Assembly: GCA_977017575.1 (NCBI GenBank)
Contig: CDRNVI010000018.1
Coordinates: forward strand, 124,001 to 188,000
DNA length: 64,000 bases
Reading direction: 5' to 3'
Origin: Paramoeba atlantica
Taxonomy: Eukaryota; Protista; Discosea
Part shown: positions 1 to 64,000 of the stretch, one piece after another
How positions within the stretch are numbered: position 1 is the stretch's first letter
How the letters are laid out: the number at the start of each line of letters is the position of its first letter
Translations under genes and position numbers: made by a program
Notes under the pieces: generated by a model
Database searches by the model: none
What the model saw: the letters and a program-made list of their open reading frames with translations, nothing else
Told to the model about the DNA's origin: nothing

Positions 1-1
1 C

Positions 2-349
2 CTCAGTATGTTGTCGGCGCGCGTACGTTTTACTCGGTTCGCTATTCTGTTGTACGCGCGGTTCCCACAACAGTCGAAAGATGCGAACGTTGGAATGAGG
101 GGGAATATGCCCATCAAACACCTCACCAATATTGTGTCCAATGATGCCTTCGTAACTTAACGCTAGTTTTCGAACGTTTCGCACTTTCCGAGATGTTTTA
201 ACAGTGCCACTCGATACGTTTAGGATGGGCGTGCAGTCAAAGCTCCATGCTACCAGGCACCGATCCCCTGGCTTCGCGTTGTCAGACAATCTGGATACTT
301 CGTCCGGGGGAATGGGAAAGTGAACAGCAGGATCAATTTCTTGACACAT
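2..349 (-). pseudogene. N-terminal region of a CRE-like non-LTR ORF, running off the window edge (not in the ORF track)
   Basis: Manual translation from the ATG at 349 (MCQEIDPAV...PGDRCLVAWSF...SSGTVKT...LALSYEGIIGH...HIPPHSNVRIFRL) resembles the N-terminal domain of the CRE ORFs at about 23100-23300 and 43480-43680. Confidence 0.65.
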
Positions 350-493
350 GGAGTTGGCAAGAATTGTCAACTAGGATTGACGTCTTGTTCAAAGGTTCGT
401 GAAGCGGCATATTTGGCATCACGCTACCAAGCTCTTGAGCGAATAAAATCTTTTACTGCTCGGGCTTGGTTGCCAAACCAAAACGTCCCTTAC

Positions 494-1202
494 ATTTTTT
501 TTTTTTTTACATCTATTTTTATTATGTTCTCAATGATCACATAACCGTATATATGCATTTGGGGATTTAATCCTTTTGTTTATGTTTTTATTATGTTCTC
601 AATGATCACATAACCGTATATATGCATTTGGGGATTTAATCCTTTTGTTTATGTGTTGGACTAATGCAAGCAACATTCGACGTTTACATTTCTTCAATTC
701 TGCTCCTCTCCATGATGACTTAAGTATTTTTTCAGCTGCGAGAGAGCGACTGCTCCGTTTAACTCTTGGAGCTGTAAAGAGAAGTCTTGTACTGTCTGCT
801 CACGACTGACGCCGCAGAGATCGGCCAATGAATGAAGGAGTGCCTTGGTGTTGGCATGCGCAGCACCTCCGGACAACACCCTTACACTGGAGAAGAAGAG
901 AATTCAGCTTTGCCACCTATGGATGAAGTTACGACGGCAGCGGTACTTCACGAAAAAGTGGTTGCGAGGTTAAAACAAGATCCGGAGTATTCTAATATTT
1001 TAAGGGTAACAACCCGAAAGGGAAATTATGATTGGCTTAAATCGGAGGTCCGCTTCGTTCCCTCACATGCCTTTGAAATACCAGTTATGGCACGACTTGG
1101 AATTCCTCACCCAAGAATCCCAGCAACGATCCTATGTCCAGGTTGTAAGACTTTGCTGAACAATAAGACTGCTTTGGTACATATCCCAGGGTGCGCTCAG
1201 TG
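494..1202. mobile_element. 5'-truncated CRE-like copy with an inverted 5' piece
   Basis: Minus-strand C-terminus (694-880, ...QELNGAVALSQLKKYLSH) is joined head to head with a plus-strand upstream segment (880-1202, TTRKGNYDW...MARLG...CPGC...HIPGCAQC). Confidence 0.7.
517..654. repeat. 69-bp tandem duplication in a CRE 3' UTR next to its poly(A)
   Basis: attatgttctcaatg...ttttgtttatgt starts at 521 and again at 590; T-tract at about 495-508. Confidence 0.9.
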
Positions 1203-1669
1203 TTTTTTTTTTTTTTTTTTTTTTATCCTGTCAAAATTTTTTTTTTTACAGAAGAAATCCGCAGCGAGGCGTCCGAACATTCAATAAAGCAGAAACAATA
1301 TAAAGTATCTAATTCCAGAAATACACACTTCTGTCTCTTTTCACTGAACATACAATATTTTTATAGAACAGGAATACATGTATACTACGATCTATAATGC
1401 GCACGCTAATAAGATAATAACTTGGTACCGAATCTAAAATCAATAATAAAACAAGTAAATACTATGTGAAGGGGCTAAGCCCCCCAACACTCGCAGCCTC
1501 CAACCCGCTCACGCGTAGCTATTGAGCTCCTTTCTCGCGTTTATCCAATGTCGCTTGTCATGATAGAATGCCAAAAAGGGTGACCAAACCTTCGTGACAC
1601 GCTTTTCCGAGGAACTAGCCCTGCCTAGATTCTGAACTAAAGAAAACAATTTTTTTTTTTTTTTAAAAA

Positions 1670-4579
1670 CTACATGTATATGAACGTCACTCGAAATTCC
1701 GACAAATGATCTGCAGGATTGAGCTTTGTCGAAACGTAATTCGCTTTGATGCAAAGGTGTCGTTCTTTCGCCCACTCCAAAACACTGCACAACTCTGGTG
1801 CAATCCCGTCTGATTTACAAATTTTTCTGTTGAATGCGGCCTTGCAGGAAGTGTTATCGATCCACAACTGAAGACACGTTTGTGGCTCAAATTTGTCCGC
1901 AAATTTTTCAAGTGCGAGTCGTACCGCTTGAGCTTCGGCCTTGTTGACTTCATATTCTGTCCCCGGCTCCCACGGACTTCCGACAATACATACCTCCCCA
2001 TTGTCGAGATATAAGATCGCCCCCCATCCCTTGGCTGACGCATCGGTATAAAGGTTATGACGCGGCGGTGATAACTCCGGATGCGGAGAGGGCTCAACGG
2101 GTACGTTTTCAAGCAGTTTGTTGCGCCATTCTCCCAGCTTAGAACGAATCTTATACGGAAGGTCCACGACTTGATTAGCCATATGCGGCACTCGGTTGAG
2201 CAAATTTATTCTGCGCTGACAGATTTTTAATACGAAATGATATTTGGGGATTATGAGTCCTAAGATTGCGGAGCAATACAAAAGGCGCCCCACCGCCGCC
2301 TCTAGCTCCACAAATGTCGGCTTCATAAATGAATCTTCGCGTAGTTTGAGCAACACTTTGGGCCCCAGGCTGACCCTATGCGTGCTGTGGTTGTACTGTG
2401 CCCCATTAAAAACATACTTTTTCATAGGCAACATACCGGAATCCTTGAATCCTGCGTTCACACCTTCCGCCCGGCGATCAACCCACGTCGTATAACGCAA
2501 CGCTTCGTGCGTCGCACCAGCAAAACGAACTCCATCGACATATACATCGATGTGGCCCTTATCAAAAGTGGCCGGCTTAGAACAATAATCACTTGATCCA
2601 GCGATAGTCCCCATAATGGAATGCATGATTTCAGGGGCACATCTGTGCCCCATTGGGAGAACGCACATCTCGTACACTTCTCCTGCTTCGTCCAAAAAAC
2701 GAAATTTCCGGCGAGATTTTTCTGGTATCGATATTTGGTAAAAGCCGCACACCAAATCTCTCTTCACTCCCGAACTTTCTTTTACGCGGTGCAAATATTT
2801 CGCGGGATGCATTAACGGAACGAAAGGTTCATAACTAGAAAGACGTGTGTTATCAGATTTGGTCCAGGAAATGAATCGCCTGCGTTGTCGCCCTTCATCA
2901 TCCGATTCTACCACCGTAAATGGAATAAGGTACTGCATTGAAGGTCTCTTAGCAACGTCCTCCGCCGTTAGTTTCTTAATGATATTATGCTTTTCAAGTA
3001 GTTGAAAGTCTGAGGAAGACAGTCCGCTTTTAACCGCAGGAGGTTCTTCTGGATGTACGGGCATCTTAAGCGCTTCTTGCCATACTTCTTGAAATCTCGT
3101 GTCAACAGCTGGGGACATCCATTTCCGGACCTTATTAACATCAAGTTTCGGAATATTCGGTTTGACATGCAACGGAATCGCGAAATCCTTTTCCTTAGCT
3201 AGCTTAGAGCTACGTCGTGTGCAAATTAACGAATGTCGCTTTAAATATGGAACTTGTTTATAACACTCCTGGATCATCTCTGGGGTCACAGCCCCGGAAG
3301 CAGTGCTGAAACTCTTTGGGTCCCCAAGGCTCGCGCGGTCGTCAATTGGTTTGCATTGTAGCGAAGAAGACTTTCCAGGTTCAAATGCTTTGTGAGGTAC
3401 TGAATCTCCGACAAGGTGAGGCGGCCCTCGACCACGTGTTGGAATAGATGTGTTATTGCCCCGCGTTTGATTGAGTGGGTACCAAACCCTCTTCCTAGAA
3501 TTTTTCTTATTTCCGCATCCATTTCCCGCACGGGAGTATGGCATATCTTCTGTTTTGGCGGAAGCCCCTCTATGTAGCGTGCTAGCTCTGGCGTCCCCGG
3601 ACCCGTTATGACGGCATGCATATACGGCCGGAAGGGGTTTAGGCGTGTTGATTTCGTCGCCCGACCCCAATAAATCACTATCTCGGTTGAGGATACCTTG
3701 AGAAACTTCTCCCTGCAGAGTTCGGCGACCTCTGTCCACCGCGCCGCCGCTTTCCAGCACAGCAGCACGGCCATGGTCTGTGAGACTGTTATCCTGCTGC
3801 ACAATTTCCGTAGCAGATACGGGGTCAGTGGCTCCATCTGACGTTGTGGCTCCAGCCCCCCCTGCGCTTGTAGTGCCTTCGAGTATAGCTTGAGAGGGGT
3901 GTTGTCCTCGTTTATGCATGTGTAAATGGTGTGTAGACTTCTTGTGTAGGCTAGCCGCGTCGTTACCGCAACGCTTAGGGAATCCAGAAACAATATTGCG
4001 TGCAGCGCAGTTGGACGTATGCTTCTTTTCTCGCAGAACTCGTTTAGTCGCATCCAAATACGTTCCCTTGTGGCCCACGTCGTTTCCGTCCACATCGGAT
4101 ATACTGCCCTCTGAAGAGCCGGCGCCAGCGCGTCGTTTGGATCCATACGGAGGAGTTGGCACGTCAAGTTCAACCTTCTTGTTTTCGCTAAGGGGCCTGA
4201 TAGGTCCGTTTGGTGTCCTGCGGGACGATTTATCCTCTTTTGAGTTCGACCCGTACCTGTAGTGTTTGTTTGACTCATTGTTTGAGTCACGAGTATTTGC
4301 TGCGCATTCCGCAGTGTGCTGACATATCGCACACCGTTCCATACATAACTTGGAGATGAACGTGTAAAATAGCCTGGTAAGTTCTCCCGCCTTTTGTATA
4401 AGGCAGGAGCACGAGTAGTTGTTTTCGGGGTGGGGAACGTTTCCTAGTGGATCGTTCGTCTTTCGGCACGAGTGTAGCTCACAGGTGTCTTCGTACCGCC
4501 ACTCGCCACCCCCCGGTGAAAATCCTTTAACCGTGGACAATTGGCCCGCAAGTGCCCAGGCATGCGACAGTTGAAGCAC
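1670..4579 (-). CDS. Pol (RT + RNase H) of B1, frame open across the YR gene
   Basis: RDLVCGFYQI, LPMGHRCAPE, YVDGV; RNase H LYTDAS..GWG, NKAEAQA, WIDNTS, NPADHL. Confidence 0.92.
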   Translation of the reverse strand: MLQLSHAWALAGQLSTVKGFSPGGGEWRYEDTCELHSCRKTNDPLGNVPHPENNYSCSCLIQKAGELTRLFYTFISKLCMERCAICQHTAECAANTRDSNNESNKHYRYGSNSKEDKSSRRTPNGPIRPLSENKKVELDVPTPPYGSKRRAGAGSSEGSISDVDGNDVGHKGTYLDATKRVLREKKHTSNCAARNIVSGFPKRCGNDAASLHKKSTHHLHMHKRGQHPSQAILEGTTSAGGAGATTSDGATDPVSATEIVQQDNSLTDHGRAAVLESGGAVDRGRRTLQGEVSQGILNRDSDLLGSGDEINTPKPLPAVYACRHNGSGDARASTLHRGASAKTEDMPYSRAGNGCGNKKNSRKRVWYPLNQTRGNNTSIPTRGRGPPHLVGDSVPHKAFEPGKSSSLQCKPIDDRASLGDPKSFSTASGAVTPEMIQECYKQVPYLKRHSLICTRRSSKLAKEKDFAIPLHVKPNIPKLDVNKVRKWMSPAVDTRFQEVWQEALKMPVHPEEPPAVKSGLSSSDFQLLEKHNIIKKLTAEDVAKRPSMQYLIPFTVVESDDEGRQRRRFISWTKSDNTRLSSYEPFVPLMHPAKYLHRVKESSGVKRDLVCGFYQISIPEKSRRKFRFLDEAGEVYEMCVLPMGHRCAPEIMHSIMGTIAGSSDYCSKPATFDKGHIDVYVDGVRFAGATHEALRYTTWVDRRAEGVNAGFKDSGMLPMKKYVFNGAQYNHSTHRVSLGPKVLLKLREDSFMKPTFVELEAAVGRLLYCSAILGLIIPKYHFVLKICQRRINLLNRVPHMANQVVDLPYKIRSKLGEWRNKLLENVPVEPSPHPELSPPRHNLYTDASAKGWGAILYLDNGEVCIVGSPWEPGTEYEVNKAEAQAVRLALEKFADKFEPQTCLQLWIDNTSCKAAFNRKICKSDGIAPELCSVLEWAKERHLCIKANYVSTKLNPADHLSEFRVTFIYM
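3286..4443 (-). CDS. Tyrosine recombinase of B1 (track ORF 3286-4332; frame open up to the gag stop)
   Basis: AARWTE (R), HSIKRGA (HxxR), KHLNLESLLRY (H...Y). Confidence 0.92.
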   Translation of the reverse strand, partial: ETFPTPKTTTRAPALYKRRENLPGYFTRSSPSYVWNGVRYVSTLRNAQQILVTQTMSQTNTTGTGRTQKRINRPAGHQTDLSGPLAKTRRLNLTCQLLRMDPNDALAPALQRAVYPMWTETTWATRERIWMRLNEFCEKRSIRPTALHAILFLDSLSVAVTTRLAYTRSLHTIYTCINEDNTPLKLYSKALQAQGGLEPQRQMEPLTPYLLRKLCSRITVSQTMAVLLCWKAAARWTEVAELCREKFLKVSSTEIVIYWGRATKSTRLNPFRPYMHAVITGPGTPELARYIEGLPPKQKICHTPVREMDAEIRKILGRGFGTHSIKRGAITHLFQHVVEGRLTLSEIQYLTKHLNLESLLRYNANQLTTARALGTQRVSALLPGL

Positions 4580-5068
4580 AGCGGAGGCTGGGTCGCACGT
4601 ACCCGACGAGACTGCTTTGAAGTTTCCTCTAGCATAATACGTCCATAGGTGTCGTCAGGGTTCTTCACCTGGTGAAGTCGCTGCTGTACTTTCTCAACTG
4701 GAGCGCCGGCCGCGGCCCAATAATGGTTTCTTAGCTCCTCTATAATGATCTTAGCTATGTTGTAGAAGTTTTCGTCTGTCCATTCTGCCAACTTGCGCGC
4801 CGCATAAATCCACTGAACGAGCATTTCGAATAAGCGTTCCCGAACAAGCGGAGGATTGAACCGTACGCCGAATTCTTTCGTATCGCGGAGCTCTCGCACC
4901 AGTTCCCGTGGCTTAAACTCATCTGGGGATTCTATCCATGGACCCCATGTTTTTGGTTCAATGGGAGAGAAGTTCTTGGGATCAGAGATGGTCAAACGGT
5001 CTACAGAAGGAAGATGCTCAACTCGCTCACCGCCTGGCATCCGAGCTTGTACTTTAGCAATCGCCAAT
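4444..5068 (-). CDS. Gag C-terminal half of B1 with CCHC knuckle
   Basis: CFNCRMPGHLRANC; FKPRELVRELR and IIEELRNHYWAAAG shared with the other gags. Confidence 0.9.
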
Positions 5069-6768
5069 GAAATCCACGCCGAGGGGCTCCCTGGAAACAT
5101 ATACACTGATAACATATATGAATAAATGAACAACTATGAATAGCTCAATCGTAATTCAAAATGACACAACATATCATTCATTCATTTCACACGCACAAAG
5201 ATGGAAAAGAAACAAGCCTGCATAAAACAACACAATCAATGTCACTCTGTTAACGGGGTTCCCCCCCCCCACCGGAACCCTCGGCCAACCTGCCCATCGG
5301 AGGTGACCTGGCCATCGGAGGTGGCCTGGCTGATGACAGCCAAAACAGAAAGGTCCTTGGCTGCGTCGACGAGGAGCACGCTGCGCAGTCCGGCCCCTCA
5401 GTTGCTCGTCAACCACAAGCTGACCGTAGCGGTCCTGAGGGTCGTCGTCACGGTGCAACCGCTGTTGCACACGCTCGACAGCAACGCCCGCCGCAGCCCA
5501 ATAATGGTTGCGAAGCTCTTCGATGATGAGAAGGGCTACGGCGAGGTTGTGCTTCTCTAGCCATCCCTCCGTATTGCACGCAGCGTACACCCATTCAGTT
5601 AACATCTTGAACAGGCGCTCACGCTGCGGCGGAGGGTTGAAGCGTACCCCAAGCTGCGGAGCTTCGCGCAGCTCACGGATGAGTTCACGTGGCTTGAACA
5701 AATCATCCGTGTCGATCCACGGTTGCCAAGTAACCGGATCGTAGGGGGAGAAGCCTTTCGGGTCCGTAATACGGACGCGTTCAAACGTGGGGATCAGATC
5801 TTCAACTGGTTTCCCACCCGGCATCTGCGCCCGAACATGGGCCAGTTCCAAAGAGTGGTAGTTGATCTCGGGATGGGGAAAACGATAGGCAGTGTTCTTG
5901 TCCCCATCCCACTCGGCGAACAACTCAGTTGAGTTAGGGTCCTTAGGATGCGTCATATGCACCAACCCTATAACCGTCTGCCGTAGGCCGTCACGGGGAA
6001 GGGACCATACAGCCTCGACGGTGACCTCGTAGTCCTTGCGCAGAAGCTCAATCACTTTCGTGATGAACTCTTCTTTGCTGGATTGTGTCATGATCCCACG
6101 CGCATCACAGCGTGAACGCTGAGGCAACTCGACGTGGTCAATGTCAAGGGCCTCGTAACGGCGCGGCGAGCGAGAAGCCTCAACCTGGTCGGGGTTAAGG
6201 GTTCCTCTTCGTCGCATATGGGGCTCGGGAGCCTCCAGCGGAAAAGGGTACGGGCTAGGGAGGGAGCTCGCAGGCAAACTGGGAAGGTTGGAAGGGAGAG
6301 GGCTAGGCGGTTCGCGGGCGGGGCTGAGTGCTCTTCCTGAAGGGCGTACCTTTCGGCGCGCTGGGACAGGAGTAGGGGGAATCGGAGGAGGTCGCGCGGA
6401 TACCTGCGGAGCCGGCTGCGTGGGGAGAGGGGGGAGAGGGGGGCGCACGGGAGGGCACGAAAGGGACTGACGCTTAGAATGGTCTTGGACGGAGGAGGTC
6501 TGAATGGGTGTCGGCGCCCTATTCCGCTTCGGTGATCTATCGCGCTCCTGGCGTGGCTCCGACGGAGCCCGTAAACGTTGGGATCTCATACACAAAACTT
6601 TAAACGTAACAAAATAACAACCTAACAAGAATATAACAAACGAGTAAACACCCCCCTCCATGCAATTAGAGAATACTACATCATAATTTGAGAAAATTAT
6701 GTGCCCCGAAGGGCCAGCAGGCAAATATATAGCCGCCCCTCGGCTAAATTTCAAAACGTGAACTATTA
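5069..6768 (-). mobile_element. Internally deleted family-A element (A end, gag, B end; no YR or pol)
   Basis: Ends TAATAGTTCACG...CGTGGATTTC. Gag (ATG at 6589) is cut in the knuckle and fused through an 18-bp duplication to the 3' region. Inserted at tattactc^attggc with no TSD. Confidence 0.9.
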
Positions 6769-7172
6769 GAGTAATAGTCAATATCTGGGAACGGGAAGCT
6801 GTACTCCATATCTTGTTCATCATCCCAACGCGCCTTTAATTCTGAGTGGTCAGGGTCATTGCGATTTTTCAAGTACACTTGGCCGATTACTGTATATTGC
6901 TCGGTCTCTTCCTTGTGGCCCCATACTGCCTGAATCCAAACCTTATGACCTCGAGAGAGAAGCAATCGCATCTTATGAGCAAATTCATATTTCGCATCAT
7001 CCGTCATCGGCAAACGTACATCGTTTCCAAGGAGGGCTTCAACCTGGTCAGGGTTGAGGGTACCGCCTCGTCGGCTATGTCGGGAAACCTGGGGCTCCGG
7101 AGCTTGAGGCTCAGGGCTGTTTGCTCTAGATCGTGAAATTGCCCTAGTAACAGCTTGGACGATTCCAGACAT
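6769..7172 (-). CDS. Gag N-terminal half of B1
   Basis: MSGIVQAVTRAIS...TLNPDQVEA...FPFPDIDYYS, homologous to the B2 gag N-terminus. Confidence 0.88.
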
Positions 7173-7212
7173 AAAAATTCGAAAACGTGTAGATTTTGTA
7201 TTTGAATAGTCC

Positions 7213-7251
7213 CAACAAGGTACAGAAACTGTATCTTTATCGTTAAAGAAG
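7213..7251 (-). other. Full 39-nt SL relic between 29-bp direct repeats
   Basis: CTTCTTTAACGATAAAGATACAGTTTCTGTACCTTGTTG; repeats at 7184-7212 and 7252-7280; an AG (plus-strand 7281-7282) precedes the upstream repeat. Confidence 0.9.
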
Positions 7252-7318
7252 AACGTGTAGATTTTGTATTTGAATAGTCCCTAAGCACATACACATCCGT
7301 TAATAACTTTTCTAATGA

Positions 7319-7956
7319 GAAATCCACGCCGAGGGGCTCCCTGGAAACATATACACTGATAACATATATGAATAAATGAACAACTATGAATAGCTCAATC
7401 GTAATTCAAAATGACACAACATATCATTCATTCATTTCACACGCACAAAGATGGAAAAGAAACAAGCCTGCATAAAACAACACAATCAATGTCACTCTGT
7501 TAACGGGGTTCCCCCCCCACCGGAACCCTCGGCCAAATGGCTGGGGGCTCGGTGGGTGGGCACAAAACTTTAAACGTAACAAAATAACAACCTAACAAGA
7601 ATATAACAAACGAGTAAACACCCCCCTCCATGCAATTAGAGAATACTACATCATAATTTGAGAAAATTATGTGCCCCGAAGGGCCAGCAGGCAAATATAT
7701 AGCCGCCCCTCGGCTAAATTTCAAAACGTGAACTATTAGAAATCCACGCCGAGGGGCTCCCTGGAAACATATACACTGATAACATATATGAATAAATGAA
7801 CAACTATGAATAGCTCAATCGTAATTCAAAATGACACAACATATCATTCATTCATTTCACACGCACAAAGATGGAAAAGAAACAAGCCTGCATAAAACAA
7901 CACAATCAATGTCACTCTGTTAACGGGGTTCCCCCCCCACCGGAACCCTCGGCCAA
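7319..7956 (-). repeat. B1-A2-B2 terminal repeat block, 420-bp period
   Basis: The B repeat occurs twice around an A copy; the internal junction GGATTTC|TAATAG joins the two element termini. Confidence 0.92.
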
Positions 7957-8383
7957 CCTGCCCACACACACGTCACAATAAACGCAAAATGCCCAATCAC
8001 GTAGTCAAATATTAATAGATAGAAAATATCAAAATATGCAGAGCTCACAAAAGGATAACGATAGCAATAGATGACCAGTCCATTACCACGCCCTTTACAA
8101 GCTCACACGAGCTACACAGGTTACGCTTTCAACCTCTGCCCATATACCAACTTGGGACCTAGAAGTGTGGAGCAACTAGGCGTGGTGTACGGCCGTGTCA
8201 ACAATGACGCGGTTAAAAACATTAAGGCGCTAACTAGAAAACTTTACTCACCTTTATCTCACATTGGGGAACCTTGTTTTCGAAAACCAAGGCGTGAGGA
8301 TAAAGTTTGTCAACCGATTAACATCCATAACCTTCCAAAATTATAGGGACAACCTCCAAACCCCAGGACCCCATCCGCTCTCT

Positions 8384-9540
8384 TTTTTTTTTTTTTTTTT
8401 ACTCAGTAGACGAACCAAGTAGGTCCATTGGGGGGGTATATGATTTGTAAACAAGCAATCAAATTAGCAATTTCACATGTTGTAGCCCAAAACTAATAAT
8501 TCAACCTGCCTTAAGTTACAGTATTTATGATTTTGATAACAATAATAATAAAAAGAAGCAATTTATGCCCAATTCATTCGCGCGTTCCGGACCGGGTCTT
8601 TCGACCACTCCTCGGCCTGACTTGTGAACTCTTCCCTTGTTATATGGGAGGGCGCAGGCGCGGGCTTGTGCCGACAGCGGCACGGTCGCGAAACAGGGTA
8701 CTGGCCGACGGGGAGGAAGTTTTAGTTCCCGACCCATGTCCTACCTCACTTGGGGTACCTAGCCCTGACGGACTAGGCGTGAGCATAGACCCTGTCGGCA
8801 CCGACCAGCATCCGGACCAGCGGTTTATGTCCCAGTGGGTATTCCCGAGATCCCTTAGGCCCCTTCCAGGGGAGCGTCAGGGTCACTGACGACTATCCTA
8901 GAGACCATCATCCGGGCCTGGGAGCGCATGAGAGCCACGTTCAGCTCTTTGAGGTCATTTCGGGCTTGAGTGTCTGTGAGTAGACCGTTTGACGCGTTTG
9001 CGCGTAACGCCCCCACCTTCCACAAAACAGCCATCGCGCTTTTACTCCAAGAGCCAAAGGATTCAACTACCATGGCCGTAAAAAGTAATTTCGCTTCCTC
9101 CGCTTCCTGGCGTTGTTTATCCTTCGTTGCTGAGTAGTGTTCAGCGAAAGATCCCGCAGCCACCCAGCTAGCATTCCGGACAGAGTCCAAATACTTTACT
9201 TGCTGTGCGTGGGTGACTGCGAAGTCTAACACCATACCACTTCCCAGGGTGTAATTCGGGAGAAACACGTCAGCAGGTCTGGTGAGACCCCCTCTTGGAC
9301 CACGATTTCCCAGGCTTTTCTCCCTTTGCGGAGCTATGTCGGCTTTTCTGCAGAATGCTGTGAATTGCTCACAGACCGCGTTGTGACGGGTGATGAGGCC
9401 ATGTCCGTTCTTACATAACAATGCATGTTCCCCATTTTTCTGCAGAGGTAATGTGCATCCCTTCGCTGGGCAAGGGCGATCTTCTTGATAGATGTCGGAT
9501 CCCAGCCACCAGCGGGACAGCGTGCGGAACTCTGTTGGTG
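8384..9540 (-). mobile_element. 5'-truncated CRE-E family element in the internal A-tract of copy A1
   Basis: WWLG...CPAKGC...HALLC, RHN, RPADV, LDFAVT, ESFGSW match the 52734 ORF; conserved 3' UTR; poly(A) at 8385-8400. Confidence 0.9.
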
Positions 9541-9862
9541 TTTTTTTTTTTTTTTTTTTTTTTTGATTCTAATGTTTATATCTACGTTTCGAACTTTCCA
9601 CCACTTAAAACCTTTCACCCTACTTCCTTCCTTCCCCTACTTCCTTCCCCTCACCACACTCACTTCCCTTCCCCCACTTACGCCCTACCGACTGACGCAT
9701 CCCTACTGACCGGCTCGTCCGCACATGTGGCCCATGTGGTCCAGGACCTCCGCTCCCACCCCGTTAGCAGTATAAGATACTTTGAGTTGCTGTACGAGGG
9801 TGGGAGACTTGGAGGAGACGAAACGCATAGCCGCCGTCACGCCGAGGGCAAAAAGCGGGACT
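9541..9862 (-). mobile_element. 3' fragment of the SL-capped short retroposon
   Basis: Near-identical to 32480-32780, with its own poly(A). Confidence 0.85.
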
Positions 9863-9969
9863 TTTTTAAAAAGCGGGGTTTTTTTTTGTTTTTTTTTTTT
9901 TTTTGTCTTTGTTTTTTTTCCTTTTTTTCTTGTCTTTTTTTTTTTTTTTGTATTTGGTGATCCTGTCCC

Positions 9970-12927
9970 CTAGGGTTTTCCTTCAATATGACTGTCTAGC
10001 TTACCAATATGATGATGCTGATTATCGCTGTATTTGTCGATGTTGCCTTTATATTTCTCAACCTTCTCTCTCTCAATCTCCTTCCCGCGACTGACAGCAT
10101 CCGCCGGGTTCTCATCCGTGGATATGTACGCTGCCTTGACACAAATACCTTTGTCCTCTGTCAGTCGCAGGACTTCGCGCAATTCCATTGAAACCCCCTC
10201 TGACTTGGAGATCCTCCTGTTCAGTGCAGCCTGACAGGAGGTGTTGTCAACAAAAACATCCAAGCAGGTTCCACGGGGGCAATGCGCGGAAAACTTCTCG
10301 AGGGCTAAGCGGACTGCTGCAGCTTCCGCACGGTTCACCTCATACGAGGATGACTCAGGCCACGCCTCACCCGTAATCAAAACCTCTCCGCTGTCTAAAT
10401 ACATAATCGCTCCCCATCCTTTCACCGAGGCATCGGTGTAGAGACGATGCTTGTGTGGAACAACATCGGGATGGGGAGGTGGAGACCGTGGAACATTCTC
10501 CAGCAACTCGTTTCTCCATTCTGCTAGCATGGAGCGAGTGACGACAGGGAGTGCGACCGGACGGTCACATAACTTCGGGCAACGGTTCAACAAGTTGATA
10601 CGCCGTTGCGCCACCTTCAAAGCGAAATAAAACCGCGGCATATTGAGTCGGAGAACTGCGGAGCCATAAATGAGGCGCCCCACCACCGCCTCTAGGTCAA
10701 CAAAGGAAATGTTGAAGAAAGAGTCGGCTCGCAGTTTCCTGATCACTCGCGGTCCCAGGCAGACCGTATGCGCGTTATGGTCGAACGCCACCCCATTGAA
10801 CACGTACTGTGCTACAGGGGGCTGACCCCGATCTTTAAAAAGACCGTTCGCCTTGTCGCAACGCTCGTCAATGAACTGAGCGTACGTGGTGGCCTCGGAG
10901 TGGGTTCCTGCAAACCGAACTCCGTCAACATAAACGTCGATAGCGCCTCGGTGAAACGAGTAGCGCTGAGAACAAATCGACGCCTCGCCAGCAATCGCGG
11001 CGGTAACCGTGTGCATAACCTCCGGTGCACACCTATGGCCCATCGGGAGGACGTTCATCTCAAACACGTCTCCACTGTTCGTTCTAAGGCGGAATTTGGG
11101 CCGCGCCCTCTTTGGGATACCAATCTGGTAAAATCCGCACGTGAAGTCCCGCTTCACAGCCATCGGCTCGTGCGCCTTATGAAGATACTTGGAGGGATGA
11201 TATAATGGGACCTGTGGTTCATATGATTTTAATCTATCGTTATCGTCCCTTGTCCATGAAATAAATCTTCTGCGCTGATTGCCCTCATCATCGGTCTCCA
11301 CAACCGTGAAGGGAATCATGAACTGCATCGATGGGCGCTTTCTCAACTCCTGCGCCGGGACCTTGGAGATTATGCCTGCATCCTCCAACAATCGGACGTC
11401 CGCCTCAGGCAATGAACCTTTCACACTAGGTTCGGGGTACGGGGCTTTAGGTACCCATAATAATTCATCCACTACCTTGCGAAAACGAGTGGCAGCTGAC
11501 AGACTCATCCACTCCTTAACCTGATCCAAATGGATAACAGGTATCGACTTCTTAACGTGCAAAGGTAGGTGAGCGTCGTGTGCCTTGGCTAGCCGTGAAG
11601 AGCGGCGTGCACAAACAACGGAGTGCCTGCGAAGGTAAGGCACTTCCTCGAAGCACTTTGCCACGTGCTCCGAGGTTACAGCACTGGGAGACGTGCTGAG
11701 ACTCTCTGCGTCCCGAGAGCCCTTGCCGTTGTAATACTGCTTGCGTTGTAGCGCAACAGTGATTCGACGTTGAGGTGTTTCGTGAGGTTCTGGACGTCCT
11801 CCATCCTGAGATTCCCGAGGGAGATCTCGTGGAATAGGTAAGTAATTGCACCTCTTTTTATGGAATGTGTTCCATACCCCGGACCGAGAAGTTGATTCAT
11901 CCTGTGGTCCATCTCCCGGACCGTCGTGTAACACAGGCGCTGGCCTGGTCTCAAACTTCCCACAAACTGAGCCAGTTCGGGTGTCCCCGGTCCAGTCACT
12001 ATCGCGTAGAGGTACGGCCGGTAAGGATTCAGACGGGTTGTCTTGGTCCCCCTGCCCCAATAAATGATTACCTCGTGACTGGCCACACTCACGAACTGCT
12101 CCCGCCTCAGGTCGGCGGTCTCGGTCCATCTCGCAGCGGCTTTCCAACACAGGAGGCAACACATGCTCTCCTTTACGTCGAGATGACGTCTCAGCTTCTT
12201 TAGAAGAAGTGGCGTGATTGGTAGCATCTGCCGCGTGGGTTCTAGCCCCCCCTGCGCTTGCAGGGCCTTTACGTAGAGACTCAATGGGGTACCTTCGATT
12301 CCCATGAGCTCGAACAGAGTCCTCAATGCCCCTGCGTACCCCATGCGCGTCGAGGTAGCGAGAGGCAGAGTCTCCAGGAAGAGCACCGCGTTTGCAGGAT
12401 TCGCGGTGATTCCCTTCGCCTGGCAATACTCGCGCAGGCGGAACCACAGTCGCTCCCTTGTGGCCCACGTGGCCGTTGCCCACATGGGCTGGAGCGCCTC
12501 GTTCATCTGGGTGGCGCGCGGGTCCTCGGGGGGCATTCGAAGAATCGCCCTCAGCAACTCCTGGCGGCGTCCTCCTGGAGGCTGCGCGGCGTCGGCGGTT
12601 ACGACGGCAGCGGTTTTGGCGGCGGCGGTCTTGGCGGCGGTGTAAACGGGAACGGGAAGCCGGGGTAGAGGACGGATTGGGAGGGAGACGCTTCTGCGCC
12701 TTAGACGTAACGGGGAGAGAGGGCGGGGAGGAGGAGTAGTGCCACGCACGCGTGGCCGTCTTTCGCGCTGGCGGAGAGACGGGGAGGAAACGGGGGTAAG
12801 AATATCCACCCGTCGTCGCCTGGGACGACGGGCACGAGCAGTAATTGGGGTGGGGGGCATTTCCTAGTGGAAAGCCCGTGTTGCGCCGTAACGGTTGGCG
12901 CCGCCCACCACCCCGCCGCGAAAATCC
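9970..12927 (-). CDS. Pol (RT + RNase H) of A1; frame open from the GGATTTT site (track 9970-12483)
   Basis: KRDFTCGFYQI, LPMGHRCAPE, YVDGV, LYTDAS, NRAEAAA, FVDNTS, NPADAVSR; upstream frame checked by hand and stop-free. Confidence 0.92.
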   Translation of the reverse strand, partial: GFSRRGGGRRQPLRRNTGFPLGNAPHPNYCSCPSSQATTGGYSYPRFLPVSPPARKTATRAWHYSSSPPSLPVTSKAQKRLPPNPSSTPASRSRLHRRQDRRRQNRCRRNRRRRAASRRTPPGVAEGDSSNAPRGPARHPDERGAPAHVGNGHVGHKGATVVPPARVLPGEGNHRESCKRGALPGDSASRYLDAHGVRRGIEDSVRAHGNRRYPIESLRKGPASAGGARTHAADATNHATSSKEAETSSRRKGEHVLPPVLESRCEMDRDRRPEAGAVRECGQSRGNHLLGQGDQDNPSESLPAVPLRDSDWTGDTRTGSVCGKFETRPAPVLHDGPGDGPQDESTSRSGVWNTFHKKRCNYLPIPRDLPRESQDGGRPEPHETPQRRITVALQRKQYYNGKGSRDAESLSTSPSAVTSEHVAKCFEEVPYLRRHSVVCARRSSRLAKAHDAHLPLHVKKSIPVIHLDQVKEWMSLSAATRFRKVVDELLWVPKAPYPEPSVKGSLPEADVRLLEDAGIISKVPAQELRKRPSMQFMIPFTVVETDDEGNQRRRFISWTRDDNDRLKSYEPQVPLYHPSKYLHKAHEPMAVKRDFTCGFYQIGIPKRARPKFRLRTNSGDVFEMNVLPMGHRCAPEVMHTVTAAIAGEASICSQRYSFHRGAIDVYVDGVRFAGTHSEATTYAQFIDERCDKANGLFKDRGQPPVAQYVFNGVAFDHNAHTVCLGPRVIRKLRADSFFNISFVDLEAVVGRLIYGSAVLRLNMPRFYFALKVAQRRINLLNRCPKLCDRPVALPVVTRSMLAEWRNELLENVPRSPPPHPDVVPHKHRLYTDASVKGWGAIMYLDSGEVLITGEAWPESSSYEVNRAEAAAVRLALEKFSAHCPRGTCLDVFVDNTSCQAALNRRISKSEGVSMELREVLRLTEDKGICVKAAYISTDENPADAVSRGKEIEREKVEKYKGNIDKYSDNQHHHIGKLDSHIEGKP
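11676..12860 (-). CDS. Tyrosine recombinase of A1
   Basis: AARWTE, HSIKRGA, KHLNVESLLRY. Confidence 0.93.
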   Translation of the reverse strand: MPPTPITARARRPRRRRVDILTPVSSPSLRQRERRPRVRGTTPPPRPLSPLRLRRRSVSLPIRPLPRLPVPVYTAAKTAAAKTAAVVTADAAQPPGGRRQELLRAILRMPPEDPRATQMNEALQPMWATATWATRERLWFRLREYCQAKGITANPANAVLFLETLPLATSTRMGYAGALRTLFELMGIEGTPLSLYVKALQAQGGLEPTRQMLPITPLLLKKLRRHLDVKESMCCLLCWKAAARWTETADLRREQFVSVASHEVIIYWGRGTKTTRLNPYRPYLYAIVTGPGTPELAQFVGSLRPGQRLCYTTVREMDHRMNQLLGPGYGTHSIKRGAITYLFHEISLGNLRMEDVQNLTKHLNVESLLRYNASSITTARALGTQRVSARLPVL

Positions 12928-13362
12928 TGTTGCGGGGTGCGTGTGGTACGGAACTGCCCCCCCTGCTGTTGGGACGCTTGGGGGCAGTTCGATCGGAGGT
13001 GGCCTGGCTGATGACAGCCAAAACAGAAAGGTCCTTGGCTGCGTCGACGAGGAGCACGCTGCGCAGTCCGGCCCCTCAGTTGCTCGTCAACCACAAGCTG
13101 ACCGTAGCGGTCCTGAGGGTCGTCGTCACGGTGCAACCGCTGTTGCACACGCTCGACAGCAACGCCCGCCGCAGCCCAATAATGGTTGCGAAGCTCTTCG
13201 ATGATGAGAAGGGCTACGGCGAGGTTGTGCTTCTCTAGCCATCCCTCCGTATTGCACGCAGCGTACACCCATTCAGTTAACATCTTGAACAGGCGCTCAC
13301 GCTGCGGCGGAGGGTTGAAGCGTACCCCAAGCTGCGGAGCTTCGCGCAGCTCACGGATGAGT
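12864..13362 (-). pseudogene. Gag C-terminal part of A1, split off by the CRE-1 insertion
   Basis: CFGCHQPGHLRSNC; rejoins 23972 across TSD ATGAGT. Confidence 0.9.
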
Positions 13363-13422
13363 GAGAATGGCCCTATACGGCGAAAATGTCCTCCAACTCA
13401 CCTCCCATACACTTGGCCAAAA

Positions 13423-13625
13423 GAAATCCACACCGAGGGGCCGCACAGGAAAAGGTTGATCTTAATTGAATCTTTATTTTTATGCTTTTTTGTGTTTAAT
13501 ACAGTACATAAAATATCTTTTTCCATAATAAGGAAAGGTCTCTCCGGGTATGCTCTCTGCTATTTTATCTAGAAGATTTATCCCGCTATACCCATTTGTC
13601 GTGGCAATATCCGAGTAAACTATTA
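13423..13625 (-). mobile_element. 203-bp non-coding mini-element with VIPER-type termini
   Basis: Minus-strand ends TAATAGTTTACTCGG...CCCCTCGGTGTGGATTTC parallel the family A and B ends. Confidence 0.7.
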
Positions 13626-13795
13626 AAACAAGCAAAATTCACTCCAAACAAACAAAATTCACTCCTTGGTTCCTCCTATTGTAAAGCATATTGAGAAAAG
13701 TACAGACATTAACAGCAGCAATACTCTCCATGAGCTCTTTATCTGAAATAAGTTAATATCAACTTAGATCATGAGATGATATCAACGTAGATGAC

Positions 13796-14932
13796 TTGTT
13801 GAAGGCGCTATATAACGAAACTACCGCAGCTGTGTCCTTAAAAGGGGGGATTACGAGTGATACCTTTGCAACGCGATGCGGAGTAAAACAGGGATGCCCC
13901 CTGAGCTGTGTGATATTCAACGCGATTATGGACTGCTTAATGAGAAAACTCATCGCCACAAAATTTCCAGGCATCAATATTAAATGGAGAATACCGAGAG
14001 GTAAGAGACACTTAGGGGACGTGGTGCAGGGAAGCGAAACAATCGGCCTCCTAACATACGCAGACGACATCGTTATCTGGTCGGACAAAGAGGAAGAGCT
14101 CAAGAACTGTATTGAGTGTTTTTCTGACATATCAAAAATCTGGGGTATGTCAGTTAATACCAATAAAACAAAATATCAAGTTTTACAGCCATCAAATTCT
14201 AACGAACGACGAACATCATGCATGAGTGTGGGCGAGAAAAACCTACAGCAGGTCGAGAACTATCGATATTTGGGGTCCACAATACAAGACAACGCTAAAT
14301 TCGACTCGGAAATGGTCAGTAGAGTACAGAGTGCACAGGGCAAACTAACCGGACTGAATCTCATTTGGAAAAGTCGCATCATCTCCAGAAAGACCAAAGG
14401 AATATTGTTCAAAACTTGCGTAATACCAAGGTTAACATATGGGTGCTCGACGTGGTGCTTATCACGTCACAACTTTCGAGATTTAAACATGAGCTACATT
14501 AGCATGGTGAAACGGGCGTTCCTGATACGCAGTACCAGAAAGAAGCAGGAAACAGAAAGACAATCAGAAGAGGATGCTATCGAATACCTATCGCATTCAG
14601 AAATCTTACGATTAGCAAAACTAGCACCGCTACAACCTACTATAGACTGCAGAGTCCTATTTTACGCAGGTCACATAGCCAGAATGGACAGCGAGCGAAC
14701 TCCTAACAAAATATTGTTTGGCGAACAAGAAGGAAAAATGCAACGAGGAGGACAAACCTATACGTACGCTAAAACAATAAGGGATGCGCTGTCCCGAGCT
14801 GGAATGCCGAGCGACCAAACTTGGAAATACAGGGCGCAAAACAAAGATTCATGGAATGCGGCTATAACAGAATATAGGGACGAAAATAGTCCAAGCCACA
14901 AGAAAAGAAGGAAGAAACATGGGTTTAATTAG
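13796..14932 (+). CDS. RT C-terminal part, RTE-like
   Basis: GVKQGCPLS, YADD, YRYLGS, YGCSTW, YAGHIARM. Confidence 0.9.
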   Translation: MLKALYNETTAAVSLKGGITSDTFATRCGVKQGCPLSCVIFNAIMDCLMRKLIATKFPGINIKWRIPRGKRHLGDVVQGSETIGLLTYADDIVIWSDKEEELKNCIECFSDISKIWGMSVNTNKTKYQVLQPSNSNERRTSCMSVGEKNLQQVENYRYLGSTIQDNAKFDSEMVSRVQSAQGKLTGLNLIWKSRIISRKTKGILFKTCVIPRLTYGCSTWCLSRHNFRDLNMSYISMVKRAFLIRSTRKKQETERQSEEDAIEYLSHSEILRLAKLAPLQPTIDCRVLFYAGHIARMDSERTPNKILFGEQEGKMQRGGQTYTYAKTIRDALSRAGMPSDQTWKYRAQNKDSWNAAITEYRDENSPSHKKRRKKHGFN

Positions 14933-15345
14933 TAAACACAAATATACGAATTCTCAATACTATTAAAATGTGAAGGGCACTGGTCGAGCTCCATTGTGGT
15001 CGAGCTCCGCTGGTGAGAGAGCCTCGCAAGCTCCACACACCCTAGCGTGAGTCATCCCTGGTGGTGGAACAGAATATAACGACTGATCCACTACTTCTTT
15101 GCCCTAGGATGCGAATCCATCGGGCATTGAAGTCACGGATGACGAGTCAGGCCACGCAACCTGACAGGTATTGCTTCTCTATCTGCGAGTGCGGCATCCC
15201 TCTGGGAAAGTCTGCGCGCGACTGACAGCGTACCACCCACGGAGTACGGTAATACCCGGTGCCGTTTCGCACGAGCACTAAATAACTAGGGTGTACTCTG
15301 AACCCATAGCCAGTCATGGCCAAACGGGTTAAACAACAACAACAA
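13796..15345 (+). mobile_element. 5'-truncated RTE-like non-LTR element
   Basis: TSD CAACGTAGATGAC at 13783-13795 and 15346-15358; ends in (CAA)n. Confidence 0.88.
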
Positions 15346-15408
15346 CAACGTAGATGACGGGGAATTTTATCAAATCAAATAGAGGTTGTAAGTGAAAGGA
15401 AATTCTGA

Positions 15409-16251
15409 TTAGTGTTCAAGTCCTCCGAGCCACTGAATTGGTGGAAAGTATTGTCGGAGTTGCGTGGCAATTGTGTACGCGTTCATCTTCTCTATTTCAA
15501 GTTGGAACGCTTCTTTGACATCCTTCACGTTTTGTTGTGACCGTTGTGCGAGCGAGACAATGAGAGTTTTCGTGTTGTTGTGCAACTGTCCTAATTCGGT
15601 CATTGCCAAGCAGCTGAAACTTTCTTTCGGTATGCCCCCTTGTACAACGTATTTTTTGTGCTTGCGCTCAAGGGCATTTTGGATTAACTGCTCGACGGAG
15701 GTTTTGGCATAGCTCGGGGCACAACTGTGAACTACGGTGACATCGTAGAGAATTTCTCCGAGATGGGACCACATGATACCGAGATCAGGGCCTGATCGCA
15801 TACGTCTTGCTCTGCATGGGTGATGTTCAGAGAGCTCTTCGGATATGGTGGCCTTACATTTGGTGCAGAAGAATGATGAATGTACTCGAGGTTCTATAAC
15901 ATGGGGCACCCCTGCTTTGGCACACAATTCACCTAGGAAACGGACTAATCGTGTGTGCTTCTTCGTTGCATTTATCCCACAGCATTGTGTACATCCAGGA
16001 ATGTGCTGGAAGATGGTATCAGAAGAATATTCTGTCAGGCATCCCGGGCATACCACACTCTTAGGCATATTTTCTGGCACTATTCCCAGGCGCATCATTA
16101 TACAGAAACGGAAGAGGTACGGATTGATGTAGTTGCTGGTTGATTGTAGGTGGTGAAATGATGCGGATCCTCGCTCCATTAGTTCTTTGAGGCGCATGTC
16201 CTTTCTCAGCTCGGTTGCCAATCGTTTTTGTTCAGATCGTATTGCTTTCAT
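15409..16251 (-). pseudogene. CRE-1 zinc knuckle and restriction-like endonuclease
   Basis: CPGC...HIPGC, SGPDLGIMW, YDVTVVH, K..KY. Confidence 0.85.
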
Positions 16252-16331
16252 GACTACTCGCTTGGAAGTATCATTCTTCTGGCTGTCACGTTCGTTCAGA
16301 GATCACTTGTCAGACTGTCACGTCCGCCGAG

Positions 16332-17209
16332 CTATTGCGGAAGTGTGGCGAGTTTTGCAGTAGGGCCCGTTGCATTAAACCAATGCTGAATAATACTGCC
16401 TACTTCCGCGTCGAACTGCTGGGCGATTTCAAGGGATGCTTCGGGCTTGTGTACTCGGAGGTGATAGTCTTGACGGGGGATGGTGCACCGATTCAGAATT
16501 GCGAGGGATAGGTTGCTCGGTCCCATGAGTCGAAGACGGCGAAAGAGACACTTGTGTTTGTCCATCTTTTTCTTTAGGCATTCACTTACCATCTCGTCCT
16601 GTCCGATATATGCACCTAGAATTTTCACTGTTTCTTGCGGGCAGGCTACCCCCATCGCTTGCAGAGTTTGGGGCGTCCATGGAGTGTCTGTTTTCTTGAA
16701 CCATTCGCATTTCTGGAAGTTCATTTCCAGTCCCAGAAGTCGTGAAGATTCGTGCAGGTGTAGAAAGGCGGTCTGCAAGGATAGGGGATTTGTTGATGAC
16801 AAGGTTATGTCGTCCATGTACGCTCGAACCGTTACATCTGGAAAGGACTCTTCGATTTCTTTGAGCGAATCCTGTATCAGGGCACAAAAGTATAGTGACG
16901 AAAGCGCTGAGCCCTGTCGAACGCCAGAAGTGCTCTTCACGATCGAATGGAGCGAGTTATTGGCAAAGAAGAGCAGATCAGACGAGTCCCCGTACTCAAG
17001 ATTAAAAATCCGCATGAAAGGTTTGAAGATGCCGTCTTTCTTGAGTGCTTCGAAGATTGCTTGACGCGTGGGGGTATTGTAGGCATTCTTATAATCGATC
17101 GCCAAGATGGCGTGTCCCTTGTCATATTCATCGAGCACCTCGTGAACAATTCCCTCGCACGCATTCTTTTGGAGGATCCCTCTTTGGACAGGCTGGAAAA
17201 ATTTCTTCA
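16332..17209 (-). pseudogene. CRE-1 RT core
   Basis: IDYKNAYN, GVRQGSALSS, AYMDD; rejoins 22257 as NEEKLKKFF. Confidence 0.9.
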
Positions 17210-17666
17210 GAAATCCACGGCGAGGGCATCCGGACATTAACATAATCAAATCACGAATATGATAAAGTAAAGAAGTATCTAATTGAAAACATAGCTTATG
17301 TTGAACGTCTACTTCTCGTTATGCTATGGTTCCTCTTATGATGCTAGTAGATTTCTCCTATTGCTGAATAACGCGCGCTGTATAAATATTCAAAAAAGGG
17401 GCCCTGGTACCACACAATTAAACTCAGAATGTTGAAGAAAAGGGAATACTTTGTGAAGGGGCTTAGCCCCCCACGCTCCGCAGCCGCCAACCCGCTCACT
17501 CGTAATGAATTCCTTGTCACTGGTAACTAAAATCACTACCTGTATGAAGAATGCTCGAAAATTGACCAGACTTTCGTAGCGTCTCCAAAACCTAAACGAA
17601 ACTTTTTTTTTTTTTTTATTATTATTCTATATAAACTAAATTTCATATAAATACGGTTGAATCGAA

Positions 17667-20498
17667 CTATCGTGCAAAATTCCTACTGACCGGGTCTGCC
17701 GGGTTGTCTTTCGTTGAGACGTAATCGGCCTTGATGCAGACGCCCCGGTCCTTCGCCCATTGCAAAACCTTACCGAGTTGGTTTGATATTCCTCCTGATT
17801 TTGAAATTTTTCTGTTTAGCGCTGCTTGGCACGAAGTGTTATCTACCCATAATTGCAAGCACGTGCCCCGGGTGAAATGTCTCTCCAACTTCTGGAGGGA
17901 AAGTCTAACGGCTGTCGCTTCTGCCCTATTTACTTCGTATTGCCAAGAGGATTTCCATTGCCCCCCCACGATGATCACTTCGCCTGAATCGAGGTAGAGG
18001 ATGCCTCCCCATCCTTTCGCTGAGGCGTCTGTATACAAATTATGCTCCCGGGGAGCTATTTCAGGATGCGGGAGAGGTTCAACCGGTATGTTCCTAACAA
18101 GTTCATTTCGCCACTGCCGTAGCATATCTCGTATTTTGTTCGGTAGATCCACTACCTCTTCGGCCATCTCCGGCATGCGGTTTAACAAGTTTATGCGGCG
18201 TTGACATATTTTAAGGGCGAAATAGTATTTTGGAATAATAATTCCCACTACTGAGGAGCAGTACAGGAGGCGCCCCACCGTCGCCTCGAGCTCCAGAAAT
18301 GTAGTACGTGTAAATTGATCCTTCTCCAATTTTGCGACAACTTTGGGTCCCAGGTTGACCTTGTGTACGCGATGGTCGTACCTAACACCGTTAAATACGT
18401 ACTCCTTCATGGGAAGGAGTCCCGAGTCTTTAAAGCGCGCTCCTGTCTCTTGCGCGCGGTCATCAACCCATTTCTTGTACTGACAGGCCTGCTGATCTGT
18501 ACCAGCAAACCGTACACCGTCCACGTAGATATCTAATGCGCCTTGTGAAAAGGTTGATTTACAGTATCCCTTCATACCGGCGATCGTAGCCGTGACTGTG
18601 TGCATCAATTCCGGGGCGCACCGATGCCCCATCGGCAAAACGCGCATTTCATACAACACCCCCGTGTCTGAATAAAACCGAAATTTTTGACGACATTCCT
18701 GCGGAATCGAGATTTGATAAAAACCACATACTAGGTCCCTCTTCAGACCTGACTGCGCCTTAACTCTATGCAAATATTTAGATGGATGTAGTAGGGGTAC
18801 CTGGGGAACGTATTCACTCAGCCGAGCGTTGTCAGAACGCGTCCAAGAAATAAATCGTCGACGTTGCTTGCCCTCATCGTCCGTTTCAATTACCGTGAAA
18901 GGAACCAGAAATTGCATTGAGGGACGTTTGTTTTCTTCCTTTTCGGATACCGCAGAAATAATACCATGCTTAAGTAAGAGCTCGTGATCTGTATGGCTCA
19001 AACTTCCTTTCATACGAGGAGATGTTTCAGGGCAAGATGGCATGCGTAATAATTCTTTCCAAACCTGTTCGAATCTTGAGGCGGTAGCTGTAGACATCCA
19101 GCTTCGAATTTTATTCATGTCAATAGTTGGAACTCCCGGCTTGACGTGTAACGGAATATGAAAGTCCTTCGGCTTTGCTAACTTAGAACTCCGGCGTGCA
19201 CAAACTAATGTATGTCGTTTTAAGTAAGGGACTTCTTTATAACACTCTTGCATTTCTACTGGAGAAAGGGTCCGGGCAATCGCGCTGACACTCGGTGCGT
19301 GCCCAGTGCTCTTGCTGTCGTCAACTGCTGAGCATTGTATCGGAGAAGACTCTCTAAGCTCAGATGCTTTGTGAGGATTTGCACCTCCGACAAGTTGAGG
19401 TGGCCGTTGGCGACTTCCTGAAGTAGATACGTTACAGCCCCCCGTTTTATAGAGTGGGTGCCATACCCGTTTCCTAGCACCCTTCTTATTTCGTGGTCCA
19501 TCTCTCGAACTGTGGTCCTGCACAGTTTTTGGTTTTTCGGAAGGCGTCTCAAGTAATTCGCTATTTGCTCTGTCCCCGGTCCTGATATTATGGCGTGCAT
19601 GTATGGGCGGTATGGATTGAGACGTGTTGTCTTTGTGCTTCTTCCCCAATAAATCACGATTTCCTGCTCGGCAATGCTCAGAAATTGGTCGGCCTGTAGC
19701 TCGGCGACTTCCGTCCAGCGCGCTGCAGCCTTCCAGCAAATCAAGATTGCGATGGCCTGTGATGGCGTGACGCTTTTGTAAAGTTTCGTTAGCAGATACT
19801 GTGTTAGAGGTTGCATCTGTCGATGAGGTTCGAGAGCTCCCTGCGCTTGCAGCGCCTTTGAGTATAATTTCAGAGGAATTGTGTTTTCGTTCATTAGAGT
19901 GTACATCGTATGCAACCCGCGGGCGTACGCTAATCTTGTCGACATTGCCAATTTTTGTGCATCGAGGAATAAAACGGCGTTGAGAGCGGAAGGCTGTATC
20001 ATTTTTACTCGACAAAAGTCCTCCATTCGACTCCATATTGCCTCTCTCGACCTCCACGTAGTGTGAGCCCACATGGGACGAATTGCGTCTCGTAACACCG
20101 GAGCGTTCGCGTCCTCGGTCTGGATCCCTAACATTTTGTTTGTCAACATAACGCGTCTCACTCTTGCTGTCATCGGCAACTCGGCGCGGTTCGAACTTCT
20201 CTTCACACATATATGATCCGTCAAGCTTGCGTTTTGACTTGTCTGTGTCACGAGTAACGGCCTCCTGGCCCTCTTCTGATTTCCGTCGGTGCTCACATAT
20301 CGAGCACCGTTCCATACAAACTTTATGCGCGAAGCGCACAAGTATCCTGGCAATTTCGCTCGCTGCCTCTTCAAGGCTCGAGCACGAGTAGGAATTTTTG
20401 GGGTGGGGGACAATCCCTATTGGATCGTCCGTCTTTCGCCGCGACGGAACGTTGTCTGCGTCTGTGCAGCGCCACTCGCCACCCCCCGGGAGAAAACC
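17667..20498 (-). CDS. Pol (RT + RNase H) of B2 (track 17667-20339; frame open to 20549)
   Basis: RDLVCGFYQI, YVDGV, LYTDAS, WVDNTS, NPADPVSR. Confidence 0.92.
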   Translation of the reverse strand, partial: GFLPGGGEWRCTDADNVPSRRKTDDPIGIVPHPKNSYSCSSLEEAASEIARILVRFAHKVCMERCSICEHRRKSEEGQEAVTRDTDKSKRKLDGSYMCEEKFEPRRVADDSKSETRYVDKQNVRDPDRGRERSGVTRRNSSHVGSHYVEVERGNMESNGGLLSSKNDTAFRSQRRFIPRCTKIGNVDKISVRPRVAYDVHSNERKHNSSEIILKGAASAGSSRTSSTDATSNTVSANETLQKRHAITGHRNLDLLEGCSALDGSRRATGRPISEHCRAGNRDLLGKKHKDNTSQSIPPIHARHNIRTGDRANSELLETPSEKPKTVQDHSSRDGPRNKKGARKRVWHPLYKTGGCNVSTSGSRQRPPQLVGGANPHKASELRESSPIQCSAVDDSKSTGHAPSVSAIARTLSPVEMQECYKEVPYLKRHTLVCARRSSKLAKPKDFHIPLHVKPGVPTIDMNKIRSWMSTATASRFEQVWKELLRMPSCPETSPRMKGSLSHTDHELLLKHGIISAVSEKEENKRPSMQFLVPFTVIETDDEGKQRRRFISWTRSDNARLSEYVPQVPLLHPSKYLHRVKAQSGLKRDLVCGFYQISIPQECRQKFRFYSDTGVLYEMRVLPMGHRCAPELMHTVTATIAGMKGYCKSTFSQGALDIYVDGVRFAGTDQQACQYKKWVDDRAQETGARFKDSGLLPMKEYVFNGVRYDHRVHKVNLGPKVVAKLEKDQFTRTTFLELEATVGRLLYCSSVVGIIIPKYYFALKICQRRINLLNRMPEMAEEVVDLPNKIRDMLRQWRNELVRNIPVEPLPHPEIAPREHNLYTDASAKGWGGILYLDSGEVIIVGGQWKSSWQYEVNRAEATAVRLSLQKLERHFTRGTCLQLWVDNTSCQAALNRKISKSGGISNQLGKVLQWAKDRGVCIKADYVSTKDNPADPVSRNFAR
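19256..20413 (-). CDS. Tyrosine recombinase of B2
   Basis: AARWTE, HSIKRGA, KHLSLESLLRY. Confidence 0.93.
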   Translation of the reverse strand: MSPTPKIPTRARALKRQRAKLPGYLCASRIKFVWNGARYVSTDGNQKRARRPLLVTQTSQNASLTDHICVKRSSNRAELPMTARVRRVMLTNKMLGIQTEDANAPVLRDAIRPMWAHTTWRSREAIWSRMEDFCRVKMIQPSALNAVLFLDAQKLAMSTRLAYARGLHTMYTLMNENTIPLKLYSKALQAQGALEPHRQMQPLTQYLLTKLYKSVTPSQAIAILICWKAAARWTEVAELQADQFLSIAEQEIVIYWGRSTKTTRLNPYRPYMHAIISGPGTEQIANYLRRLPKNQKLCRTTVREMDHEIRRVLGNGYGTHSIKRGAVTYLLQEVANGHLNLSEVQILTKHLSLESLLRYNAQQLTTARALGTHRVSARLPGPFLQ

Positions 20499-22042
20499 GG
20501 TTGACGTAGCTGGGGACAGTTCGCCCGTATATGCCCAGGAGCACGACAGTTATAGCACAGTTGCTGCTGCCCTTGGCGACGATTTATACGTGTTTGCTTC
20601 AATTGCTCTTCGAGCATCGTTTTACCATAAACGTCTTCGGGGGTAGAGACCTGGTGGAGTCTTTGCTGTACGCGCTCTACCGGCGCACCCGCAGCAGCCC
20701 AGTAATGATTACGGAGTTCTTCAATCAAGCCAGTTGCAATTTCATAAAAATATCCTGTTGACCAGTCTTGCAGCTGACGAGCTGCGTAGATCCACTTTGT
20801 CAGAAGTTGGAACAGTCGTTCTCGCGCAGGCGGGGGATTAAAACGAACTCCTAACTCCGGGGTGTCCCGTAACTCGCGGATCAACTCACGCGGTTTAAAC
20901 TCATCTTCTGACTCCACCCAAGGGCCCCACGTCTTCGGAATCACCGGGGAAAAATCCTTGGGGTCCGACACCGGTACGCGCGCGACGGAAGTTACAGGGT
21001 TTTCCACATGCTCCCCCCCGGGCATCCTGGCCTGGACTTCAGTTAGGATGGGATGTATTAAGCTACAATCCTTCTAGGACACTATCTCCAACGATGCTTC
21101 TCAGTGTCTCGTATGTTACCTCTCTTTTCTTATCTATTTACATCAGCTCCCCAAAAATGACCCAATTTTCCCAAGTCACTCCTTTAAAGGAGAAACCCAA
21201 TCCGCTGCGGGTAAATGATGCCGCAGCTGTGTATAAATCGTATGCGCAGACAGTTTTTCAATAAGCAACTGAAATTGATTCAATGTTGTCTTTTTATCTA
21301 GCTTTGCCCGATCCGCAAGTATTTCAACTAAATTTTTCGTATTCTCATGCAATAAACCAAAATTCGAAGCTGGTATACACAAAAACTGAGTTTCTTTGAA
21401 CATACCTGTTTTCACATATCGATTATGTTTTCGCAATATAGACGCTTTAAACAACTCACCACTATGTACATGACGCAAAGTGGGGCTACACGAATGCACA
21501 ATCGTTAAATCGTAATACACTTCTCCTCGATCCGGCCACATAATCACAATGTCTGGGCCACTTCTTATAAGCTTTTCCTTTCTGCACGGATGCTTGTCGA
21601 TATGCGCTGGTGCCTGGACCTTCGCAAGTTCGATGGAGAAATAGTGTATGTCAGGAAACGGAAACCCGTACTCAACATCAGGCTCGTCGTCCCACCGGGC
21701 CTTCAACTCACTCCCCACCGGGTCTTCGGGATTGAGAAAATAAACTCGTCCCGTGACAGTGTGGCGCGCGTTGTCGTCCTTGTGTCCCCAAATAGCGCGA
21801 ATCCATACGCGGTGGCCCCGGGTAAGTAAAAAACGGACTTTTTGCGAAAAATCGGACTTTGCGGAATCACTAAGCGGGGTCGCTATATCCTCTCCTTGCA
21901 ATATACCCTCAACCTGGTCAGGGTTGAGAGTATGACGGGTCGCCCGAGGAGAACTGCGAGGAGACTCAGGAGGTACCGGATCAGGGCTGCGTGCACGTCC
22001 GAGTGATATCGCTCTAGAAACCGCGCTCACAATGCGTGACAT
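20417..22042 (-). pseudogene. Gag of B2, interrupted at 21038-21611
   Basis: N part 22042-21612 (MSRIVS...ELAKVQA), C part 21037-20417 (CYNCRAPGHIRANC). Confidence 0.88.
21038..21611 (-). mobile_element. 5'-truncated CRE-like 3' fragment, 8-bp TSD, no poly(A)
   Basis: SGPDIVIMW...YDLTIVH; GTCCAGGC duplicated at 21030-21037 and 21612-21619. Confidence 0.82.
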
Positions 22043-22256
22043 TCTTCGAAAACGTGTAAATAAACTTTGAAGAATAGCCTTCACACAACACAAAATCAAC
22101 AAACAGAACAATATTTCTACCAGAAACAATACATACATATTATCAATAATTTCACTTGAAATGTAATCATATAAAAGCTTAAAATACAGCGCGTACAATG
22201 CCCGCCGGCCACGTAAGTAAATAGCCCTCGCCTAAATTTCTTACCGTAAACTTTTA

Positions 22257-23925
22257 GTTTCTCTTCGTTCCTGTTTAGAAGGATCGAGCCACATACTTTC
22301 AATAGAGTCTCCCCAATTGCAATCGGTCGTATTCCGTTCTGCGGTTTGTTGATGGCCATTAGTCGACATCGTGTCAGTCTGTCACGCACCGACGATGCGA
22401 TCTCCCCGTTCACTACATCGCGTAACATATGGCAGAGCGCGGTGCTGGATTCCTCGTCATCCGCAAGTAGGCGCAACATGGCTTCACTCAATCCCGTAGG
22501 GCCCGGGGAAGCTCCCGGAGCCAGTTTCTCTATCGCGGCCCGAAGTTCGTGTTTTTCGATGATTCCTGTTCGGGGGTCTGCGTCCGTCTGAGCTTGTGGG
22601 CGCTCTCCATCGGGATGTAGACTCTTGAGCTTCGCTACTTTCTCCTCAACGCTAAGGTTCGAGTCAAAATATACGTTGTCGAGGATACGCGTAGCTTTGC
22701 TTAGGTTACCAGCCCTAGCCGTTCGAAGCGCACTGCGGATTGATCGGCGGTCGACTTCACGTTCAAGTTTTTCGTCAGGTGAGGAGAACGCCGGATCCTC
22801 GTTGCGCAATTTGTTTGGCACATGATACTTCCGCTGGATCGCTTGTCGCACAGTGGTAAGTGAGTCGCGGGGTGCGTTTAGAAACTTGTGTCAGACGGAT
22901 GTTTTCTCTGTTATAAGCTTGAGCGTGGGATATCCTCGCAAGATTGATCTAAAGATTGCTATGACGTGAGCGGCAAACGTGGGGTCGATGTGGGCGAGTG
23001 GGGGAAGAGGCTCCAAGTCGCATCCCGTGTCACAATCTTGTGTTTCTTCGATATCCAAAAATGGCGTTTGTGTCACAATACGGTTGAGCTTTACCACCCG
23101 TAATCGGAAGATGTTAATCTTGTGAGATGCAGGTAGATATAGAAATCCTGATGGACCTGGCTGATGCTGCGGCGTGTAGGAAATCTTTACCCTGATTGCA
23201 CCTTTTCTAGAATGTCGCGTAACGACTTCTCCAATCGACTGATAAATCTCACTGCTGTGGCGGAATTTCCAATGTAGCTGGCAAGTAGTTCCTTTTCCCC
23301 AGTCGTTGATTATCTTTAGTATTTGATCCGGAGCTTTCATTGTTTCTTCGGCGACCTCGGCCACCCGATCGTCCTCCGAGATGTCTGATCCTGATGCAGA
23401 TGAGTTCTCCGATCCTTCGTCATGTGACATGTCCGCTTGTCCGAGGTTCGCCTTCGTTAGATCAGAGCTACGGAGTATCACTTTTGCCTTTTTCGGAGTT
23501 TTCTTCAGTCGTGTCTCTTTTCTGATCTTAATTTTCAAGGATGACTCTCCAGTTTGACTTCTTCGTAGAATTTCATTTCTCCGAACACTGGCAAAAGCGG
23601 TTTCCTCGTCTTTCGTGTTGTGGCGGCCGTGGTCTGACGTTGGGTTTTTCTCGATGCTTTGCGCTTTGTGTTCCATCTTCTTTTGCCAGTTGAGGGGAAT
23701 ATGCTGTGGAATGGGGGTTGTGTACATGAGGTCGTCGTACGTGCTAGCGTCTTGGATGAGTTTCTTGTTTGCCTCAAACTGGTCCCATGATCCAATCTCG
23801 TGTCTATTCGCTTGTTCCGTAAAGTTCAGGTTGTGCTCCTTTACGCCAGTGGACCTCACTGCTGCAGTGTTCTGCTGCTGATGCGACGGCGTGCCTTGCG
23901 CCGCCCTCGGGGGAGGTTCTGACAT
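22257..23925 (-). pseudogene. CRE-1 N-terminal ORF half (LsmAD-like motif, beta-rich domain, start of RT) with one TGA at 22891
   Basis: WDQFEAN..L....STYDDLMYTT; PGPTGLSE, RPIAIGETLLK; the TGA sits where the paralogue has W (AIWHKFLNAPRD). Confidence 0.85.
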
Positions 23926-23954
23926 AAAAGAAAGAAAAGCAAAGTAGTAAAAAT

Positions 23955-23969
23955 CAACAAGGTACAGAA
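23955..23969 (-). other. SL relic, 3' 15 nt
   Basis: TTCTGTACCTTGTTG, 29 nt upstream of the CRE-1 ATG. Confidence 0.85.
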
Positions 23970-23971
23970 GA

Positions 23972-24882
23972 ATGAGTTCACGTGGCTTGAACAAATCATC
24001 CGTGTCGATCCACGGTTGCCAAGTAACCGGATCGTAGGGGGAGAAGCCTTTCGGGTCCGTAATACGGACGCGTTCAAACGTGGGGATCAGATCTTCAACT
24101 GGTTTCCCACCCGGCATCTGCGCCCGAACATGGGCCAGTTCCAAAGAGTGGTAGTTGATCTCGGGATGGGGAAAACGATAGGCAGTGTTCTTGTCCCCAT
24201 CCCACTCGGCGAACAACTCAGTTGAGTTAGGGTCCTTAGGATGCGTCATATGCACCAACCCTATAACCGTCTGCCGTAGGCCGTCACGGGGAAGGGACCA
24301 TACAGCCTCGACGGTGACCTCTTAGTCCTTGCGCAGAAGCTCAATCACTTTCGTGATGAACTCTTCTTTGCTGGATTGTGTCATGATCCCACGCGCATCA
24401 CAGCGTGAACGCTGAGGCAACTCGACGTGGTCAATGTCAAGGGCCTCGTAACGGCGCGGCGAGCGAGAAGCCTCAACCTGGTCGGGGTTAAGGGTTCCTC
24501 TTCGTCGCATATGGGGCTCGGGAGCCTCCAGCGGAAAAGGGTATGGGCTAGGGAGGGAGCTCGCAGGCAAACTGGGAAGGTTGGAAGGGAGAGGGCTAGG
24601 CGGTTCGCGGGCGGGGCTGAGTGCTCTTCCTGAAGGGCGTACCTTTCGGCGCGCTGGGACAGGAGTAGGGGGAATCGGAGGAGGTCGCGCGGATACCTGC
24701 GGAGCCGGCTGCGTGGGGAGAGGGGGGAGAGGGGGGCGCACGGGAGGGCACGAAAGGGACTGACGCTTAGAATGGTCTTGGACGGAGGAGGTCTGAATGG
24801 GTGTCGGCGCCCTATTCCGCTTCGGTGATCTATCGCGCTCCTGGCGTGGCTCCGACGGAGCCCGTAAACGTTGGGATCTCAT
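23972..24882 (-). pseudogene. Gag N-terminal part of A1 with premature TAA at 24322
   Basis: LLRKD*EVT versus LLRKDYEVT in the copies at about 6030 and 36907. Confidence 0.88.
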
Positions 24883-26002
24883 ACACAAAACTTTAAACGT
24901 AACAAAATAACAACCTAACAAGAATATAACAAACGAGTAAACACCCCCCTCCATGCAATTAGAGAATACTACATCATAATTTGAGAAAATTATGTGCCCC
25001 GAAGGGCCAGCAGGCAAATATATAGCCGCCCCTCGACTAAATTTCAAAACGTGAACTATTAATTTACGAAATCAATCAATCAACAGTCACATTCTCAATG
25101 ATAAGTAAAACTATACGTAATAAGCTCTCGCCTGAATTTCTTACCGAATTGCTCATCAGAATATAATTTTAATAAACAAATAATCAATTTGTAATCACTA
25201 AATATAATTTAAATACGAGGCACCCAAATACCTGTGTTTTGAACGTTACTATAAATAAAATTATTTGATGAATATAGTACTAAAGGACGTCCTTATAAAA
25301 ACAATCTTCACCTCTCTCTCTCTTGCGAGTGGGTAGTTCCCCGGCGGGGAGTGGTTCGGGGGATGGCGGGTGGGGCAACTTTCCTTTTGCGAAATTAGAG
25401 AAAAGCTACTAGTGTAATAATAAAGTATAGTATTGTATAATTGATAATCTACAAATATACATGGTTCCCCCCAGAGGGGGCAATGTCACACTGAAATCAG
25501 ATCATAATATTAAATATCATGTGCCCCGTAGGGCCACGGTCAGATCTCATACAGAATCAAAAGTATCTTCTTTGATCAATTCTTTCCGTAAACTATAAGA
25601 ATTGCTCATCAGAATATAATTTTAATAAACAAATAATCAATTTGTAATCACTAAATATAATTTAAATACGAGGCACCCAAATACCTGTGTTTTGAACGTT
25701 ACTATAAATAAAATTATTTGATGAATATAGTACTAAAGGACGTCCTTATAAAAACAATCTTCACCTCTCTCTCTCTTGCGAGTGGGTAGTTCCCCGGCGG
25801 GGACCACCCACTCGCCAGTTCTCACACTCACCCACACGCTAGTAATGAAACCCCCAGGCGAAACCCCCAGGTCGCCTACTACCTGAGAGCCCCCCTCATC
25901 ACCTCGTACTCTCACTCACACATTGCCCAATCCTCACATCAACATACATCCCATACATATCAAAATCGCTCGAATATCCGTTCTTCCTGGTTATTGATTG
26001 TA

Positions 26003-28826
26003 TCAATGCTTTTTCTCTTCACACATTCTGCTATATGGATCTGCAGGATTTTCTTTTGATGCAATATATTCTGCCTGTACTGCAATTCCTTGACGCTTCA
26101 AATATTTCAACAAACCATACAACTCCGAAGTAATGCCATCAGATCCTGACACTTTCCTATTGATCGCTGCTAAACAGGATGTATTGTCAACAAATAAATC
26201 TACGCATGTATCTCGCTGAAAGTGATGCCCGTACTTCTCAAACGCCAAACGTACTGCCCGAGCTTCGGCCCGATTCACTTCGTACTTGAAACCCTCCGGC
26301 CAGGAGGCTCCGGTACATAAAACTTTCCCATAGTCGAGGTAAAGCACCGCCCCCCACCCGGTGGACGACGCATCGGTAAATAGAACGTGCTGATGTGGTA
26401 CTGTATCAGGATGTCGGACCGGGTCCACTGGAGAACAATAGATCAAGGAATCGCGCCACTCGGTCAACTTCACTCGCACTCGTAATGGTAAAGGCACGAC
26501 AGTATCCAATAGACAAGGATCGCGATTTAAATGATTGATTCGTCGTCGGACAATTTTCAAGAATAGATGATATTGGGGAATCGGTATGCCCATGATTGCC
26601 GAAGCAAAAATGAGCCTCCCAACACCGGCCTCGAGCCCAGAGTATGTGGTATGCATGTAGTTATCATTCTGAAGTCTTCGCGTTATCTTGGGTCCCAATG
26701 CAACTTTCCCTGATCGGTGGTGATAATTGACTCCATTGAATGTGTAGTTCTGCAAAGGTGGCACCCCAACCTCCTTAAAACGGGCGTTAACGTGCTGCGC
26801 CCGTCGATCTATAAACGCGGCATATTCCTGTGTATTTTTGTCACTAGAAGCGTAACGAATGCCGTCGATATACACATCCAGACCATTGTGGGCAAACGCC
26901 GATTTCTTATTACAGTAAGCTGGATCTCCCGCTATTGTCGCGGTTAACGAGTGCATCAACTCAGGGGCACACCGGTGTCCCATCGGCATCACATTCATTT
27001 CATATACTTGCCCACTGCGGTCCAAAAATCTGAACTTCGCCCTACTTTCGGATGGAATCGCGACCTGAAAAAAAACCGCATGCCAGATCACGCTTTACCG
27101 CCGAGTCCTGTCGGGCTCGATGGAGATAATAGGCTGCATGTTTTACCGGTACTTGTGGCTCATAAACCTCCTTAATCCGCGCGTTGTCATCCCGGGTCCA
27201 TGCTATAAACCGCCGGCGTTCTGTCTCGTCGTCAGCAGGCTCGACAACCGTGAATGGTATCACCCATTCCATCGTTGGGCGACGCTGTGCTTCCTCTGTG
27301 TTGACGTGTGACACAAATCCTGCGTCCACCAGCTGGGTTATATCCTTGTCGTGCAATAATGATTTACACGCCGGTGTTTTACTCGGAGTGTTTGGTAACC
27401 GAGTTAAAATTTTCCATGTCTCCTCGAAGCGCTCACGTGCTTTTTGGTTCATTAACAGTTTAAGTCGCTCGACCTCCATCTGTGGAATATTTAGCTTCAC
27501 ATGCAAGGGCAACTTCCAATCCCCCTCCTGTGCCACCTTAGAGGTCCTCCTCGATCTCGTTATTGTGTGCTTTACCTTCTCGTGCGGTATATCTTCCAAA
27601 AACTTGCTAAAAATAACCTCGGGGCTCACAGTATCTGTAGTTTTGACGTGGCCTTCTGGGTACCAAGCGCCAAGGCGGTAGTGACTGGGTCCGCATTGTA
27701 CCGCAGGAGGGACTCCAGGGATTGGTGCTTTGCGAGATGTTGCACCTCGTCGAGTCGGATTGTCCCGTTGGCTACCTCTGTGAAAAGGTGTGTGATTGCG
27801 CCCCTCTTCGCCGAATGCGTGCCGTACCCCGCCCCTAACCGCTCTCGAACGCGGGCGTCGACCTCCGTCACCGTTGATCTGGACATTGGCTGGTGCTGTC
27901 CCAACTGACTGATGTACGCGTGAAGGGTAGCGGTTCCGGGGCCCTCGATCACCGTGTACATGGAGGGTCGGTATGGGTTGAACCTGGAAGTCTTTGTTTT
28001 TCTCCCCCACCAAATCACTATTCTTAACGGCGTTAATTCGCGAAATTGTTCCTTCGTCAAACTTGCAGTCTCGGTCCACCGGCTGGCTGCTTTCCAACAA
28101 AGCATCAAGGTATGTCTTTCGCTGCATGGGAGATGGTGCCATAACTGGTTCAGTAACGTGGGTGTCAAAGGAGCCATCTGGCGTACTGGCTCCGTGGCCC
28201 CTTCTGCCATCAGTGATTTTACATAAAATTTTAGAGGATTCGTTTCCAGGCCTGCGAGGCTTAATATAGAAGCGAGGCTGCGTGCGTACGTGAGCTTGCC
28301 CTGTACTCTGATGTTCATCGTCGCCACAAAAGTTACTGCATGTATCGCGGTAATTTCGATTGCCTTCCAATTGCAAAAGGCGGTTAGTCTTTCCCACAAC
28401 CTCGCCCTGCTTTTCCAGGTTGCGTTGCTCCACATCTCGGACATCCCATCTAGTGCTACACGGACCTCTTCCGTCACGTGAGTAATTCCCATTAATAACT
28501 TCATCAACTTCATCCTTACTGGCGTAGTATCCACACTTAACATTCCTCCGTACAAACTCCCAGATCTTATCAATCTCCCTTTCAAGTCGCCTGCACTTGG
28601 TACATTCACCGTCTGCTTTTCCGTTTGTAACCTTCCCTCCATCCTCCTTTTCTTTGCAACTTGCATATTCGACACACTTTTCCCCTTGAATATAATAACA
28701 CTGGCCGTTAGGGTGGGGCTTTTTCATAAGCTCTTGCTGCTCCCGGCAGGGCCAGCCACCCGCGAACGAAAATCCCGCTTTGGACAGTTTTTCCATACAT
28801 GATCGGGTGAACGGCACCCAAAACAC
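26003..28826 (-). pseudogene. Pol of family C with one frameshift in an A8 run (27068-27075)
   Basis: KRDLACGFF|QVAIP broken by one extra base; YIDGI, LFTDAS, FVDNTS, NPADPYSR. A homopolymer sequencing error is possible. Confidence 0.85.
27626..28723 (-). CDS. Tyrosine recombinase of family C (track 27626-28675)
   Basis: ASRWTE, HSAKRGA, KHQSLESLLRY. Confidence 0.9.
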   Translation of the reverse strand, partial: KSPTLTASVIIFKGKSVSNMQVAKKRRMEGRLQTEKQTVNVPSAGDLKGRLIRSGSLYGGMLSVDTTPVRMKLMKLLMGITHVTEEVRVALDGMSEMWSNATWKSRARLWERLTAFCNWKAIEITAIHAVTFVATMNIRVQGKLTYARSLASILSLAGLETNPLKFYVKSLMAEGATEPVRQMAPLTPTLLNQLWHHLPCSERHTLMLCWKAASRWTETASLTKEQFRELTPLRIVIWWGRKTKTSRFNPYRPSMYTVIEGPGTATLHAYISQLGQHQPMSRSTVTEVDARVRERLGAGYGTHSAKRGAITHLFTEVANGTIRLDEVQHLAKHQSLESLLRYNADPVTTALALGTQKATSKLQIL

Positions 28827-29938
28827 AGCATTCCCGGTCTTCGGTATGGCGCAGGCGCGCGAGCTGGTGTGACGTGCGGAGTAAAATAACGCTGCGATCC
28901 TTGAGGTACATACGTGGCGTATGCTCGAGATAAACGTTTTTCTCTTTCCGCCAGCTGATCACTCACGTGGTGGTAAAATTTATCGTTGGGACGCACGTCT
29001 TTTTGCATTTTCTCATGTACTAGCTCCACGTCCACGCGACGCGCACGCCAGTACGCGTCACGTAGCGATTGGATAATTGCTCGGCCCATCTCAAGAAAAG
29101 TACCCTGGTTCCACCCGGGCGTTTGTCGAGCCAGAATAATCCACTTGCAGAAAATTCCATTAAAATTACGTTCTTGCTGTTTTGCGAAAGTACGATCTTG
29201 GAAGTACTGGTTAACTCGTAATCCAAACTCAGGTGCATCACGCAGTTCACGTATTAAATCCCTCGTTCGAAACCCACCCTCATCGAGAGACATAATCCAC
29301 GGCTCAAATGTAATGGGCTCATAGGGATCCAGGGCGTTCGGGTCGAGAACCAACGGGGATGCATCTGTCGAAAATATCACTTCCGCAGGTTCCTCATTAA
29401 CACGAGTTTCATCGAGTGCGTTCATTTGCCGTACAGGTCGGCGCCCTTGTGTCGGTAACATCGCGGAGGGTACAGTTGGTTGAGTTCCTGGCGTGGTCGA
29501 AGGTTGTGTCGGATCTCCTGCTGTCTGTGGCCCCCCCTGGGCTGTCCCTCCCCTCGTCTCGGTCTGTGGAACCTCCCCTGGAAAATGGTGGATTTTTACC
29601 TGATAATAATTCAGTTCCGCATGAGGAAAAGGATACTCTTTCGTGGGTTCATCTTCCCACACGGCCCATAACTCCAAACCTTCCTGACGAACTTTTCCGT
29701 ACACTGCTTTTATTGATTCATTGGGCTCGTCCTTGCGGCGGAAAAAAGCTTGCACTGACACCGCCGGCTTGTCGGGCGGTGCCAAAAGAAGTCTCTCCCG
29801 GATCACTGCACATACATTGGTCAGATCGTGCGTCGTAAGCGGCTCGGTAGGCGCGAGCGGCTCCGTCACAGGAGAGGAACGTCGGGAGCTCCGTAAGCTC
29901 CGCGTCGAAGGATTCATAGTTGCGAGTTCTGATCGCAA
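28724..29938 (-). CDS. Gag of family C
   Basis: CFGCRSPDHVWKNC; RDLIRELRDAPEFG homologous to the other gags. Confidence 0.9.
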   Translation of the reverse strand: MRSELATMNPSTRSLRSSRRSSPVTEPLAPTEPLTTHDLTNVCAVIRERLLLAPPDKPAVSVQAFFRRKDEPNESIKAVYGKVRQEGLELWAVWEDEPTKEYPFPHAELNYYQVKIHHFPGEVPQTETRGGTAQGGPQTAGDPTQPSTTPGTQPTVPSAMLPTQGRRPVRQMNALDETRVNEEPAEVIFSTDASPLVLDPNALDPYEPITFEPWIMSLDEGGFRTRDLIRELRDAPEFGLRVNQYFQDRTFAKQQERNFNGIFCKWIILARQTPGWNQGTFLEMGRAIIQSLRDAYWRARRVDVELVHEKMQKDVRPNDKFYHHVSDQLAEREKRLSRAYATYVPQGSQRYFTPHVTPARAPAPYRRPGMLCFGCRSPDHVWKNCPKRDFRSRVAGPAGSSKSL

Positions 29939-30169
29939 CTTTCCTTTTGCGAAATTAGAGAAAAGCTACTAGTGTAATAATAAAGTATAGTATTGTATAA
30001 TTGATAATCTACAAATATACATGGTTCCCCCCAGAGGGGGCAATGTCACACTGAAATCAGATCATAATATTAAATATCATGTGCCCCGTAGGGCCACGGT
30101 CAGATCTCATACAGAATCAAAAGTATCTTCTTTGATCAATTCTTTCCGTAAACTATAAGTAAACTATTA

Positions 30170-30550
30170 TTATTATTTTTTTAAACGTTGTCTTAATAAT
30201 TGTATGATATAAACTGCGAATCCTCTTCAAACAATTCTTTTCGTAAACTATGAGACTTCCTTCCACGGATTCTCACTGCATATTCCATCAAAAAGCGCAA
30301 ATATCGTCCCCATGGCTTTGGCTCAGGTACTTTCTGAGCTGGCCTAGGAGAATGTTTCCATTCATCTCCTGCAAGAGAAGTATGAAATCGTTTTCCACCT
30401 TGCTGGGCTCAATAGAAATCTTTTCCGCCAGAAGCCGTAGCAGCTCCCGAGTTCGGGCGTGCAACGAGCCACTTGACAGCACCGGTAAACAGGCGAATTG
30501 CTCCTCGGCGAACATATTCGATGAGACGTATTTGGTGTTTTTCCGCGCGA
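30170..30550 (-). mobile_element. 5'-truncated CRE-like 3' end, probable host of B1
   Basis: MFAEEQF...SQSHGDDICAF; its UTR appears to continue across B1 into the T-tract near 1237-1253. Confidence 0.7.
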
Positions 30551-31759
30551 ATCTAAAATCAATAATAAAACAAGTAAATACTATTTGAAGTTGTTTATCC
30601 TTCGTTGCTGAGCTTTTTGAGTCTAACTTTTCATCACTTACTACTATTAGACTTTCCCTCCAGAAGTTGGAGCCATTTTTTTTTACTATAGTGTAATCCT
30701 TTCAGGTCAGGGCATCCGGCTTACGTTGTATGTCGGAAAACGTTGTCTTAATAATTGTATGATATAAACTGCGAATCCTCTTCAAACAATTCTTTTCGTA
30801 AACTATGAGACTTCCTACCACGGATTCTCACTGCATATTCCATCAAAAAGCGCAAATATCGTCCCCATGGCTTTGGCTCAGGTACTTTCTGAGCTGGCCT
30901 AGGAGAATGTTTCCATTCGAAATCCACGCCGAGGGGGCTCCATGAAACATATAAGTAACAAACAAATATAAGCAAATACCTATGACTAATATAATCACAC
31001 TTCCAAATCGTCCCAAAATCAAAGAACACATAATACGATATATAGATAGAATTCACATGCACAAACATAGTTCAAAAGAAAGCCTGCATAAAACAAATAA
31101 TCATGTGTCACGTTGTTAACGGGATTCCCCCCCACCGGAACCCTCGGCCAAATGGCTGGGGGCTTGGTGGGTGGGCACAAAAACTTAAAGCGAAGTAAAT
31201 AACAACCTAACAAGGATATATAAGATAATAGTAAATACCCAGCCCATGTAAAATTCGGAATACAAATCATAATTCGAAGAAACTATGTGCCCCTAAGGGC
31301 CAGCAGGCAAATACATAACAGCCCCTCGGCTAAATTTCAAAACGTGGACTATTAGAAATCCACGCCGAGGGGGCTCCATGAAACATATAAGTAACAAACA
31401 AATATAAGCAAATACCTATGACTAATATAATCACACTTCCAAATCGTCCCAAAATCAAAGAACACATAATACGATATATAGATAGAATTCACATGCACAA
31501 ACATAGTTCAAAAGAAAGCCTGCATAAAACAAATAATCATGTGTCACGTTGTTAACGGGATTCCCCCCCACCGGAACCCTCGGCCAACCTGCCCACACAC
31601 ACGTCACACAATCAATATAAATAACAAAGAAATGCCCAATCACATAGTAAAATAATTTTTCATATACCATCCCAGAACTCACAAAAGGATAACGATAGCA
31701 ATAGATGACCAGTCCACTGCCACGCCCTTTGTTTTCTTTTTTCTTTGTTTTTTGTCTTT

Positions 31760-32421
31760 GTTTTTTTTTTTTTTTTTTTTTTTTTTTGCAAATAATTGGG
31801 GGGAATAGTATTGAGTCTAACTTTTTATGTATGGAGTCCAACTTTTCCACAATTTCCACACTTACGGCCCTTCACTTTCCCTTACTCCCCATACTTTCCA
31901 CACCTACTCCTCTTAGCCCTCTCGTACTTCCCTTCCCTCACTCCCTACCCCACTCACCGATCCGCATGCACCCAGGCCCGTATGGTCCTGCACCTCCGCT
32001 CCCACCCCGTTAGCAGTAATAAATACTTTTGGTTGCCGTACGAGGGTGGGAGACGTGGAGGCCACGAAACACAAAGACGTCGTCACGCCGAGGGAGAAGA
32101 GCGCGGAGAGAGACACGGGGCGACTGACGCAAGGGCGAGAGGAGGCGAAGCACGGGACCATCTGCCAGGAACTCTGCCCCCACCCCGTGAGCAAGTATTG
32201 TATACTTTTGGCTGCTGACACGGGGGTGGTGGACGCGAGAGAGAAACACAACAGGGGGGCAAGCGCACTGCGGAGGGAGGGTGAGGTGGGGGGATGCGGC
32301 GCAGGGGGGTGATGGGACGAGACGGGGAAGGGGGATGCCGACAAAAAGGAGTGTATTTGAGGGGGGTGCCCTCCCATGGTCTGGAAGATGGTGTATGGAA
32401 GAAAAGGGGAAATAATTCAAC

Positions 32422-32426
<5 letters not shown>
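31760..32426 (-). mobile_element. SL-capped short retroposon, copy a
   Basis: Starts with the SL 3' end (A)CCTTGTTG at 32418-32426; two long hairpins; poly(A) tail. Confidence 0.8.
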
Positions 32427-32457
<31 letters not shown>

Positions 32458-33122
32458 TTTTTGGGGGGGGGGGAGTAGTATTGATTCTAATGTTTATATC
32501 TACGTTTCGAACTTTCCACCACTTAAAACCTTTCACCCTACTTCCTTCCTTCCCCTACTTCCGTCCCCTCACCACACTTACTTCCCTTCCCCCACTTACG
32601 CCCTACCGACTGACGTGTCCCTACTGACCGGCTCGTCCGCACTGTGGCCCATGTGGTCCAGGACCTCCGCTCCCACCCCGTTAGCAGTATAAGATACTTT
32701 GAGTTGCCGTACGAGGGTGGGAGACTTGGAGGAGACGAAACGCATAGCCGCCGTCACGCCGAGGGCAAAAAGCGGGAAGAGGGACATGGCGGGACGGACG
32801 CGGGGACAAGGAGAAACGGCGCCCGAGCCCATCGGTCTGGACCTCTGCCCCCACCCCGTGAGCAAGTATACAATACTTTGGGCTGCTGGCACGGGGGTGG
32901 GGGACGCAAGAGAGGAAAACAACAGAACGACAAGCGCGCTTACACGGAAGGTCGAGGTGGGGGGATACGGCGCAGGGGGATGATGGGACGAGAGAGGGAG
33001 GGGGGATGCCGACAAGAAAGTGTGTATTTGAGGGGGGTGCCCTCCCATGGTCTGGAAGATGGTGTAGGGAAGAAAAAGGAAATAATTCAACAAGGTACAG
33101 AAACTGTATCTTTATCGTTAAA
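32427..33122 (-). mobile_element. SL-capped short retroposon, copy b
   Basis: 35 nt of SL at 33088-33122; hairpins at 32848-32903 and 32670-32723; A-rich tail. Confidence 0.85.
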
Positions 33123-33189
33123 TCTTTGTTTTTTTTCTTTTTTTCTTGTCTTTGTTTTTTTTTTTTTTTGTATTTGGTGATCCTGTCCC

Positions 33190-36126
33190 TTAGGGCTTTC
33201 TCTGAATATGACTGCCTACCTTATTAATGTCTCTCTCGATCTTACCTTCGTATCTCTCCACCTTCTCCATCTCAATCTCCTTCCCGCGACTGACAGCATC
33301 CGCCGGGTTCTCATCCGTGGATATATACGCTGCCTTGACACAAATACCTTTCTCCTCTGTCAGTCGCAGGACTTCGCGCAATTCCATTGAAACCCCCTCT
33401 GACTTGGAGATCCTCCTGTTCAGTGCAGCCTGACAGGAGGTGTTGTCAACAAAAACATCCAAGCAGGTTCCACGGGGGCAATGCGCGGAAAACTTCTCGA
33501 GGGCTAAGCGGACTGCTGCAGCTTCCGCACGATTTACCTCATACGAGGAGGACTCAGGCCACGCCTCTCCCGTAATCAAAACCTCTCCGCTGTCTAAATA
33601 CATAATCGCTCCCCACCCTTTCACCGAGGCATCGGTGTAGAGACGATGCTTGTGTGGAACAACATCGGGATGGGGAGGTGGAGACCGTGGAACATTCTCC
33701 AACAACTCGTTTCTCCACTCTGCTAGCATGGAGCGAGTGACGACAGGGAGTGCGACCGGACGGTCACATAACTTCGGGCAACGGTTCAACAAGTTGATAC
33801 GCCGTTGCGCCACCTTCAAAGCGAAATAAAATCGCGGCATATTGAGTCGGAGAACTGCGGAGCCATAAATGAGGCGCCCCACCACCGCCTCTAGGTCAAC
33901 AAAGGAAATGTTGAAGAAAGAGTCGGCTCGCAGTTTCCTGATCACTCGCGGCCCCAGGCAGACCGTATGCGCGTTATGGTCGAACGCCACCCCATTGAAC
34001 ACGTACTGTGCTACAGGGGGCTGACCCCGATCTTTGAAAAGACCGTTCGCTTTGTCGCAACGCTCGTCAATGAACTGAGCGTACGTGGTGGCCTCGGAGT
34101 CGGTTCCTGCAAACCGAACTCCGTCAACATAAACGTCGATAGCGCCTCGGTGAAACGAGTAGCGCTGAGAACAAATCGACGCCTCGCCAGCAATCGCGGC
34201 GGTAACCGTGTGCATAACCTCCGGTGCACACCTATGGCCCATCGGGAGGACGTTCATCTCATACACGTCTCCACTGGTCGTTCTAAGGCGGAATTTGGGC
34301 CGCGCCCTCTTCGGGATACCAATCTGGTAAAACCCGCATGTGAAGTCCCGCTTCACAGCCATCGGCTCGTGCGCCTTATGAAGATACTTGGAGGGATGAT
34401 ATAATGGGACCTTTGGTTCATATGATTTTAATCTATCGTTATCGTCCCTTGTCCATGAAATAAATCTTCTGCGCTGATTGCCCTCATCATCGGTCTCCAC
34501 AACCGTGAAGGGAATCATGAACTGCATCGATGGGCGCTTTCTCAACTCCTGCGCCGGGACCTTAGAGATTATGCCTGCGTCCTCCAACAATCGGACGTCC
34601 GCCTCAGGCAATGAACCTTTCACACTAGGTTCGGGGTACGGGGCTTTAGGTACCCATAATAATTCATCCACTACCTTGCGAAAACGAGTGGCAGCTGACA
34701 GACTCATCCACTCCTTAACCTGATCCAAATGGATAACAGGTATCGACTTCTTAACGTGCAAAGGTAGGTGTGCGTCGTGTGCCTTGGCTAGCCGTGAAGA
34801 GCGGCGTGCACAAACAACGGAGTGCCTGCGAAGGTAAGGCACTTCCTCGAAGCACTTTGCCACGTGCTCCGAGGTTACAGCACTGGGAGACGTGCTGAGA
34901 CTCTCTGCGTCCCGAGAGCCCTTGCCGTTGTAATACTGCTTGCGTTGTAGCGCAACAGTGATTCGACGTTGAGGTGTTTCGTGAGGTTCTGGACGTCCTC
35001 CATCCTGAGATTCCCGAGGGAGATCTCGTGGAATAGGTAAGTAATTGCACCTCTTTTTATGGAATGTGTTCCATACCCCGGACCGAGAAGTTGATTCATC
35101 CTGTGGTCCATCTCCCGGACCGTCGTGTAACACAGGCGCTGGCCTGGTCTCAAACTTCCCACAAACTGAGCCAGTTCGGGTGTCCCCGGTCCAGTCACTA
35201 TCGCGTAGAGGTACGGCCGGTAAGGATTCAGACGGGTTGTCTTGGTCCCCCTGCCCCAATAGATGATTACCTCGTGACTGGCCACACTCACGAACTGCTC
35301 CCGCCTCAGGTCGGCGGTCTCGGTCCATCTCGCAGCGGCTTTCCAACACAGGAGGCAACACATGCTCTCCTTTACGTCGAGATGACGTCTCAGCTTCTTT
35401 AGAAGAAGTGGCGTGATTGGTAGCATCTGCCGCGTGGGTTCTAGCCCCCCCTGCGCCTGCAGGGCCTTTACGTAGAGACTCAATGGGGTACCTTCGATTC
35501 CCATGAGCTCGAACAGAGTCCTCAATGCCCCTGCGTACCCCATGCGCGTCGAGGTAGCGAGAGGCAGAGTCTCCAGGAAGAGCACCGCGTTTGCAGGATT
35601 CGCGGTGATTCCCTTCGCCTGGCAATACTCGCGCAGGCGGAACCACAGTCGCTCCCTTGTGGCCCACGTGGCCGTTGCCCACATGGGCTGGAGCGCCTCG
35701 CCCAACTGGGTGGCGCGAGGATCGTCGGCGGGCATCCTCAGAATGGCCTCGAGCAGCTGCTTGCGGTGTTTTCCTGGCGGCTGTAGAGCGTCGGCGGTTA
35801 CGACGGCGGCGGTTTGGGCGGCGGCGGTTTGGGCGGCGGCGTAAACGGGAACAGGGAACCGAGGTAGAGGTCGGGCCGGGAGCGAGACACTTCTGCGCTT
35901 CAGACGTAACGGGGAGAGAGGGCGGGGAGGAGGAGTAGTGCCACGCACGCGTGGCCGTCTTTCGCGCTGGCGGAGGGACGGAGAGGAAGCAGGGGTAAGA
36001 ATATCCACCCGTCGTCGCCTGGGACGACGGGCACGAGCAGTAGTTGGGGTGGGGGGCATTTCCTAGTGGAAAGCCCGTGTTGCGCCGTAACGGTTGGCGC
36101 CGCCCACCACCCCGCCGCGAAAATCC
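33190..36126 (-). CDS. Pol (RT + RNase H) of A2 (track 33190-35682; frame open from the slippery site)
   Basis: Same motifs as A1; upstream frame checked stop-free. Confidence 0.92.
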   Translation of the reverse strand, partial: GFSRRGGGRRQPLRRNTGFPLGNAPHPNYCSCPSSQATTGGYSYPCFLSVPPPARKTATRAWHYSSSPPSLPVTSEAQKCLAPGPTSTSVPCSRLRRRPNRRRPNRRRRNRRRSTAARKTPQAAARGHSEDARRRSSRHPVGRGAPAHVGNGHVGHKGATVVPPARVLPGEGNHRESCKRGALPGDSASRYLDAHGVRRGIEDSVRAHGNRRYPIESLRKGPAGAGGARTHAADATNHATSSKEAETSSRRKGEHVLPPVLESRCEMDRDRRPEAGAVRECGQSRGNHLLGQGDQDNPSESLPAVPLRDSDWTGDTRTGSVCGKFETRPAPVLHDGPGDGPQDESTSRSGVWNTFHKKRCNYLPIPRDLPRESQDGGRPEPHETPQRRITVALQRKQYYNGKGSRDAESLSTSPSAVTSEHVAKCFEEVPYLRRHSVVCARRSSRLAKAHDAHLPLHVKKSIPVIHLDQVKEWMSLSAATRFRKVVDELLWVPKAPYPEPSVKGSLPEADVRLLEDAGIISKVPAQELRKRPSMQFMIPFTVVETDDEGNQRRRFISWTRDDNDRLKSYEPKVPLYHPSKYLHKAHEPMAVKRDFTCGFYQIGIPKRARPKFRLRTTSGDVYEMNVLPMGHRCAPEVMHTVTAAIAGEASICSQRYSFHRGAIDVYVDGVRFAGTDSEATTYAQFIDERCDKANGLFKDRGQPPVAQYVFNGVAFDHNAHTVCLGPRVIRKLRADSFFNISFVDLEAVVGRLIYGSAVLRLNMPRFYFALKVAQRRINLLNRCPKLCDRPVALPVVTRSMLAEWRNELLENVPRSPPPHPDVVPHKHRLYTDASVKGWGAIMYLDSGEVLITGEAWPESSSYEVNRAEAAAVRLALEKFSAHCPRGTCLDVFVDNTSCQAALNRRISKSEGVSMELREVLRLTEEKGICVKAAYISTDENPADAVSRGKEIEMEKVERYEGKIERDINKVGSHIQRKP
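34875..36059 (-). CDS. Tyrosine recombinase of A2
   Basis: AARWTE, HSIKRGA, KHLNVESLLRY. Confidence 0.93.
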   Translation of the reverse strand: MPPTPTTARARRPRRRRVDILTPASSPSLRQRERRPRVRGTTPPPRPLSPLRLKRRSVSLPARPLPRFPVPVYAAAQTAAAQTAAVVTADALQPPGKHRKQLLEAILRMPADDPRATQLGEALQPMWATATWATRERLWFRLREYCQAKGITANPANAVLFLETLPLATSTRMGYAGALRTLFELMGIEGTPLSLYVKALQAQGGLEPTRQMLPITPLLLKKLRRHLDVKESMCCLLCWKAAARWTETADLRREQFVSVASHEVIIYWGRGTKTTRLNPYRPYLYAIVTGPGTPELAQFVGSLRPGQRLCYTTVREMDHRMNQLLGPGYGTHSIKRGAITYLFHEISLGNLRMEDVQNLTKHLNVESLLRYNASSITTARALGTQRVSARLPVL

Positions 36127-37460
36127 TGTTGCGGGGTGCGCTGGGTACGGAACTGCCCCCCCTGCTGTTGGGACGATTGGGGGCAGTTCGATCGTAGGTG
36201 GCCTGGCTGATGGCAGCCAAAACAGAAAGGTCCTTGGCTGCGTCGTCGGGGAGCACGCGTAGCGGTTCGGCCCCTCAGTTGCTCGTCAACCACAAGCTGA
36301 CCGTAGCGGTCCTGAGGGTCGTCGTCACGGTGCAAACGCTGTTGCACACGTTCGACAGCAACGCCCGCCGCAGCCCAATAATGGTTGCGAAGCTCTTCGA
36401 TGATGAGAAGGGCTACGGCGAGGTTGTGCTTCTCTAGCCAACCCTCTGTGTTGCGCGCAGCGTAAACCCATTCAGTCAACATTTTGAACAGGCGCTCACG
36501 CTGCGGCGGAGGGTTGAAGCGTACCCCAAGCTGCGGAGCTTCGCGCAGCTCACGGATGAGTTCACGTGGCTTGAACAAATCATCCGTGTCGATCCACGGT
36601 TGCCAAGTAACCGGATCGTAGGGGGAGAAGCCTTTCGGGTCCGTAATACGGACGCGTTCAAACGTGGGGATCAGATCTTCAACTGGTTTCCCACCCGGCA
36701 TCTGCGCCCGAACATGGGCCAGTTCCAAAGAGTGGTAGTTGATCTCGGGATGGGGAAAACGGTAGGCAGTGTTCTTGTCCCCATCCCACTCGGCGAACAA
36801 CTCAGTTGAGTTAGGGTCCTTTGGATGCGTCATATGCACCAACCCTATAACCGTCTGCCGTAGGCCATCCCGGGGAAGAGACCATACAGCTTCAGCGGTG
36901 ACCTCGTAGTCTTTGCGCAGAAGCTCAATCACTTTCGTGATGAATTCTTCTTTGCTAGATTGTGTCATGATCCCACGCGCATCACAGCGTGAACGCTGAG
37001 GCATCCCGACGTGGTCAAGGTCGAGGGCCTCGTAACGGCGCGGCGAGCGAGAAGCCTCAACCTGGTCGGGGTTGAGGGTTCCTCTACGTCGAATATGGGG
37101 CTCCGGAGCCTCCAGCGGAAATGGATACGGGCTAGGGAGGGAGCTCGCCGGCAAACTGGGGAGGTTAGAAGGGAGAGGGCTAGGCGGTTCGCGGGCGGGG
37201 CTGAGTGCTCTTCCTGAAGGGCGTACCTTGCGCCGCGCCGGTCCAGGGGTAGGGGGAACAGGAGGAGGTCGCGCGGATACCTGCGGAGCCGGTTGCGTGG
37301 GGAGAGGAGGGAGAGGGGGGCGCACGGGAGGACATGAAAGAGACTGGCGTTTGGAAGCAAAAGAGGAGGTTTCAACGGGTGTTGGCGCCCGGTCACGCTT
37401 TGGAGAGCGATCACGGTCCTGGCTCGGCTCCTGAGGAGCCCGCAAACGTTGGGATCTCAT
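36063..37460 (-). CDS. Intact Gag of A2 (465 aa)
   Basis: Pro-rich N-terminus, beta-rich domain, helical region, CFGCHQPGHLRSNC. Confidence 0.93.
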   Translation of the reverse strand: MRSQRLRAPQEPSQDRDRSPKRDRAPTPVETSSFASKRQSLSCPPVRPPLPPLPTQPAPQVSARPPPVPPTPGPARRKVRPSGRALSPAREPPSPLPSNLPSLPASSLPSPYPFPLEAPEPHIRRRGTLNPDQVEASRSPRRYEALDLDHVGMPQRSRCDARGIMTQSSKEEFITKVIELLRKDYEVTAEAVWSLPRDGLRQTVIGLVHMTHPKDPNSTELFAEWDGDKNTAYRFPHPEINYHSLELAHVRAQMPGGKPVEDLIPTFERVRITDPKGFSPYDPVTWQPWIDTDDLFKPRELIRELREAPQLGVRFNPPPQRERLFKMLTEWVYAARNTEGWLEKHNLAVALLIIEELRNHYWAAAGVAVERVQQRLHRDDDPQDRYGQLVVDEQLRGRTATRAPRRRSQGPFCFGCHQPGHLRSNCPQSSQQQGGQFRTQRTPQQDFRGGVVGGANRYGATRAFH

Positions 37461-38789
37461 TGGGATCTCACAAAAACTTAAAGCGAAGTAAATAACAACC
37501 TAACAAGGATATATAAGATAATAGTAAATACCCAGCCCATGTAAAATTCGGAATACAAATCATAATTCGAAGAAACTATGTGCCCCTAAGGGCCAGCAGG
37601 CAAATACATAACAGCCCCTCGGCTAAATTTCAAAACGTGGACTATTAATCTCCTGCAAGAGAAGTATGAAATCGTTTTCCACCTTGCTGGGCTCAATAGA
37701 AATCTTTTCCGCCAGAAGCCGTAGCAGCTCCCGAGTTCGGGCGTGCAATGAGCCACTTGACAGCACCGGTAAACAGGCGAATTGCTCCTCGGCGAACATA
37801 TTCGATGAGACGTATTTGGTGTTTTTCCGCGCGATCGCATCTTTGATTGCCTTCGCCGGTGTTGTTCCCGCAAGAGATGGTGCCAGATCGTGTACGACGG
37901 TGAGATCATAGAAGATTTCACCTGTCGCCCAATAAATAACCAAATCGGGCCCTGAACGGTGTAGCGTGCTGCCTTTGCATGTCGCAATGTGCTCTCGCCG
38001 ACGTTCTTCTCGGATCACCTCGGAGCATGATGTGCACACATATGTGGAGAATTGCCGTGGCTCTAACTCACAAGGAATACCCGCACGCAGACACATATTA
38101 TGAATATAGCGTACTAGTGCGTTGTGCTTTACCGTTGTATTCATTCCCGCACATCGGACGCAACCCGGAATATGTGTAAGGGCAGTGGCACTGTTTAGAA
38201 GAACTCTGCATCCGGGGCAGGTGAGAGATTCGGGAAGACGTGGATGGCCCATTCCCAGGCGGGGCATTACTGCTAAGGTGAATTTCCGCGACGGCACGAG
38301 TCGCTCGTTTGCTTGTATCCATGTATAACTACCCTTCTTCGTTGTAGCGTCCATGATTCTTGCAAATTTCTTGTTCTTCCGAAGGCGCTCCTTCACTTCT
38401 TTGTGCATCTTGACTTCGACTGCCGTCATCTCAGCGACAGGTGCAGTGTCCGACTCGCTAGGCGTGACTTGAGCTGAAAGGAATTTTGGCTGCTCAAAAG
38501 CCACACTGCGCGACGCCTGGTACGCGGCCGCTCGGAGTGCATCAGTAGAAGGCAGGCCCAGCCCACCCATACGAAGGGGAAGCCTTGCCCAGTCCAGTTG
38601 ATCTTGCGTCATTGGTCCGAACCATGTCTTCAGAACTTTCTCAACTTCGCCGTCAAACTCCTTTGCCATCGCTTCAGAGGAGTTCGGTGTGTGTGTGCGA
38701 ATATGAAAACGATGACGAATGTTAACACATTTAGAGAGCAGGATAGTAGATACGTTGCTCGCTCCCATCTGACTTAACCGACGGAAAAT

Positions 38790-39467
38790 TGTTTAGTTCG
38801 GGGCAAAATTGTTCAGTGTTCGGGGCAGAACGCTACCGTGAAGCACAATCGTCTCGTCAAATACCTCTTTGACCTAAGTCAAAAGTCAGGGATACCTTGC
38901 GAACGTGAACCTAGGGCCTTCAGTTCCTGGAAGTGCGCCACATGTAAAGTGGCTGTGAATCCGGAAAACAGGGGAATTCATGAGAAGACATGCTCAGGGC
39001 GGCAGTTATTCAGGTCAGGCCCTGACCTCGTGATTTATTGGTCAACAGGCGAACTGTTTTACGACCTTACAGTGATTCACGAGCTTGCGCCGTCGAACAT
39101 TAGTAAGACATGCGCGAACCTGGCAAAAGAAGCAATAAAACGGAAGCATCAAACATACGTAGAATCAGGAAAGATCCCTGACGTAGCTTTCCAATGCTTG
39201 CCGGTTTTTTCTTGCGGATCCTTGCATCAGAACACCCGATTCCTCATCCATGCTTTGGCGGACGCTGCGTGCCTTGATCGCCACAGAACAGAGAAGGAGT
39301 TTAAATTACTGTTGCAAGAACAAAATGGGCTCGAAGTGTATGCGCAGCTTCGTAGTCACCTGGCCGACAGGAAGGTGCAAGAATTAAGTGTTTAGTGTGA
39401 TAATCATAATCTATTAATGTCCTTTATTAAGACCTTCACCTTTAAAAAAAAAAAAAAAAAAAAAAAA
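38790..39467 (+). mobile_element. 5'-truncated CRE-like 3' end with poly(A)
   Basis: KHNRLV, SGPDLVIYW, YDLTVIH; A24 at 39444-39467. Confidence 0.88.
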
Positions 39468-39532
39468 GTTGGACTCCATACATAAAAAGTTAGACCCAAT
39501 ACTATTCCCCCCAATTATTTGCAAAAAAAAAA
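39468..39532 (+). mobile_element. 65-bp 3' tip of the short retroposon
   Basis: Reverse complement of about 31788-31845 (gttggactccatacataaaaagttagac...ttatttgc) plus poly(A). Confidence 0.8.
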
Positions 39533-39555
39533 GGGGGTTTCTACTCGCGAGCTCA

Positions 39556-39884
39556 AAAACCATTCTCGGAGGCATTTCTCCTGTGAAATCCTATAAGCTC
39601 CCTACAGCAGGAAGCCACGTAGGAGAATGAGAAATGTGCTCCTTCCCCCCTTCTCTCAATTTTCGAAGAGAAACTATCTCCGTATAAAATAGAAAATATA
39701 TAATATTTAGATGTTTTTTTTTTTGACCGAACCATTCTCGGAGGCATTTCTCCTGTGAAATCCTATAAGCTCCCTACAGCAGGAAGCCACGTAGGAAAAT
39801 GAGAAATGTGCTCCTTCCCCCCTTCTCTCAATTTTCGAAGAGAAACTATCTCCGTATAAAATAGAAAATATATAATATTTAGAT
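39556..39884. repeat. About 157-bp duplication of the CRE-L 3' UTR
   Basis: accattctcggagg...atatttagatg at about 39556-39713 and 39728-39884; a third copy at about 44595-44740. Confidence 0.88.
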
Positions 39885-40454
39885 GTCAACGGATATTATC
39901 TCTCAGCTATTTCACCATTATAGAATATTTCTAAAATCTATTACTTGTCTTCGAGGTGCTCCCGAAGTTGGGAGTATACCACGAGGCCGTTGAAGTTTTG
40001 CAACAGTAGCTTGAACGAGAGTTCCGTCTCGCGGGCGTTCAGAAGACAAGCGTCTGCCAAGGCTCTGATCAGATTGCGTGTGTTCGCGTGTAGTGATCCG
40101 GAGGACAGAATCGGAATGCATTGGAACGATTCTTGGGCGATCATTCCCGTTGCGACGTAAGTTTCCATTTTGCGATGAATGACGTCACGGATCAATTGAG
40201 AGCTTTTCTTATTTATGTGGGAAGGTGTCATCTCGTGCACGACGGTAAGATTTTGCCCAAGAATCGTTCCAATGCATTCTTTTTTTTTGGCTTATCACGA
40301 GAGTTCGTAATACATGATCTTTTTTAAGTCTGGACACGTCATTCTTTCCATTGACGCCAAAAATGCCTTCAACTTTTAAACAAAACAAACAAATCATATC
40401 TCATAATATAAATATTATGTGCCCCCAAGGGCCATTATATCAATCATCCTAAAT

Positions 40455-43035
40455 TTTTTTTTTTTTTTTCTGAGCCTTCTCCCAAAGATCGTTCGTATTA
40501 TCCTAAATCTCGCAGGCATTCTAAACACGGATAATCGTTGTGAATAATAATAAGAACTTTTAAGAGCTTTTCTAATGTGCGAACTTGTTGGTCGACTCAC
40601 TGACGCAGTCCACCAATCCAATGTGCTTCTGGAATATACTCGCGGAGCTGCGATACAATAGTATACGCTGCTAGCTTTTCTATCTCGAGTTGGAAGGCCT
40701 CACGTACGTCTTCGTACTTTTGTTTGGCTCGTTGGGATAATGCCTTGAGGAGGGTTTTGGTGTCGTTGTGCAGAAGACCGCAGTCAGAGGCGGCCAGGCA
40801 ACGAAAAGAGTCGCTTTCTACGCCTTTCTCCGTAACGTACTTCTTGAATTTCTTGTCGAGCACGTGCTGCATCAGCGCTGTACTTGTTTGTTTGGCATAG
40901 CTGCTGCAACAAGTGTGAACAACGGTAAAATCATACAGGACCTCCCCCATGTGGGGCCACATAATAGCAAGATCAGGACCGGATCGGATTCTGCGGGCTT
41001 TGCAAGGATGATGTTCAGCTACTTCCGCTGAGATGGAACACTTGCACTTAGTACAGAAAAACGAAGAATGGATGCGCGGTTCGATAATACAAGGGAGACC
41101 AGCTTTGGAGCACAAATCTGCGAGGTACCTCACTATGTGTGAGTGCTTTCTGGTGCAATTCATGCCCGAGCACCGGGAGCATCCTGCGACGTGTGGTATA
41201 ATGCTGGTAGGAGATTCATGGCCACAGCATCCAGGGCATATAACATCGGCCGGTGCGTTATGTAATCCGATGCCCAAACGCATCATCAAAGTGTATCGGA
41301 AGAGGTACGGGTTTACATAATTGCTGGTGCTTTCTAAATGCATGTTTGATTCCTTTGTACGCTTCAATAAAAGTCCCATGTGAGAATCCTTCTGCAGCTC
41401 AGTTATCTGTTTATCGTGTTCTGCACTTAGCTTCTTTTTCAATAGCTTGCGCGCTGCCTCTCCTCGACTTTGCGGTTGTTTCACAGCTTTTTCGCTGCCT
41501 TTCTGATCTACCGGAGCGTTATTGGGTTTAAGGTGCTCATCAATAGATTTGCTGGCAGTTTCGAAGAAATGTTTTTGCTTCAGAGTCGAGGAAATTAAGC
41601 CTAGGCCACCGAGTTTCTGTGGTAGAGCGGCGAGTTTCAGGGCGTTTGCGTCTGCTCCACTCCACTTTTCTAGAACTTTGTTTACTTGGTTCTCGAAGGA
41701 TTGTGCTAGTTGGAAAGTAGCGCCTGGCCGATGTACTCGTAGATGGTAATCGTGCCGTGGAATCGTACAACGGCGGAGAATGGCAAGAGACAAATTACTG
41801 GGACCCATAAGCAACAACCTGCGGAATAGGCACTTGTGTTTCTCCATTTTCTTGATCAGCAGATTTTCCACGACTTGGTCTGTACCTACGTATGCGCCTA
41901 AGACTTTTATCGCATCACTGCAAAAGTTTACTCCAAGTTTTTCCAACGGAGGAGGCTGAGCTATGTTGGGAATGTTCTTCTGAAACCAATCGCATTTCTG
42001 GAAATTAATTCGGAGGTTCATCTCTGCGGCGATCTCACGCAGGTAAAAGAAAGCTGCCTCCAATGCTTGCACGTTTTTGGAGCTCAAAGTCACATCGTCT
42101 TGGTATGCTCGGATCTTCACGTCAGGATAGAGGTGCATGAGTTCTCGTAGCGGGCCTTGCAAAAGTGCGCAGAAGTACATTGATGAAAGTGCCGATCCTT
42201 GGCGAATTCCTGAAGAGCTTTCGATGGTAGCAAACAGAGCATTGTGCGCAAAAAATAGCAGCTCAGAGGGAATCCCATATTCTAGGTAGAATAGGCGCAT
42301 GAAAGGCTTGAAAATGGGATTACCAAGGAGTGCCTCAGCAATGGCGTTGCGTTGTGGTGTATTATACGCGTTGCTAAAATCGACGGTGAGGAGAGCATGT
42401 CCTTCTTCGTATTCATTTAAAAGTTCGTGAACGATGGACTCACATGCGTTTTTTTGCAAAATGCCTCGTTGAATTGGGGAGAAAAAATTTTGCAGAGCGT
42501 TTTCATGTCGTTGTAGAAGGATGGAGCCGCAAATCTTCAGAATGGTATCCCCCATCGCAATAGGTCGAATTCCATTTTGAGGTTTCGCTAGCGCGATGAT
42601 TCTGCATCGGGTTAGACGTTTTCGCACATTCAGAGGAACTTCGCCGTTGATGACATCCCGAAGCATGTGGCAAAGTGAAAGACATGACTCTTCGTCGTCT
42701 ACGAGCAGTCGCATCATGCTTTCACTCAGGCCGGTTGTAGAGAGATCATGATAGAGGAGATACTGAGAGAGACAATCTCTCTCCTCATCGGAATCATTCT
42801 CGGACTCTTGTGAGGTCGGCCTTGCATCAGAAAATTTTATCCTTGGCCGTCGGTAGTTGCTATGTACCTCGTGGTCGGCCCAGTTCGGCGATAATTCCTT
42901 TGCACTCATAATAACTCTCACACGGGGGGTTTTCTTTGGCTTATCGAGCGTTGATCCCCTCTTCATAATTTGTTCGGCGTTTTGCGTGTTCATACGAGTA
43001 AAAATAAAAATAAAAACAACAACAAGGTACAGAAA
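40455..43035 (-). mobile_element. CRE-4: SL-initiated CRE-like element with an in-frame internal deletion
   Basis: SL fragment 43020-43035; poly(A) about 40455-40469. Confidence 0.85.
40597..42993 (-). CDS. CRE-4 ORF (RT, CCHC, RLE)
   Basis: RPIAMGD, VDFSNAYN, GIRQGSALSS, AYQDD, CPGC...HVAGC, SGPDLAIMW, YDFTVVH; lacks the beta-rich domain (jump near 42760). Confidence 0.88.
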   Translation of the reverse strand: MNTQNAEQIMKRGSTLDKPKKTPRVRVIMSAKELSPNWADHEVHSNYRRPRIKFSDARPTSQESENDSDEERDCLSQYLLYHDLSTTGLSESMMRLLVDDEESCLSLCHMLRDVINGEVPLNVRKRLTRCRIIALAKPQNGIRPIAMGDTILKICGSILLQRHENALQNFFSPIQRGILQKNACESIVHELLNEYEEGHALLTVDFSNAYNTPQRNAIAEALLGNPIFKPFMRLFYLEYGIPSELLFFAHNALFATIESSSGIRQGSALSSMYFCALLQGPLRELMHLYPDVKIRAYQDDVTLSSKNVQALEAAFFYLREIAAEMNLRINFQKCDWFQKNIPNIAQPPPLEKLGVNFCSDAIKVLGAYVGTDQVVENLLIKKMEKHKCLFRRLLLMGPSNLSLAILRRCTIPRHDYHLRVHRPGATFQLAQSFENQVNKVLEKWSGADANALKLAALPQKLGGLGLISSTLKQKHFFETASKSIDEHLKPNNAPVDQKGSEKAVKQPQSRGEAARKLLKKKLSAEHDKQITELQKDSHMGLLLKRTKESNMHLESTSNYVNPYLFRYTLMMRLGIGLHNAPADVICPGCCGHESPTSIIPHVAGCSRCSGMNCTRKHSHIVRYLADLCSKAGLPCIIEPRIHSSFFCTKCKCSISAEVAEHHPCKARRIRSGPDLAIMWPHMGEVLYDFTVVHTCCSSYAKQTSTALMQHVLDKKFKKYVTEKGVESDSFRCLAASDCGLLHNDTKTLLKALSQRAKQKYEDVREAFQLEIEKLAAYTIVSQLREYIPEAHWIGGLRQ

Positions 43036-43834
43036 GAGTTGCTTTGCCAAGGTTTCCTGCCCGCGCCGTCTGTAGGGCGTGCCTGATCGAACGCCTGTCA
43101 ATTTCTAACTCCGCCCGTTGTTCCGCACTCAAGTTGCTAGCTTCCAAGTTTTCTCGGTCGTTGCGAACATGAGCTACTTTTTGGTTTCGTCGAATTGCTT
43201 GACGTACTGTCGCAAGTGAATCGCGAGGCGCATTCAAAAATTTGTGCCATATCGCCTCTTTTTCTGAGTCAAGCTCCGCCGCTGCATATCCCCGAATTAT
43301 CGCACGGAAAATCGCCACAACATGAACCGCGAAAGATGGGTCTATTTGAGCCATAGGCGGGAGCGGATCAAGGTCACTCTGACCGTCTTCGCATGAGATG
43401 TGCTCCGCTTGTTCCTCCAAATTTTGTGTCGGCATCTCGATTTTGAATAACTTAGTGGCTTGGAGGTTACAGATTCTGATTTTATTGGACGGTGGAAGAT
43501 AAAGAAAACCGCATGGACCATCGTGACCTAGAGCCGGCTCGTATGAAATCTTGACTTTCACGGTTGATTTTCGCACGGTCCTGCCTACAACGATGCCGTT
43601 TGACTTGTAGTTTGTAGTGTTCTGTCGGAAGCCCCATTCGATCACACATTCTGTACCCTTGCCCCACTTGGAAACGATGTTGTACACTTGGTCGGGCGAT
43701 TTGTTGCCGGCCTGTGTCATTAGCTCCTGTACTCGATCTTGCGTCGATCCATCGTCGTCCAGACACATTGTATCACTGGTCTCGCTTTCTGTTGCGGACA
43801 TTTCTTTGGCTGTGAGTTTCAACTCTATCTTCAT
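43036..43834 (-). pseudogene. CRE-5 N-terminal fragment
   Basis: KWGKGTECVIEWGF...KISYEP...YLPPSNKI; WHKFLNAPRD; cut at ARAGNLGKAT. Confidence 0.8.
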
Positions 43835-44146
43835 TTTTTTTTTTTTTTTTTTTGGTGCGCGTCTAAAGCGGCAAAAACATTTTTTTTTTTTTTTTTGCTG
43901 TGAGAAGTGGACATGACAATAATCGTGAAGTATAAAAAGCATATCAAGCACTACTACTTTCAAGCCTTCAACATTAGAAGGACGCACGATCTGTTTGCTG
44001 CAACTCGCAGCCTTTGACTACTCACCTTCACACTTCTTTCCAACTTCCCTAATACTGCCGCTCTGCACGTCTTCTTGGAGAGCCTCCATTTTTATCCTCT
44101 CAGTCTTAAAAAGCGTAAGGAGAAATTGAACCTGGTGGATCGACAG

Positions 44147-44456
44147 CCCGAGCTGAAAGGGAGTTTTGGGCGCTCTAGAGTTATCGCTCCATCTGGGAAC
44201 ATTTTTCACACGCACGCAATAGACGTTTATCGTAGCAGGGGGCTTCAAGAGCTTCGGTTGCGTGAGGGAGGGATGCAGAGACATTTGATGAATCTCAGCA
44301 GGGCCCGAGCTGAAAAAGATTTTTGGCGCTCTAGAGACCCACTGATTCCTCATCCGTACAACTGAACCCTTCGATTCCTGTGTGAACAAGCTTGCCCGGC
44401 ACTTTCGAAGAATACCAGCAAAACCCGAGCTGAAAAAGATTTTTGGCGCTCGAGAG
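44147..44456. repeat. Three spaced 33-bp self-complementary repeats
   Basis: cccgagctgaaaaagatttttggcgctc(t/g)agag at 44304 and 44424; a diverged copy at 44147. Confidence 0.8.
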
Positions 44457-45405
44457 TTCCACCGCTTTTGCTTCAGTGTTCCTGGACCCCTTGTTCCTTT
44501 AAGCGAAGCGCGTTTCGACAATTCATGCAACAGGTGCAGAGAAGACATGAACCTCACCCTCCCAACTTCTTTTTTTTTTTCACCAACTTGAAAAACATTC
44601 TCGGAGGCATTTCTCCTGTGAAATCCTATAAGCTCCCTACAGCAGGAAGCCACGTAGGAAAATGAGAAATGTGCTCCTTCCCCCCTTCTCTCAATTTTCG
44701 AAGATAAACTATCTCCGTATAAAATAGAAAATATATAATAGAAATCCACGCCGAGGGGCTCCATGAAAACATATACGTAAACAAACAAATATAAGTAAAC
44801 AACTATGACTAATATAATCACACAGCGAAATCGTCCCGAAATCCAAGAACGTATAGTAGATAGAATTCACACGCTTATACCTCGTTCAAAAGAAAGCCTG
44901 CATAAAACCAAAAATCATATGTCACGTTGTTAACGGGGTTCCCCCCCACCGGAACCCTCGGCCAACCTGCCCACACACACGTCACACAATCAATATAAAT
45001 AAACAAAAGAAATGCCCAATCACATAGTAAAATAATTTTTCATATACCATCCCAGAACTCACAAAAGGATAACGATAGCAATAGATGACCAGTCCACTGC
45101 CACGCCCTTTACAAGCTCACACGAGCTACGCAGGTTACGTTTTTATCCTCTGCCCTAGACCAACTTGTGTACCTAGAAGTGTGGAGCAACTAGGCGTGAT
45201 GCGTAGGGCCGTGTCAACAGTGACGCGGCTAAAAACATTAAGGCGCTAACCGAAGTGCAAAGGAAACCTTTACTCATCCCTACCTCACATTGGGGAACCT
45301 TGCTTCCGAAAAAACAAGGAGTGAGAATAAAGACCTGTTAACCGATTAACATCCATAACCTTCCAAAATTATAGGGACAACCTCCATACCCCAGGACCCC
45401 GTCCG

Positions 45406-45417
<12 letters not shown>

Positions 45418-45439
<22 letters not shown>

Positions 45440-45520
45440 TCTTTGTTTTTTTGTCTTTGTTTTTTTGTCTTTGTTTTTTTGTCTTTGTTTTTTTTCTTTT
45501 TTTCTTGTCTTTTTTTTTTG
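45418..45520. repeat. Internal poly(T)/(ttgtctttgtttt)n tract after the pol stop
   Basis: Uninterrupted here; carries insertions in A1 and A2. Confidence 0.85.
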
Positions 45521-45539
45521 TATTTGGTGATCCTGTCCC

Positions 45540-48500
45540 TTAGGGTTTTCTCTGAATATGACTGTCTACATCACTAATGTCTCTCTCGATCTTACCTTCA
45601 TATCTCTTGACCTTCTCCATCTCAATATCCTTCCCGCGACTGACAGCATCCGCCGGGTTCTCATCCGTGGATATATACGCTGCCTTGACACAAATACCTT
45701 TCTCCTCTGTCAGTCGCAGGACTTCGCGCAATTCCATTGAAACCCCCTCTGACTTGGAGATCCTCCTGTTCAGTGCAGCCTGACAGGAGGTGTTATCAAC
45801 AAAAACATCCAAGCAGGTTCCACGGGGGCAATGCGCGGAAAACTTCTCGAGGGCTAAGCGGACTGCTGCAGCTTCCGCACGATTCACCTCATACGAGGAT
45901 GACTCAGGCCACGCCTCTCCCGTAATCAAAACCTCTCCGCTGTCTAAATACATAATCGCTCCCCACCCTTTCACCGAGGCATCGGTGTAGAGACGATGCT
46001 TGTGTGGAACAACATCGGGATGGGGAGGTGGAGACCGTGGAACATTCTCCAACAACTCGTTTCTCCACTCTGCTAGCATGGAGCGAGTGACGACAGGGAG
46101 TGCGACCGGACGGTCACATAACTTCGGGCAACGGTTCAACAAGTTGATACGCCGTTGCGCCACCTTCAAAGCGAAATAAAACCGCGGCATATTGAGTCGG
46201 AGAACTGCGGAGCCATAAATGAGGCGCCCCACCACCGCCTCTAGGTCAACAAAGGAAATGTTGAAGAAAGAGTCGGCTCGCAGTTTCCTGATCACTCGCG
46301 GTCCCAGGCAGACCGTATGCGCGTTATGGTCGAACGCCACCCCATTGAAGACGTACCGTGCTACAGGGGGCTGACCCCGATCTTTGAAAAGACCGTTCGC
46401 CTTGTCGCAACGCTCGTCAATGAACTGAGCGTACGTGGTGGCCTCGGAGTCGGTTCCTGCAAACCGAACTCCGTCAACATAAACGTCGATAGCGCCTCGG
46501 TGAAACGAGTAGCGCTGAGAACAAATCGACGCCTCGCCAGCAATCGCGGCGGTAACCGTGTGCATAACCTCCGGTGCACACCTATGGCCCATCGGGAGGA
46601 CGTTCATCTCATACACGTCTCCACTGTTCGTTCTAAGGCGGAATTTGGGCCGCGCCCTCTTCGGGATACCAATCTGGTAAAACCCGCATGTGAAGTCCCG
46701 CTTCACAGCCATCGGCTCGTGCGCCTTATGAAGATACTTGGAGGGATGATATAATGGGACCTTTGGTTCATATGATTTTAATCTATCGTTATCGTCCCTT
46801 GTCCATGAAATAAATCTTCTGCGCTGATTGCCCTCATCATCGGTCTCCACAACCGTGAAGGGAATCATGAACTGCACCGATGGGCGCTTTCTCAACTCCT
46901 GCGCCGGGACCTTAGAGATTATGCCTGCGTCCTCCAACAATCGGACGTCCGCCTCAGGCAACGAACCTTTCACACTAGGTTCGGGGTACGGGGCTTTAGG
47001 TACCCATAATAGTTCATCCACTACCTTGCGAAAACGAGTGGCAGCTGACATACTCATCCACTCCTTAACCTGATCCAAATGGATAACAGGTATCGACTTC
47101 TTAACGTGCAAAGGTAGGTGAGCGTCGTGTGCCTTGGCTAGCCGTGAAGAGCGGCGTGCACAAACAACGGAGTGCCTGCGAAGGTAAGGCACTTCCTCGA
47201 AGCACTTTGCCACGTGCTCCGAGGTTACAGCACTGGGAGACGTGCTGAGACTCTCTGCGTCCCGAGAGCCCTTGCCGTTGTAATACTGCTTGCGTTGTAG
47301 CGCAGCAGTGATTCGACGTTGAGGTGTTTCGTGAGGTTCTGGACGTCCTCCATCCTGAGATTCCCGAGGGAGATCTCGTGAAACAGGCAAGTTATTGCAC
47401 CTCTTTTTATGGAATGCGTTCCATACCCCGGACCGAGAAGCTGATTCATCCTGTGGTCCATCTCCCGGACCGTCGTGTAACACAGGCGTTGGCCTGGTCT
47501 CAAACTTCCCACAAACTGAGCCAGTTCGGGTGTCCCCGGTCCAGTCACTATCGCGTAGAGGTACGGCCGGTAAGGATTCAGACGGGTTGTCTTGGTCCCC
47601 CTGCCCCAATAAATGACTACCTCGTGACTGGCCACACTCACAAACTGCTCCCGCCTCAGGTCGGCGGTCTCGGTCCATCTCGCAGCGGCTTTCCAACACA
47701 GGAGGCAACACATGCTCTCCTTTACGTCGAGGTGACGTCTCAGCTTCTTTAGAAGAAGTGGCGTGATTGGTAGCATCTGCCGCGTGGGTTCTAGCCCCCC
47801 CTGCGCCTGCAGGGCCTTTACGTAGAGACTCAATGGGGTACCTTCGATTCCCATGAGCTCGAACAGAGTCCTCAATGCCCCTGCGTACCCCATGCGCGTC
47901 GAGGTAGCGAGAGGCAGAGTCTCTAGGAAGAGCACCGCGTTTGCAGGATTCGCGGTGATTCCCTTCGCCTGGCAATACTCGCGCAGGCGGAACCACAATC
48001 GCTCCCTTGTGGCCCACGTGGCCGTCGCCCACATGGGCTGGAGCGCCTCGTTCATCTGGGTGGCGCGCGGGTCCTCGGGGGGCATTCGAAGAATCGCCCT
48101 CAGCAACTCCTGGCGGCGTCTCCCTGGCGGCTGTGCGGCGTCGGCGGTTACGACGGCGGCGGTTTTGGCGGCGGCCGTCTTGGCGGCGGCGTAAACGGGA
48201 ACGGGAAGCCGGGGTAGAGGACGGATTGGGAGGGAGACGCTTCTGCGCCTTAGACGTAACGGGGAGAGAGGGCGGGGAGGAGGAGTAGTACCACGCACGC
48301 GTGGCCGTCTTTCGCGCTGGCGGAGAGACGGGGAGGAAACAGGGGTAAGAATATCCACCCGTCGTCGCCTGGGACGACGGGCACGAGCAGTAATTGGGGT
48401 GGGGGGCATTTCCTAGTGGAAAGCCCGTGTTGCGCCGTAACGGTTGGCGCCGCCCACCACCCCGCCTCGAAAATCCTGGGCTGGGGTTCGTTGGCTGCGG

Positions 48501-48575
48501 AACTGTCCCCCTTGGTGTTGAGATGATTGGGGACAGTTTGAGCGGAAGTGGCCAGACTGGTGGCACGCGAAGCAA
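45540..48575 (-). CDS. Pol (RT + RNase H) of A3, overlapping YR and the gag 3' end
   Basis: 1011-aa open frame with RT and RNase H motifs. Confidence 0.92.
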   Translation of the reverse strand: MLRVPPVWPLPLKLSPIISTPRGTVPQPTNPSPGFSRRGGGRRQPLRRNTGFPLGNAPHPNYCSCPSSQATTGGYSYPCFLPVSPPARKTATRAWYYSSSPPSLPVTSKAQKRLPPNPSSTPASRSRLRRRQDGRRQNRRRRNRRRRTAARETPPGVAEGDSSNAPRGPARHPDERGAPAHVGDGHVGHKGAIVVPPARVLPGEGNHRESCKRGALPRDSASRYLDAHGVRRGIEDSVRAHGNRRYPIESLRKGPAGAGGARTHAADATNHATSSKEAETSPRRKGEHVLPPVLESRCEMDRDRRPEAGAVCECGQSRGSHLLGQGDQDNPSESLPAVPLRDSDWTGDTRTGSVCGKFETRPTPVLHDGPGDGPQDESASRSGVWNAFHKKRCNNLPVSRDLPRESQDGGRPEPHETPQRRITAALQRKQYYNGKGSRDAESLSTSPSAVTSEHVAKCFEEVPYLRRHSVVCARRSSRLAKAHDAHLPLHVKKSIPVIHLDQVKEWMSMSAATRFRKVVDELLWVPKAPYPEPSVKGSLPEADVRLLEDAGIISKVPAQELRKRPSVQFMIPFTVVETDDEGNQRRRFISWTRDDNDRLKSYEPKVPLYHPSKYLHKAHEPMAVKRDFTCGFYQIGIPKRARPKFRLRTNSGDVYEMNVLPMGHRCAPEVMHTVTAAIAGEASICSQRYSFHRGAIDVYVDGVRFAGTDSEATTYAQFIDERCDKANGLFKDRGQPPVARYVFNGVAFDHNAHTVCLGPRVIRKLRADSFFNISFVDLEAVVGRLIYGSAVLRLNMPRFYFALKVAQRRINLLNRCPKLCDRPVALPVVTRSMLAEWRNELLENVPRSPPPHPDVVPHKHRLYTDASVKGWGAIMYLDSGEVLITGEAWPESSSYEVNRAEAAAVRLALEKFSAHCPRGTCLDVFVDNTSCQAALNRRISKSEGVSMELREVLRLTEEKGICVKAAYISTDENPADAVSRGKDIEMEKVKRYEGKIERDISDVDSHIQRKP
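47225..48409 (-). CDS. Tyrosine recombinase of A3
   Basis: AARWTE, HSIKRGA, KHLNVESLLRY. Confidence 0.93.
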   Translation of the reverse strand: MPPTPITARARRPRRRRVDILTPVSSPSLRQRERRPRVRGTTPPPRPLSPLRLRRRSVSLPIRPLPRLPVPVYAAAKTAAAKTAAVVTADAAQPPGRRRQELLRAILRMPPEDPRATQMNEALQPMWATATWATRERLWFRLREYCQAKGITANPANAVLFLETLPLATSTRMGYAGALRTLFELMGIEGTPLSLYVKALQAQGGLEPTRQMLPITPLLLKKLRRHLDVKESMCCLLCWKAAARWTETADLRREQFVSVASHEVVIYWGRGTKTTRLNPYRPYLYAIVTGPGTPELAQFVGSLRPGQRLCYTTVREMDHRMNQLLGPGYGTHSIKRGAITCLFHEISLGNLRMEDVQNLTKHLNVESLLRYNASSITTARALGTQRVSARLPVL

Positions 48576-49816
48576 TATGGCGCCTGGGTTCGTCGGCGGG
48601 GAGCACGCTGAGCGGTTCGGCCCCTCAGTTGCTCGTCCACAACAAGCTGACCATAGCGGTCCTGAGGGTCGTCGTCACGGTGCAACCGCTGTTGCACACG
48701 CTCGACAGCAACGCCCGCCGCAGCCCAATAATGGTTGCGAAGCTCTTCGATGATGAGAAGGGCTACGGCGAGGTTGTGCTTCTCTAGCCATCCCTCCGTA
48801 TTGCACGCAGCGTACACCCATTCAGTTAACATTTTGAACAGGCGCTCACGCTGCGGCGGCGGGTTGAAGCGTACCCCAAGCTGCGGAGCTTCGCGCAGCT
48901 CACGGATGAGTTCACGTGGCTTGAACAAATCATCCGTGTCGATCCACGGTTGCCAAGTAACCGGATCGTAGGGGGAGAAGCCTTTCGGGTCCGTAATACG
49001 GACGCGTTCAAACGTGGGGATCAGATCTTCAACTGGTTTCCCACCCGGCATCTGCGCCCGAACATGGGCCAGTTCCAAAGAGTGGTAGTTGATCTCGGGA
49101 TGGGGAAAACGATAGGCAGTGTTCTTGTCCCCATCCCACTCGGCGAACAACTCAGTTGAGTTAGGGTCCTTAGGATGCGTCATATGCACCAACCCTATAA
49201 CCGTCTGCCGTAGGCCGTCACGGGGAAGGGACCATACAGCCTCGACGGTGACCTCTTAGTCCTTGCGCAGAAGCTCAATCACTTTCGTGATGAACTCTTC
49301 TTTGCTGGATTGTGTCATGATCCCACGCGCATCACAGCGTGAACGCTGAGGCATCCCGACGTGGTCAATGTCAAGGGCCTCGTAACGGCGCGGCGAGCGA
49401 GAAGCCTCAACCTGGTCAGGGTTAAGGGTTCCTCTTCGTCGCATATGGGGCTCGGGAGCCTCCAGCGGAAATGGGTACGGGCTAGGGAGGGAGCTCGCAG
49501 GCAAACTGGGAAGGTTGGAAGGGAGAGGGCTAGGCGGTTCGCGGGCGGGGCTGAGCGCTCTACCAGAAGGGCGTACCTTTCGGCGCGCTGGGACAGGAGT
49601 AGGGGGAATCGGAGGAGGTCGCACGGATACCTGCGGAGCCGGCTGCGTGGGGAGAGGAGGGAGAGGGGGGCGCACGGGAGGGCACGAAAGGGACTGACGC
49701 TTGGAATGGTCTTGGAAAGAGGAGGTCTGAATGGGTGTCGGCGCCCTATTCCGCTTCGGTGATCTATCGCGCTCCTGTCGTGGCTCCGACGGAGCCCGCA
49801 ATCGTTGGGATCTCAT
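48413..49816 (-). pseudogene. Gag of A3 with premature TAA at 49256
   Basis: Same Tyr-to-TAA change as A1; knuckle CFACHQSGHFRSNC. Confidence 0.88.
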
Positions 49817-51770
49817 ACAAAAACTTAAACGTAGTACGACTAACAACCTAACAAGGATATATAAGAAATAGTAGAATATCCAATCCATGTAATTATAGAA
49901 CACAAATCATAATTTGAAGAAATTATGTGCCCCGAAGGGCCAGCAGGCAAATACATAACAACCCCTCGGCTAAATTTCAAAACGTGGACTATTATTTAGA
50001 TGTCAACGGATATTATCTCTCAGCTATTTCACCAGTATAGAATATTTCTAAAATCTATTACTTGTCTTCGAGGTGCTCCCGAAGTTGGGAGTATACCACG
50101 AGGCCGTTGAAGTTTTGCAACAGTAGCTTGAACGAGAGTTCCGTCTCGCGGGCGTTCAGAAGACAAGCGTCTGCCAAGGCTCTGATCAGATTGCGTGTGT
50201 TCGCGTGTAGTGATCCGGAGGACAGAATCGGAATGCATTGGAACGATTCTTGGGCGATCATTCCCGTTGCGACGTAAGTTTCCATTTTGCGATGAATGAC
50301 GTCACGGATCAATTGAGAGCTTTTCTTATTTATGTGGGAAGGTGTCATCTCGTGCACGACGGTAAGATCATAAAATATAGCTCCTGTGTCCCAGTATATC
50401 ACAAGGTCTGGCCCAGATCGATGAAGGTGCCGTCCTGTACATATTTTGCTGTGCGTAGGTTGGCTTTCTCGGCTTACCACATTTCTACACGTAGTGCACG
50501 TCCAGTTACTGAATGCTCGAGGTTCACTCTCACATGGTATCCCTGCGCGCATGCAAAGGTCGTGGAAGAATTTCACCAGCATGTTGTGCTTCACGGAGGC
50601 ATTGATACCAGAGCATTGCGCACACCCAACTTCTCGCTTGGGGCAATGCCGCCCCGGACACATGAAGGTCTAAAACTTAGTAGGGAAAAAAATACAAAAA
50701 GTGATCAACAAGGCTGGGTCCTCTTGGATATGGTTTTCGTCATGGGCTATGTTCTCGTGTGATTGACTCGTAGATCCGATGCGGAAGTTCTTGGCTTTGA
50801 TTTTGATTAGATTCCGCGATGTGATTTCACACGGAGGCTCATGGTCCGCCCAATTCGGGGCTAGTGTTTTGGAACCTATTATCTTGATCTTTGGAGTCTT
50901 CTTCACCTTCACTGGTGTCTCCGTGTGCGATCCTGATTCTTCTGCTACCTTTATTCCGTTCGTCTTGCTTTGATCTCGTTGAGTACGTTGTTTTTCAACT
51001 CTCCCGTGAGACTTCCCGTTGTTCACTGTTGTTCTGCTGCCCGTTTTCCGCGTGTTTTCGGAATCTAAACGAGAAGACGTACGAGAGAGGCGTGTCATAA
51101 GCGTAGAAAAATAGAAAATTAAAATCAACAAGGTACAGAAAGTAAGATCATAAAATATAGCTCCTGTGTCCCAGTATATCACAAAGTCTGGCCCAGATCG
51201 ATGAAGGTGCCGTCCTGTACATATTTTGCTGCGCGTAGGTTGGCTTTCTCGGCTTGCCACATTTCTACACGTAGTGCACGTCCAGTTACTGAATGCTCGA
51301 GGTTCACTCTCACATGGTATCCCTGCGCGCATGCAAAGGTCGTGGAAGAATTTCACCAGCATGTTGTGCTTCACGGAGGCATTGATACCAGAGCATTGCG
51401 CACATCCACTGATGTGAGTGAGAGCTGATCTGTTGTCGAGTATGGAACGGCATACTGGGCATAGCAAGCTTTTCGGCAGGCGCGGATGTTCTATCCCCAA
51501 TCTCGGCATTATGGCTAATTCAAAAACGTGGGGTGGAATATAGCTCAACCGGTACGAGCTGGGATTTAATTGTGGGGGGTAGGGCAAAGTGTGGGGGGGA
51601 TAGAAAAAACCCCCGGGTGTTTTTACCTTTCGGGTGTCACTTTTTCACTGCATTTCTCTTCAGGGAGGCGGCTTCGTGGGGGGAAATTGTTTGCTAGTTT
51701 GGGGTGGGCTGATTGCTTGTGGAAGGAGGTAAAAATTAAGAAATTTACATACATTCAAAAAAAAAAAAAA

Positions 51771-51880
51771 GTAGGAACAATTCCAAGCACAAATGGTGTC
51801 CGACAAGGGTCCACACTTTCATCGGTTTATTTCTGTGCCCTATTGCAACCAATCCTTGAAACTCTGTCTGCAGTGGGTCC
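51771..51880 (+). pseudogene. Short CRE RT fragment between A-tracts
   Basis: IPSTNGVRQGSTLSSVYFCALLQPILE. Confidence 0.75.
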
Positions 51881-51932
51881 TGTAGGATGGAGCTCTTTCA
51901 ACTTGAAAACTTTCTAAAAAAAAAAAAAAAAA

Positions 51933-52648
51933 TTACGGTTCTCCGTAATATCGGAGCACAACGGGCTAATGCGTCAAAAGAGCTTCTCTCACGGAGCCAA
52001 GCGCGAAATGACCTCCTAACGGAGCTCAACATTGCCCTGATGCGTTCCCAAGCCAGAATGATGGTATCACGCATCTGCGTGCCGGATCCCACGGATCCTA
52101 TGGTAGTGACATAGGCCGTGGGGACACAAACTGCCGGTCCGGATGCCGGTCGATGCCGACAGGGTCTACGCTCACACCTAGTCCGCCAGGTCTAGGTACT
52201 CCAAGTGAGGTAAGACAAGGGCTGGGAACTTTGTTCCCTCCCCGTCGGCCAGCATCATGCTCCGCGACCGTGCCGCTGTCGGCACAGGCCCATTGCTTGC
52301 GCCCTCTCGTACAACAAGAGAAGGGTTAACAAGGAAAGCTGGGAGAGGTCGAAAGACCCGGTCCGGAACGCGCGAATGGTTAGGGGAAAGTCTGCCCCTC
52401 CTAGCAGAGGGAGACCTTACCCTCCCTGGAAAGCTGGTAAGATTGGTAAGGGGAAGTGGGTAAGATGGGAAAGCATGTATTTGCTAGTTATATTTTTTGC
52501 TCGTTTTCAAAATGGGGGGAAGTTAGTGAAAGAAGTTGAGCAAGTAGGAAAGTAAGTGAGAAAGTCATACCGTACATACATATAAACCCCCCACAGCGAA
52601 AAGTCACCCCCCTCTAACTTTTCAGCAAAAAGAAAATGTAAAAAAAAA
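51933..52648 (+). mobile_element. 5'-truncated CRE-E-like 3' end
   Basis: QARNDLLTELNIALMRSQARMMVSR plus the structured 3' UTR and A-tail. Confidence 0.85.
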
Positions 52649-52733
52649 CTTCTTTAACGATAAAGATACAGTTTCTGTACCTTGTTGAATTATTTTCTTT
52701 ATTTCATCTTTTCCAGGTACGCGGTTCTTTCTC

Positions 52734-55700
52734 ATGTCTGAGGACGATCTTCTCAAAGCCTCACATCCGCCGATGGACGACGATTCATTTTTACAAGAGG
52801 AAGCAGTACACAATAGAGGATCCTGGGACCAGTTTGCTGGAAACGCACATCTCATTAAGCAACGGAGTACGTACAACGAATTGCTCTACACGACCCCTAT
52901 TCCTGCGAACATTCCGGAAGAATGGAACATGAACGCCGCCTTGATCTCAACTGAGAACCAGACACGTGATACGGGACAGGTAGATAGTAGCGATGAGGAA
53001 ACAAACCACTCACGAGTCATCAGATTACATCATGGACACCAAAAAATGCAATCTGATAGCAACACTATCACTAAAAAGTTTACTCGATGCCAACCATCTT
53101 CCACACCCCCAAGCGTCAAAGGGAATCGGGGAATCGTAAAGTCTCATCGAAAAGCGCGCGAACCAGCTACACCTCGAAAAGGGGAAGCGACGGAACATAA
53201 CCCCGAAAACAACTCTCCACGCCAAATAATACAAGGAACTTCCCTTGAAATCCCACCTTCGACGAGCGAACCAGTTCTCACGTTTCCATCTTCCCAAAAC
53301 CGTCCGACACAAAGGGAGTGCCCCGCAGAAAACTGTATTTGGAAAACTCGTGCCCATGGAGGTCAATGGCAGTCGTACTACAACCACGTTGCTTACCGAC
53401 ACGGAAATAACATACCCAATGACTGGTGGACAAAGGAAGGACGATTTCTCTGCGACGCATGCGGTCGTCATTACGATATTAGCAAGAAAACTTCTCATTT
53501 GAATCATTGTAAAATGCAATCTACACCACCCTCCTCGCAGCCGCCCTCACAACCACAGCAGCATTCACAACTGTCAGAGTCCGGAGAAGCCATGTACGAT
53601 ATGCAAGGTACGCATAGTCTACCGTCCCTAGAGGAAGTTTGCACGACCCAAATAAGCACGTGCAAGGATGTCCCACACCGATGTCGATATCTGTGGACCA
53701 GAATTTTTACCGCAGCCCTCTCCACCGCGGTAAACGAAAACTCACTGAGAGCCTGGACCCTTCTTGCCTTGCTTCCGAAATGCGTCCTACCAGCCCCGTA
53801 CCGAGGAGGCCGTAAAGCTCACAAGTCCTATACCTCCTACATCTCAAAGCGAATGGAACTTTGGATACAAGGCCAATATACCACCCTATGGGCCCAAGCA
53901 AATTCGGAGCATGACAGGAAGCGCTCAAAAGTGCCGAATAATGAGATTGAGGGTGAAGAAGACAAGGCTGCAATACGGGCTGAAATTCTGGTTCGCCAAG
54001 GAGAATTTTCCCGAGGCATGGCTGCCCTTACTGCAGCTCCACTTGCACCATACAACGAGGAAACCCTGCTAAAGCTGCAGGAAAAACACCCCAGCCCCCA
54101 TGGTAATCCCATCTCGTGCCCCCTACCTCCCCTGGAAGAAGAAGCTTTAAAACTGGACGAATCCGAGGTAAGAAAAGCAGTAGATACCTTCCGTCGCGTA
54201 TCCTCTGCTGGGGCTATGGGGCTCCGGCCTGAACACCTCCAAACAGCGCTTCAAGAGCACGTCGACCAGAATATGAATCCTCTTACGACGCTCACTTCCT
54301 TCGTAAACCATCTTCTAGCTGGCAAAGCCCCAGACGAAGTGCAACCTTTTTTTGCAGGGGCACGGCTATGCGCACTCGAAAAAGGGGAAGATGACGTGCG
54401 GCCTATCGCTGCGGGGGAAACCCTTAGACGCCTGGTGAGCAAGGCAGTATGCCTTTCGATAAAAGAAAAAGCAGGATCCTTCTTTGGACGTCGTCAATAC
54501 GGAGTCGCAGCGTCTGCTGGGGCGGAAAGAGTGATACACCTTTGTCGCCGTCTAATGAGAAATAATGAAGAAAATGAGAACATAACGTTCTGTAAGGTGG
54601 ATCTTCGGAACGCCTTTAATAACGTGAGCCGACCCGTCTTCATCTTCCTCACACGAAAGCATTTCCCTGAACTATCCCCATGGGTAGAATGGTGTTATGC
54701 CAATCATAGCTGTCTCACATTCGGCGATGATTTTATCCCCTCGGCAGAAGGAGTGCAACAAGGAGACCCTCTGGGCCCACTCCTCTTCTCTTTGGTGTTA
54801 GCAGAGGTAACAGAAGAAATTGCATCAAATTCTAACCTACGAACACAATTATGGTATTTAGATGACGGTGTGCTTGTAGGTGATCCCAAAGAAGTCCGTA
54901 AAGCCCTAGACGTCCTCGACGAGATAGGACCGAAGTGGGGACTCTTCCTGAATCTCTCCAAGTGCGAGATCATTACCCCCCCAGCATCAGCTCATACATC
55001 CGTTTTCTTTCCTGACATCCCCAGTGATAAAATACGGTACGACGGGAACTTCGACATTCTTGGAAGCCCAATAGGCTCTGCGGAACACTGTGCGGAGTTT
55101 CTCATGACACACGCGATTGAACCAGCCCGCGAAACATTAGAAGCTACTGCTGTGTTAGAAGATCCCCAAATAGCTCTCGCACTAATACGGCAATGTTCGG
55201 GGTTTTGTCAGATGGTGTACGCACTGCGCACGACTCCTCCCCAAGCCCTTGGAGAATTATGCCAAAAACTTGACTCTCATCTAGCCCAGGCCGTGGAGCA
55301 CGCAATTTCTCCCTTAGGCGTCGCCGCTCGCGACCAAATACAACGACCAAAACGCCACGGCGGGTTCGGACTTCGCTCATCAATTCTCCACCAGTCAGCA
55401 GCCTACGTTTCTTCCGTCGCGCACGCCGCTAGCTTGGACAACTGGGACCCCACAGAAGCTGAGGGATTTTCCAGCTCAGCACATGACATAAATGACAAAG
55501 TTGGGACTGATCTGGTTGATCCATACACTGGACGCATTACCAAACCTAGCGTGCCTGGTGAATATCATGCAAATCGGAGCATCCTTTCCCGCCCAGCGAA
55601 AAGAAAACTCGCACAATCCCTCAATCACTCCCTTCTCCCGGTCTCGACGGATCAGGAAAAGATCATCCCGAGGCAAAAACATCTCAGCCAAGCTATCTCG

Positions 55701-56534
55701 GATAGGGAATTTCAAACGGCATATTCAAAGGCAGACGCAAGAACGCGGGCGCGATGGATCTCGCAGTCCGGAAAAGGGGCCGGAAACTGGGCTTTCGCAA
55801 CTCCCTCCAAGACCAGAGGCTACGCTTTCACCCACACGGAGTTTCGTACCCTAACACGCTGGTGGCTAGGCATGGACGTCTTCCCCGAAGATCGGCCTTG
55901 CCCAGCTGACGGGTGCACCCTTCCCTTGCTCAAGAATGGAGAGCACGCTTTGCTCTGCAAGAACGGCCATGGTATCATCTTACGGCACAACGCTCTGGCC
56001 CAACAATTTACATCGTTCTGCAGCAGAGCCTTCCTGGCGCCACAGAGAGAGAAGAGTTTGGGAAATCGGGGTCCTGGGGGGGCTCTCACGAGACCAGCGG
56101 ACGTATTTCTGCCAACGGCCTCCATCGCCAAAGGATCTTTAGCGCAAGGCATGGTCCTAGATTTTGCGGTCACTCACGCACAGCAAACAAAGTATTCGGA
56201 CTCAGTCCACAATGCTAGCTGGGTGACCCCGGGGTCTTTTGCTGAGCACTTCGCGGAGACCAAGGCGCGACAGCGACAAGAAGCAGAAAAAGCAGGACAT
56301 CTCTTCACAGCGATGGTGGTGGAATCCTTTGGTTCCTGGAGCGAGAGTGCGCTAGCGTTACTCCGGGACATCGGAACCCAACGGGCGAATGCGTCCAAAG
56401 GGCTCCTTTCACGAGACCAAGCGCGAAACGATCTCCTAACGGATCTGAACGTGACGCTAATGCGTTCTCAAGCCAGGATGATGGTTTCGCGCATCCGCGT
56501 AGAGGACCCAGCGGATCCTTTGGTAGAGGCTTAA
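52734..56534 (+). CDS. Intact RLE-type polyprotein: LsmAD-like motif, two C2H2-like fingers, RT, CCHC, restriction-like endonuclease
   Basis: CPAENC...H...H; CDAC...H..H; GLRPEHL; RPIAAGETLRR; VDLRNAFN; QQGDPLGP; YLDD; CPADGC...HALLC; RHN; RPADV; LDFAVT. Confidence 0.95.
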   Translation: MSEDDLLKASHPPMDDDSFLQEEAVHNRGSWDQFAGNAHLIKQRSTYNELLYTTPIPANIPEEWNMNAALISTENQTRDTGQVDSSDEETNHSRVIRLHHGHQKMQSDSNTITKKFTRCQPSSTPPSVKGNRGIVKSHRKAREPATPRKGEATEHNPENNSPRQIIQGTSLEIPPSTSEPVLTFPSSQNRPTQRECPAENCIWKTRAHGGQWQSYYNHVAYRHGNNIPNDWWTKEGRFLCDACGRHYDISKKTSHLNHCKMQSTPPSSQPPSQPQQHSQLSESGEAMYDMQGTHSLPSLEEVCTTQISTCKDVPHRCRYLWTRIFTAALSTAVNENSLRAWTLLALLPKCVLPAPYRGGRKAHKSYTSYISKRMELWIQGQYTTLWAQANSEHDRKRSKVPNNEIEGEEDKAAIRAEILVRQGEFSRGMAALTAAPLAPYNEETLLKLQEKHPSPHGNPISCPLPPLEEEALKLDESEVRKAVDTFRRVSSAGAMGLRPEHLQTALQEHVDQNMNPLTTLTSFVNHLLAGKAPDEVQPFFAGARLCALEKGEDDVRPIAAGETLRRLVSKAVCLSIKEKAGSFFGRRQYGVAASAGAERVIHLCRRLMRNNEENENITFCKVDLRNAFNNVSRPVFIFLTRKHFPELSPWVEWCYANHSCLTFGDDFIPSAEGVQQGDPLGPLLFSLVLAEVTEEIASNSNLRTQLWYLDDGVLVGDPKEVRKALDVLDEIGPKWGLFLNLSKCEIITPPASAHTSVFFPDIPSDKIRYDGNFDILGSPIGSAEHCAEFLMTHAIEPARETLEATAVLEDPQIALALIRQCSGFCQMVYALRTTPPQALGELCQKLDSHLAQAVEHAISPLGVAARDQIQRPKRHGGFGLRSSILHQSAAYVSSVAHAASLDNWDPTEAEGFSSSAHDINDKVGTDLVDPYTGRITKPSVPGEYHANRSILSRPAKRKLAQSLNHSLLPVSTDQEKIIPRQKHLSQAISDREFQTAYSKADARTRARWISQSGKGAGNWAFATPSKTRGYAFTHTEFRTLTRWWLGMDVFPEDRPCPADGCTLPLLKNGEHALLCKNGHGIILRHNALAQQFTSFCSRAFLAPQREKSLGNRGPGGALTRPADVFLPTASIAKGSLAQGMVLDFAVTHAQQTKYSDSVHNASWVTPGSFAEHFAETKARQRQEAEKAGHLFTAMVVESFGSWSESALALLRDIGTQRANASKGLLSRDQARNDLLTDLNVTLMRSQARMMVSRIRVEDPADPLVEA

Positions 56535-56584
56535 GCCTCTACTGACAGTCCAGTTTCAGCACGAAGACGCCATAATATCCAGGA

Positions 56585-56722
56585 CAGGTGCTGGCCGGGT
56601 CGACAGAGTCTATACTCACGCCTAGCCCGCGAGGGCTAGGTACCCCAAGTGAGGTAGTACACGGGTAGTGAATCTCCTCCCCGTCGGCCAGCATCCTGTT
56701 TCGTGACCGTGTCGCTGTCGAC
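56585..56722 (+). promoter_or_regulatory. Conserved pseudoknotted 3' UTR element of the CRE-E family
   Basis: 56585-56597 pairs with 56685-56698; 56599-56606 pairs with 56715-56722; compensatory change in the other copies. Confidence 0.65.
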
Positions 56723-57024
56723 ACAGGCCCGGGCCTGCGCCCTCCTGTATAACAAGGGAAGGGTTCACAAGTCAGGCCGTGGAGAGGTCGAAAGACCCGG
56801 TCCGGAACGCGCGAATGGATTGGGCATAGATTGCTAGTTTTTATTGTTATTGTTTTTATTGTTCTTATACTTACGGGAGATCGAATTGCTAGTTTTGGGC
56901 TCCAAAATATGAAATTGCTAATTTGATTGCTTGTTTTAAAATCATATACCCCCCCAATGGACCTACTTGGTTCGTCTAATGGGTCAAAATATAGAGGCTA
57001 AAAAAAAAAAAAAAAAAAAAAAAA

Positions 57025-57365
57025 ACACAGGCCCGCGCCTGCGCCCTCCCATATAACAAGGGAAGGGTCCACAAGTCAGGCCGTGGTGAGGTCGAAAGAC
57101 CTGGTCCGGAACGCGCGGATGGATTGGGCGTGGATTGCCTCCTTTTTTATTATTATTGTTATCAGAATCATAAATAACTTAAGGCAGGTTGAATTACTAG
57201 TTTTGGGCTACAACATGTGAAATTGCTAATTTGATTGCTTGTTTACAAATCATATACCCCCCCCAATGGACCTTCATGGTTCATGTATTGGGTAATATAG
57301 AGGCAATGCCGCGTTTCATACTTCTCCCCCCTTATTAATCGCAAAAAAAAAAAAAAAAAAAAAAA
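57025..57365 (+). mobile_element. CRE-E 3' UTR-only insertion
   Basis: Matches the reverse complement of about 8410-8680; A-tail about 57343-57365. Confidence 0.85.
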
Positions 57366-57540
57366 TGGTCGCAAAGGCCACATGGCATATGCTTCCCACG
57401 CCTACAGTTGCATGCAGCGTTGGCTTGCGTTGGATTATTCCCTCCTCTGGAAAGAGGCCTTGACGACCTACCGCAAAAAGGAAGCAACTTTGGAAAATAT
57501 ATTATTATATATATATTATATAAAAAAAAAAAAAAAAAAA
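57366..57540 (+). mobile_element. 3' tip of an unidentified poly(A)-tailed element
   Basis: Short reading frame ending in poly(A) at about 57522-57540; family not recognised. Confidence 0.4.
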
Positions 57541-59220
57541 CATCCAGACCCCCTCCAGGAAAAGACGCATCTCGATTACAATATCGGGGGTCACCCCCAA
57601 TGGTGGCCGTAAGGGTGTGCATTATCTCGGGGGCACAACGATGCCCCATGGGCATAACATTCATTTCGTATAATGTGCCCTCCTCGTCACGGAAGCGAAA
57701 TTTTTGTCGTGATTCCACCGGTATCTTCACCTGCCAAAACCCGCACGCTACAGTAAACGTCACTATTCTCAGAATGTTCGGTTGTACGTTGACACACAAA
57801 AAACGGCTTTTTTGTCGTTTTTCGTCACTATTCTCAGAATTGGTCTGTTGAACGTTGACAGGCACTTTTTTATGAGGTCAAATCATAATTCTCACTTTTA
57901 AAAAAGAAAACGTTTTGCAAGAAAAATGTTAGCAGCGGAGCAACAGGCCGCTTTGGATGCACAAATGATCCCCAGAGATCTCCCACTATCTCCTTGGTTT
58001 GCGGAGTCGCCGCTCTATCAGAAGAACACCGCGCAGTCAAACAGCGCAAGTTTTCCTTTTGTGTATTAGCGTTTTGTTTTCAGAAAAACAAAGTTTCATT
58101 ACTCGTAGTCACCTAAATCAGTGTTTTCTTTTCTTTTTTTGGTCTCACTAAGACATTTGTGTGCCTTTCATGAATGGAAGAAGAGAAGGGACAACGATAA
58201 AAATGATCTCCAGTGATCCTCTGTGACCCCCATCTATCTCCACCTACCTATACCCCCCCCCGGTAATAGAATCGATTTTGGACCATAAAGGCCAAATCCT
58301 TGTTACTGGGTGGGGTATGCTTTTTCGGTGGGTAAAGGCCTTTTTCGTTCATGAGTGCGTTGATTTTCTGTACAGCCAACCCAGAAACCACGCGATTCGC
58401 TACTGCACAACCACCCTCATCCCGTCCAGACACCCCCCCCCTCCAACCACCCTCCCGAGACAAATCCTTGTTACTGTGTGTCGGCCCAAAAATGGCGAAA
58501 TCTCTGCTACTGGGGGGTCCATTACTGGGGGTATCCCCAGTGATTTCCACCGATCTCTCGCATCCTCTCCAGTTAGTGAAGATGAAGCAGTGAGTTAATC
58601 AGTGAGAGAACGAAAGCGTTTTTTTTTCAATTCTCATTTTTGAGTGTAAAATTGAATTGAACGTTGACACATGACCGAAGCTCCATTCTCATTTTCCAAG
58701 GTGCATTCTCATTTTAGTCAGTTGTACGTTGACAGCCCAATTCTCATTTTTAGCGACTCTCAGAATAGTGACGTTTACTGTAAATCCCGCTTAATAGCAC
58801 ATTGGTCTCGAACCCGATGAAGGTAATATGCAGCATGGCAAACCGGAACCTCAGGTTTGTACTCTTCGCGAATTCTATTGTTATCGCCTCGGGTCCAGGC
58901 TATAAAGCGACGTCGCTCTGAATTGTCTTCAGCTGGCTCCACCACCGTGAACGGAATCACCCACTCCATCGAAGGTCTGGCCTTTACTACCTCGGATTCA
59001 ACCCGTGAAATAACTCCTGTCTCCAACAAAGCGGATATATCAGCTGGGGGTAAAAAGGATTTGAATCGCGGCTCTATCGTCGGTGTAGACGGTAGCCGAA
59101 CAAGTGTATCCCATGTTTCTTCGAATCGGCGTTCTGCTTCGCTGTTCATCATTCGTTTGAGAGTATTAACCTGCATGTCGGGTATTCCGGATTTCACGTG
59201 CAACGGAAGATTATACACCG
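57541..59220 (-). pseudogene. VIPER-like RT fragment (family D) split by the MITE
   Basis: LPLHVK...AIKRDL|ACGFWQV...MPMGHRCAPE. Confidence 0.88.
57751..58780. mobile_element. 1030-bp non-autonomous Tc1/mariner-type DNA element (MITE)
   Basis: Perfect 19-bp TIR CAGTAAACGTCACTATTCT; TA at 57749-57750 and 58781-58782; removal restores cgggatttagcgtgc (RDLAC). Confidence 0.92.
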
Positions 59221-59339
59221 CGATCTAGCAGCGGAGGATGAGGGAAAGTCCTACCTCTCCATCCAAATCTGCCAACTACTATGACCTTGAACTTTTGAAA
59301 AACCTTTAAAACCCGTAGTCCTCCCCACTGTTCTTGTGA

Positions 59340-60135
59340 GGAAGGTATTGCCGAAGCTGCGATTTTCCTATTGTAAGCGGCACTCTTCAAGGAGATGTTC
59401 TAGCTCCTTACTTATTTGTTATGGTTCTGGACCGAATTTTGGTAGAGGCTATTGACATGAACAAGCTCGGGCTGGTAAAGCACACATTCGGGACAAAAAG
59501 TCGAGGACTCAAAGAACTGAGCATTTCTGACATTGATTACGCGGATGATATTGTATTGTTTGCTGCAACGAAACCTGAATTAAAAATCATGCTTACCAAT
59601 TTATGTGCTTCAGCAGAAAAGGCAAACCTTAAAATCAATGTTGGTCCACAGAAAACGGCTTGGATGACACTTGGAAAGGTGAAGGATGATAATACCGCCC
59701 TAGAAATAGACGGATTAGGGGAAATTCCTAGAGTACAAAAGTACAGATATCTTGGCAGCACGCAGAACACCGAGGATACCTGTACGTCCCCCAAGGAAAG
59801 ACTGCGACTAGGATGGGGTGTAATGCACAAGCTTCGCGCCATATGGAAGTCCTCTATCTCCTCTCATTGCAAATTTCAAATTTTCAAAACACTCGTTCAA
59901 TCCGTCGTGTACTACAACCCTGGCACATGGAATGTCAATCAGGCAGAACTTCACGATATTCAAGTTCAAGTAAATAGAATGCGCAGAATTGTATTTGGCG
60001 TAAAAAGTGCTTGTGACTCTCATCTCAGAACGGAATCGCTTTATCCTACTGACTTAAAACCGGAAACAGTAATTAAGACACAAAGAGCTTCCTTAATAGG
60101 GCATCTTGTGCGCCATCCTACACCGTTTACTACAG
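59340..60135 (+). pseudogene. RTE/ingi-group RT fragment
   Basis: GTLQGDVLAPYLF, DYADDI, YRYLGS, LIGHLVRH. Confidence 0.82.
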
Positions 60136-60710
60136 CCAACGCCTTCAATTCACCGCCGCGAAGCGAAATAGCGAAAGCAGTTTTCGGTTTACACACCTTG
60201 CGCCCTTTTCACCGCCTTTTCCACGCGGAATACTCCAAAGCGTCTGAGCTACTCTTCTACGGAAGGGATGGCCATTATCATGGCTCTGTCGAAAGTACGG
60301 CGGGTGTACGCCAAGGATCCCCCCTCTCGACATTGTTCTTCTGCGCATTTCTTCAACCTATACTAGAAACAATCGCCTCCGAGTTTCCAGACGTAAAACT
60401 ATTTGCTTATGTGGATGATATCAATTTGGCCTCAGAAAATACGAATTCCATTGCGAAGGCCTTCGAGAGACTACACACGCTACTTACTGAAAAGCAGGTA
60501 AAAATGGCGAAACAAAAGTGTGTGTGGTTTGGTGGTCTAAACATGATACCGGTGCCTGACAAACTGAAGTCCGAAGGAGTCATAACTGCATCTAAAACAA
60601 CCAAAACGCTCGGGGCATACATTGGCGATTCTTCCGCAGTAAGCCTGCAATTACAAGACAAGCTCAAAAAACATTCTACGTGTTTCAGAAGGCTGGGGAC
60701 ATACATTTTA
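60136..60710 (+). pseudogene. CRE-type RT fragment in frame with the preceding RT
   Basis: NAFNSP, GVRQGSPLS, AYVDD, LGAYIG. Confidence 0.85.
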
Positions 60711-60877
60711 ATTTCGTCTGTTTTAGAAAATAGGATAAACTAAACTCTTCAATTCTTGCAAAAATGTAACTCATTAAATATTAGACTCATTCCATGTGCT
60801 ATATGTTCTTCTATTTTCTTCTAATGGGCAAACTAGATGAGGGCTAAGTATGGTTTGCTTTGAAAATACGGAATTCC

Positions 60878-62035
60878 CTACGGGCGCCGTAGGCTCTCAA
60901 TATAAGTACCGATGGAGGGCAGTGGTGTCAATTCTTCAGCGCTGGATTTTCTCGTGAAGGGATCTGCTATTTGGGCGTTGGTAGGTACCCACTTTACTTC
61001 CAGGTTAGTGTTTGATGGGATGTACTGCATCCACCTATTGGCAGTGAAGTTAGTGCTTGCCCGCCTCTGGAGGGCCATGGCCACAGGCGCGTTGTCGACG
61101 TTCAATAGAATGTCCCGATGTCCTTTTCTGACTGCTGCCATAATTCCACCAAGAGCCGCACTCAGCTCTGAGTAGAATATATGGGCTCCGGGCTTTGTCA
61201 TGCCCTGTTTTGCAGTTTCGAGAATGCCTTGATTGAACAACAGAATAGCCCATGCGATTGAACTGGCATCAGTCCAAACTTCCACCTTTTCTTCTTTGGG
61301 TATATGACCTATCTTTTTTAACCAAACATTTCGCTTGAGTGCGGAAAATGCATCAGTCAGTTCGCCTAACAGGTGGTCGGTCGGAGAGAAGGAGATCTCC
61401 CAAGACTTTTCGTCGTGCACTTTTCTGGCAACTTTTCCTAGTGTTTGAAGAAGGTGTGCAAAAGTGCATAGTGGGATTTTCATAACCGTGGCCCTCCACA
61501 TTAGTAAACCAGAAAGCGTATACAGTTCCACAGCTGTCCACGTCCCATTCCCGATTATGTCATTGTATCTTGAATACGCCTTTTCAGTCCACTTTTCTGA
61601 CATGCGGTACTTCTTATTTTTTAGATCAAATTCAATACCAAGTACGCACGCTTCCTGTAGTGGCTTCATGGTGAGATCATCTACTTCTAGTTGAACTGCG
61701 TGGACTCGGGCGCGAAATTCTTTTGCATGGTTTTCTACTTCTGACTTGGATTTTCCGAACAAAAGAAAATTGTCTACCCAGGCCAATCCAATGTCCCGGA
61801 CAATGCGATTTGAAACTCGCTGTGCAATAGCCGGGGCCCATGACCATCCCATGGGCATGGAAGAAAATTGAATACTGCATGTTTCTCCTCTAGCGTGACC
61901 TAAAACCGCTCCAAAGTAGGATCGGATCTCGGGAGCGAGGGAAAATTGGTAAAAGTAACTCCTTGCGTCCGCGTGAGCCATCCATTCCGAATCTAGCAGA
62001 TTTTCAATCACGTTATGTATGGATGGTAGGTGCAT
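60878..62035 (-). pseudogene. DIRS/Ngaro-like RT + RNase H, cut upstream by the satellite
   Basis: DARSYFYQF, MPMGWSWAP, WVDNF, WTDAS, YSELSAA, VDN, IADPFTR. Confidence 0.85.
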
Positions 62036-62055
62036 TGCGGGGGGGCATTGCGGGG

Positions 62056-64000
62056 GATCAAGTTTTTTGTAAGATCAAGTTTTTTGTAAGATCAAGTTTT
62101 TTGTAAGATCAAGTTTTTTGTAAGATCAAGTTTTTTGTAAGATCAAGTTTTTTGTAAGATCAAGTTTTTTGTAAGATCAAGTTTTTTGTAAGATCAAGTT
62201 TTTTGTAAGATCAAGTTTTTTGTAAGATCAAGTTTTTTGTAAGATCAAGTTTTTTGTAAGATCAAGTTTTTTGTAAGATCAAGTTTTTTGTAAGATCAAG
62301 TTTTTTGTAAGATCAAGTTTTTTGTAAGATCAAGTTTTTTGTAAGATCAAGTTTTTTGTAAGATCAAGTTTTTTGTAAGATCAAGTTTTTTGTAAGATCA
62401 AGTTTTTTGTAAGATCAAGTTTTCTGTAAGATCAAGTTTTTTGTAAGATCAAGTTTTTTGTAAGATCAAGTTTTTTGTAAGATCAAGTTTTTTGTAAGAT
62501 CAAGTTTTCTGTAAGATCAAGTTTTTTGTAAGATCAAGTTTTTTGTAAGATCAAGTTTTTTGTAAGATCAAGTTTTTTGTAAGATCAAGTTTTTTGTAAG
62601 ATCAAGTTTTTTGTAAGATCAAGTTTTTTGTAAGATCAAGTTTTTTGTAAGATCAAGTTTTTTGTAAGATCAAGTTTTTTGTAAGATCAAGTTTTTTGTA
62701 AGATCAAGTTTTTTGTAAGATCAAGTTTTTTGTAAGATCAAGTTTTTTGTAAGATCAAGTTTTTTGTAAGATCAAGTTTTTTGTAAGATCAAGTTTTTTG
62801 TAAGATCAAGTTTTTTGTAAGATCAAGTTTTTTGTAAGATCAAGTTTTTTGTAAGATCAAGTTTTTTGTAAGATCAAGTTTTTTGTAAGATCAAGTTTTT
62901 TGTAAGATCAAGTTTTTTGTAAGATCAAGTTTTTTGTAAGATCAAGTTTTTTGTAAGATCAAGTTTTTTGTAAGATCAAGTTTTTTGTAAGATCAAGTTT
63001 TTTGTAAGATCAAGTTTTTTGTAAGATCAAGTTTTTTGTAAGATCAAGTTTTTTGTAAGATCAAGTTTTTTGTAAGATCAAGTTTTTTGTAAGATCAAGT
63101 TTTTTGTAAGATCAAGTTTTTTGTAAGATCAAGTTTTTTGTAAGATCAAGTTTTTTGTAAGATCAAGTTTTTTGTAAGATCAAGTTTTTTGTAAGATCAA
63201 GTTTTTTGTAAGATCAAGTTTTTTGTAAGATCAAGTTTTTTGTAAGATCAAGTTTTTTGTAAGATCAAGTTTTTTGTAAGATCAAGTTTTTTGTAAGATC
63301 AAGTTTTTTGTAAGATCAAGTTTTTTGTAAGATCAAGTTTTTTGTAAGATCAAGTTTTTTGTAAGATCAAGTTTTTTGTAAGATCAAGTTTTTTGTAAGA
63401 TCAAGTTTTTTGTAAGATCAAGTTTTTTGTAAGATCAAGTTTTTTGTAAGATCAAGTTTTTTGTAAGATCAAGTTTTTTGTAAGATCAAGTTTTTTGTAA
63501 GATCAAGTTTTTTGTAAGATCAAGTTTTTTGTAAGATCAAGTTTTTTGTAAGATCAAGTTTTTTGTAAGATCAAGTTTTTTGTAAGATCAAGTTTTTTGT
63601 AAGATCAAGTTTTTTGTAAGATCAAGTTTTTTGTAAGATCAAGTTTTTTGTAAGATCAAGTTTTTTGTAAGATCAAGTTTTTTGTAAGATCAAGTTTTTT
63701 GTAAGATCAAGTTTTTTGTAAGATCAAGTTTTTTGTAAGATCAAGTTTTTTGTAAGATCAAGTTTTTTGTAAGATCAAGTTTTTTGTAAGATCAAGTTTT
63801 TTGTAAGATCAAGTTTTTTGTAAGATCAAGTTTTTTGTAAGATCAAGTTTTTTGTAAGATCAAGTTTTTTGTAAGATCAAGTTTTTTGTAAGATCAAGTT
63901 TTTTGTAAGATCAAGTTTTTTGTAAGATCAAGTTTTTTGTAAGATCAAGTTTTTTGTAAGATCAAGTTTTTTGTAAGATCAAGTTTTTTGTAAGATCAAG
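62056..64000. repeat. 17-bp satellite (GATCAAGTTTTTTGTAA)n, about 114 units, running off the window
   Basis: Exact 17-bp period; only two T>C variants seen (62424, 62509). Confidence 0.97.

Follow-up and report, generated by a model that had tools for sequence, protein, structure and literature searches.

How is a tyrosine recombinase (YR) translated when its reading frame opens directly behind the stop codon of gag? The window, the 64,000-nucleotide stretch of DNA analysed here, raises this question at a gag/YR/pol junction. By the prevailing view, almost every kinetoplastid protein has a trans-spliced mRNA of its own. The first-pass annotation had proposed that YR is reached by readthrough of a single gag stop, as a second recoding event on an RNA that also carries a frameshift site.

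The element and its gag/YR/pol junction

The element at the junction is a VIPER-like YR retrotransposon, a known kind. Its ORFs run gag, YR and RT/RH with YR and pol overlapping, the arrangement by which the available part of PMC12278014 defines VIPER, and by eye its YR motifs agree with those of VIPER from T. cruzi and C. fasciculata. In family A, where the repeat arrangement was judged, the direct repeats are split, with A1 at the 5' end and B1-A2-B2 at the 3' end; families B1, B2 and C are interrupted by other insertions. The gag-stop-YR cassette occurs in the window as six minus-strand copies from four families (A three times, B1, B2 and C), and two extra families read from Illumina contigs, B3 and B4, have the same layout. 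The window families form a single clade (support 100/99) in a tree that took in no named VIPER reference. Named relatives come from Papus ankaliazontas and Diplonema papillatum. No related loci with DNA were found in JGI metagenomes or IMG/VR. The 5' part of the B1 gag was removed by a family A terminal repeat at 5069-5296.

4444..5068, minus strand: 3' part of gag, family B1, with a capsid-like region and a CCHC zinc knuckle (zf-CCHC E=0.0015)
4444..4446, minus strand: gag stop codon TAG, family B1, single, in the loop closed by two predicted helices
4438..4440, minus strand: codon 2 after the stop, ACG in B1 (ATG in A and B4, TTG in B2, GTG in B3)
3286..4443, minus strand: YR ORF, family B1, 385 codons in the gag frame, first ATG at 4278
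1670..4654, minus strand: pol ORF in the -1 frame, a long linker overlapping the whole YR, then RT and RNase H (RT_RNaseH E=0.0026, RVT_1 E=0.076, both weak)
12835..12927, minus strand: cassette, family A copy 1, stop 12864-12866
36034..36126, minus strand: cassette, family A copy 2, stop 36063-36065; gag, YR and pol intact
37469-37647 (A1), 31351-31587 (B1), 31176-31354 (A2), 30915-31151 (B2): split direct repeats, family A copy 2
48384..48476, minus strand: cassette, family A copy 3, stop 48413-48415
20385..20498, minus strand: cassette, family B2, heptamer GGTTTTC, stop 20417-20419
28701..28775, minus strand: cassette, family C, stop TGA 28724-28726; YR-frame ATG at 28666

The junction codons are those first annotated: TAG GAA ATG in family A (12866, 36065 and 48415), TAG GAA ACG in B1 (4446-4438), TAG GGA TTG in B2 (20419) and TGA AAA AGC in C (28726). 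The YR frame is open from the gag stop to the YR end in 6/6 copies, over 365-395 codons. The annotation had also stated that B1, B2 and C have no nearby ATG. This holds for B1 and B2, where the first ATG is codon 56 and codon 82, and fails for C, which has ATGs at codons 20 and 28; an additional ATG in C overlaps the gag stop in the pol frame. A long-read sequencing error was rejected as the source of the B1 TAG, since Illumina contigs (runs X1 and X2) span 4444-4446 with no change listed. Stop codon reassignment was rejected because ORFs of about 1000 codons lack internal TAG or TGA and all three stops terminate long ORFs.

A gag/YR phase shared by more families had been offered as a test with a chance of 1 in 3 for each. 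The phase is kept in B3 and B4 (Illumina contigs) and in the 5/5 VIPER families available from PMC6681497 (Additional file 10), which by eye read gag-TGA-YR in frame. As a test it is uninformative, because the -1 frame of pol spans the whole YR and a non-triplet indel breaks pol too, and because the four window families form one clade and do not count independently. One family that looked out of phase in runs X1/X2, with +2 nt in the loop, proved to be in phase in X3 (118/118 nt, no gap), and the X1/X2 sequence was accordingly read as a decayed copy.

Structure modelling of the B1 YR (pLDDT 84) gave a Cre-like recombinase fold from about residue 81, matching Cre at E=1.4e-6, preceded by a disordered linker with residues 1-74 disordered. 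A PDB sequence search with YR returned weak integrase matches only, and PF00589 was matched in 21/101 members. The catalytic set is widely retained among 101 aligned relatives: R235 in 99, K264 in 98, H323 in 95, R327 in 66, H353 in 97 and Y362 in 96. An internal AUG (M100 or M117) was considered as a conserved YR start and rejected, as neither is conserved among relatives; a Met precedes the conserved Trp in only 39/101.

Selection on the YR frame ahead of AUG codons

Up to the last usable AUG, the YR frame of B1, B2 and C contains 0 stops in 55, 81 and 73 codons, respectively. A synonymous-codon null gives P0 values of 0.082, 0.090 and 0.097 for these stretches, with a product of 7e-4 for families that are related. 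The openness of the YR frame ahead of the last usable AUG exceeds chance.

Families B1 and B2 were compared over codons 14-42 past the stop, a region chosen as upstream of any AUG in both. Changes at pol positions 1/2/3 were 16/6/10 of 29, versus 168/96/329 of 528 in the pol-only RT/RH reference (Fisher p=0.006), and the wobble pattern matches the YR frame. Among the three family A copies, 27/50 variable spacer sites are silent in the YR frame versus 30% expected (p=4e-4), and 9/50 are silent in pol. Selection acts on the YR frame from codon 14 past the stop onward, ahead of any AUG in B1/B2 (p about 0.006). A selected, AUG-free frame in these two families suggests that translation of YR likely starts at the gag stop or by passing through it, and not at an AUG further downstream.

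These data uphold one part of the readthrough proposal, a YR frame that is selected and open from the stop onward. They do not tell readthrough itself apart from reinitiation at codon 2 or splicing at TAG/G. An AUG somewhere upstream of the YR fold in all four window families (codon 56 in B1, 2 in A, 82 in B2 and 20 in C) counts against readthrough.

The predicted frameshift cassette and candidate routes to YR

The slip site had been placed 42-72 nt upstream of the stop, and in-phase GGATTTT or GGTTTTC heptamers were indeed located there, ending 72, 72, 54 and 42 nt before it. A heptamer is present in 4/4 families (GGA/GGT as XXX variants), a predicted helix follows 6-7 nt on and the -1 frame is open. 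A programmed -1 frameshift site is defined by an in-phase X XXY YYZ heptamer, a spacer of 5-9 nt, a 3' structure and a long -1 ORF that lacks a start of its own, and the cassette agrees with this definition. These features point to a likely -1 frameshift from gag into pol that would yield Gag-Pol.

4519..4525, minus strand: slippery heptamer G GAU UUU, family B1, in phase, predicted -1 frameshift into pol; conserved in all families
4506..4512, minus strand: predicted helix 1, 5' strand GGGGTGG; GGGTGG is invariant and begins 7 nt past the heptamer in all copies
4499..4505, minus strand: predicted helix 2, 5' strand (CGAGTGG in B, TGGGCGG in A, CTGGCC in C)
4427..4435, minus strand: invariant CCCCACCC block carrying the helix 1 3' strand, 8 nt past the stop (5 nt in C)
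4412..4418, minus strand: predicted helix 2, 3' strand (CTACTCG in B, CTGCTCG in A, GGCCAG in C)

Helix 2 is preserved by differing sequences in A, B and C through compensatory changes. The predicted conserved two-helix pairing spans the stop and is positioned where a frameshift stimulator would be expected. A shuffle control of the named pairs was only borderline (17/500 for cells paired, 73/500 for covarying pairs); family C was one codon out of register in it. A custom helix score compared with shuffled 3' strands gave 0, 2, 34 and 2 of 300, under helix rules set after the motifs had been seen. Minimum-free-energy folding of the cassette gave no significant z score (-1.5, -1.3, -1.5 and +1.2), folding 3' of the stop gave no structure both conserved and significant (z -1.2, -1.3, -2.2 and +2.1), and an Rfam search returned nothing relevant.

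Our best guess, held at about even confidence, is that YR is made as a Gag-YR fusion by readthrough of the gag stop. Ribosomes on the gag RNA would then meet three fates: most would terminate at the single stop and release Gag, some would slip -1 at the heptamer to make Gag-Pol, and a small number would decode the stop and go on to make Gag-YR. The two-helix pairing, which resembles a pseudoknot and has its 3' strands immediately past the stop, would stimulate slippage. LTR elements package integrase through Gag-Pol, and a Gag-YR fusion would bring the recombinase into the particle. The putative stimulator encloses the stop, so a ribosome at the stop would already have opened it, and any readthrough signal would thus have to differ from the MuLV type.

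The annotation had likened the stop to the gammaretroviral readthrough context, a likeness that the analysis did not support, only the +4 G agreeing. The MuLV readthrough pseudoknot lies 8 nt 3' of the stop; folding found no MuLV-type pseudoknot 3' of the gag stop here. Folds that start at the stop leave +9 to +30 unpaired in A, B1 and B2, and the C-run in this interval pairs with sequence upstream of the stop. The pol-frame codon likewise fixes the +4 G. Among 11 families (six in this organism and five published), the stop and its context are TAG-G in 5 and TGA-A in 6; neither is the leaky UGA-C context, and the lack of uniformity counts against readthrough. TAA ends gag in 0/11 families versus 9/31 long ORFs of the window, a suggestive avoidance only (roughly 0.09 by hand for about 7 lineages).

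If ribosomes terminated at the gag stop and some resumed at an adjacent downstream AUG or near-cognate codon, free YR would come from the same RNA; such reinitiation accounts for the spacer selection as well as readthrough does. Codon 2 is start-competent in 5/5 A/B-type families, relatives P0002 and P0023 are called from a start at this position, and the T. cruzi VIPER junction, in the published part available, reads TGA ATG. A start-like codon 2 is partly automatic, however, because ACG, TTG and GTG are each one step from ATG and the last G is fixed by the pol frame. No AUG lies within 19 codons in C or, in the available published sequences, in B. saltans and two C. fasciculata families. By this AUG pattern 7/11 families would need non-AUG restarts, and we consider reinitiation rather unlikely.

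YR could also have an mRNA of its own, formed by spliced-leader (SL) trans-splicing near the stop with TAG/G as acceptor and translated from the next AUG. In the window, three retroelement ORFs, one of them a gag, each have an SL-like 39-41-mer at their 5' end, so the host likely trans-splices.

7213..7251, minus strand: SL-like sequence joined to the 5' UTR of a B-type gag, acceptor TTAG/GGAC at 7281/7280

This sequence, which resembles a spliced leader, is likely a cDNA fossil of trans-splicing; the SL-like sequence had no match in Rfam. The one visible gag acceptor lacks a strong pyrimidine tract, and a missing tract near the stop therefore excludes little. TAG/G is itself acceptor-like, with an AUG 3 nt past it in A and B4. 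The six TGA families, however, have no AG at the stop, and SL fossils join YR in 0/3 cases, a small sample. A spliced YR mRNA also would not predict the absence of stops and the selection before the first AUG in B1 and B2, and in one C. fasciculata family of the published part available a first-AUG start would remove N-terminal helices. We regard a separate YR mRNA as unlikely.

A double frameshift, in which ribosomes already in the pol frame after -1 slippage bypass the stop and some of them shift back +1 to make Gag-YR with the stop undecoded, is very improbable. It needs no leaky stop, and the invariant CCCCACCC run comes after the stop. Helix 1 accounts for that run, which the published VIPER junctions available lack, and no precedent was found in the literature searched.

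Comparison with VIPER, TATE and other retroelements

The first-pass annotation was not aware of a dual recoding arrangement described for YR retrotransposons, and no such description was found in the literature searched, which did not address the expression of their overlapping ORFs. VIPER itself is already known; the expression scheme of gag-stop-YR plus heptamer was not found in print. We tentatively extend this scheme to all VIPER, including active-looking T. cruzi copies: three proteins may come from one RNA at a branch point of <120 nt, with frameshift and readthrough ratios coupled by structure. If true for all VIPER, it would give YR retrotransposons their first translation scheme and would be an instance of programmed frameshifting plus readthrough in the kinetoplastid cytoplasm. 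The conserved cassette offers exact testable sites (heptamer, helices, stop and codon 2) for frameshifting and stop bypass. Published VIPER sequences exist for T. cruzi and Crithidia, and the available part of PMC6681497 reports the detection of Gag peptides.

VIPER, as described in the available parts of PMC6681497 and PMC12278014, shares the gag-YR-RT/RH order, the pol-overlapped YR, the A1...B1-A2-B2 repeats, the CCHC box and the YR motifs; those parts annotate three ORFs and propose no translation mechanism. In each of the five published families available, a heptamer (GGGAAAC, AAAAAAC or AAAAAAA) lies in phase 21-42 nt upstream of the stop. YR in these families reaches its first AUG at codon 1 (T. 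cruzi), 8, 36, 52 (C. fasciculata) or 122 (B. saltans), a spread that leaves the five without a shared AUG; in the codon-36 family it lies behind a stretch matching the first fold helix (84-97 in the model). The elements here differ in UAG followed by G (5/6 families of this organism versus 0/5 published, at a G that is also pol-constrained) and in the GGGTGG/CCACCC two-helix element, whereas the published families read TGA-A. By eye, in the part available, the stop of T. cruzi VIPER sits in the loop of a long hairpin. By end coordinate, 11/15 VIPER entries in the available table of PMC6681497 are out of phase; 3/3 of these read as sequence are in phase, and the other 8, from B. saltans (3), T. 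theileri (2), L. pyrrhocoris (2) and C. mellificae (1), are placed by coordinate alone. These tables were rejected as a phase test since many lengths are not multiples of three, and a TATE count of 8/10 in phase taken from them was overturned by the L. braziliensis sequence. Diplonema gene models joining gag, YR and RT, probably spliced predictions, were left out of the counts.

TATE is the sister clade of VIPER. It has the same ORF order and repeats, and its YR is apparently expressed attached to Gag by other means, a point in favour of a Gag-YR fusion in VIPER. By eye, L. braziliensis TATE has A AAA AAC right before the gag stop and a YR-bearing ORF2 in -1, and its gag frame closes about 39 codons past the stop; B. 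saltans TATE copies are one single ORF.

MuLV gag-pol shares an in-frame downstream enzyme with the junction described here, and UAG-G with those families that have TAG-G. It differs in that here the predicted structure encloses the stop, the downstream enzyme is YR and pol would be reached by frameshifting. Skipper reportedly combines a UGA stop with a frameshift and would be a precedent for two recoding events per RNA. The LTR elements Tca2, Tj1/Tosmo and Skipper also have a single in-frame stop between gag and an enzyme ORF, and in the available part of PMC2194720 a similar Tca2 gag-UGA junction failed to direct readthrough in a reporter. In these LTR elements recoding occurs in series along one polyprotein, whereas the predicted recoding sites here would be alternative branches, 21-72 nt apart, into two overlapping ORFs.

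The element and its setting

The window consists of nested retroelements and terminates in a tandem array with a 17-bp unit. A three-ORF element occurs six times on its minus strand. Three of these copies belong to family A, and families B1, B2 and C have one each; identities of the tyrosine recombinase (YR) are ~46-64%. Gag, which includes a CCHC knuckle, comes first and is followed by YR and RT/RNase H. The catalytic set of YR is complete, the predicted YR structure has a Cre fold, and split direct repeats (A1...B1-A2-B2) are present in family A. The available portions of the VIPER and TATE descriptions agree with this organization (PMC12278014; PMC6681497). The family is known, and this member of it is new. 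Two of the 20 clusters of relatives looked up are from Papus ankaliazontas and one is from Diplonema papillatum. Gene models of the related D. papillatum elements (P0142, P0158 and P0159) have ~125 Met-free residues before the YR core.

Two family A copies have a premature gag TAA (24322-24324 and 49256-49258, minus strand) where another has TAC (Tyr); the shared stop suggests that a gag-defective lineage was amplified or duplicated. Family C pol is split into two frames at a T run (~27070-27080, minus strand), through either decay or a homopolymer error. Cys/His motifs common to B1 and B2 (CSC...CMERCxICxH) in the pol-frame linker (4300-4443, minus strand) may form a metal-binding module. The array (62056-64000) contains 114 copies of the 17-mer GATCAAGTTTTTTGTAA with 99% matches up to the window end, and may represent a satellite or telomeric sequence of a non-canonical kind. 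Non-LTR elements with RT also have, by eye, C-terminal motifs resembling a CRE/SLACS-like restriction-like endonuclease, and several of them are inserted in the YR elements.

Non-LTR elements with RT
52689-56534, plus strand
40597-44017, minus strand
15409-17318, minus strand

A 39-41-nt sequence, which we take to resemble the kinetoplastid spliced leader (SL), lies at the 5' ends of three retroelement ORFs. An Rfam search with this sequence returned no match. At 7213 the copy is preceded by a 30-nt duplication of the native acceptor region, which gives TTAG/GGAC as the gag splice site. We infer that the host is a kinetoplastid-like euglenozoan that trans-splices.

SL-like sequences at 5' ends of retroelement ORFs
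7213-7251, minus strand
33088-33122, minus strand
52647-52687, plus strand

The gag/YR/pol junction

The stop contexts quoted in the first-pass annotation (A, TAG GAA ATG; B1, TAG GAA ACG; B2, TAG GGA TTG; C, TGA AAA AGC) are correct, and the YR frame is open from the gag stop to the YR end in 6/6 copies. The slip site placed 42-72 nt upstream is also there, with in-phase heptamers ending 72, 72, 54 and 42 nt before the stop. The absence of a nearby ATG holds for B1 and B2 but not for C, which has ATG at codons 20 and 28 of the YR frame after the stop. Illumina contigs confirm the B1 stop and reveal two further families, B3 (TAG GAA GTG) and B4 (TAG GAA ATG). The net difference between B4 and B1 is 6 nt. 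B3 is ungapped in run X3, but its version in runs X1 and X2 is longer by 2 nt and is read as decayed because the extra nt would break pol too. Judged from this anatomy, termination at the stop would give Gag and a -1 slip at the heptamer would give Gag-Pol, with high confidence.

Three blocks are conserved in an alignment of the six junctions. The first is the heptamer, the second is GGGTGG, which lies 7 nt downstream of it, and the third is CCCCACCC, which follows the stop at a distance of 8 nt (5 nt in C). GGGTGG can pair with CCCCACCC (helix 1), and 6/7 pairs are invariant, so this helix lacks covariation. In helix 2, the 6-7 nt immediately after GGGTGG pair with a segment farther behind the stop, using different sequences in A, B and C.

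Helix 2 strands
B: CGAGTGG/CTACTCG
A: TGGGCGG/CTGCTCG
C: CTGGCC/GGCCAG

The strand order would be that of a pseudoknot with the gag stop in its long middle loop, an arrangement with moderate support. The first set of controls for the two-helix pairing was borderline, the helix score was matched by 0-34 of 300 shuffles, and free-energy z-scores of the cassette were not significant. The position of the putative element fits that of a -1 frameshift stimulator, and the RNA pairing explains the conserved PHP/PTP peptides. The element is not a MuLV-type signal: its 5' helix strands precede the stop, and the stretch from +9 to +30 is without a fold.

Probable translation of YR ahead of its first AUG

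Ribosomes would enter pol in the -1 frame ahead of the gag stop, and pol overlaps all of YR. A non-triplet indel would therefore break pol, so the gag/YR phase is inherited and locked, and the proposed phase test (chance 1 in 3 per family) is inapplicable. What is informative is whether translation of the YR frame precedes its first AUG, and three results read from sequence say that it does. The YR frame has no stops in the 55 (B1), 81 (B2) and 73 (C) codons before the last usable AUG, and the third frame of these stretches has 1, 6 and 9. A null that keeps the pol protein fixed gives P0 = 0.082, 0.090 and 0.097, respectively, for stop absence. Codons 14-42, located past the RNA helices and ahead of any AUG, differ between B1 and B2 at pol positions 1/2/3 in 16/6/10 of 29 cases; where the sequence encodes only pol, the figures are 168/96/329 of 528 (Fisher p = 0.006). 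Of the 50 spacer sites that vary among the A copies, 27 are silent with respect to YR, versus 30% expected (p = 4e-4); since A has an AUG at codon 2, this result goes no further than placing the start of translation at the stop region. The predicted YR structure has a 74-residue disordered stretch, a fold beginning near residue 81, and a helix (84-97) before M100 and M117.

A separate SL-spliced YR mRNA is disfavored by the selection seen before the first AUG and by the finding that 0/3 SL fossils are joined to YR. This route is unlikely, although the host likely trans-splices and TAG/G looks acceptor-like.

Routes to YR and known elements

Ribosomes that have reached the gag stop are the likely source of YR. 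Readthrough, to which we assign about an even probability, is favored by the lack of an AUG common to the families, the predicted disordered linker ahead of the YR fold, the apparent supply of YR fused to Gag in TATE and, weakly, a gag stop that is never TAA in 11 families. Tca2 is a caution, since its gag-UGA junction is reported not to direct readthrough in a reporter (PMC2194720). Reinitiation behind the stop is a less probable alternative. At codon 2, 5/5 A/B families have ATG, ACG, TTG or GTG, and the T. cruzi junction reads TGA ATG, but the codon-2 variants are single-step neighbors partly fixed by pol. A double frameshift is very improbable.

The earlier impression that this dual arrangement is undescribed for YR retrotransposons stands in the literature searched on YR/DIRS/VIPER retrotransposons and recoding, where no paper proposing the scheme was found; most subscription papers fell outside the search, among them the first description of VIPER and reviews by Poulter and Goodwin, which may discuss it. 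As judged from its sequence, the proposed expression cassette is a new variation on known recoding types that is family-wide and not peculiar to the window.

Published junctions were read by eye from Additional file 10 of PMC6681497, the part of that source covering B. saltans, three C. fasciculata families and two T. cruzi copies. Gag ends in TGA followed by A with YR in frame in 5/5 VIPER families, each with a classical in-phase heptamer 21-42 nt upstream of the stop. YR has its first AUG at codon 1 in T. cruzi and at codon 8, 36, 52 or 122 in the other families. By end coordinate, 11/15 entries in the VIPER table are out of phase; three of these 11 were checked on sequence and all three are in phase. 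In one C. fasciculata copy the gag frame is broken by one base in a run of T that precedes the zinc knuckle. A 10-bp G+C-rich stem encloses the T. cruzi gag TGA, beginning 6 nt after A AAA AAC, and a hairpin immediately follows the B. saltans TGA. TATE differs from VIPER in the same source: in L. braziliensis a heptamer sits at the gag stop and ORF2 follows it in the -1 frame, and in B. saltans two copies each consist of a single ORF.

What the first reader, a model, noticed from the sequence alone, without database searches (positions are those of the whole stretch)
7184..7290. A bare spliced leader written into the genome 29 nt after its own splice acceptor
The minus strand reads ...tgcttAG | 29-nt exon start | 39-nt SL | same 29 nt | ...ATG gag. 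The locus keeps the unspliced form (AG) and the spliced form (SL joined to exon +1) side by side. This supports trans-splicing at that AG and fixes the SL length. It fits a nicked DNA end priming on the element's own mature mRNA, copying to the 5' end, then rejoining (RNA-templated repair or abortive target-primed reverse transcription; inference).
Basis: partly seen in the sequence, partly recalled or inferred. Interest (0 to 1): 0.8.

Follow-up and report, generated by a model that had tools for sequence, protein, structure and literature searches.

The report
Spliced-leader scar in a retrotransposon
A 36-base piece of the leader that kinetoplastid protists splice onto their mRNAs sits, between two copies of a 29-base exon start, in the front repeat of a VIPER-like retrotransposon; it is likely a reverse-transcription slip on the element's own spliced RNA, which would show what RNA these elements copy.

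Summary
The layout is as described: AG, 29 nt, a 39-mer, the same 29 nt, then the gag ATG.

The 39-mer is not the leader. An SL RNA gene found in a metagenome has a 38-nt exon; the window holds its nt 3-38 plus three extra bases. 'Fixes the SL length' fails.

The AG and 29-mer lie inside split direct repeat A of a VIPER-like tyrosine-recombinase retrotransposon. A sister family has one copy of the 29-mer and no leader, so 68 bp were added. Four such families all have an AG 31-36 nt before the end of A or the ATG.

Best reading: a cDNA of the element's own trans-spliced RNA ran through the leader and rejoined unspliced A at +29 (about 0.8). It happened either during the element's replication (0.45) or as RNA-templated repair in place (0.33). 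Several CRE-like elements in the window also carry leader heads.

This is one fossil in a dead copy. Raw-data support is thin and trans-splicing at this AG is inferred. It makes VIPER's RNA template testable.

The parts
7281..7282 (-). AG, likely trans-splice acceptor of gag, inside repeat A1
   Evidence: sequence; an AG at the matching place in the sister family near 22080; use inferred
7252..7280 (-). first copy of the 29-nt exon start (unspliced context)
7249..7251 (-). three extra bases (CTT) repeating the first three of the leader piece; same three at 52649-52651
7213..7248 (-). spliced-leader exon nt 3-38, 36 of 36 identical to the SL RNA gene exon in L001:26-63(-)
7184..7212 (-). second copy of the 29-nt exon start (spliced context), identical to the first
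   Evidence: one X3 contig 7184-7240
7178..7316 (-). 3' part of split direct repeat A1 of the host VIPER-like element; the part after the AG is 35 nt without the scar
   Evidence: contigs in X1 and X2 leave the window at 7178 into a linker like the one after A2 at 7537-7561
25062..25146 (-). 5' part of the same A1, separated by a nested second VIPER-like element
   Evidence: X2 loose end at 7318 equals the end of this piece; start matches the sister A1 at 22246
6771..7172 (-). gag-like frame, 5' part, from the ATG at 7172
   Evidence: translation; DNA similar to the sister gag start
5069..6770 (-). internally deleted second VIPER-like element inserted in gag, sharing a TC core at both ends
4444..5070 (-). 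gag-like frame, 3' part with CCHC knuckle
   Evidence: Pfam zf-CCHC E 0.0015, below cut-off
3286..4443 (-). tyrosine recombinase frame
   Evidence: R, K, HxxR, H, Y pattern in alignment A1; Phage_integrase E 6.6e-4 on 1 of 5 window frames scanned
1670..4654 (-). reverse transcriptase / RNase H frame overlapping the recombinase frame
   Evidence: RT_RNaseH E 0.0026, below cut-off; YVDG motif
1254..1517 (-). single B repeat at the 3' end (start approximate); no A2-B2 follows it
   Evidence: end motif shared with other B ends; similarity to 17445-17504
52649..52687 (+). the same 39-mer heading a 1281-aa RT-REL (CRE-like) element after a poly(A) tract

Best explanation
The locus is likely a cDNA scar: a reverse transcriptase likely copied the element's own trans-spliced RNA through the leader to near the cap, and the cDNA end was likely joined out of register to unspliced repeat A at +29 during the element's own replication. 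Shown: the layout, the identity of the leader, its place in repeat A, and that related sequence lacks it. Inferred model: trans-splicing at the AG removes the first 115-120 nt or so of A1. The 35 nt of A left on the RNA are also in A2 near the 3' end, so a cDNA would normally switch from A1 to A2 there and regain the lost part. Here it ran on into the leader, stopped at nt 3 (cap modifications, recalled), stuttered three bases and jumped or was closed end to end onto A2 at +29. The recombinase then would have integrated the circle at the B|A junction, giving A-ORFs-B with the scar, the form seen. The shared core (copy of its own spliced RNA) is about 0.8 likely; this route about 0.45. The scar has no apparent function: it adds no upstream ATG and the copy is broken by later insertions.
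For: The leader's 3' end is exact and joins the base that follows an AG (chance about 0.06). The duplicated 29 nt fall wholly within the 35 nt of A after the AG. All 4 VIPER-like families examined have an AG 31-36 nt before the end of A or the ATG (other AGs also lie nearby). The sister family has one copy of the 29-mer homologue and no leader. This copy and two others (22246-17212, 49997-44736) have A at the front and a single B at the back. The element encodes its own Gag, recombinase and RT/RNase H. PMC6681497 section 12 notes a proposed Ngaro/PAT reverse transcription with annealing between the repeats.
Against: The same three extra bases head a CRE-like element at 52649, and a similar stutter is at 23971-23969; this suggests the CRE-type enzyme rather than VIPER's. 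Two CRE-like copies carry leader-headed pieces in mid-element, one with a 267-bp duplication, which looks like repair in place. Coupling of trans-splicing to upstream polyadenylation (recalled) would cut A2 off many transcripts, so the template must sometimes escape it. One event only; the 35-nt argument was made after seeing the data.
Confidence: 0.45

Rival explanations
1. RNA-templated repair in place. A break at +29 in an already integrated copy was primed on the homologous spliced RNA by a CRE-type reverse transcriptase, copied to the cap and rejoined to the upstream end.
For: Identical CTT at the CRE head 52649. In-window analogues: 51408-50362 has a 267-bp duplication around two leader-headed pieces; 43035 has a leader-headed piece of about 250 nt where roughly 160-190 nt of CRE sequence is missing. 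Several RT-REL frames are present.
Against: It needs a break within 35 nt of the acceptor in an element of about 6 kb. The analogues use CRE RNA, not VIPER RNA. The stutter could come from the capped template and so from any enzyme.
Confidence: 0.33
2. A CRE-type endonuclease made a staggered cut and copied a free leader exon (a splicing intermediate) or only the head of a CRE RNA. The 29 bp are a target-site duplication and the AG is chance.
For: The geometry is that of an insertion with a target duplication. The 39-mer equals a CRE head. A 29-bp duplication for CRE1 is recalled, from no call.
Against: No poly(A) or CRE sequence in the insert. The AG at the boundary has a chance of about 0.06. 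The one measurable duplication around a leader-headed composite here is 6 bp (23969/13362; its 3' end is complex).
Confidence: 0.1
3. Assembly or library artefact, or a DNA-level copy of the 39-mer from a CRE head with no RNA step.
For: The X1 and X2 contigs that cover 7252-7316 go on for 3 and 6 letters unlike the window, which fits the scar-free form in other copies (letters not shown). The 39-mer exists elsewhere in the window.
Against: An X3 contig holds the leader-exon join with no difference (short of the bridging bar). A DNA-level copy would have to stop exactly at the exon's last base and beside an AG.
Confidence: 0.12

Closest known systems
VIPER / TATE tyrosine-recombinase retrotransposons of kinetoplastids (PMC6681497, PMC12278014; passages read)
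   Same: Gag-like, recombinase and overlapping RT/RH frames; split direct repeats A1 ... B1-A2-B2; no target duplication; a short A-linker-B unit like SIRE.
   Different: The passages read give no RNA 5' end, no acceptor position in A and no leader scar. No named VIPER was among the 7 homologues returned.
Relict spliced leaders of dinoflagellate retrogenes (PMC5585692; passages read)
   Same: A leader in genomic DNA marks a reverse-transcribed mRNA.
   Different: There whole mRNAs are re-inserted and lose the upstream sequence. Here only leader plus 29 nt is added and the acceptor is kept in front.
CRE clade non-LTR elements SLACS, CZAR, CRE1/2 (PMC12278014, PMC5814959; passages read)
   Same: RT plus restriction-like endonuclease elements in the window carry leader sequence at their 5' ends; one has the same 39-mer.
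   Different: Known members insert between nt 11 and 12 of SL RNA genes. Those here sit in poly(A) tracts and in other retroelements. The focal insert has no CRE sequence or poly(A).
Templated insertions at breaks and RT template switching (L1Tc RT switching: PMC5814959 passage; the rest recalled or seen only in search listing)
   Same: A short RNA-derived patch with a local duplication and junction bases.
   Different: The leader tags the template as a mature mRNA of the same locus.

Membership tests
VIPER/TATE-like (host element) | gag-like first ORF | tested here: met
   frame from 7172, broken at 6770, ends in a CCHC knuckle; Pfam E 0.0015, below cut-off
VIPER/TATE-like (host element) | tyrosine recombinase ORF | tested here: met
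   R, K, HxxR, H, Y pattern; Pfam hit only on a sister frame, 1 of 5, below cut-off
VIPER/TATE-like (host element) | overlapping RT/RNase H ORF | tested here: met
   1670-4654 overlaps the recombinase frame; weak RT_RNaseH hit, YVDG motif; no RVT_1 hit
VIPER/TATE-like (host element) | split direct repeats A1 ... B1-A2-B2 | tested here: inconclusive
   full set in two neighbouring families; for this family A plus linker is seen in contigs, but this copy has only A1 and one B
VIPER/TATE-like (host element) | no target-site duplication | tested here: inconclusive
   met for the nested relative at 6770/5070, TC core only; this copy's own flanks were not matched to an empty site
VIPER/TATE-like (host element) | groups with named VIPER rather than TATE in a tree | not tested
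SL RNA gene | exon followed by a GT donor and SL intron | tested here: not met
   the window reads GG after the exon; L001 reads GT
Retrogene with relict leader | mRNA copy at a new site without the sequence upstream of the acceptor | tested here: not met
   AG and upstream A1 are kept
CRE-clade insertion (focal 39-mer) | element body with 3' poly(A) | tested here: not met
   the insert is the leader piece plus three bases
CRE-clade insertion (focal 39-mer) | target is the SL RNA gene | tested here: not met
   the target is repeat A of a VIPER-like element
CRE-clade insertion (focal 39-mer) | target-site duplication | tested here: inconclusive
   a 29-30 bp direct repeat is present but is equally explained as a copied exon
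Trans-spliced exon start | leader joined at this AG in RNA | not testable with these tools
   only contigs of unrecorded kind were served

The most novel reading that the evidence does not exclude
VIPER-like retrotransposons replicate from a leader-capped, trans-spliced RNA. They put the splice acceptor about 35 nt before the end of repeat A, so that A2 restores what trans-splicing cuts from A1. This locus is a trapped circle junction from a missed strand transfer. More widely, leader tags make reverse-transcriptase run-off and template jumps countable across this genome, where CRE-like elements have left the SL array.
Probability: 0.35. Interest if true: 0.72.

Novelty: new variant of a known kind. 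Interest (0 to 1): 0.5.

Why it matters
How tyrosine-recombinase retrotransposons copy themselves in a genome where mRNA 5' ends are replaced by trans-splicing is not settled in the papers I read. If this reading holds, the scar fixes the 5' end of a VIPER-like RNA to the base, explains what the second A repeat is for, and predicts leader-containing circle junctions that inverse PCR can find. If repair in place is right, it is a natural, tagged case of a locus patched from its own mature mRNA. As a single event in a dead copy it has no function for the host.

Tried and rejected
No whole genome is held, so the genome-wide search for AG-n-SL-n could not be run.

Sequencing runs: no RNA holder listed. 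Four runs hold the stretch, all from one study, and one may be the source of the assembly. X5 (RNA is a guess) gave 2 contigs, both only on the leader. None of the 32 pieces listed spans 7252/7251 or reaches 7251 (361 more not shown; contigs drop rare variants, so this is no evidence either way). X4 has no cover at 7140-7205. Contig depths were not used as copy numbers.

A 41-nt leader beginning AAC-TTC was considered because 52649 follows a run of A. L001 and the depth step at 7248 disfavour it as the main form; a minor variant is not excluded. A fold-back origin of the three extra bases was rejected: fold-back forms are seen as loose ends at 7249 (X5, X2) but give other letters.

Rfam at gathering scores found nothing in the window and no SL family on L001. 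Viral contigs: 0 matches to the leader pattern; 152 pattern stretches but no relative of the recombinase. Earlier findings: three look-ups, nothing. Homologue searches gave no informative names.

It continues at 17211 after a nested element and is near full length; its 3' end is obscured.

The claim that T. cruzi SIRE supplies a splice acceptor is recalled. The primary paper is not held, and passages of PMC3418195, PMC2696322 and PMC5814959 did not state it. Passages of PMC6053224, PMC9210276 and PMC12440569 added nothing on mechanism. No supplementary files were read; those of PMC6681497 and PMC12278014 may annotate element ends.

Full report
Setting. The window is a nest of retroelements ending in a 17-nt tandem array. 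Two kinds dominate. One has gag-like, tyrosine-recombinase and RT/RNase H frames with split direct repeats, matching the description of kinetoplastid VIPER/TATE (PMC6681497: abstract, passages and section 12 read; PMC12278014: passages). The other has RT plus a restriction-like endonuclease motif close to the CRE-clade pattern given in PMC12857005 (passages). No whole genome was available.

Observation. On the minus strand: AG 7282-7281, 29 nt 7280-7252, 39 nt 7251-7213, the same 29 nt 7212-7184, ATG at 7172. The repeat is far beyond chance: 30 nt against at most 12 in 100 shuffles. One 57-nt contig of run X3 holds the leader-exon join without a difference, with 28 and 29 letters on the two sides, under the tool's bar of 31. 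The upstream join rests on the assembly.

The leader. The metagenome scan gave one match, L001. It has a 38-nt exon (start inferred from the AAC), then GT, next to a 5S rRNA gene: an SL RNA gene. The window has exon nt 3-38 exactly, preceded by CTT. The 14 euglenozoan exons tabulated in PMC3795323 (passages) are 39 nt and none is this one. Summed contig depth drops about tenfold at 7248 in all four runs laid.

Where it sits. The gag frame from 7172 is cut at 6770 by a nested element and resumes at 5070. Contigs in X1 and X2 follow the window to 7178 and then enter a linker like the one that follows A2 in the neighbouring family, so the AG and the 35 nt after it are part of repeat A. The front part of A1 is at 25146-25062; an X2 contig joins it to 7318. 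The sister family at 22246 has the matching AG and one copy of the 29-mer homologue. All four families examined have an AG 31-36 nt before the end of A or the ATG, with other AGs nearby. This copy ends in one B repeat with no A2-B2, as do two other copies.

Other leader pieces. The last 8 nt of the exon occur 10 times in the window against 1.9 expected; 7 extend further (36, 36, 35, 16, 16, 15 and 9 nt). Apart from the focal one, they head CRE-like elements or short relatives and are followed by a U-rich stretch and an ATG. The 52649 head has the same CTT. Two sit in mid-element: 43035, and 51141 with 50713 inside a 267-bp duplication. Whether CRE heads come from trans-splicing or from co-transcription with an SL gene is not known; known CRE elements insert in SL genes (PMC5814959, PMC12278014, passages).

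Mechanism. An exact leader 3' end joined to the base after an AG is best explained by a cDNA of the element's own trans-spliced RNA (about 0.8; the AG alone has a chance of 0.06). Two routes fit. In the replication route (0.45) the 35 nt of A left after splicing are the overlap for transfer to A2; the cDNA overran into the leader and was joined to A2 at +29, and the recombinase integrated the circle. It explains why the duplication stays inside A and the A-ORFs-B form. In the repair route (0.33) a CRE-type enzyme patched a break at +29 from the homologous RNA. It explains the shared CTT and has analogues in the window. A chance target duplication around a free leader (0.10) and an artefact or DNA-level copy (0.12) remain. 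All steps after the layout are inferred. A stop near the cap, coupling of splicing and polyadenylation, the SIRE acceptor and the 29-bp CRE1 duplication are recalled, from no call.

Comparison and novelty. Leaders in DNA as marks of retroposition are known in dinoflagellates (PMC5585692, passages), but as whole retrogenes. The locus is not an SL gene, a retrogene or a CRE insertion by the features tested. I found no report of a leader scar in a tyrosine-recombinase element or of trans-spliced VIPER templates. Searches were seen as listings; one search returned 0 papers, and none of the 20 listed held 'spliced leader'. The library lacks most subscription papers, including the primary VIPER and SIRE papers, and no supplements were read.

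Verdict. A real-looking, recent (both repeats identical), functionless fossil of reverse transcription through a trans-spliced 5' end. New variant of a known kind; interest 0.5. Its value is the testable model of how VIPER-like elements cope with trans-splicing.

Noticed in passing
window 50362-51408 (-): A 267-bp duplication of CRE-like endonuclease coding sequence encloses two leader-headed 5' pieces in tandem (16-nt leader + 412 nt, 8-nt leader + about 77 nt); looks like serial template jumps or repair.
   Followed up: partly
window 42770-43035 (-): A leader-headed 5' piece of one CRE-like RNA sits in the middle of another CRE-like copy where about 160-190 nt are missing.
   Followed up: partly
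window 43020-43035 and 51126-51141 (-): Both 16-nt leader pieces begin right after the leader's internal AG, which could reflect re-use of that AG as an acceptor or a stop at the leader hairpin.
   Followed up: no
window 31758-33122 (-) and 9563-9860: A short non-coding-looking element of about 660 nt with a leader head and poly(A) tail, in tandem; it shares its first bases with the CRE-like element at 52688 and sits in the A tract of VIPER-like elements.
   Followed up: partly
window 62056-64000: A 17-nt tandem repeat runs to the end of the window; satellite or an unusual telomere repeat.
   Followed up: no
L001 26-63 (-) and 450-568 (+): A 38-nt SL exon, one base shorter than the 14 euglenozoan exons tabulated in PMC3795323, about 390 nt from a 5S rRNA gene on the opposite strand.
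   Followed up: partly
window 7245, loose ends in runs X1-X5: A conserved non-window sequence lies upstream of a 33-nt leader match in all five runs, in X5 inside an 825-nt contig; possibly an SL gene variant or another repeat.
   Followed up: no
window 7537-7561, 25351-25374, about 31152-31176 (-): The linker between A2 and B2 is a C-rich run of about 24 nt that is similar across otherwise divergent VIPER-like families; a candidate priming site.
   Followed up: no
window 1254-50000: At least four VIPER-like families are nested in each other and in CRE-like elements; several insertions share a short T-rich core and show no duplication.
   Followed up: partly

Follow-up and report, generated by a model that had tools for sequence, protein, structure and literature searches.

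Among the closest described systems are the VIPER/TATE retrotransposons of kinetoplastids (Lorenzi 2006; PMC6681497, PMC12278014), which are about 4.5 kb long, carry a CCHC knuckle in gag and have the gene order gag, tyrosine recombinase (YR), reverse transcriptase/RNase H (RT/RH), with YR overlapping RT/RH; all of these features are shared by the elements described here. The overlap in VIPER/TATE is described as extensive (PMC12278014, PMC5146736). Published accounts consist of ORF maps and invoke 'alternative start sites' without a recoding mechanism, whereas recoding is proposed here. How VIPER/TATE-type and other YR retrotransposons express their overlapping ORFs is left open in the literature.

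The gag-pol signals of retroviruses and LTR elements (RSV, MMTV, HIV-1) are alike in several respects: Pol lies in the -1 frame, gag and pol overlap briefly, a stem or pseudoknot comes 5-8 nt after a heptamer of the X_XXY_YYZ type, and the logic is that of a minority Gag-Pol product made from genomic RNA. In RSV the stem also encloses internal hairpins, as it does here. Unlike these systems, the present elements have neither protease nor integrase, their putative host is euglenozoan, their gag stop lies inside the stimulator, and a shifted ribosome would have to cross the whole YR gene, about 400 unconstrained codons, before reaching RT. The same heptamers are used by plant viruses (PMC5009743): G_GAU_UUU by the dianthovirus RCNMV, as the preliminary description of this DNA stated, and by the umbravirus PEMV2, G_GGU_UUU by the luteovirus BYDV, and also G_GGA_AAC. 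The imperfect G_GA P-site type is shared with the present elements; the plant viruses have a bulged stem-loop with a kilobase-distant partner, whereas the partner arms here are local (less than about 110 nt). Experimentally established shift sites include the G_GA and G_GU P-site types, G_GGU_UUU and G_GGA_AAC (PMC5009743). In readthrough of the MuLV type (UAG-G with downstream structure) and the alphavirus type (UGA-C), a leaky stop precedes an in-frame, AUG-less enzyme ORF, and the same layout is found here at the end of gag. The present case differs in that readthrough is a prediction, would yield a recombinase and not Pol, and would share its cassette with a -1 frameshift. Literature searches and a recoding review yielded no -1 frameshift signal for DIRS-order elements or for nuclear-encoded Euglenozoa RNAs.

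Organization of the elements

The window, that is, the whole 64,000-nt stretch of DNA that was analysed, contains six near-complete elements (A1, A2, A3, B1, B2 and C), all on the minus strand. Maps made with tblastn give the order gag-like, YR, RT/RNase H, with YR upstream of RT. The YR catalytic columns R...K...HxxR...H...Y are invariant, RT/RH matches are found, and there is extensive overlap between the ORFs of YR and RT/RH; gag and YR both went unrecognised in a Pfam search. The nearest relatives with a name are euglenozoan: Papus ankaliazontas at 41% and 34% identity and Diplonema papillatum at 30%. Direct repeats were found on the 3' side only (32300-32411 with 32971-33082, plus a 457-nt pair), and no 5'/3' A repeat of the split direct repeat type (A1 ... 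B1-A2-B2) was identified at the elements examined. The elements are putatively VIPER/TATE in the strict sense. An ORF trio at 40597-44821 is an unrelated RVT_1 non-LTR element. None of the element was present in the only RNA-labelled run of this organism searched; in DNA runs only a high-copy family is visible.

The comparison set comprises 22 families, ten of them picked solely by YR homology without reference to the signal. L010, in which the gag/YR junction is not recognisable, and P0064 were left out, and element F (L002) is 5'-truncated. The D. papillatum locus L011 proved uninformative, being 5'-truncated by a trinucleotide microsatellite and lacking gag and YR.

The cassette at the end of gag

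In copy A2 the gag ORF (36063..37460, minus strand; 465 aa) encodes a CCHC knuckle near its C-terminus (CFGCHQPGHLRSNC), the end of which lies 20 codons upstream of the heptamer Asp-Phe. Gag and YR lie in one frame with a single UAG, followed by G, between them (36063..36065, minus strand), and the YR ORF (34875..36059, minus strand) is open from the codon after this stop. The -1 (pol) frame is free of stops from 36285 to 33192, or 1031 codons. A putative trans-frame Pol in this frame (33190..36126, minus strand) would start at the heptamer, continue over the stretch overprinted on YR and then into RT/RNase H, and end at its stop.

The slippery heptamer of A2, G_GAU_UUU (36120..36126, minus strand), is in the zero-frame register of gag, and in family A its start lies 61 nt upstream of the gag UAG. 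On the same strand it is followed by the 6-nt spacer CGCGGC (36114..36119) and by the 5' arm of stem S1, GGGGUGG (36107..36113); the 3' arm, CCACCCC (36046..36052), begins 10 nt past the gag stop. Within the S1 loop lies hairpin H1 (GCGCC...GGCGC; 36082..36100, minus strand). Hairpin H2 (GGGCUUUCC/GGAAA-U-GCCC; 36054..36076, minus strand) carries the gag stop, a candidate readthrough site, in its loop and thus inside S1; H2-equivalent hairpins of differing sequence are present in other families. The arms of a candidate second helix, S2 (GGGCGGCG at 36098..36105 and CGUCGUCC at 36022..36029, both minus strand), cross S1, which gives a pseudoknot topology. P-site re-pairing at G_GAU_UUU is imperfect.

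The preliminary description placed an in-register heptamer just past the gag zinc knuckle, and this holds for all six elements of the window. On the minus strand, GGATTTT is found in A1 (12921..12927), A3 (48470..48476), B1 (4519..4525) and C (28769..28775) as well as in A2, and GGTTTTC (G_GUU_UUC) is found in B2 (20492..20498). Base 1 of the heptamer is codon base 3 of gag in every copy, that is, the X_XXY_YYZ register. Of the eight GGATTTT occurrences on the window's minus strand, five are at the homologous gag-end position. The pairing proposed between GGG(G)UGG, 6-7 nt downstream, and CCACCC(C) past the gag stop was likewise recovered, with both arms found in all six elements: the arms of A recur in B1 and B2 after a 6-nt spacer, and in C, where the spacer is 7 nt, GGGUGG faces CCACCC. 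Two features were overlooked at that stage: the stem probably belongs to a fold of pseudoknot type, and the gag stop has the look of a programmed readthrough site leading into YR.

Conservation of the heptamer and stem

All 22 families have Pol at -1 relative to gag and a YR that is in frame with gag beyond a single stop. G_GNW_WWN is kept in register at most 81 nt from the gag stop in 19 of the 22 families, including relatives outside the window, with 0.074 expected per search window. The background is 0.0030 per in-register position (binomial P = 4e-19). The motif is specific to the register, with 20 in-register occurrences (19 families) against 4 and 1 out of register. The heptamers vary among families (G_GAU_UUU, G_GAU_UUC, G_GCU_UUU, G_GUU_UUC, G_GGU_UUU, G_GGA_AAC), and switching between them, including from UUU-type to AAA-type, alters the amino acids of both frames and retains slipperiness; all the heptamer types are among the proven shift sites. 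The three families without G_GNW_WWN have G_GGG_GGA (L008), A_AAA_AAU (L009) and nothing convincing (L012). In short passages inspected by eye, slippery heptamers are also seen at the gag end of the TATE sequence published for Leishmania braziliensis. The heptamer and the stem arms are doubly coding (D-F in the 0 frame and G-F in the -1 frame; PTP/PHP at the 3' arm), and their conservation could in part be at the protein level.

A covarying stem beginning 3-7 nt past the heptamer is present in 21 of 21 families tested, with at least 14 different S1 arm sequences among families. In 20 of the 21, a helix of at least 5 bp was found whose arms lie 3-7 nt past the heptamer (5' arm) and 4-22 nt past the gag stop (3' arm); in L006 the best-scoring helix overlapped the stop, and the homologous GUUGG/CCAAC stem fits these limits. 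Helices were scored family by family against shuffles, because MAFFT cassette alignments mis-register the 3' arms (L004, L005 and short-loop families). The combined Fisher P for S1 reaches 2e-17; taking one family for each helix type gives 3e-14, and dinucleotide shuffles in 13 families give 6e-8, all of these with limits set after inspection of the data and with families related by ancestry. For some single families the shuffle p-value is as weak as 0.07-0.27, and single cassettes have modest minimum-free-energy z-scores (-2.7 to +0.9, mean about -1.2). A second helix crossing S1 is found in most families (Fisher P = 4e-5 and 6e-6) and is likely, although less securely than S1, to give a pseudoknot topology. 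L016 has a textbook H-type pseudoknot (S1 12 bp, L1 5 nt, S2 8 bp, L2 0, A-rich L3 8 nt). Taken by itself, the A family gives weak support for the second helix (p about 0.1) and allows two registers of S1.

The pol frame across the recombinase gene

The pol frame opens 25-448 nt upstream of the gag stop in the 22 families, and exactly at the heptamer in L007 and L017. For the window elements it opens 51-198 nt upstream of the heptamer, in agreement with the earlier statement that pol is -1 relative to gag and opens inside the gag 3' end. Its overlap with YR is 365-395 codons, close to the 350-390 residues first estimated. Over these codons the -1 frame has no stop in six families. Shuffles of synonymous YR codons contain 10-12 stops, and none of 2000 was free of stops; within gag the -1 frame has about one stop per 18 codons. 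The openness of the pol frame across YR is selected. Synonymous-site identity is 0.325 in YR and not above that in RT (0.338). A conserved domain in the overprinted part of Pol was rejected on this ground, and phmmer alignments that reach the region reflect similarity imposed by YR; this part of Pol is without amino-acid constraint and is merely kept open. An unconstrained Pol linker of about 400 residues is unusual. A transcript ORF of P. ankaliazontas reaches upstream through the homologous -1-frame 'EEGFSKGG'.

The openness of this frame bears on the strongest competing explanation, in which Pol is translated by itself from an AUG of its own, on an mRNA that is either trans-spliced separately or initiated internally, and the signal is kept for some other role, such as its dual-coding peptides or RNA packaging or dimerisation. 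Pol-frame Met codons do lie 59-72 codons past the heptamer in B1, B2, D and E, with another near the YR end, the VIPER literature cites 'alternative start sites' for ORF3 (PMC5146736), and the -1-frame 'GF[SR]' and 0-frame 'DF' motifs are conserved. An internal start, however, needs no open frame upstream, whereas the frame is stop-free for hundreds of codons before any Met; in the young A family the first pol-frame AUG is 266 codons past the heptamer, and no conserved pol-frame AUG was found across the families. The frame opens at or just upstream of the heptamer, the switch from UUU-type to AAA-type heptamers alters both peptides, and the stem covaries. Independent expression of Pol is therefore considered unlikely. 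Termination-reinitiation, suggested by 4-nt gag/pol overlaps in L003-L009, was also rejected, the overlaps being TTGA/GTGA choices of a prokaryotic gene caller and not AUGA.

Probable stop-codon readthrough

The gag stop is UGA in 17 families, UAG in 5 and UAA in none; the next base is C after 12 of the 17 UGA stops and G after all 5 UAG stops. Past the stop the 0 frame has 1003 stop-free codons before the first AUG, summed over the 22 families, for which chance gives 2e-25. These features suggest that the gag stop is probably also read through, which would produce Gag-YR. The structure and the stop context could then serve readthrough only, with Pol made by a second event, for example a frameshift near the YR 3' end giving Gag-YR-Pol. 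The avoidance of UAA, the UGA-C and UAG-G contexts and the AUG-less open 0 frame would all fit. A late shift, however, needs no openness of the pol frame across all of YR, S1 has its 5' arm upstream of the stop, where it would be unwound or within the ribosome by the time the stop occupies the A site, and the in-register upstream heptamer is left without explanation, all of which makes readthrough alone a very improbable account. Imitation of the cassette by G-rich, C-rich and T-runs in a doubly coding region, to which the weak shuffle p-values and near-zero z-scores of some families would be open, is effectively refuted by the heptamer enrichment, the combined helix-type P and the register bias given above and by the ten loci retrieved independently of the signal.

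Proposed mechanism

All predictions of a -1 programmed frameshift that are testable at the sequence level were borne out, and frameshifting at this site is strongly supported at that level. The 81-nt cassette (36046-36126, minus strand) is in our judgement quite probably a -1 programmed ribosomal frameshift signal. What is observed is the arrangement of the frames, a heptamer that is in register, conserved and yet switched between families, a stem that covaries and a pol frame under selection to stay open; slippage and its efficiency, the pseudoknot geometry and stop readthrough are predicted from them. Full-length element RNA would be translated in the gag frame up to G_GAU_UUU, where GAU would occupy the P site and UUU the A site. 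Six nt downstream, the GGGGUGG/CCACCCC stem, probably within a larger fold of internal hairpins and a crossing second helix, would withstand unwinding in the mRNA entry channel, and some ribosomes would slip back one base onto GGA_UUU. These ribosomes would cross the roughly 400 codons overprinted on YR in the -1 frame and reach RT/RNase H, giving a Gag-linker-RT/RH fusion with the predicted family A junction ...QQDF|SRRGGG.... Ribosomes that do not slip would stop at the gag UAG, and some would probably read through into the in-frame YR to make Gag-YR.

It is possible, though somewhat less likely than not, that one cassette of about 110 nt would direct both recodings, a -1 shift to Gag-Pol and UAG/UGA readthrough to Gag-YR, and that this arrangement would be ancestral in VIPER-like YR retrotransposons across Euglenozoa.

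Significance

To our knowledge, neither DIRS-order elements nor nuclear-encoded Euglenozoa RNAs have had a -1 frameshift signal described, and this would be the first for both. The production of Gag-Pol by shifting across the recombinase gene would be a strategy undescribed for tyrosine-recombinase retrotransposons. A frameshift at the gag end would explain why the RT/RH ORF always extends back over the whole YR gene, and it would supply a rule for annotating Gag-Pol in these elements. The overprint of about 400 codons, selected just for openness, is an unusually clean case of a frame kept purely for the passage of ribosomes. In hosts with polycistronic transcription and trans-splicing, full-length RNA must still be both template and mRNA. 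If the dual recoding is true, Gag, Gag-recombinase and Gag-polymerase would all come in set ratios from one unspliced RNA, in which two frames over the same 1.2 kb encode Pol and YR.

Element organization

The minus strand of the window carries six copies of tyrosine recombinase (YR) retrotransposons. Three of them form family A, with a mutual identity of ~95%; the others are B1, B2 and C, whose YR and pol are 45-57% and gag 28-56% identical to those of A. In copy A2 (minus strand), gag (36063-37460) has a CX2CX4HX4C knuckle at its C-terminus, YR (34875-36059) follows in the gag frame after a lone UAG, and the RT/RNase H (pol) frame, -1 to gag, is stop-free for 1031 codons from 36285 to 33192, spanning all of YR. 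Homology common to the A copies covers ~4.5 kb (37647-33123). On the 3' side of A2 are direct repeats of 112 nt (32300-32411 and 32971-33082, 91% identity) and a 457-nt direct pair (33096-32646 and 32426-31975, 84% identity), which may belong to the element's split direct repeats. A-family gag pieces at 5315-6589 and 23971-24882, 94-96% identical to A2, adjoin the gag genes of B1 and B2, which suggests that YR elements have inserted into one another, nested or in tandem. Contigs from two DNA runs fuse 36128 with 36241, omitting 112 nt from the 3' part of gag, directly upstream of the slippery heptamer; this junction reflects either a deletion variant or a chimeric assembly. Non-LTR RVT_1-type RT ORFs unrelated to the YR elements lie at 40597-43101, 52734-56534, 59421-60743, 60878-62035 and 13796-14932, and the window is a nest of retroelements. 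A 455-aa ORF at 22891-24258 (minus strand) weakly matches the LsmAD domain (E = 0.007), and 62062-63989 is a long tandem array of 17-nt period in which AAAAAAC recurs at that interval on the minus strand.

Pol reading frame

Across the 365-395 YR codons of A2, B1, B2, C and two families from other contigs of the assembly (D and E), the -1 frame has no stops, as against 19-36 in the +1 frame; the -1 frame of gag has ~1 stop per 18 codons. Synonymous-codon shuffles of YR gave 10-12 stops in the -1 frame and zero stops in 0 of 2000 shuffles; the open pol frame over YR is not due to chance. Between families, YR shows no excess of synonymous-site identity over RT (0.325 versus 0.338), so the overprinted part of Pol is selected for openness and not as a conserved peptide, as expected if ribosomes only pass through this region. 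The pol frame opens just 48-198 nt upstream of the heptamer in the six families, and exactly at the heptamer in two others (L007, L017), giving a 25-nt overlap. No pol-frame AUG is conserved among the six families, and family A, a young one, has its first pol-frame Met 266 codons past the heptamer. Translation of pol from an independent start is disfavored because the open frame is AUG-less and opens at the heptamer.

Slippery heptamer

A phmmer search against 1.84 billion representatives returned 1754 relatives, those named being from Papus ankaliazontas (Prokinetoplastina) and Diplonema papillatum. Compared here were contigs of distant relatives (L003-L009, pol identity 30-37%) and ten metagenome loci (L012-L021) picked solely by YR peptide pattern, blind to the junction. 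In 22/22 families with a recognizable junction, pol is -1 and gag and YR share one frame with a single stop between them. The heptamer positions proposed in the preliminary description (36120-36126 in A2) hold in all six copies, with the first base at gag codon position 3, as the X_XXY_YYZ register demands. An in-register G_GNW_WWN lies 22-79 nt upstream of the gag stop in 19 of the 22 families (binomial P 4e-19, against an in-register background of 0.0030 per position in the rest of gag, equal to 0.074 per such window); the out-of-register counts for that stretch are 4 and 1. The heptamer is G_GAU_UUU in A, B1, C, D, L003, L004 and L020, G_GAU_UUC in L005, G_GUU_UUC in B2, G_GCU_UUU in L016, G_GGU_UUU in E, L015 and L019, and G_GGA_AAC in L006, L007, L013, L014, L017 and L018/L021; L009 has A_AAA_AAU, L008 only G_GGG_GGA, and L012 no convincing heptamer near the gag stop. 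Switching from U-type to A-type alters residues in both frames (D-F/G-F to G-N/G-K) and keeps slipperiness, which favors a slippery function over a peptide motif. A review (PMC5009743) counts G_GGU_UUU, G_GGA_AAC and P sites of the G_GA and G_GU types among the proven shift sites.

Downstream structure

The pairing of GGG(G)UGG with CCACCC(C) described earlier is confirmed; 6-7 nt separate it from the heptamer, and its loop encloses the gag stop. All 21 families with a heptamer have a helix (stem S1) of 5 bp or more beginning 3-7 nt after it. The 3' arm of S1 begins 4-22 nt past the gag stop in all but one (20/21), the exception being L006, whose best-scoring helix runs into the stop codon and where the homologous GUUGG/CCAAC stem fits that range instead. 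The arms vary widely among families (GGGGUGG/CCACCCC, GGGGGA/UCCCCC, CGGGACG/CGUCCCG, GGCCGGCAAG/UUUGCCGGCC, UCGGGCGGCACG/CGUGCCGCCUGG, GGGGAGG/CCUCCCC). Shuffle tests gave a Fisher P of 2e-17 (3e-14 with one family per helix type), and dinucleotide shuffles with a wider search in 13 families gave 6e-8, values to be read with helix windows set post hoc, here and for S2, and with families of shared ancestry. Single-sequence minimum-free-energy z-scores are modest (mean ~-1.2, negative in 11/13). In family A, S1 has two possible registers; the cassettes (heptamer plus downstream fold) of the three copies differ only in the spacer and the linker after S1, and the one cassette variant in read data (36043) lies in the same linker.

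Most families also have a second helix (S2), crossing S1. Within the clade of the window's elements, S2 follows the 5' arm of S1 by 0-1 nt (Fisher 4e-5), with arms CGAGUGG/CUACUCG in B, ACGAGCGG/UCGCUCGU in E and (A)CUGGCC/GGCCAG(U) in C and D; in family A it is weak. In UGA families the stop-region UGACUG pairs with CAGUCA beyond an A-rich linker (Fisher 6e-6), and the predicted fold of L016 is a textbook H-type pseudoknot. Which of the two helices nested folding selects differs between families, as one would expect if each is able to form.

Gag stop and predicted translation products

The gag stops of the six copies (minus strand) are at 36063-36065, 4444-4446, 12864-12866, 20417-20419, 28724-28726 and 48413-48415. 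Over the 22 families the stop is UGA in 17, UAG in 5 and UAA in none (P ~0.01 against UAA at 7/37 YR and pol stops). The next base is C in 12/17 UGA families, a context (UGACUG) also explained by S2 pairing, and G in 5/5 UAG families. In 22/22 families the YR frame is open immediately past the gag stop and has no nearby conserved AUG; its first AUG is 1-99 codons past the stop, and the AUG-less stop-free codons sum to 1003 over the 22 families (chance 2e-25, taking 0.055 stops per codon as in the third frame). This points to a gag stop programmed for readthrough into YR, which would yield Gag-YR. A structure serving readthrough only is disfavored, as its geometry is unfavorable for that role and the heptamer would be left unexplained, and a chance origin of the cassette is excluded statistically. 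On sequence grounds, the cassette is best read as a -1 frameshift signal giving Gag-Pol: ribosomes would undergo a classical tandem -1 slip at the heptamer, with S1 and probably a pseudoknot as stimulators, and so make Gag-linker-RT/RH, whose predicted junction reads ...QQDF|SRRGGG....

Relation to VIPER and TATE elements

The literature on VIPER, TATE and DIRS1 describes the YR/RT overlap, and no proposal of ribosomal frameshifting was found in it; a frameshift review (PMC5009743) does not mention YR and DIRS elements. In the Bodo saltans VIPER sequence CYKH01000216.1 (PMC6681497 additional file 10), inspection by eye located an in-register G_GGA_AAC 31 nt upstream of a UGA (...LAKGNPQRNNQKR*), past which the region appears non-coding. 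The first 10 kb of the Leishmania braziliensis TATE (LbrM.11 528344-545558; PMC6681497 additional file 11), likewise inspected by eye, contain a gag-like ORF ending in ...RRKFFRGGEAQDGSKN-UAA, with G_UUU_UUC at the heptamer-homologous position, a -1-frame UAA directly upstream of it, A_AAA_AAC adjoining the gag-like stop, and a -1 frame open for at least 95 codons. These features of that 10-kb portion suggest that true TATE may use the same frameshift trick.
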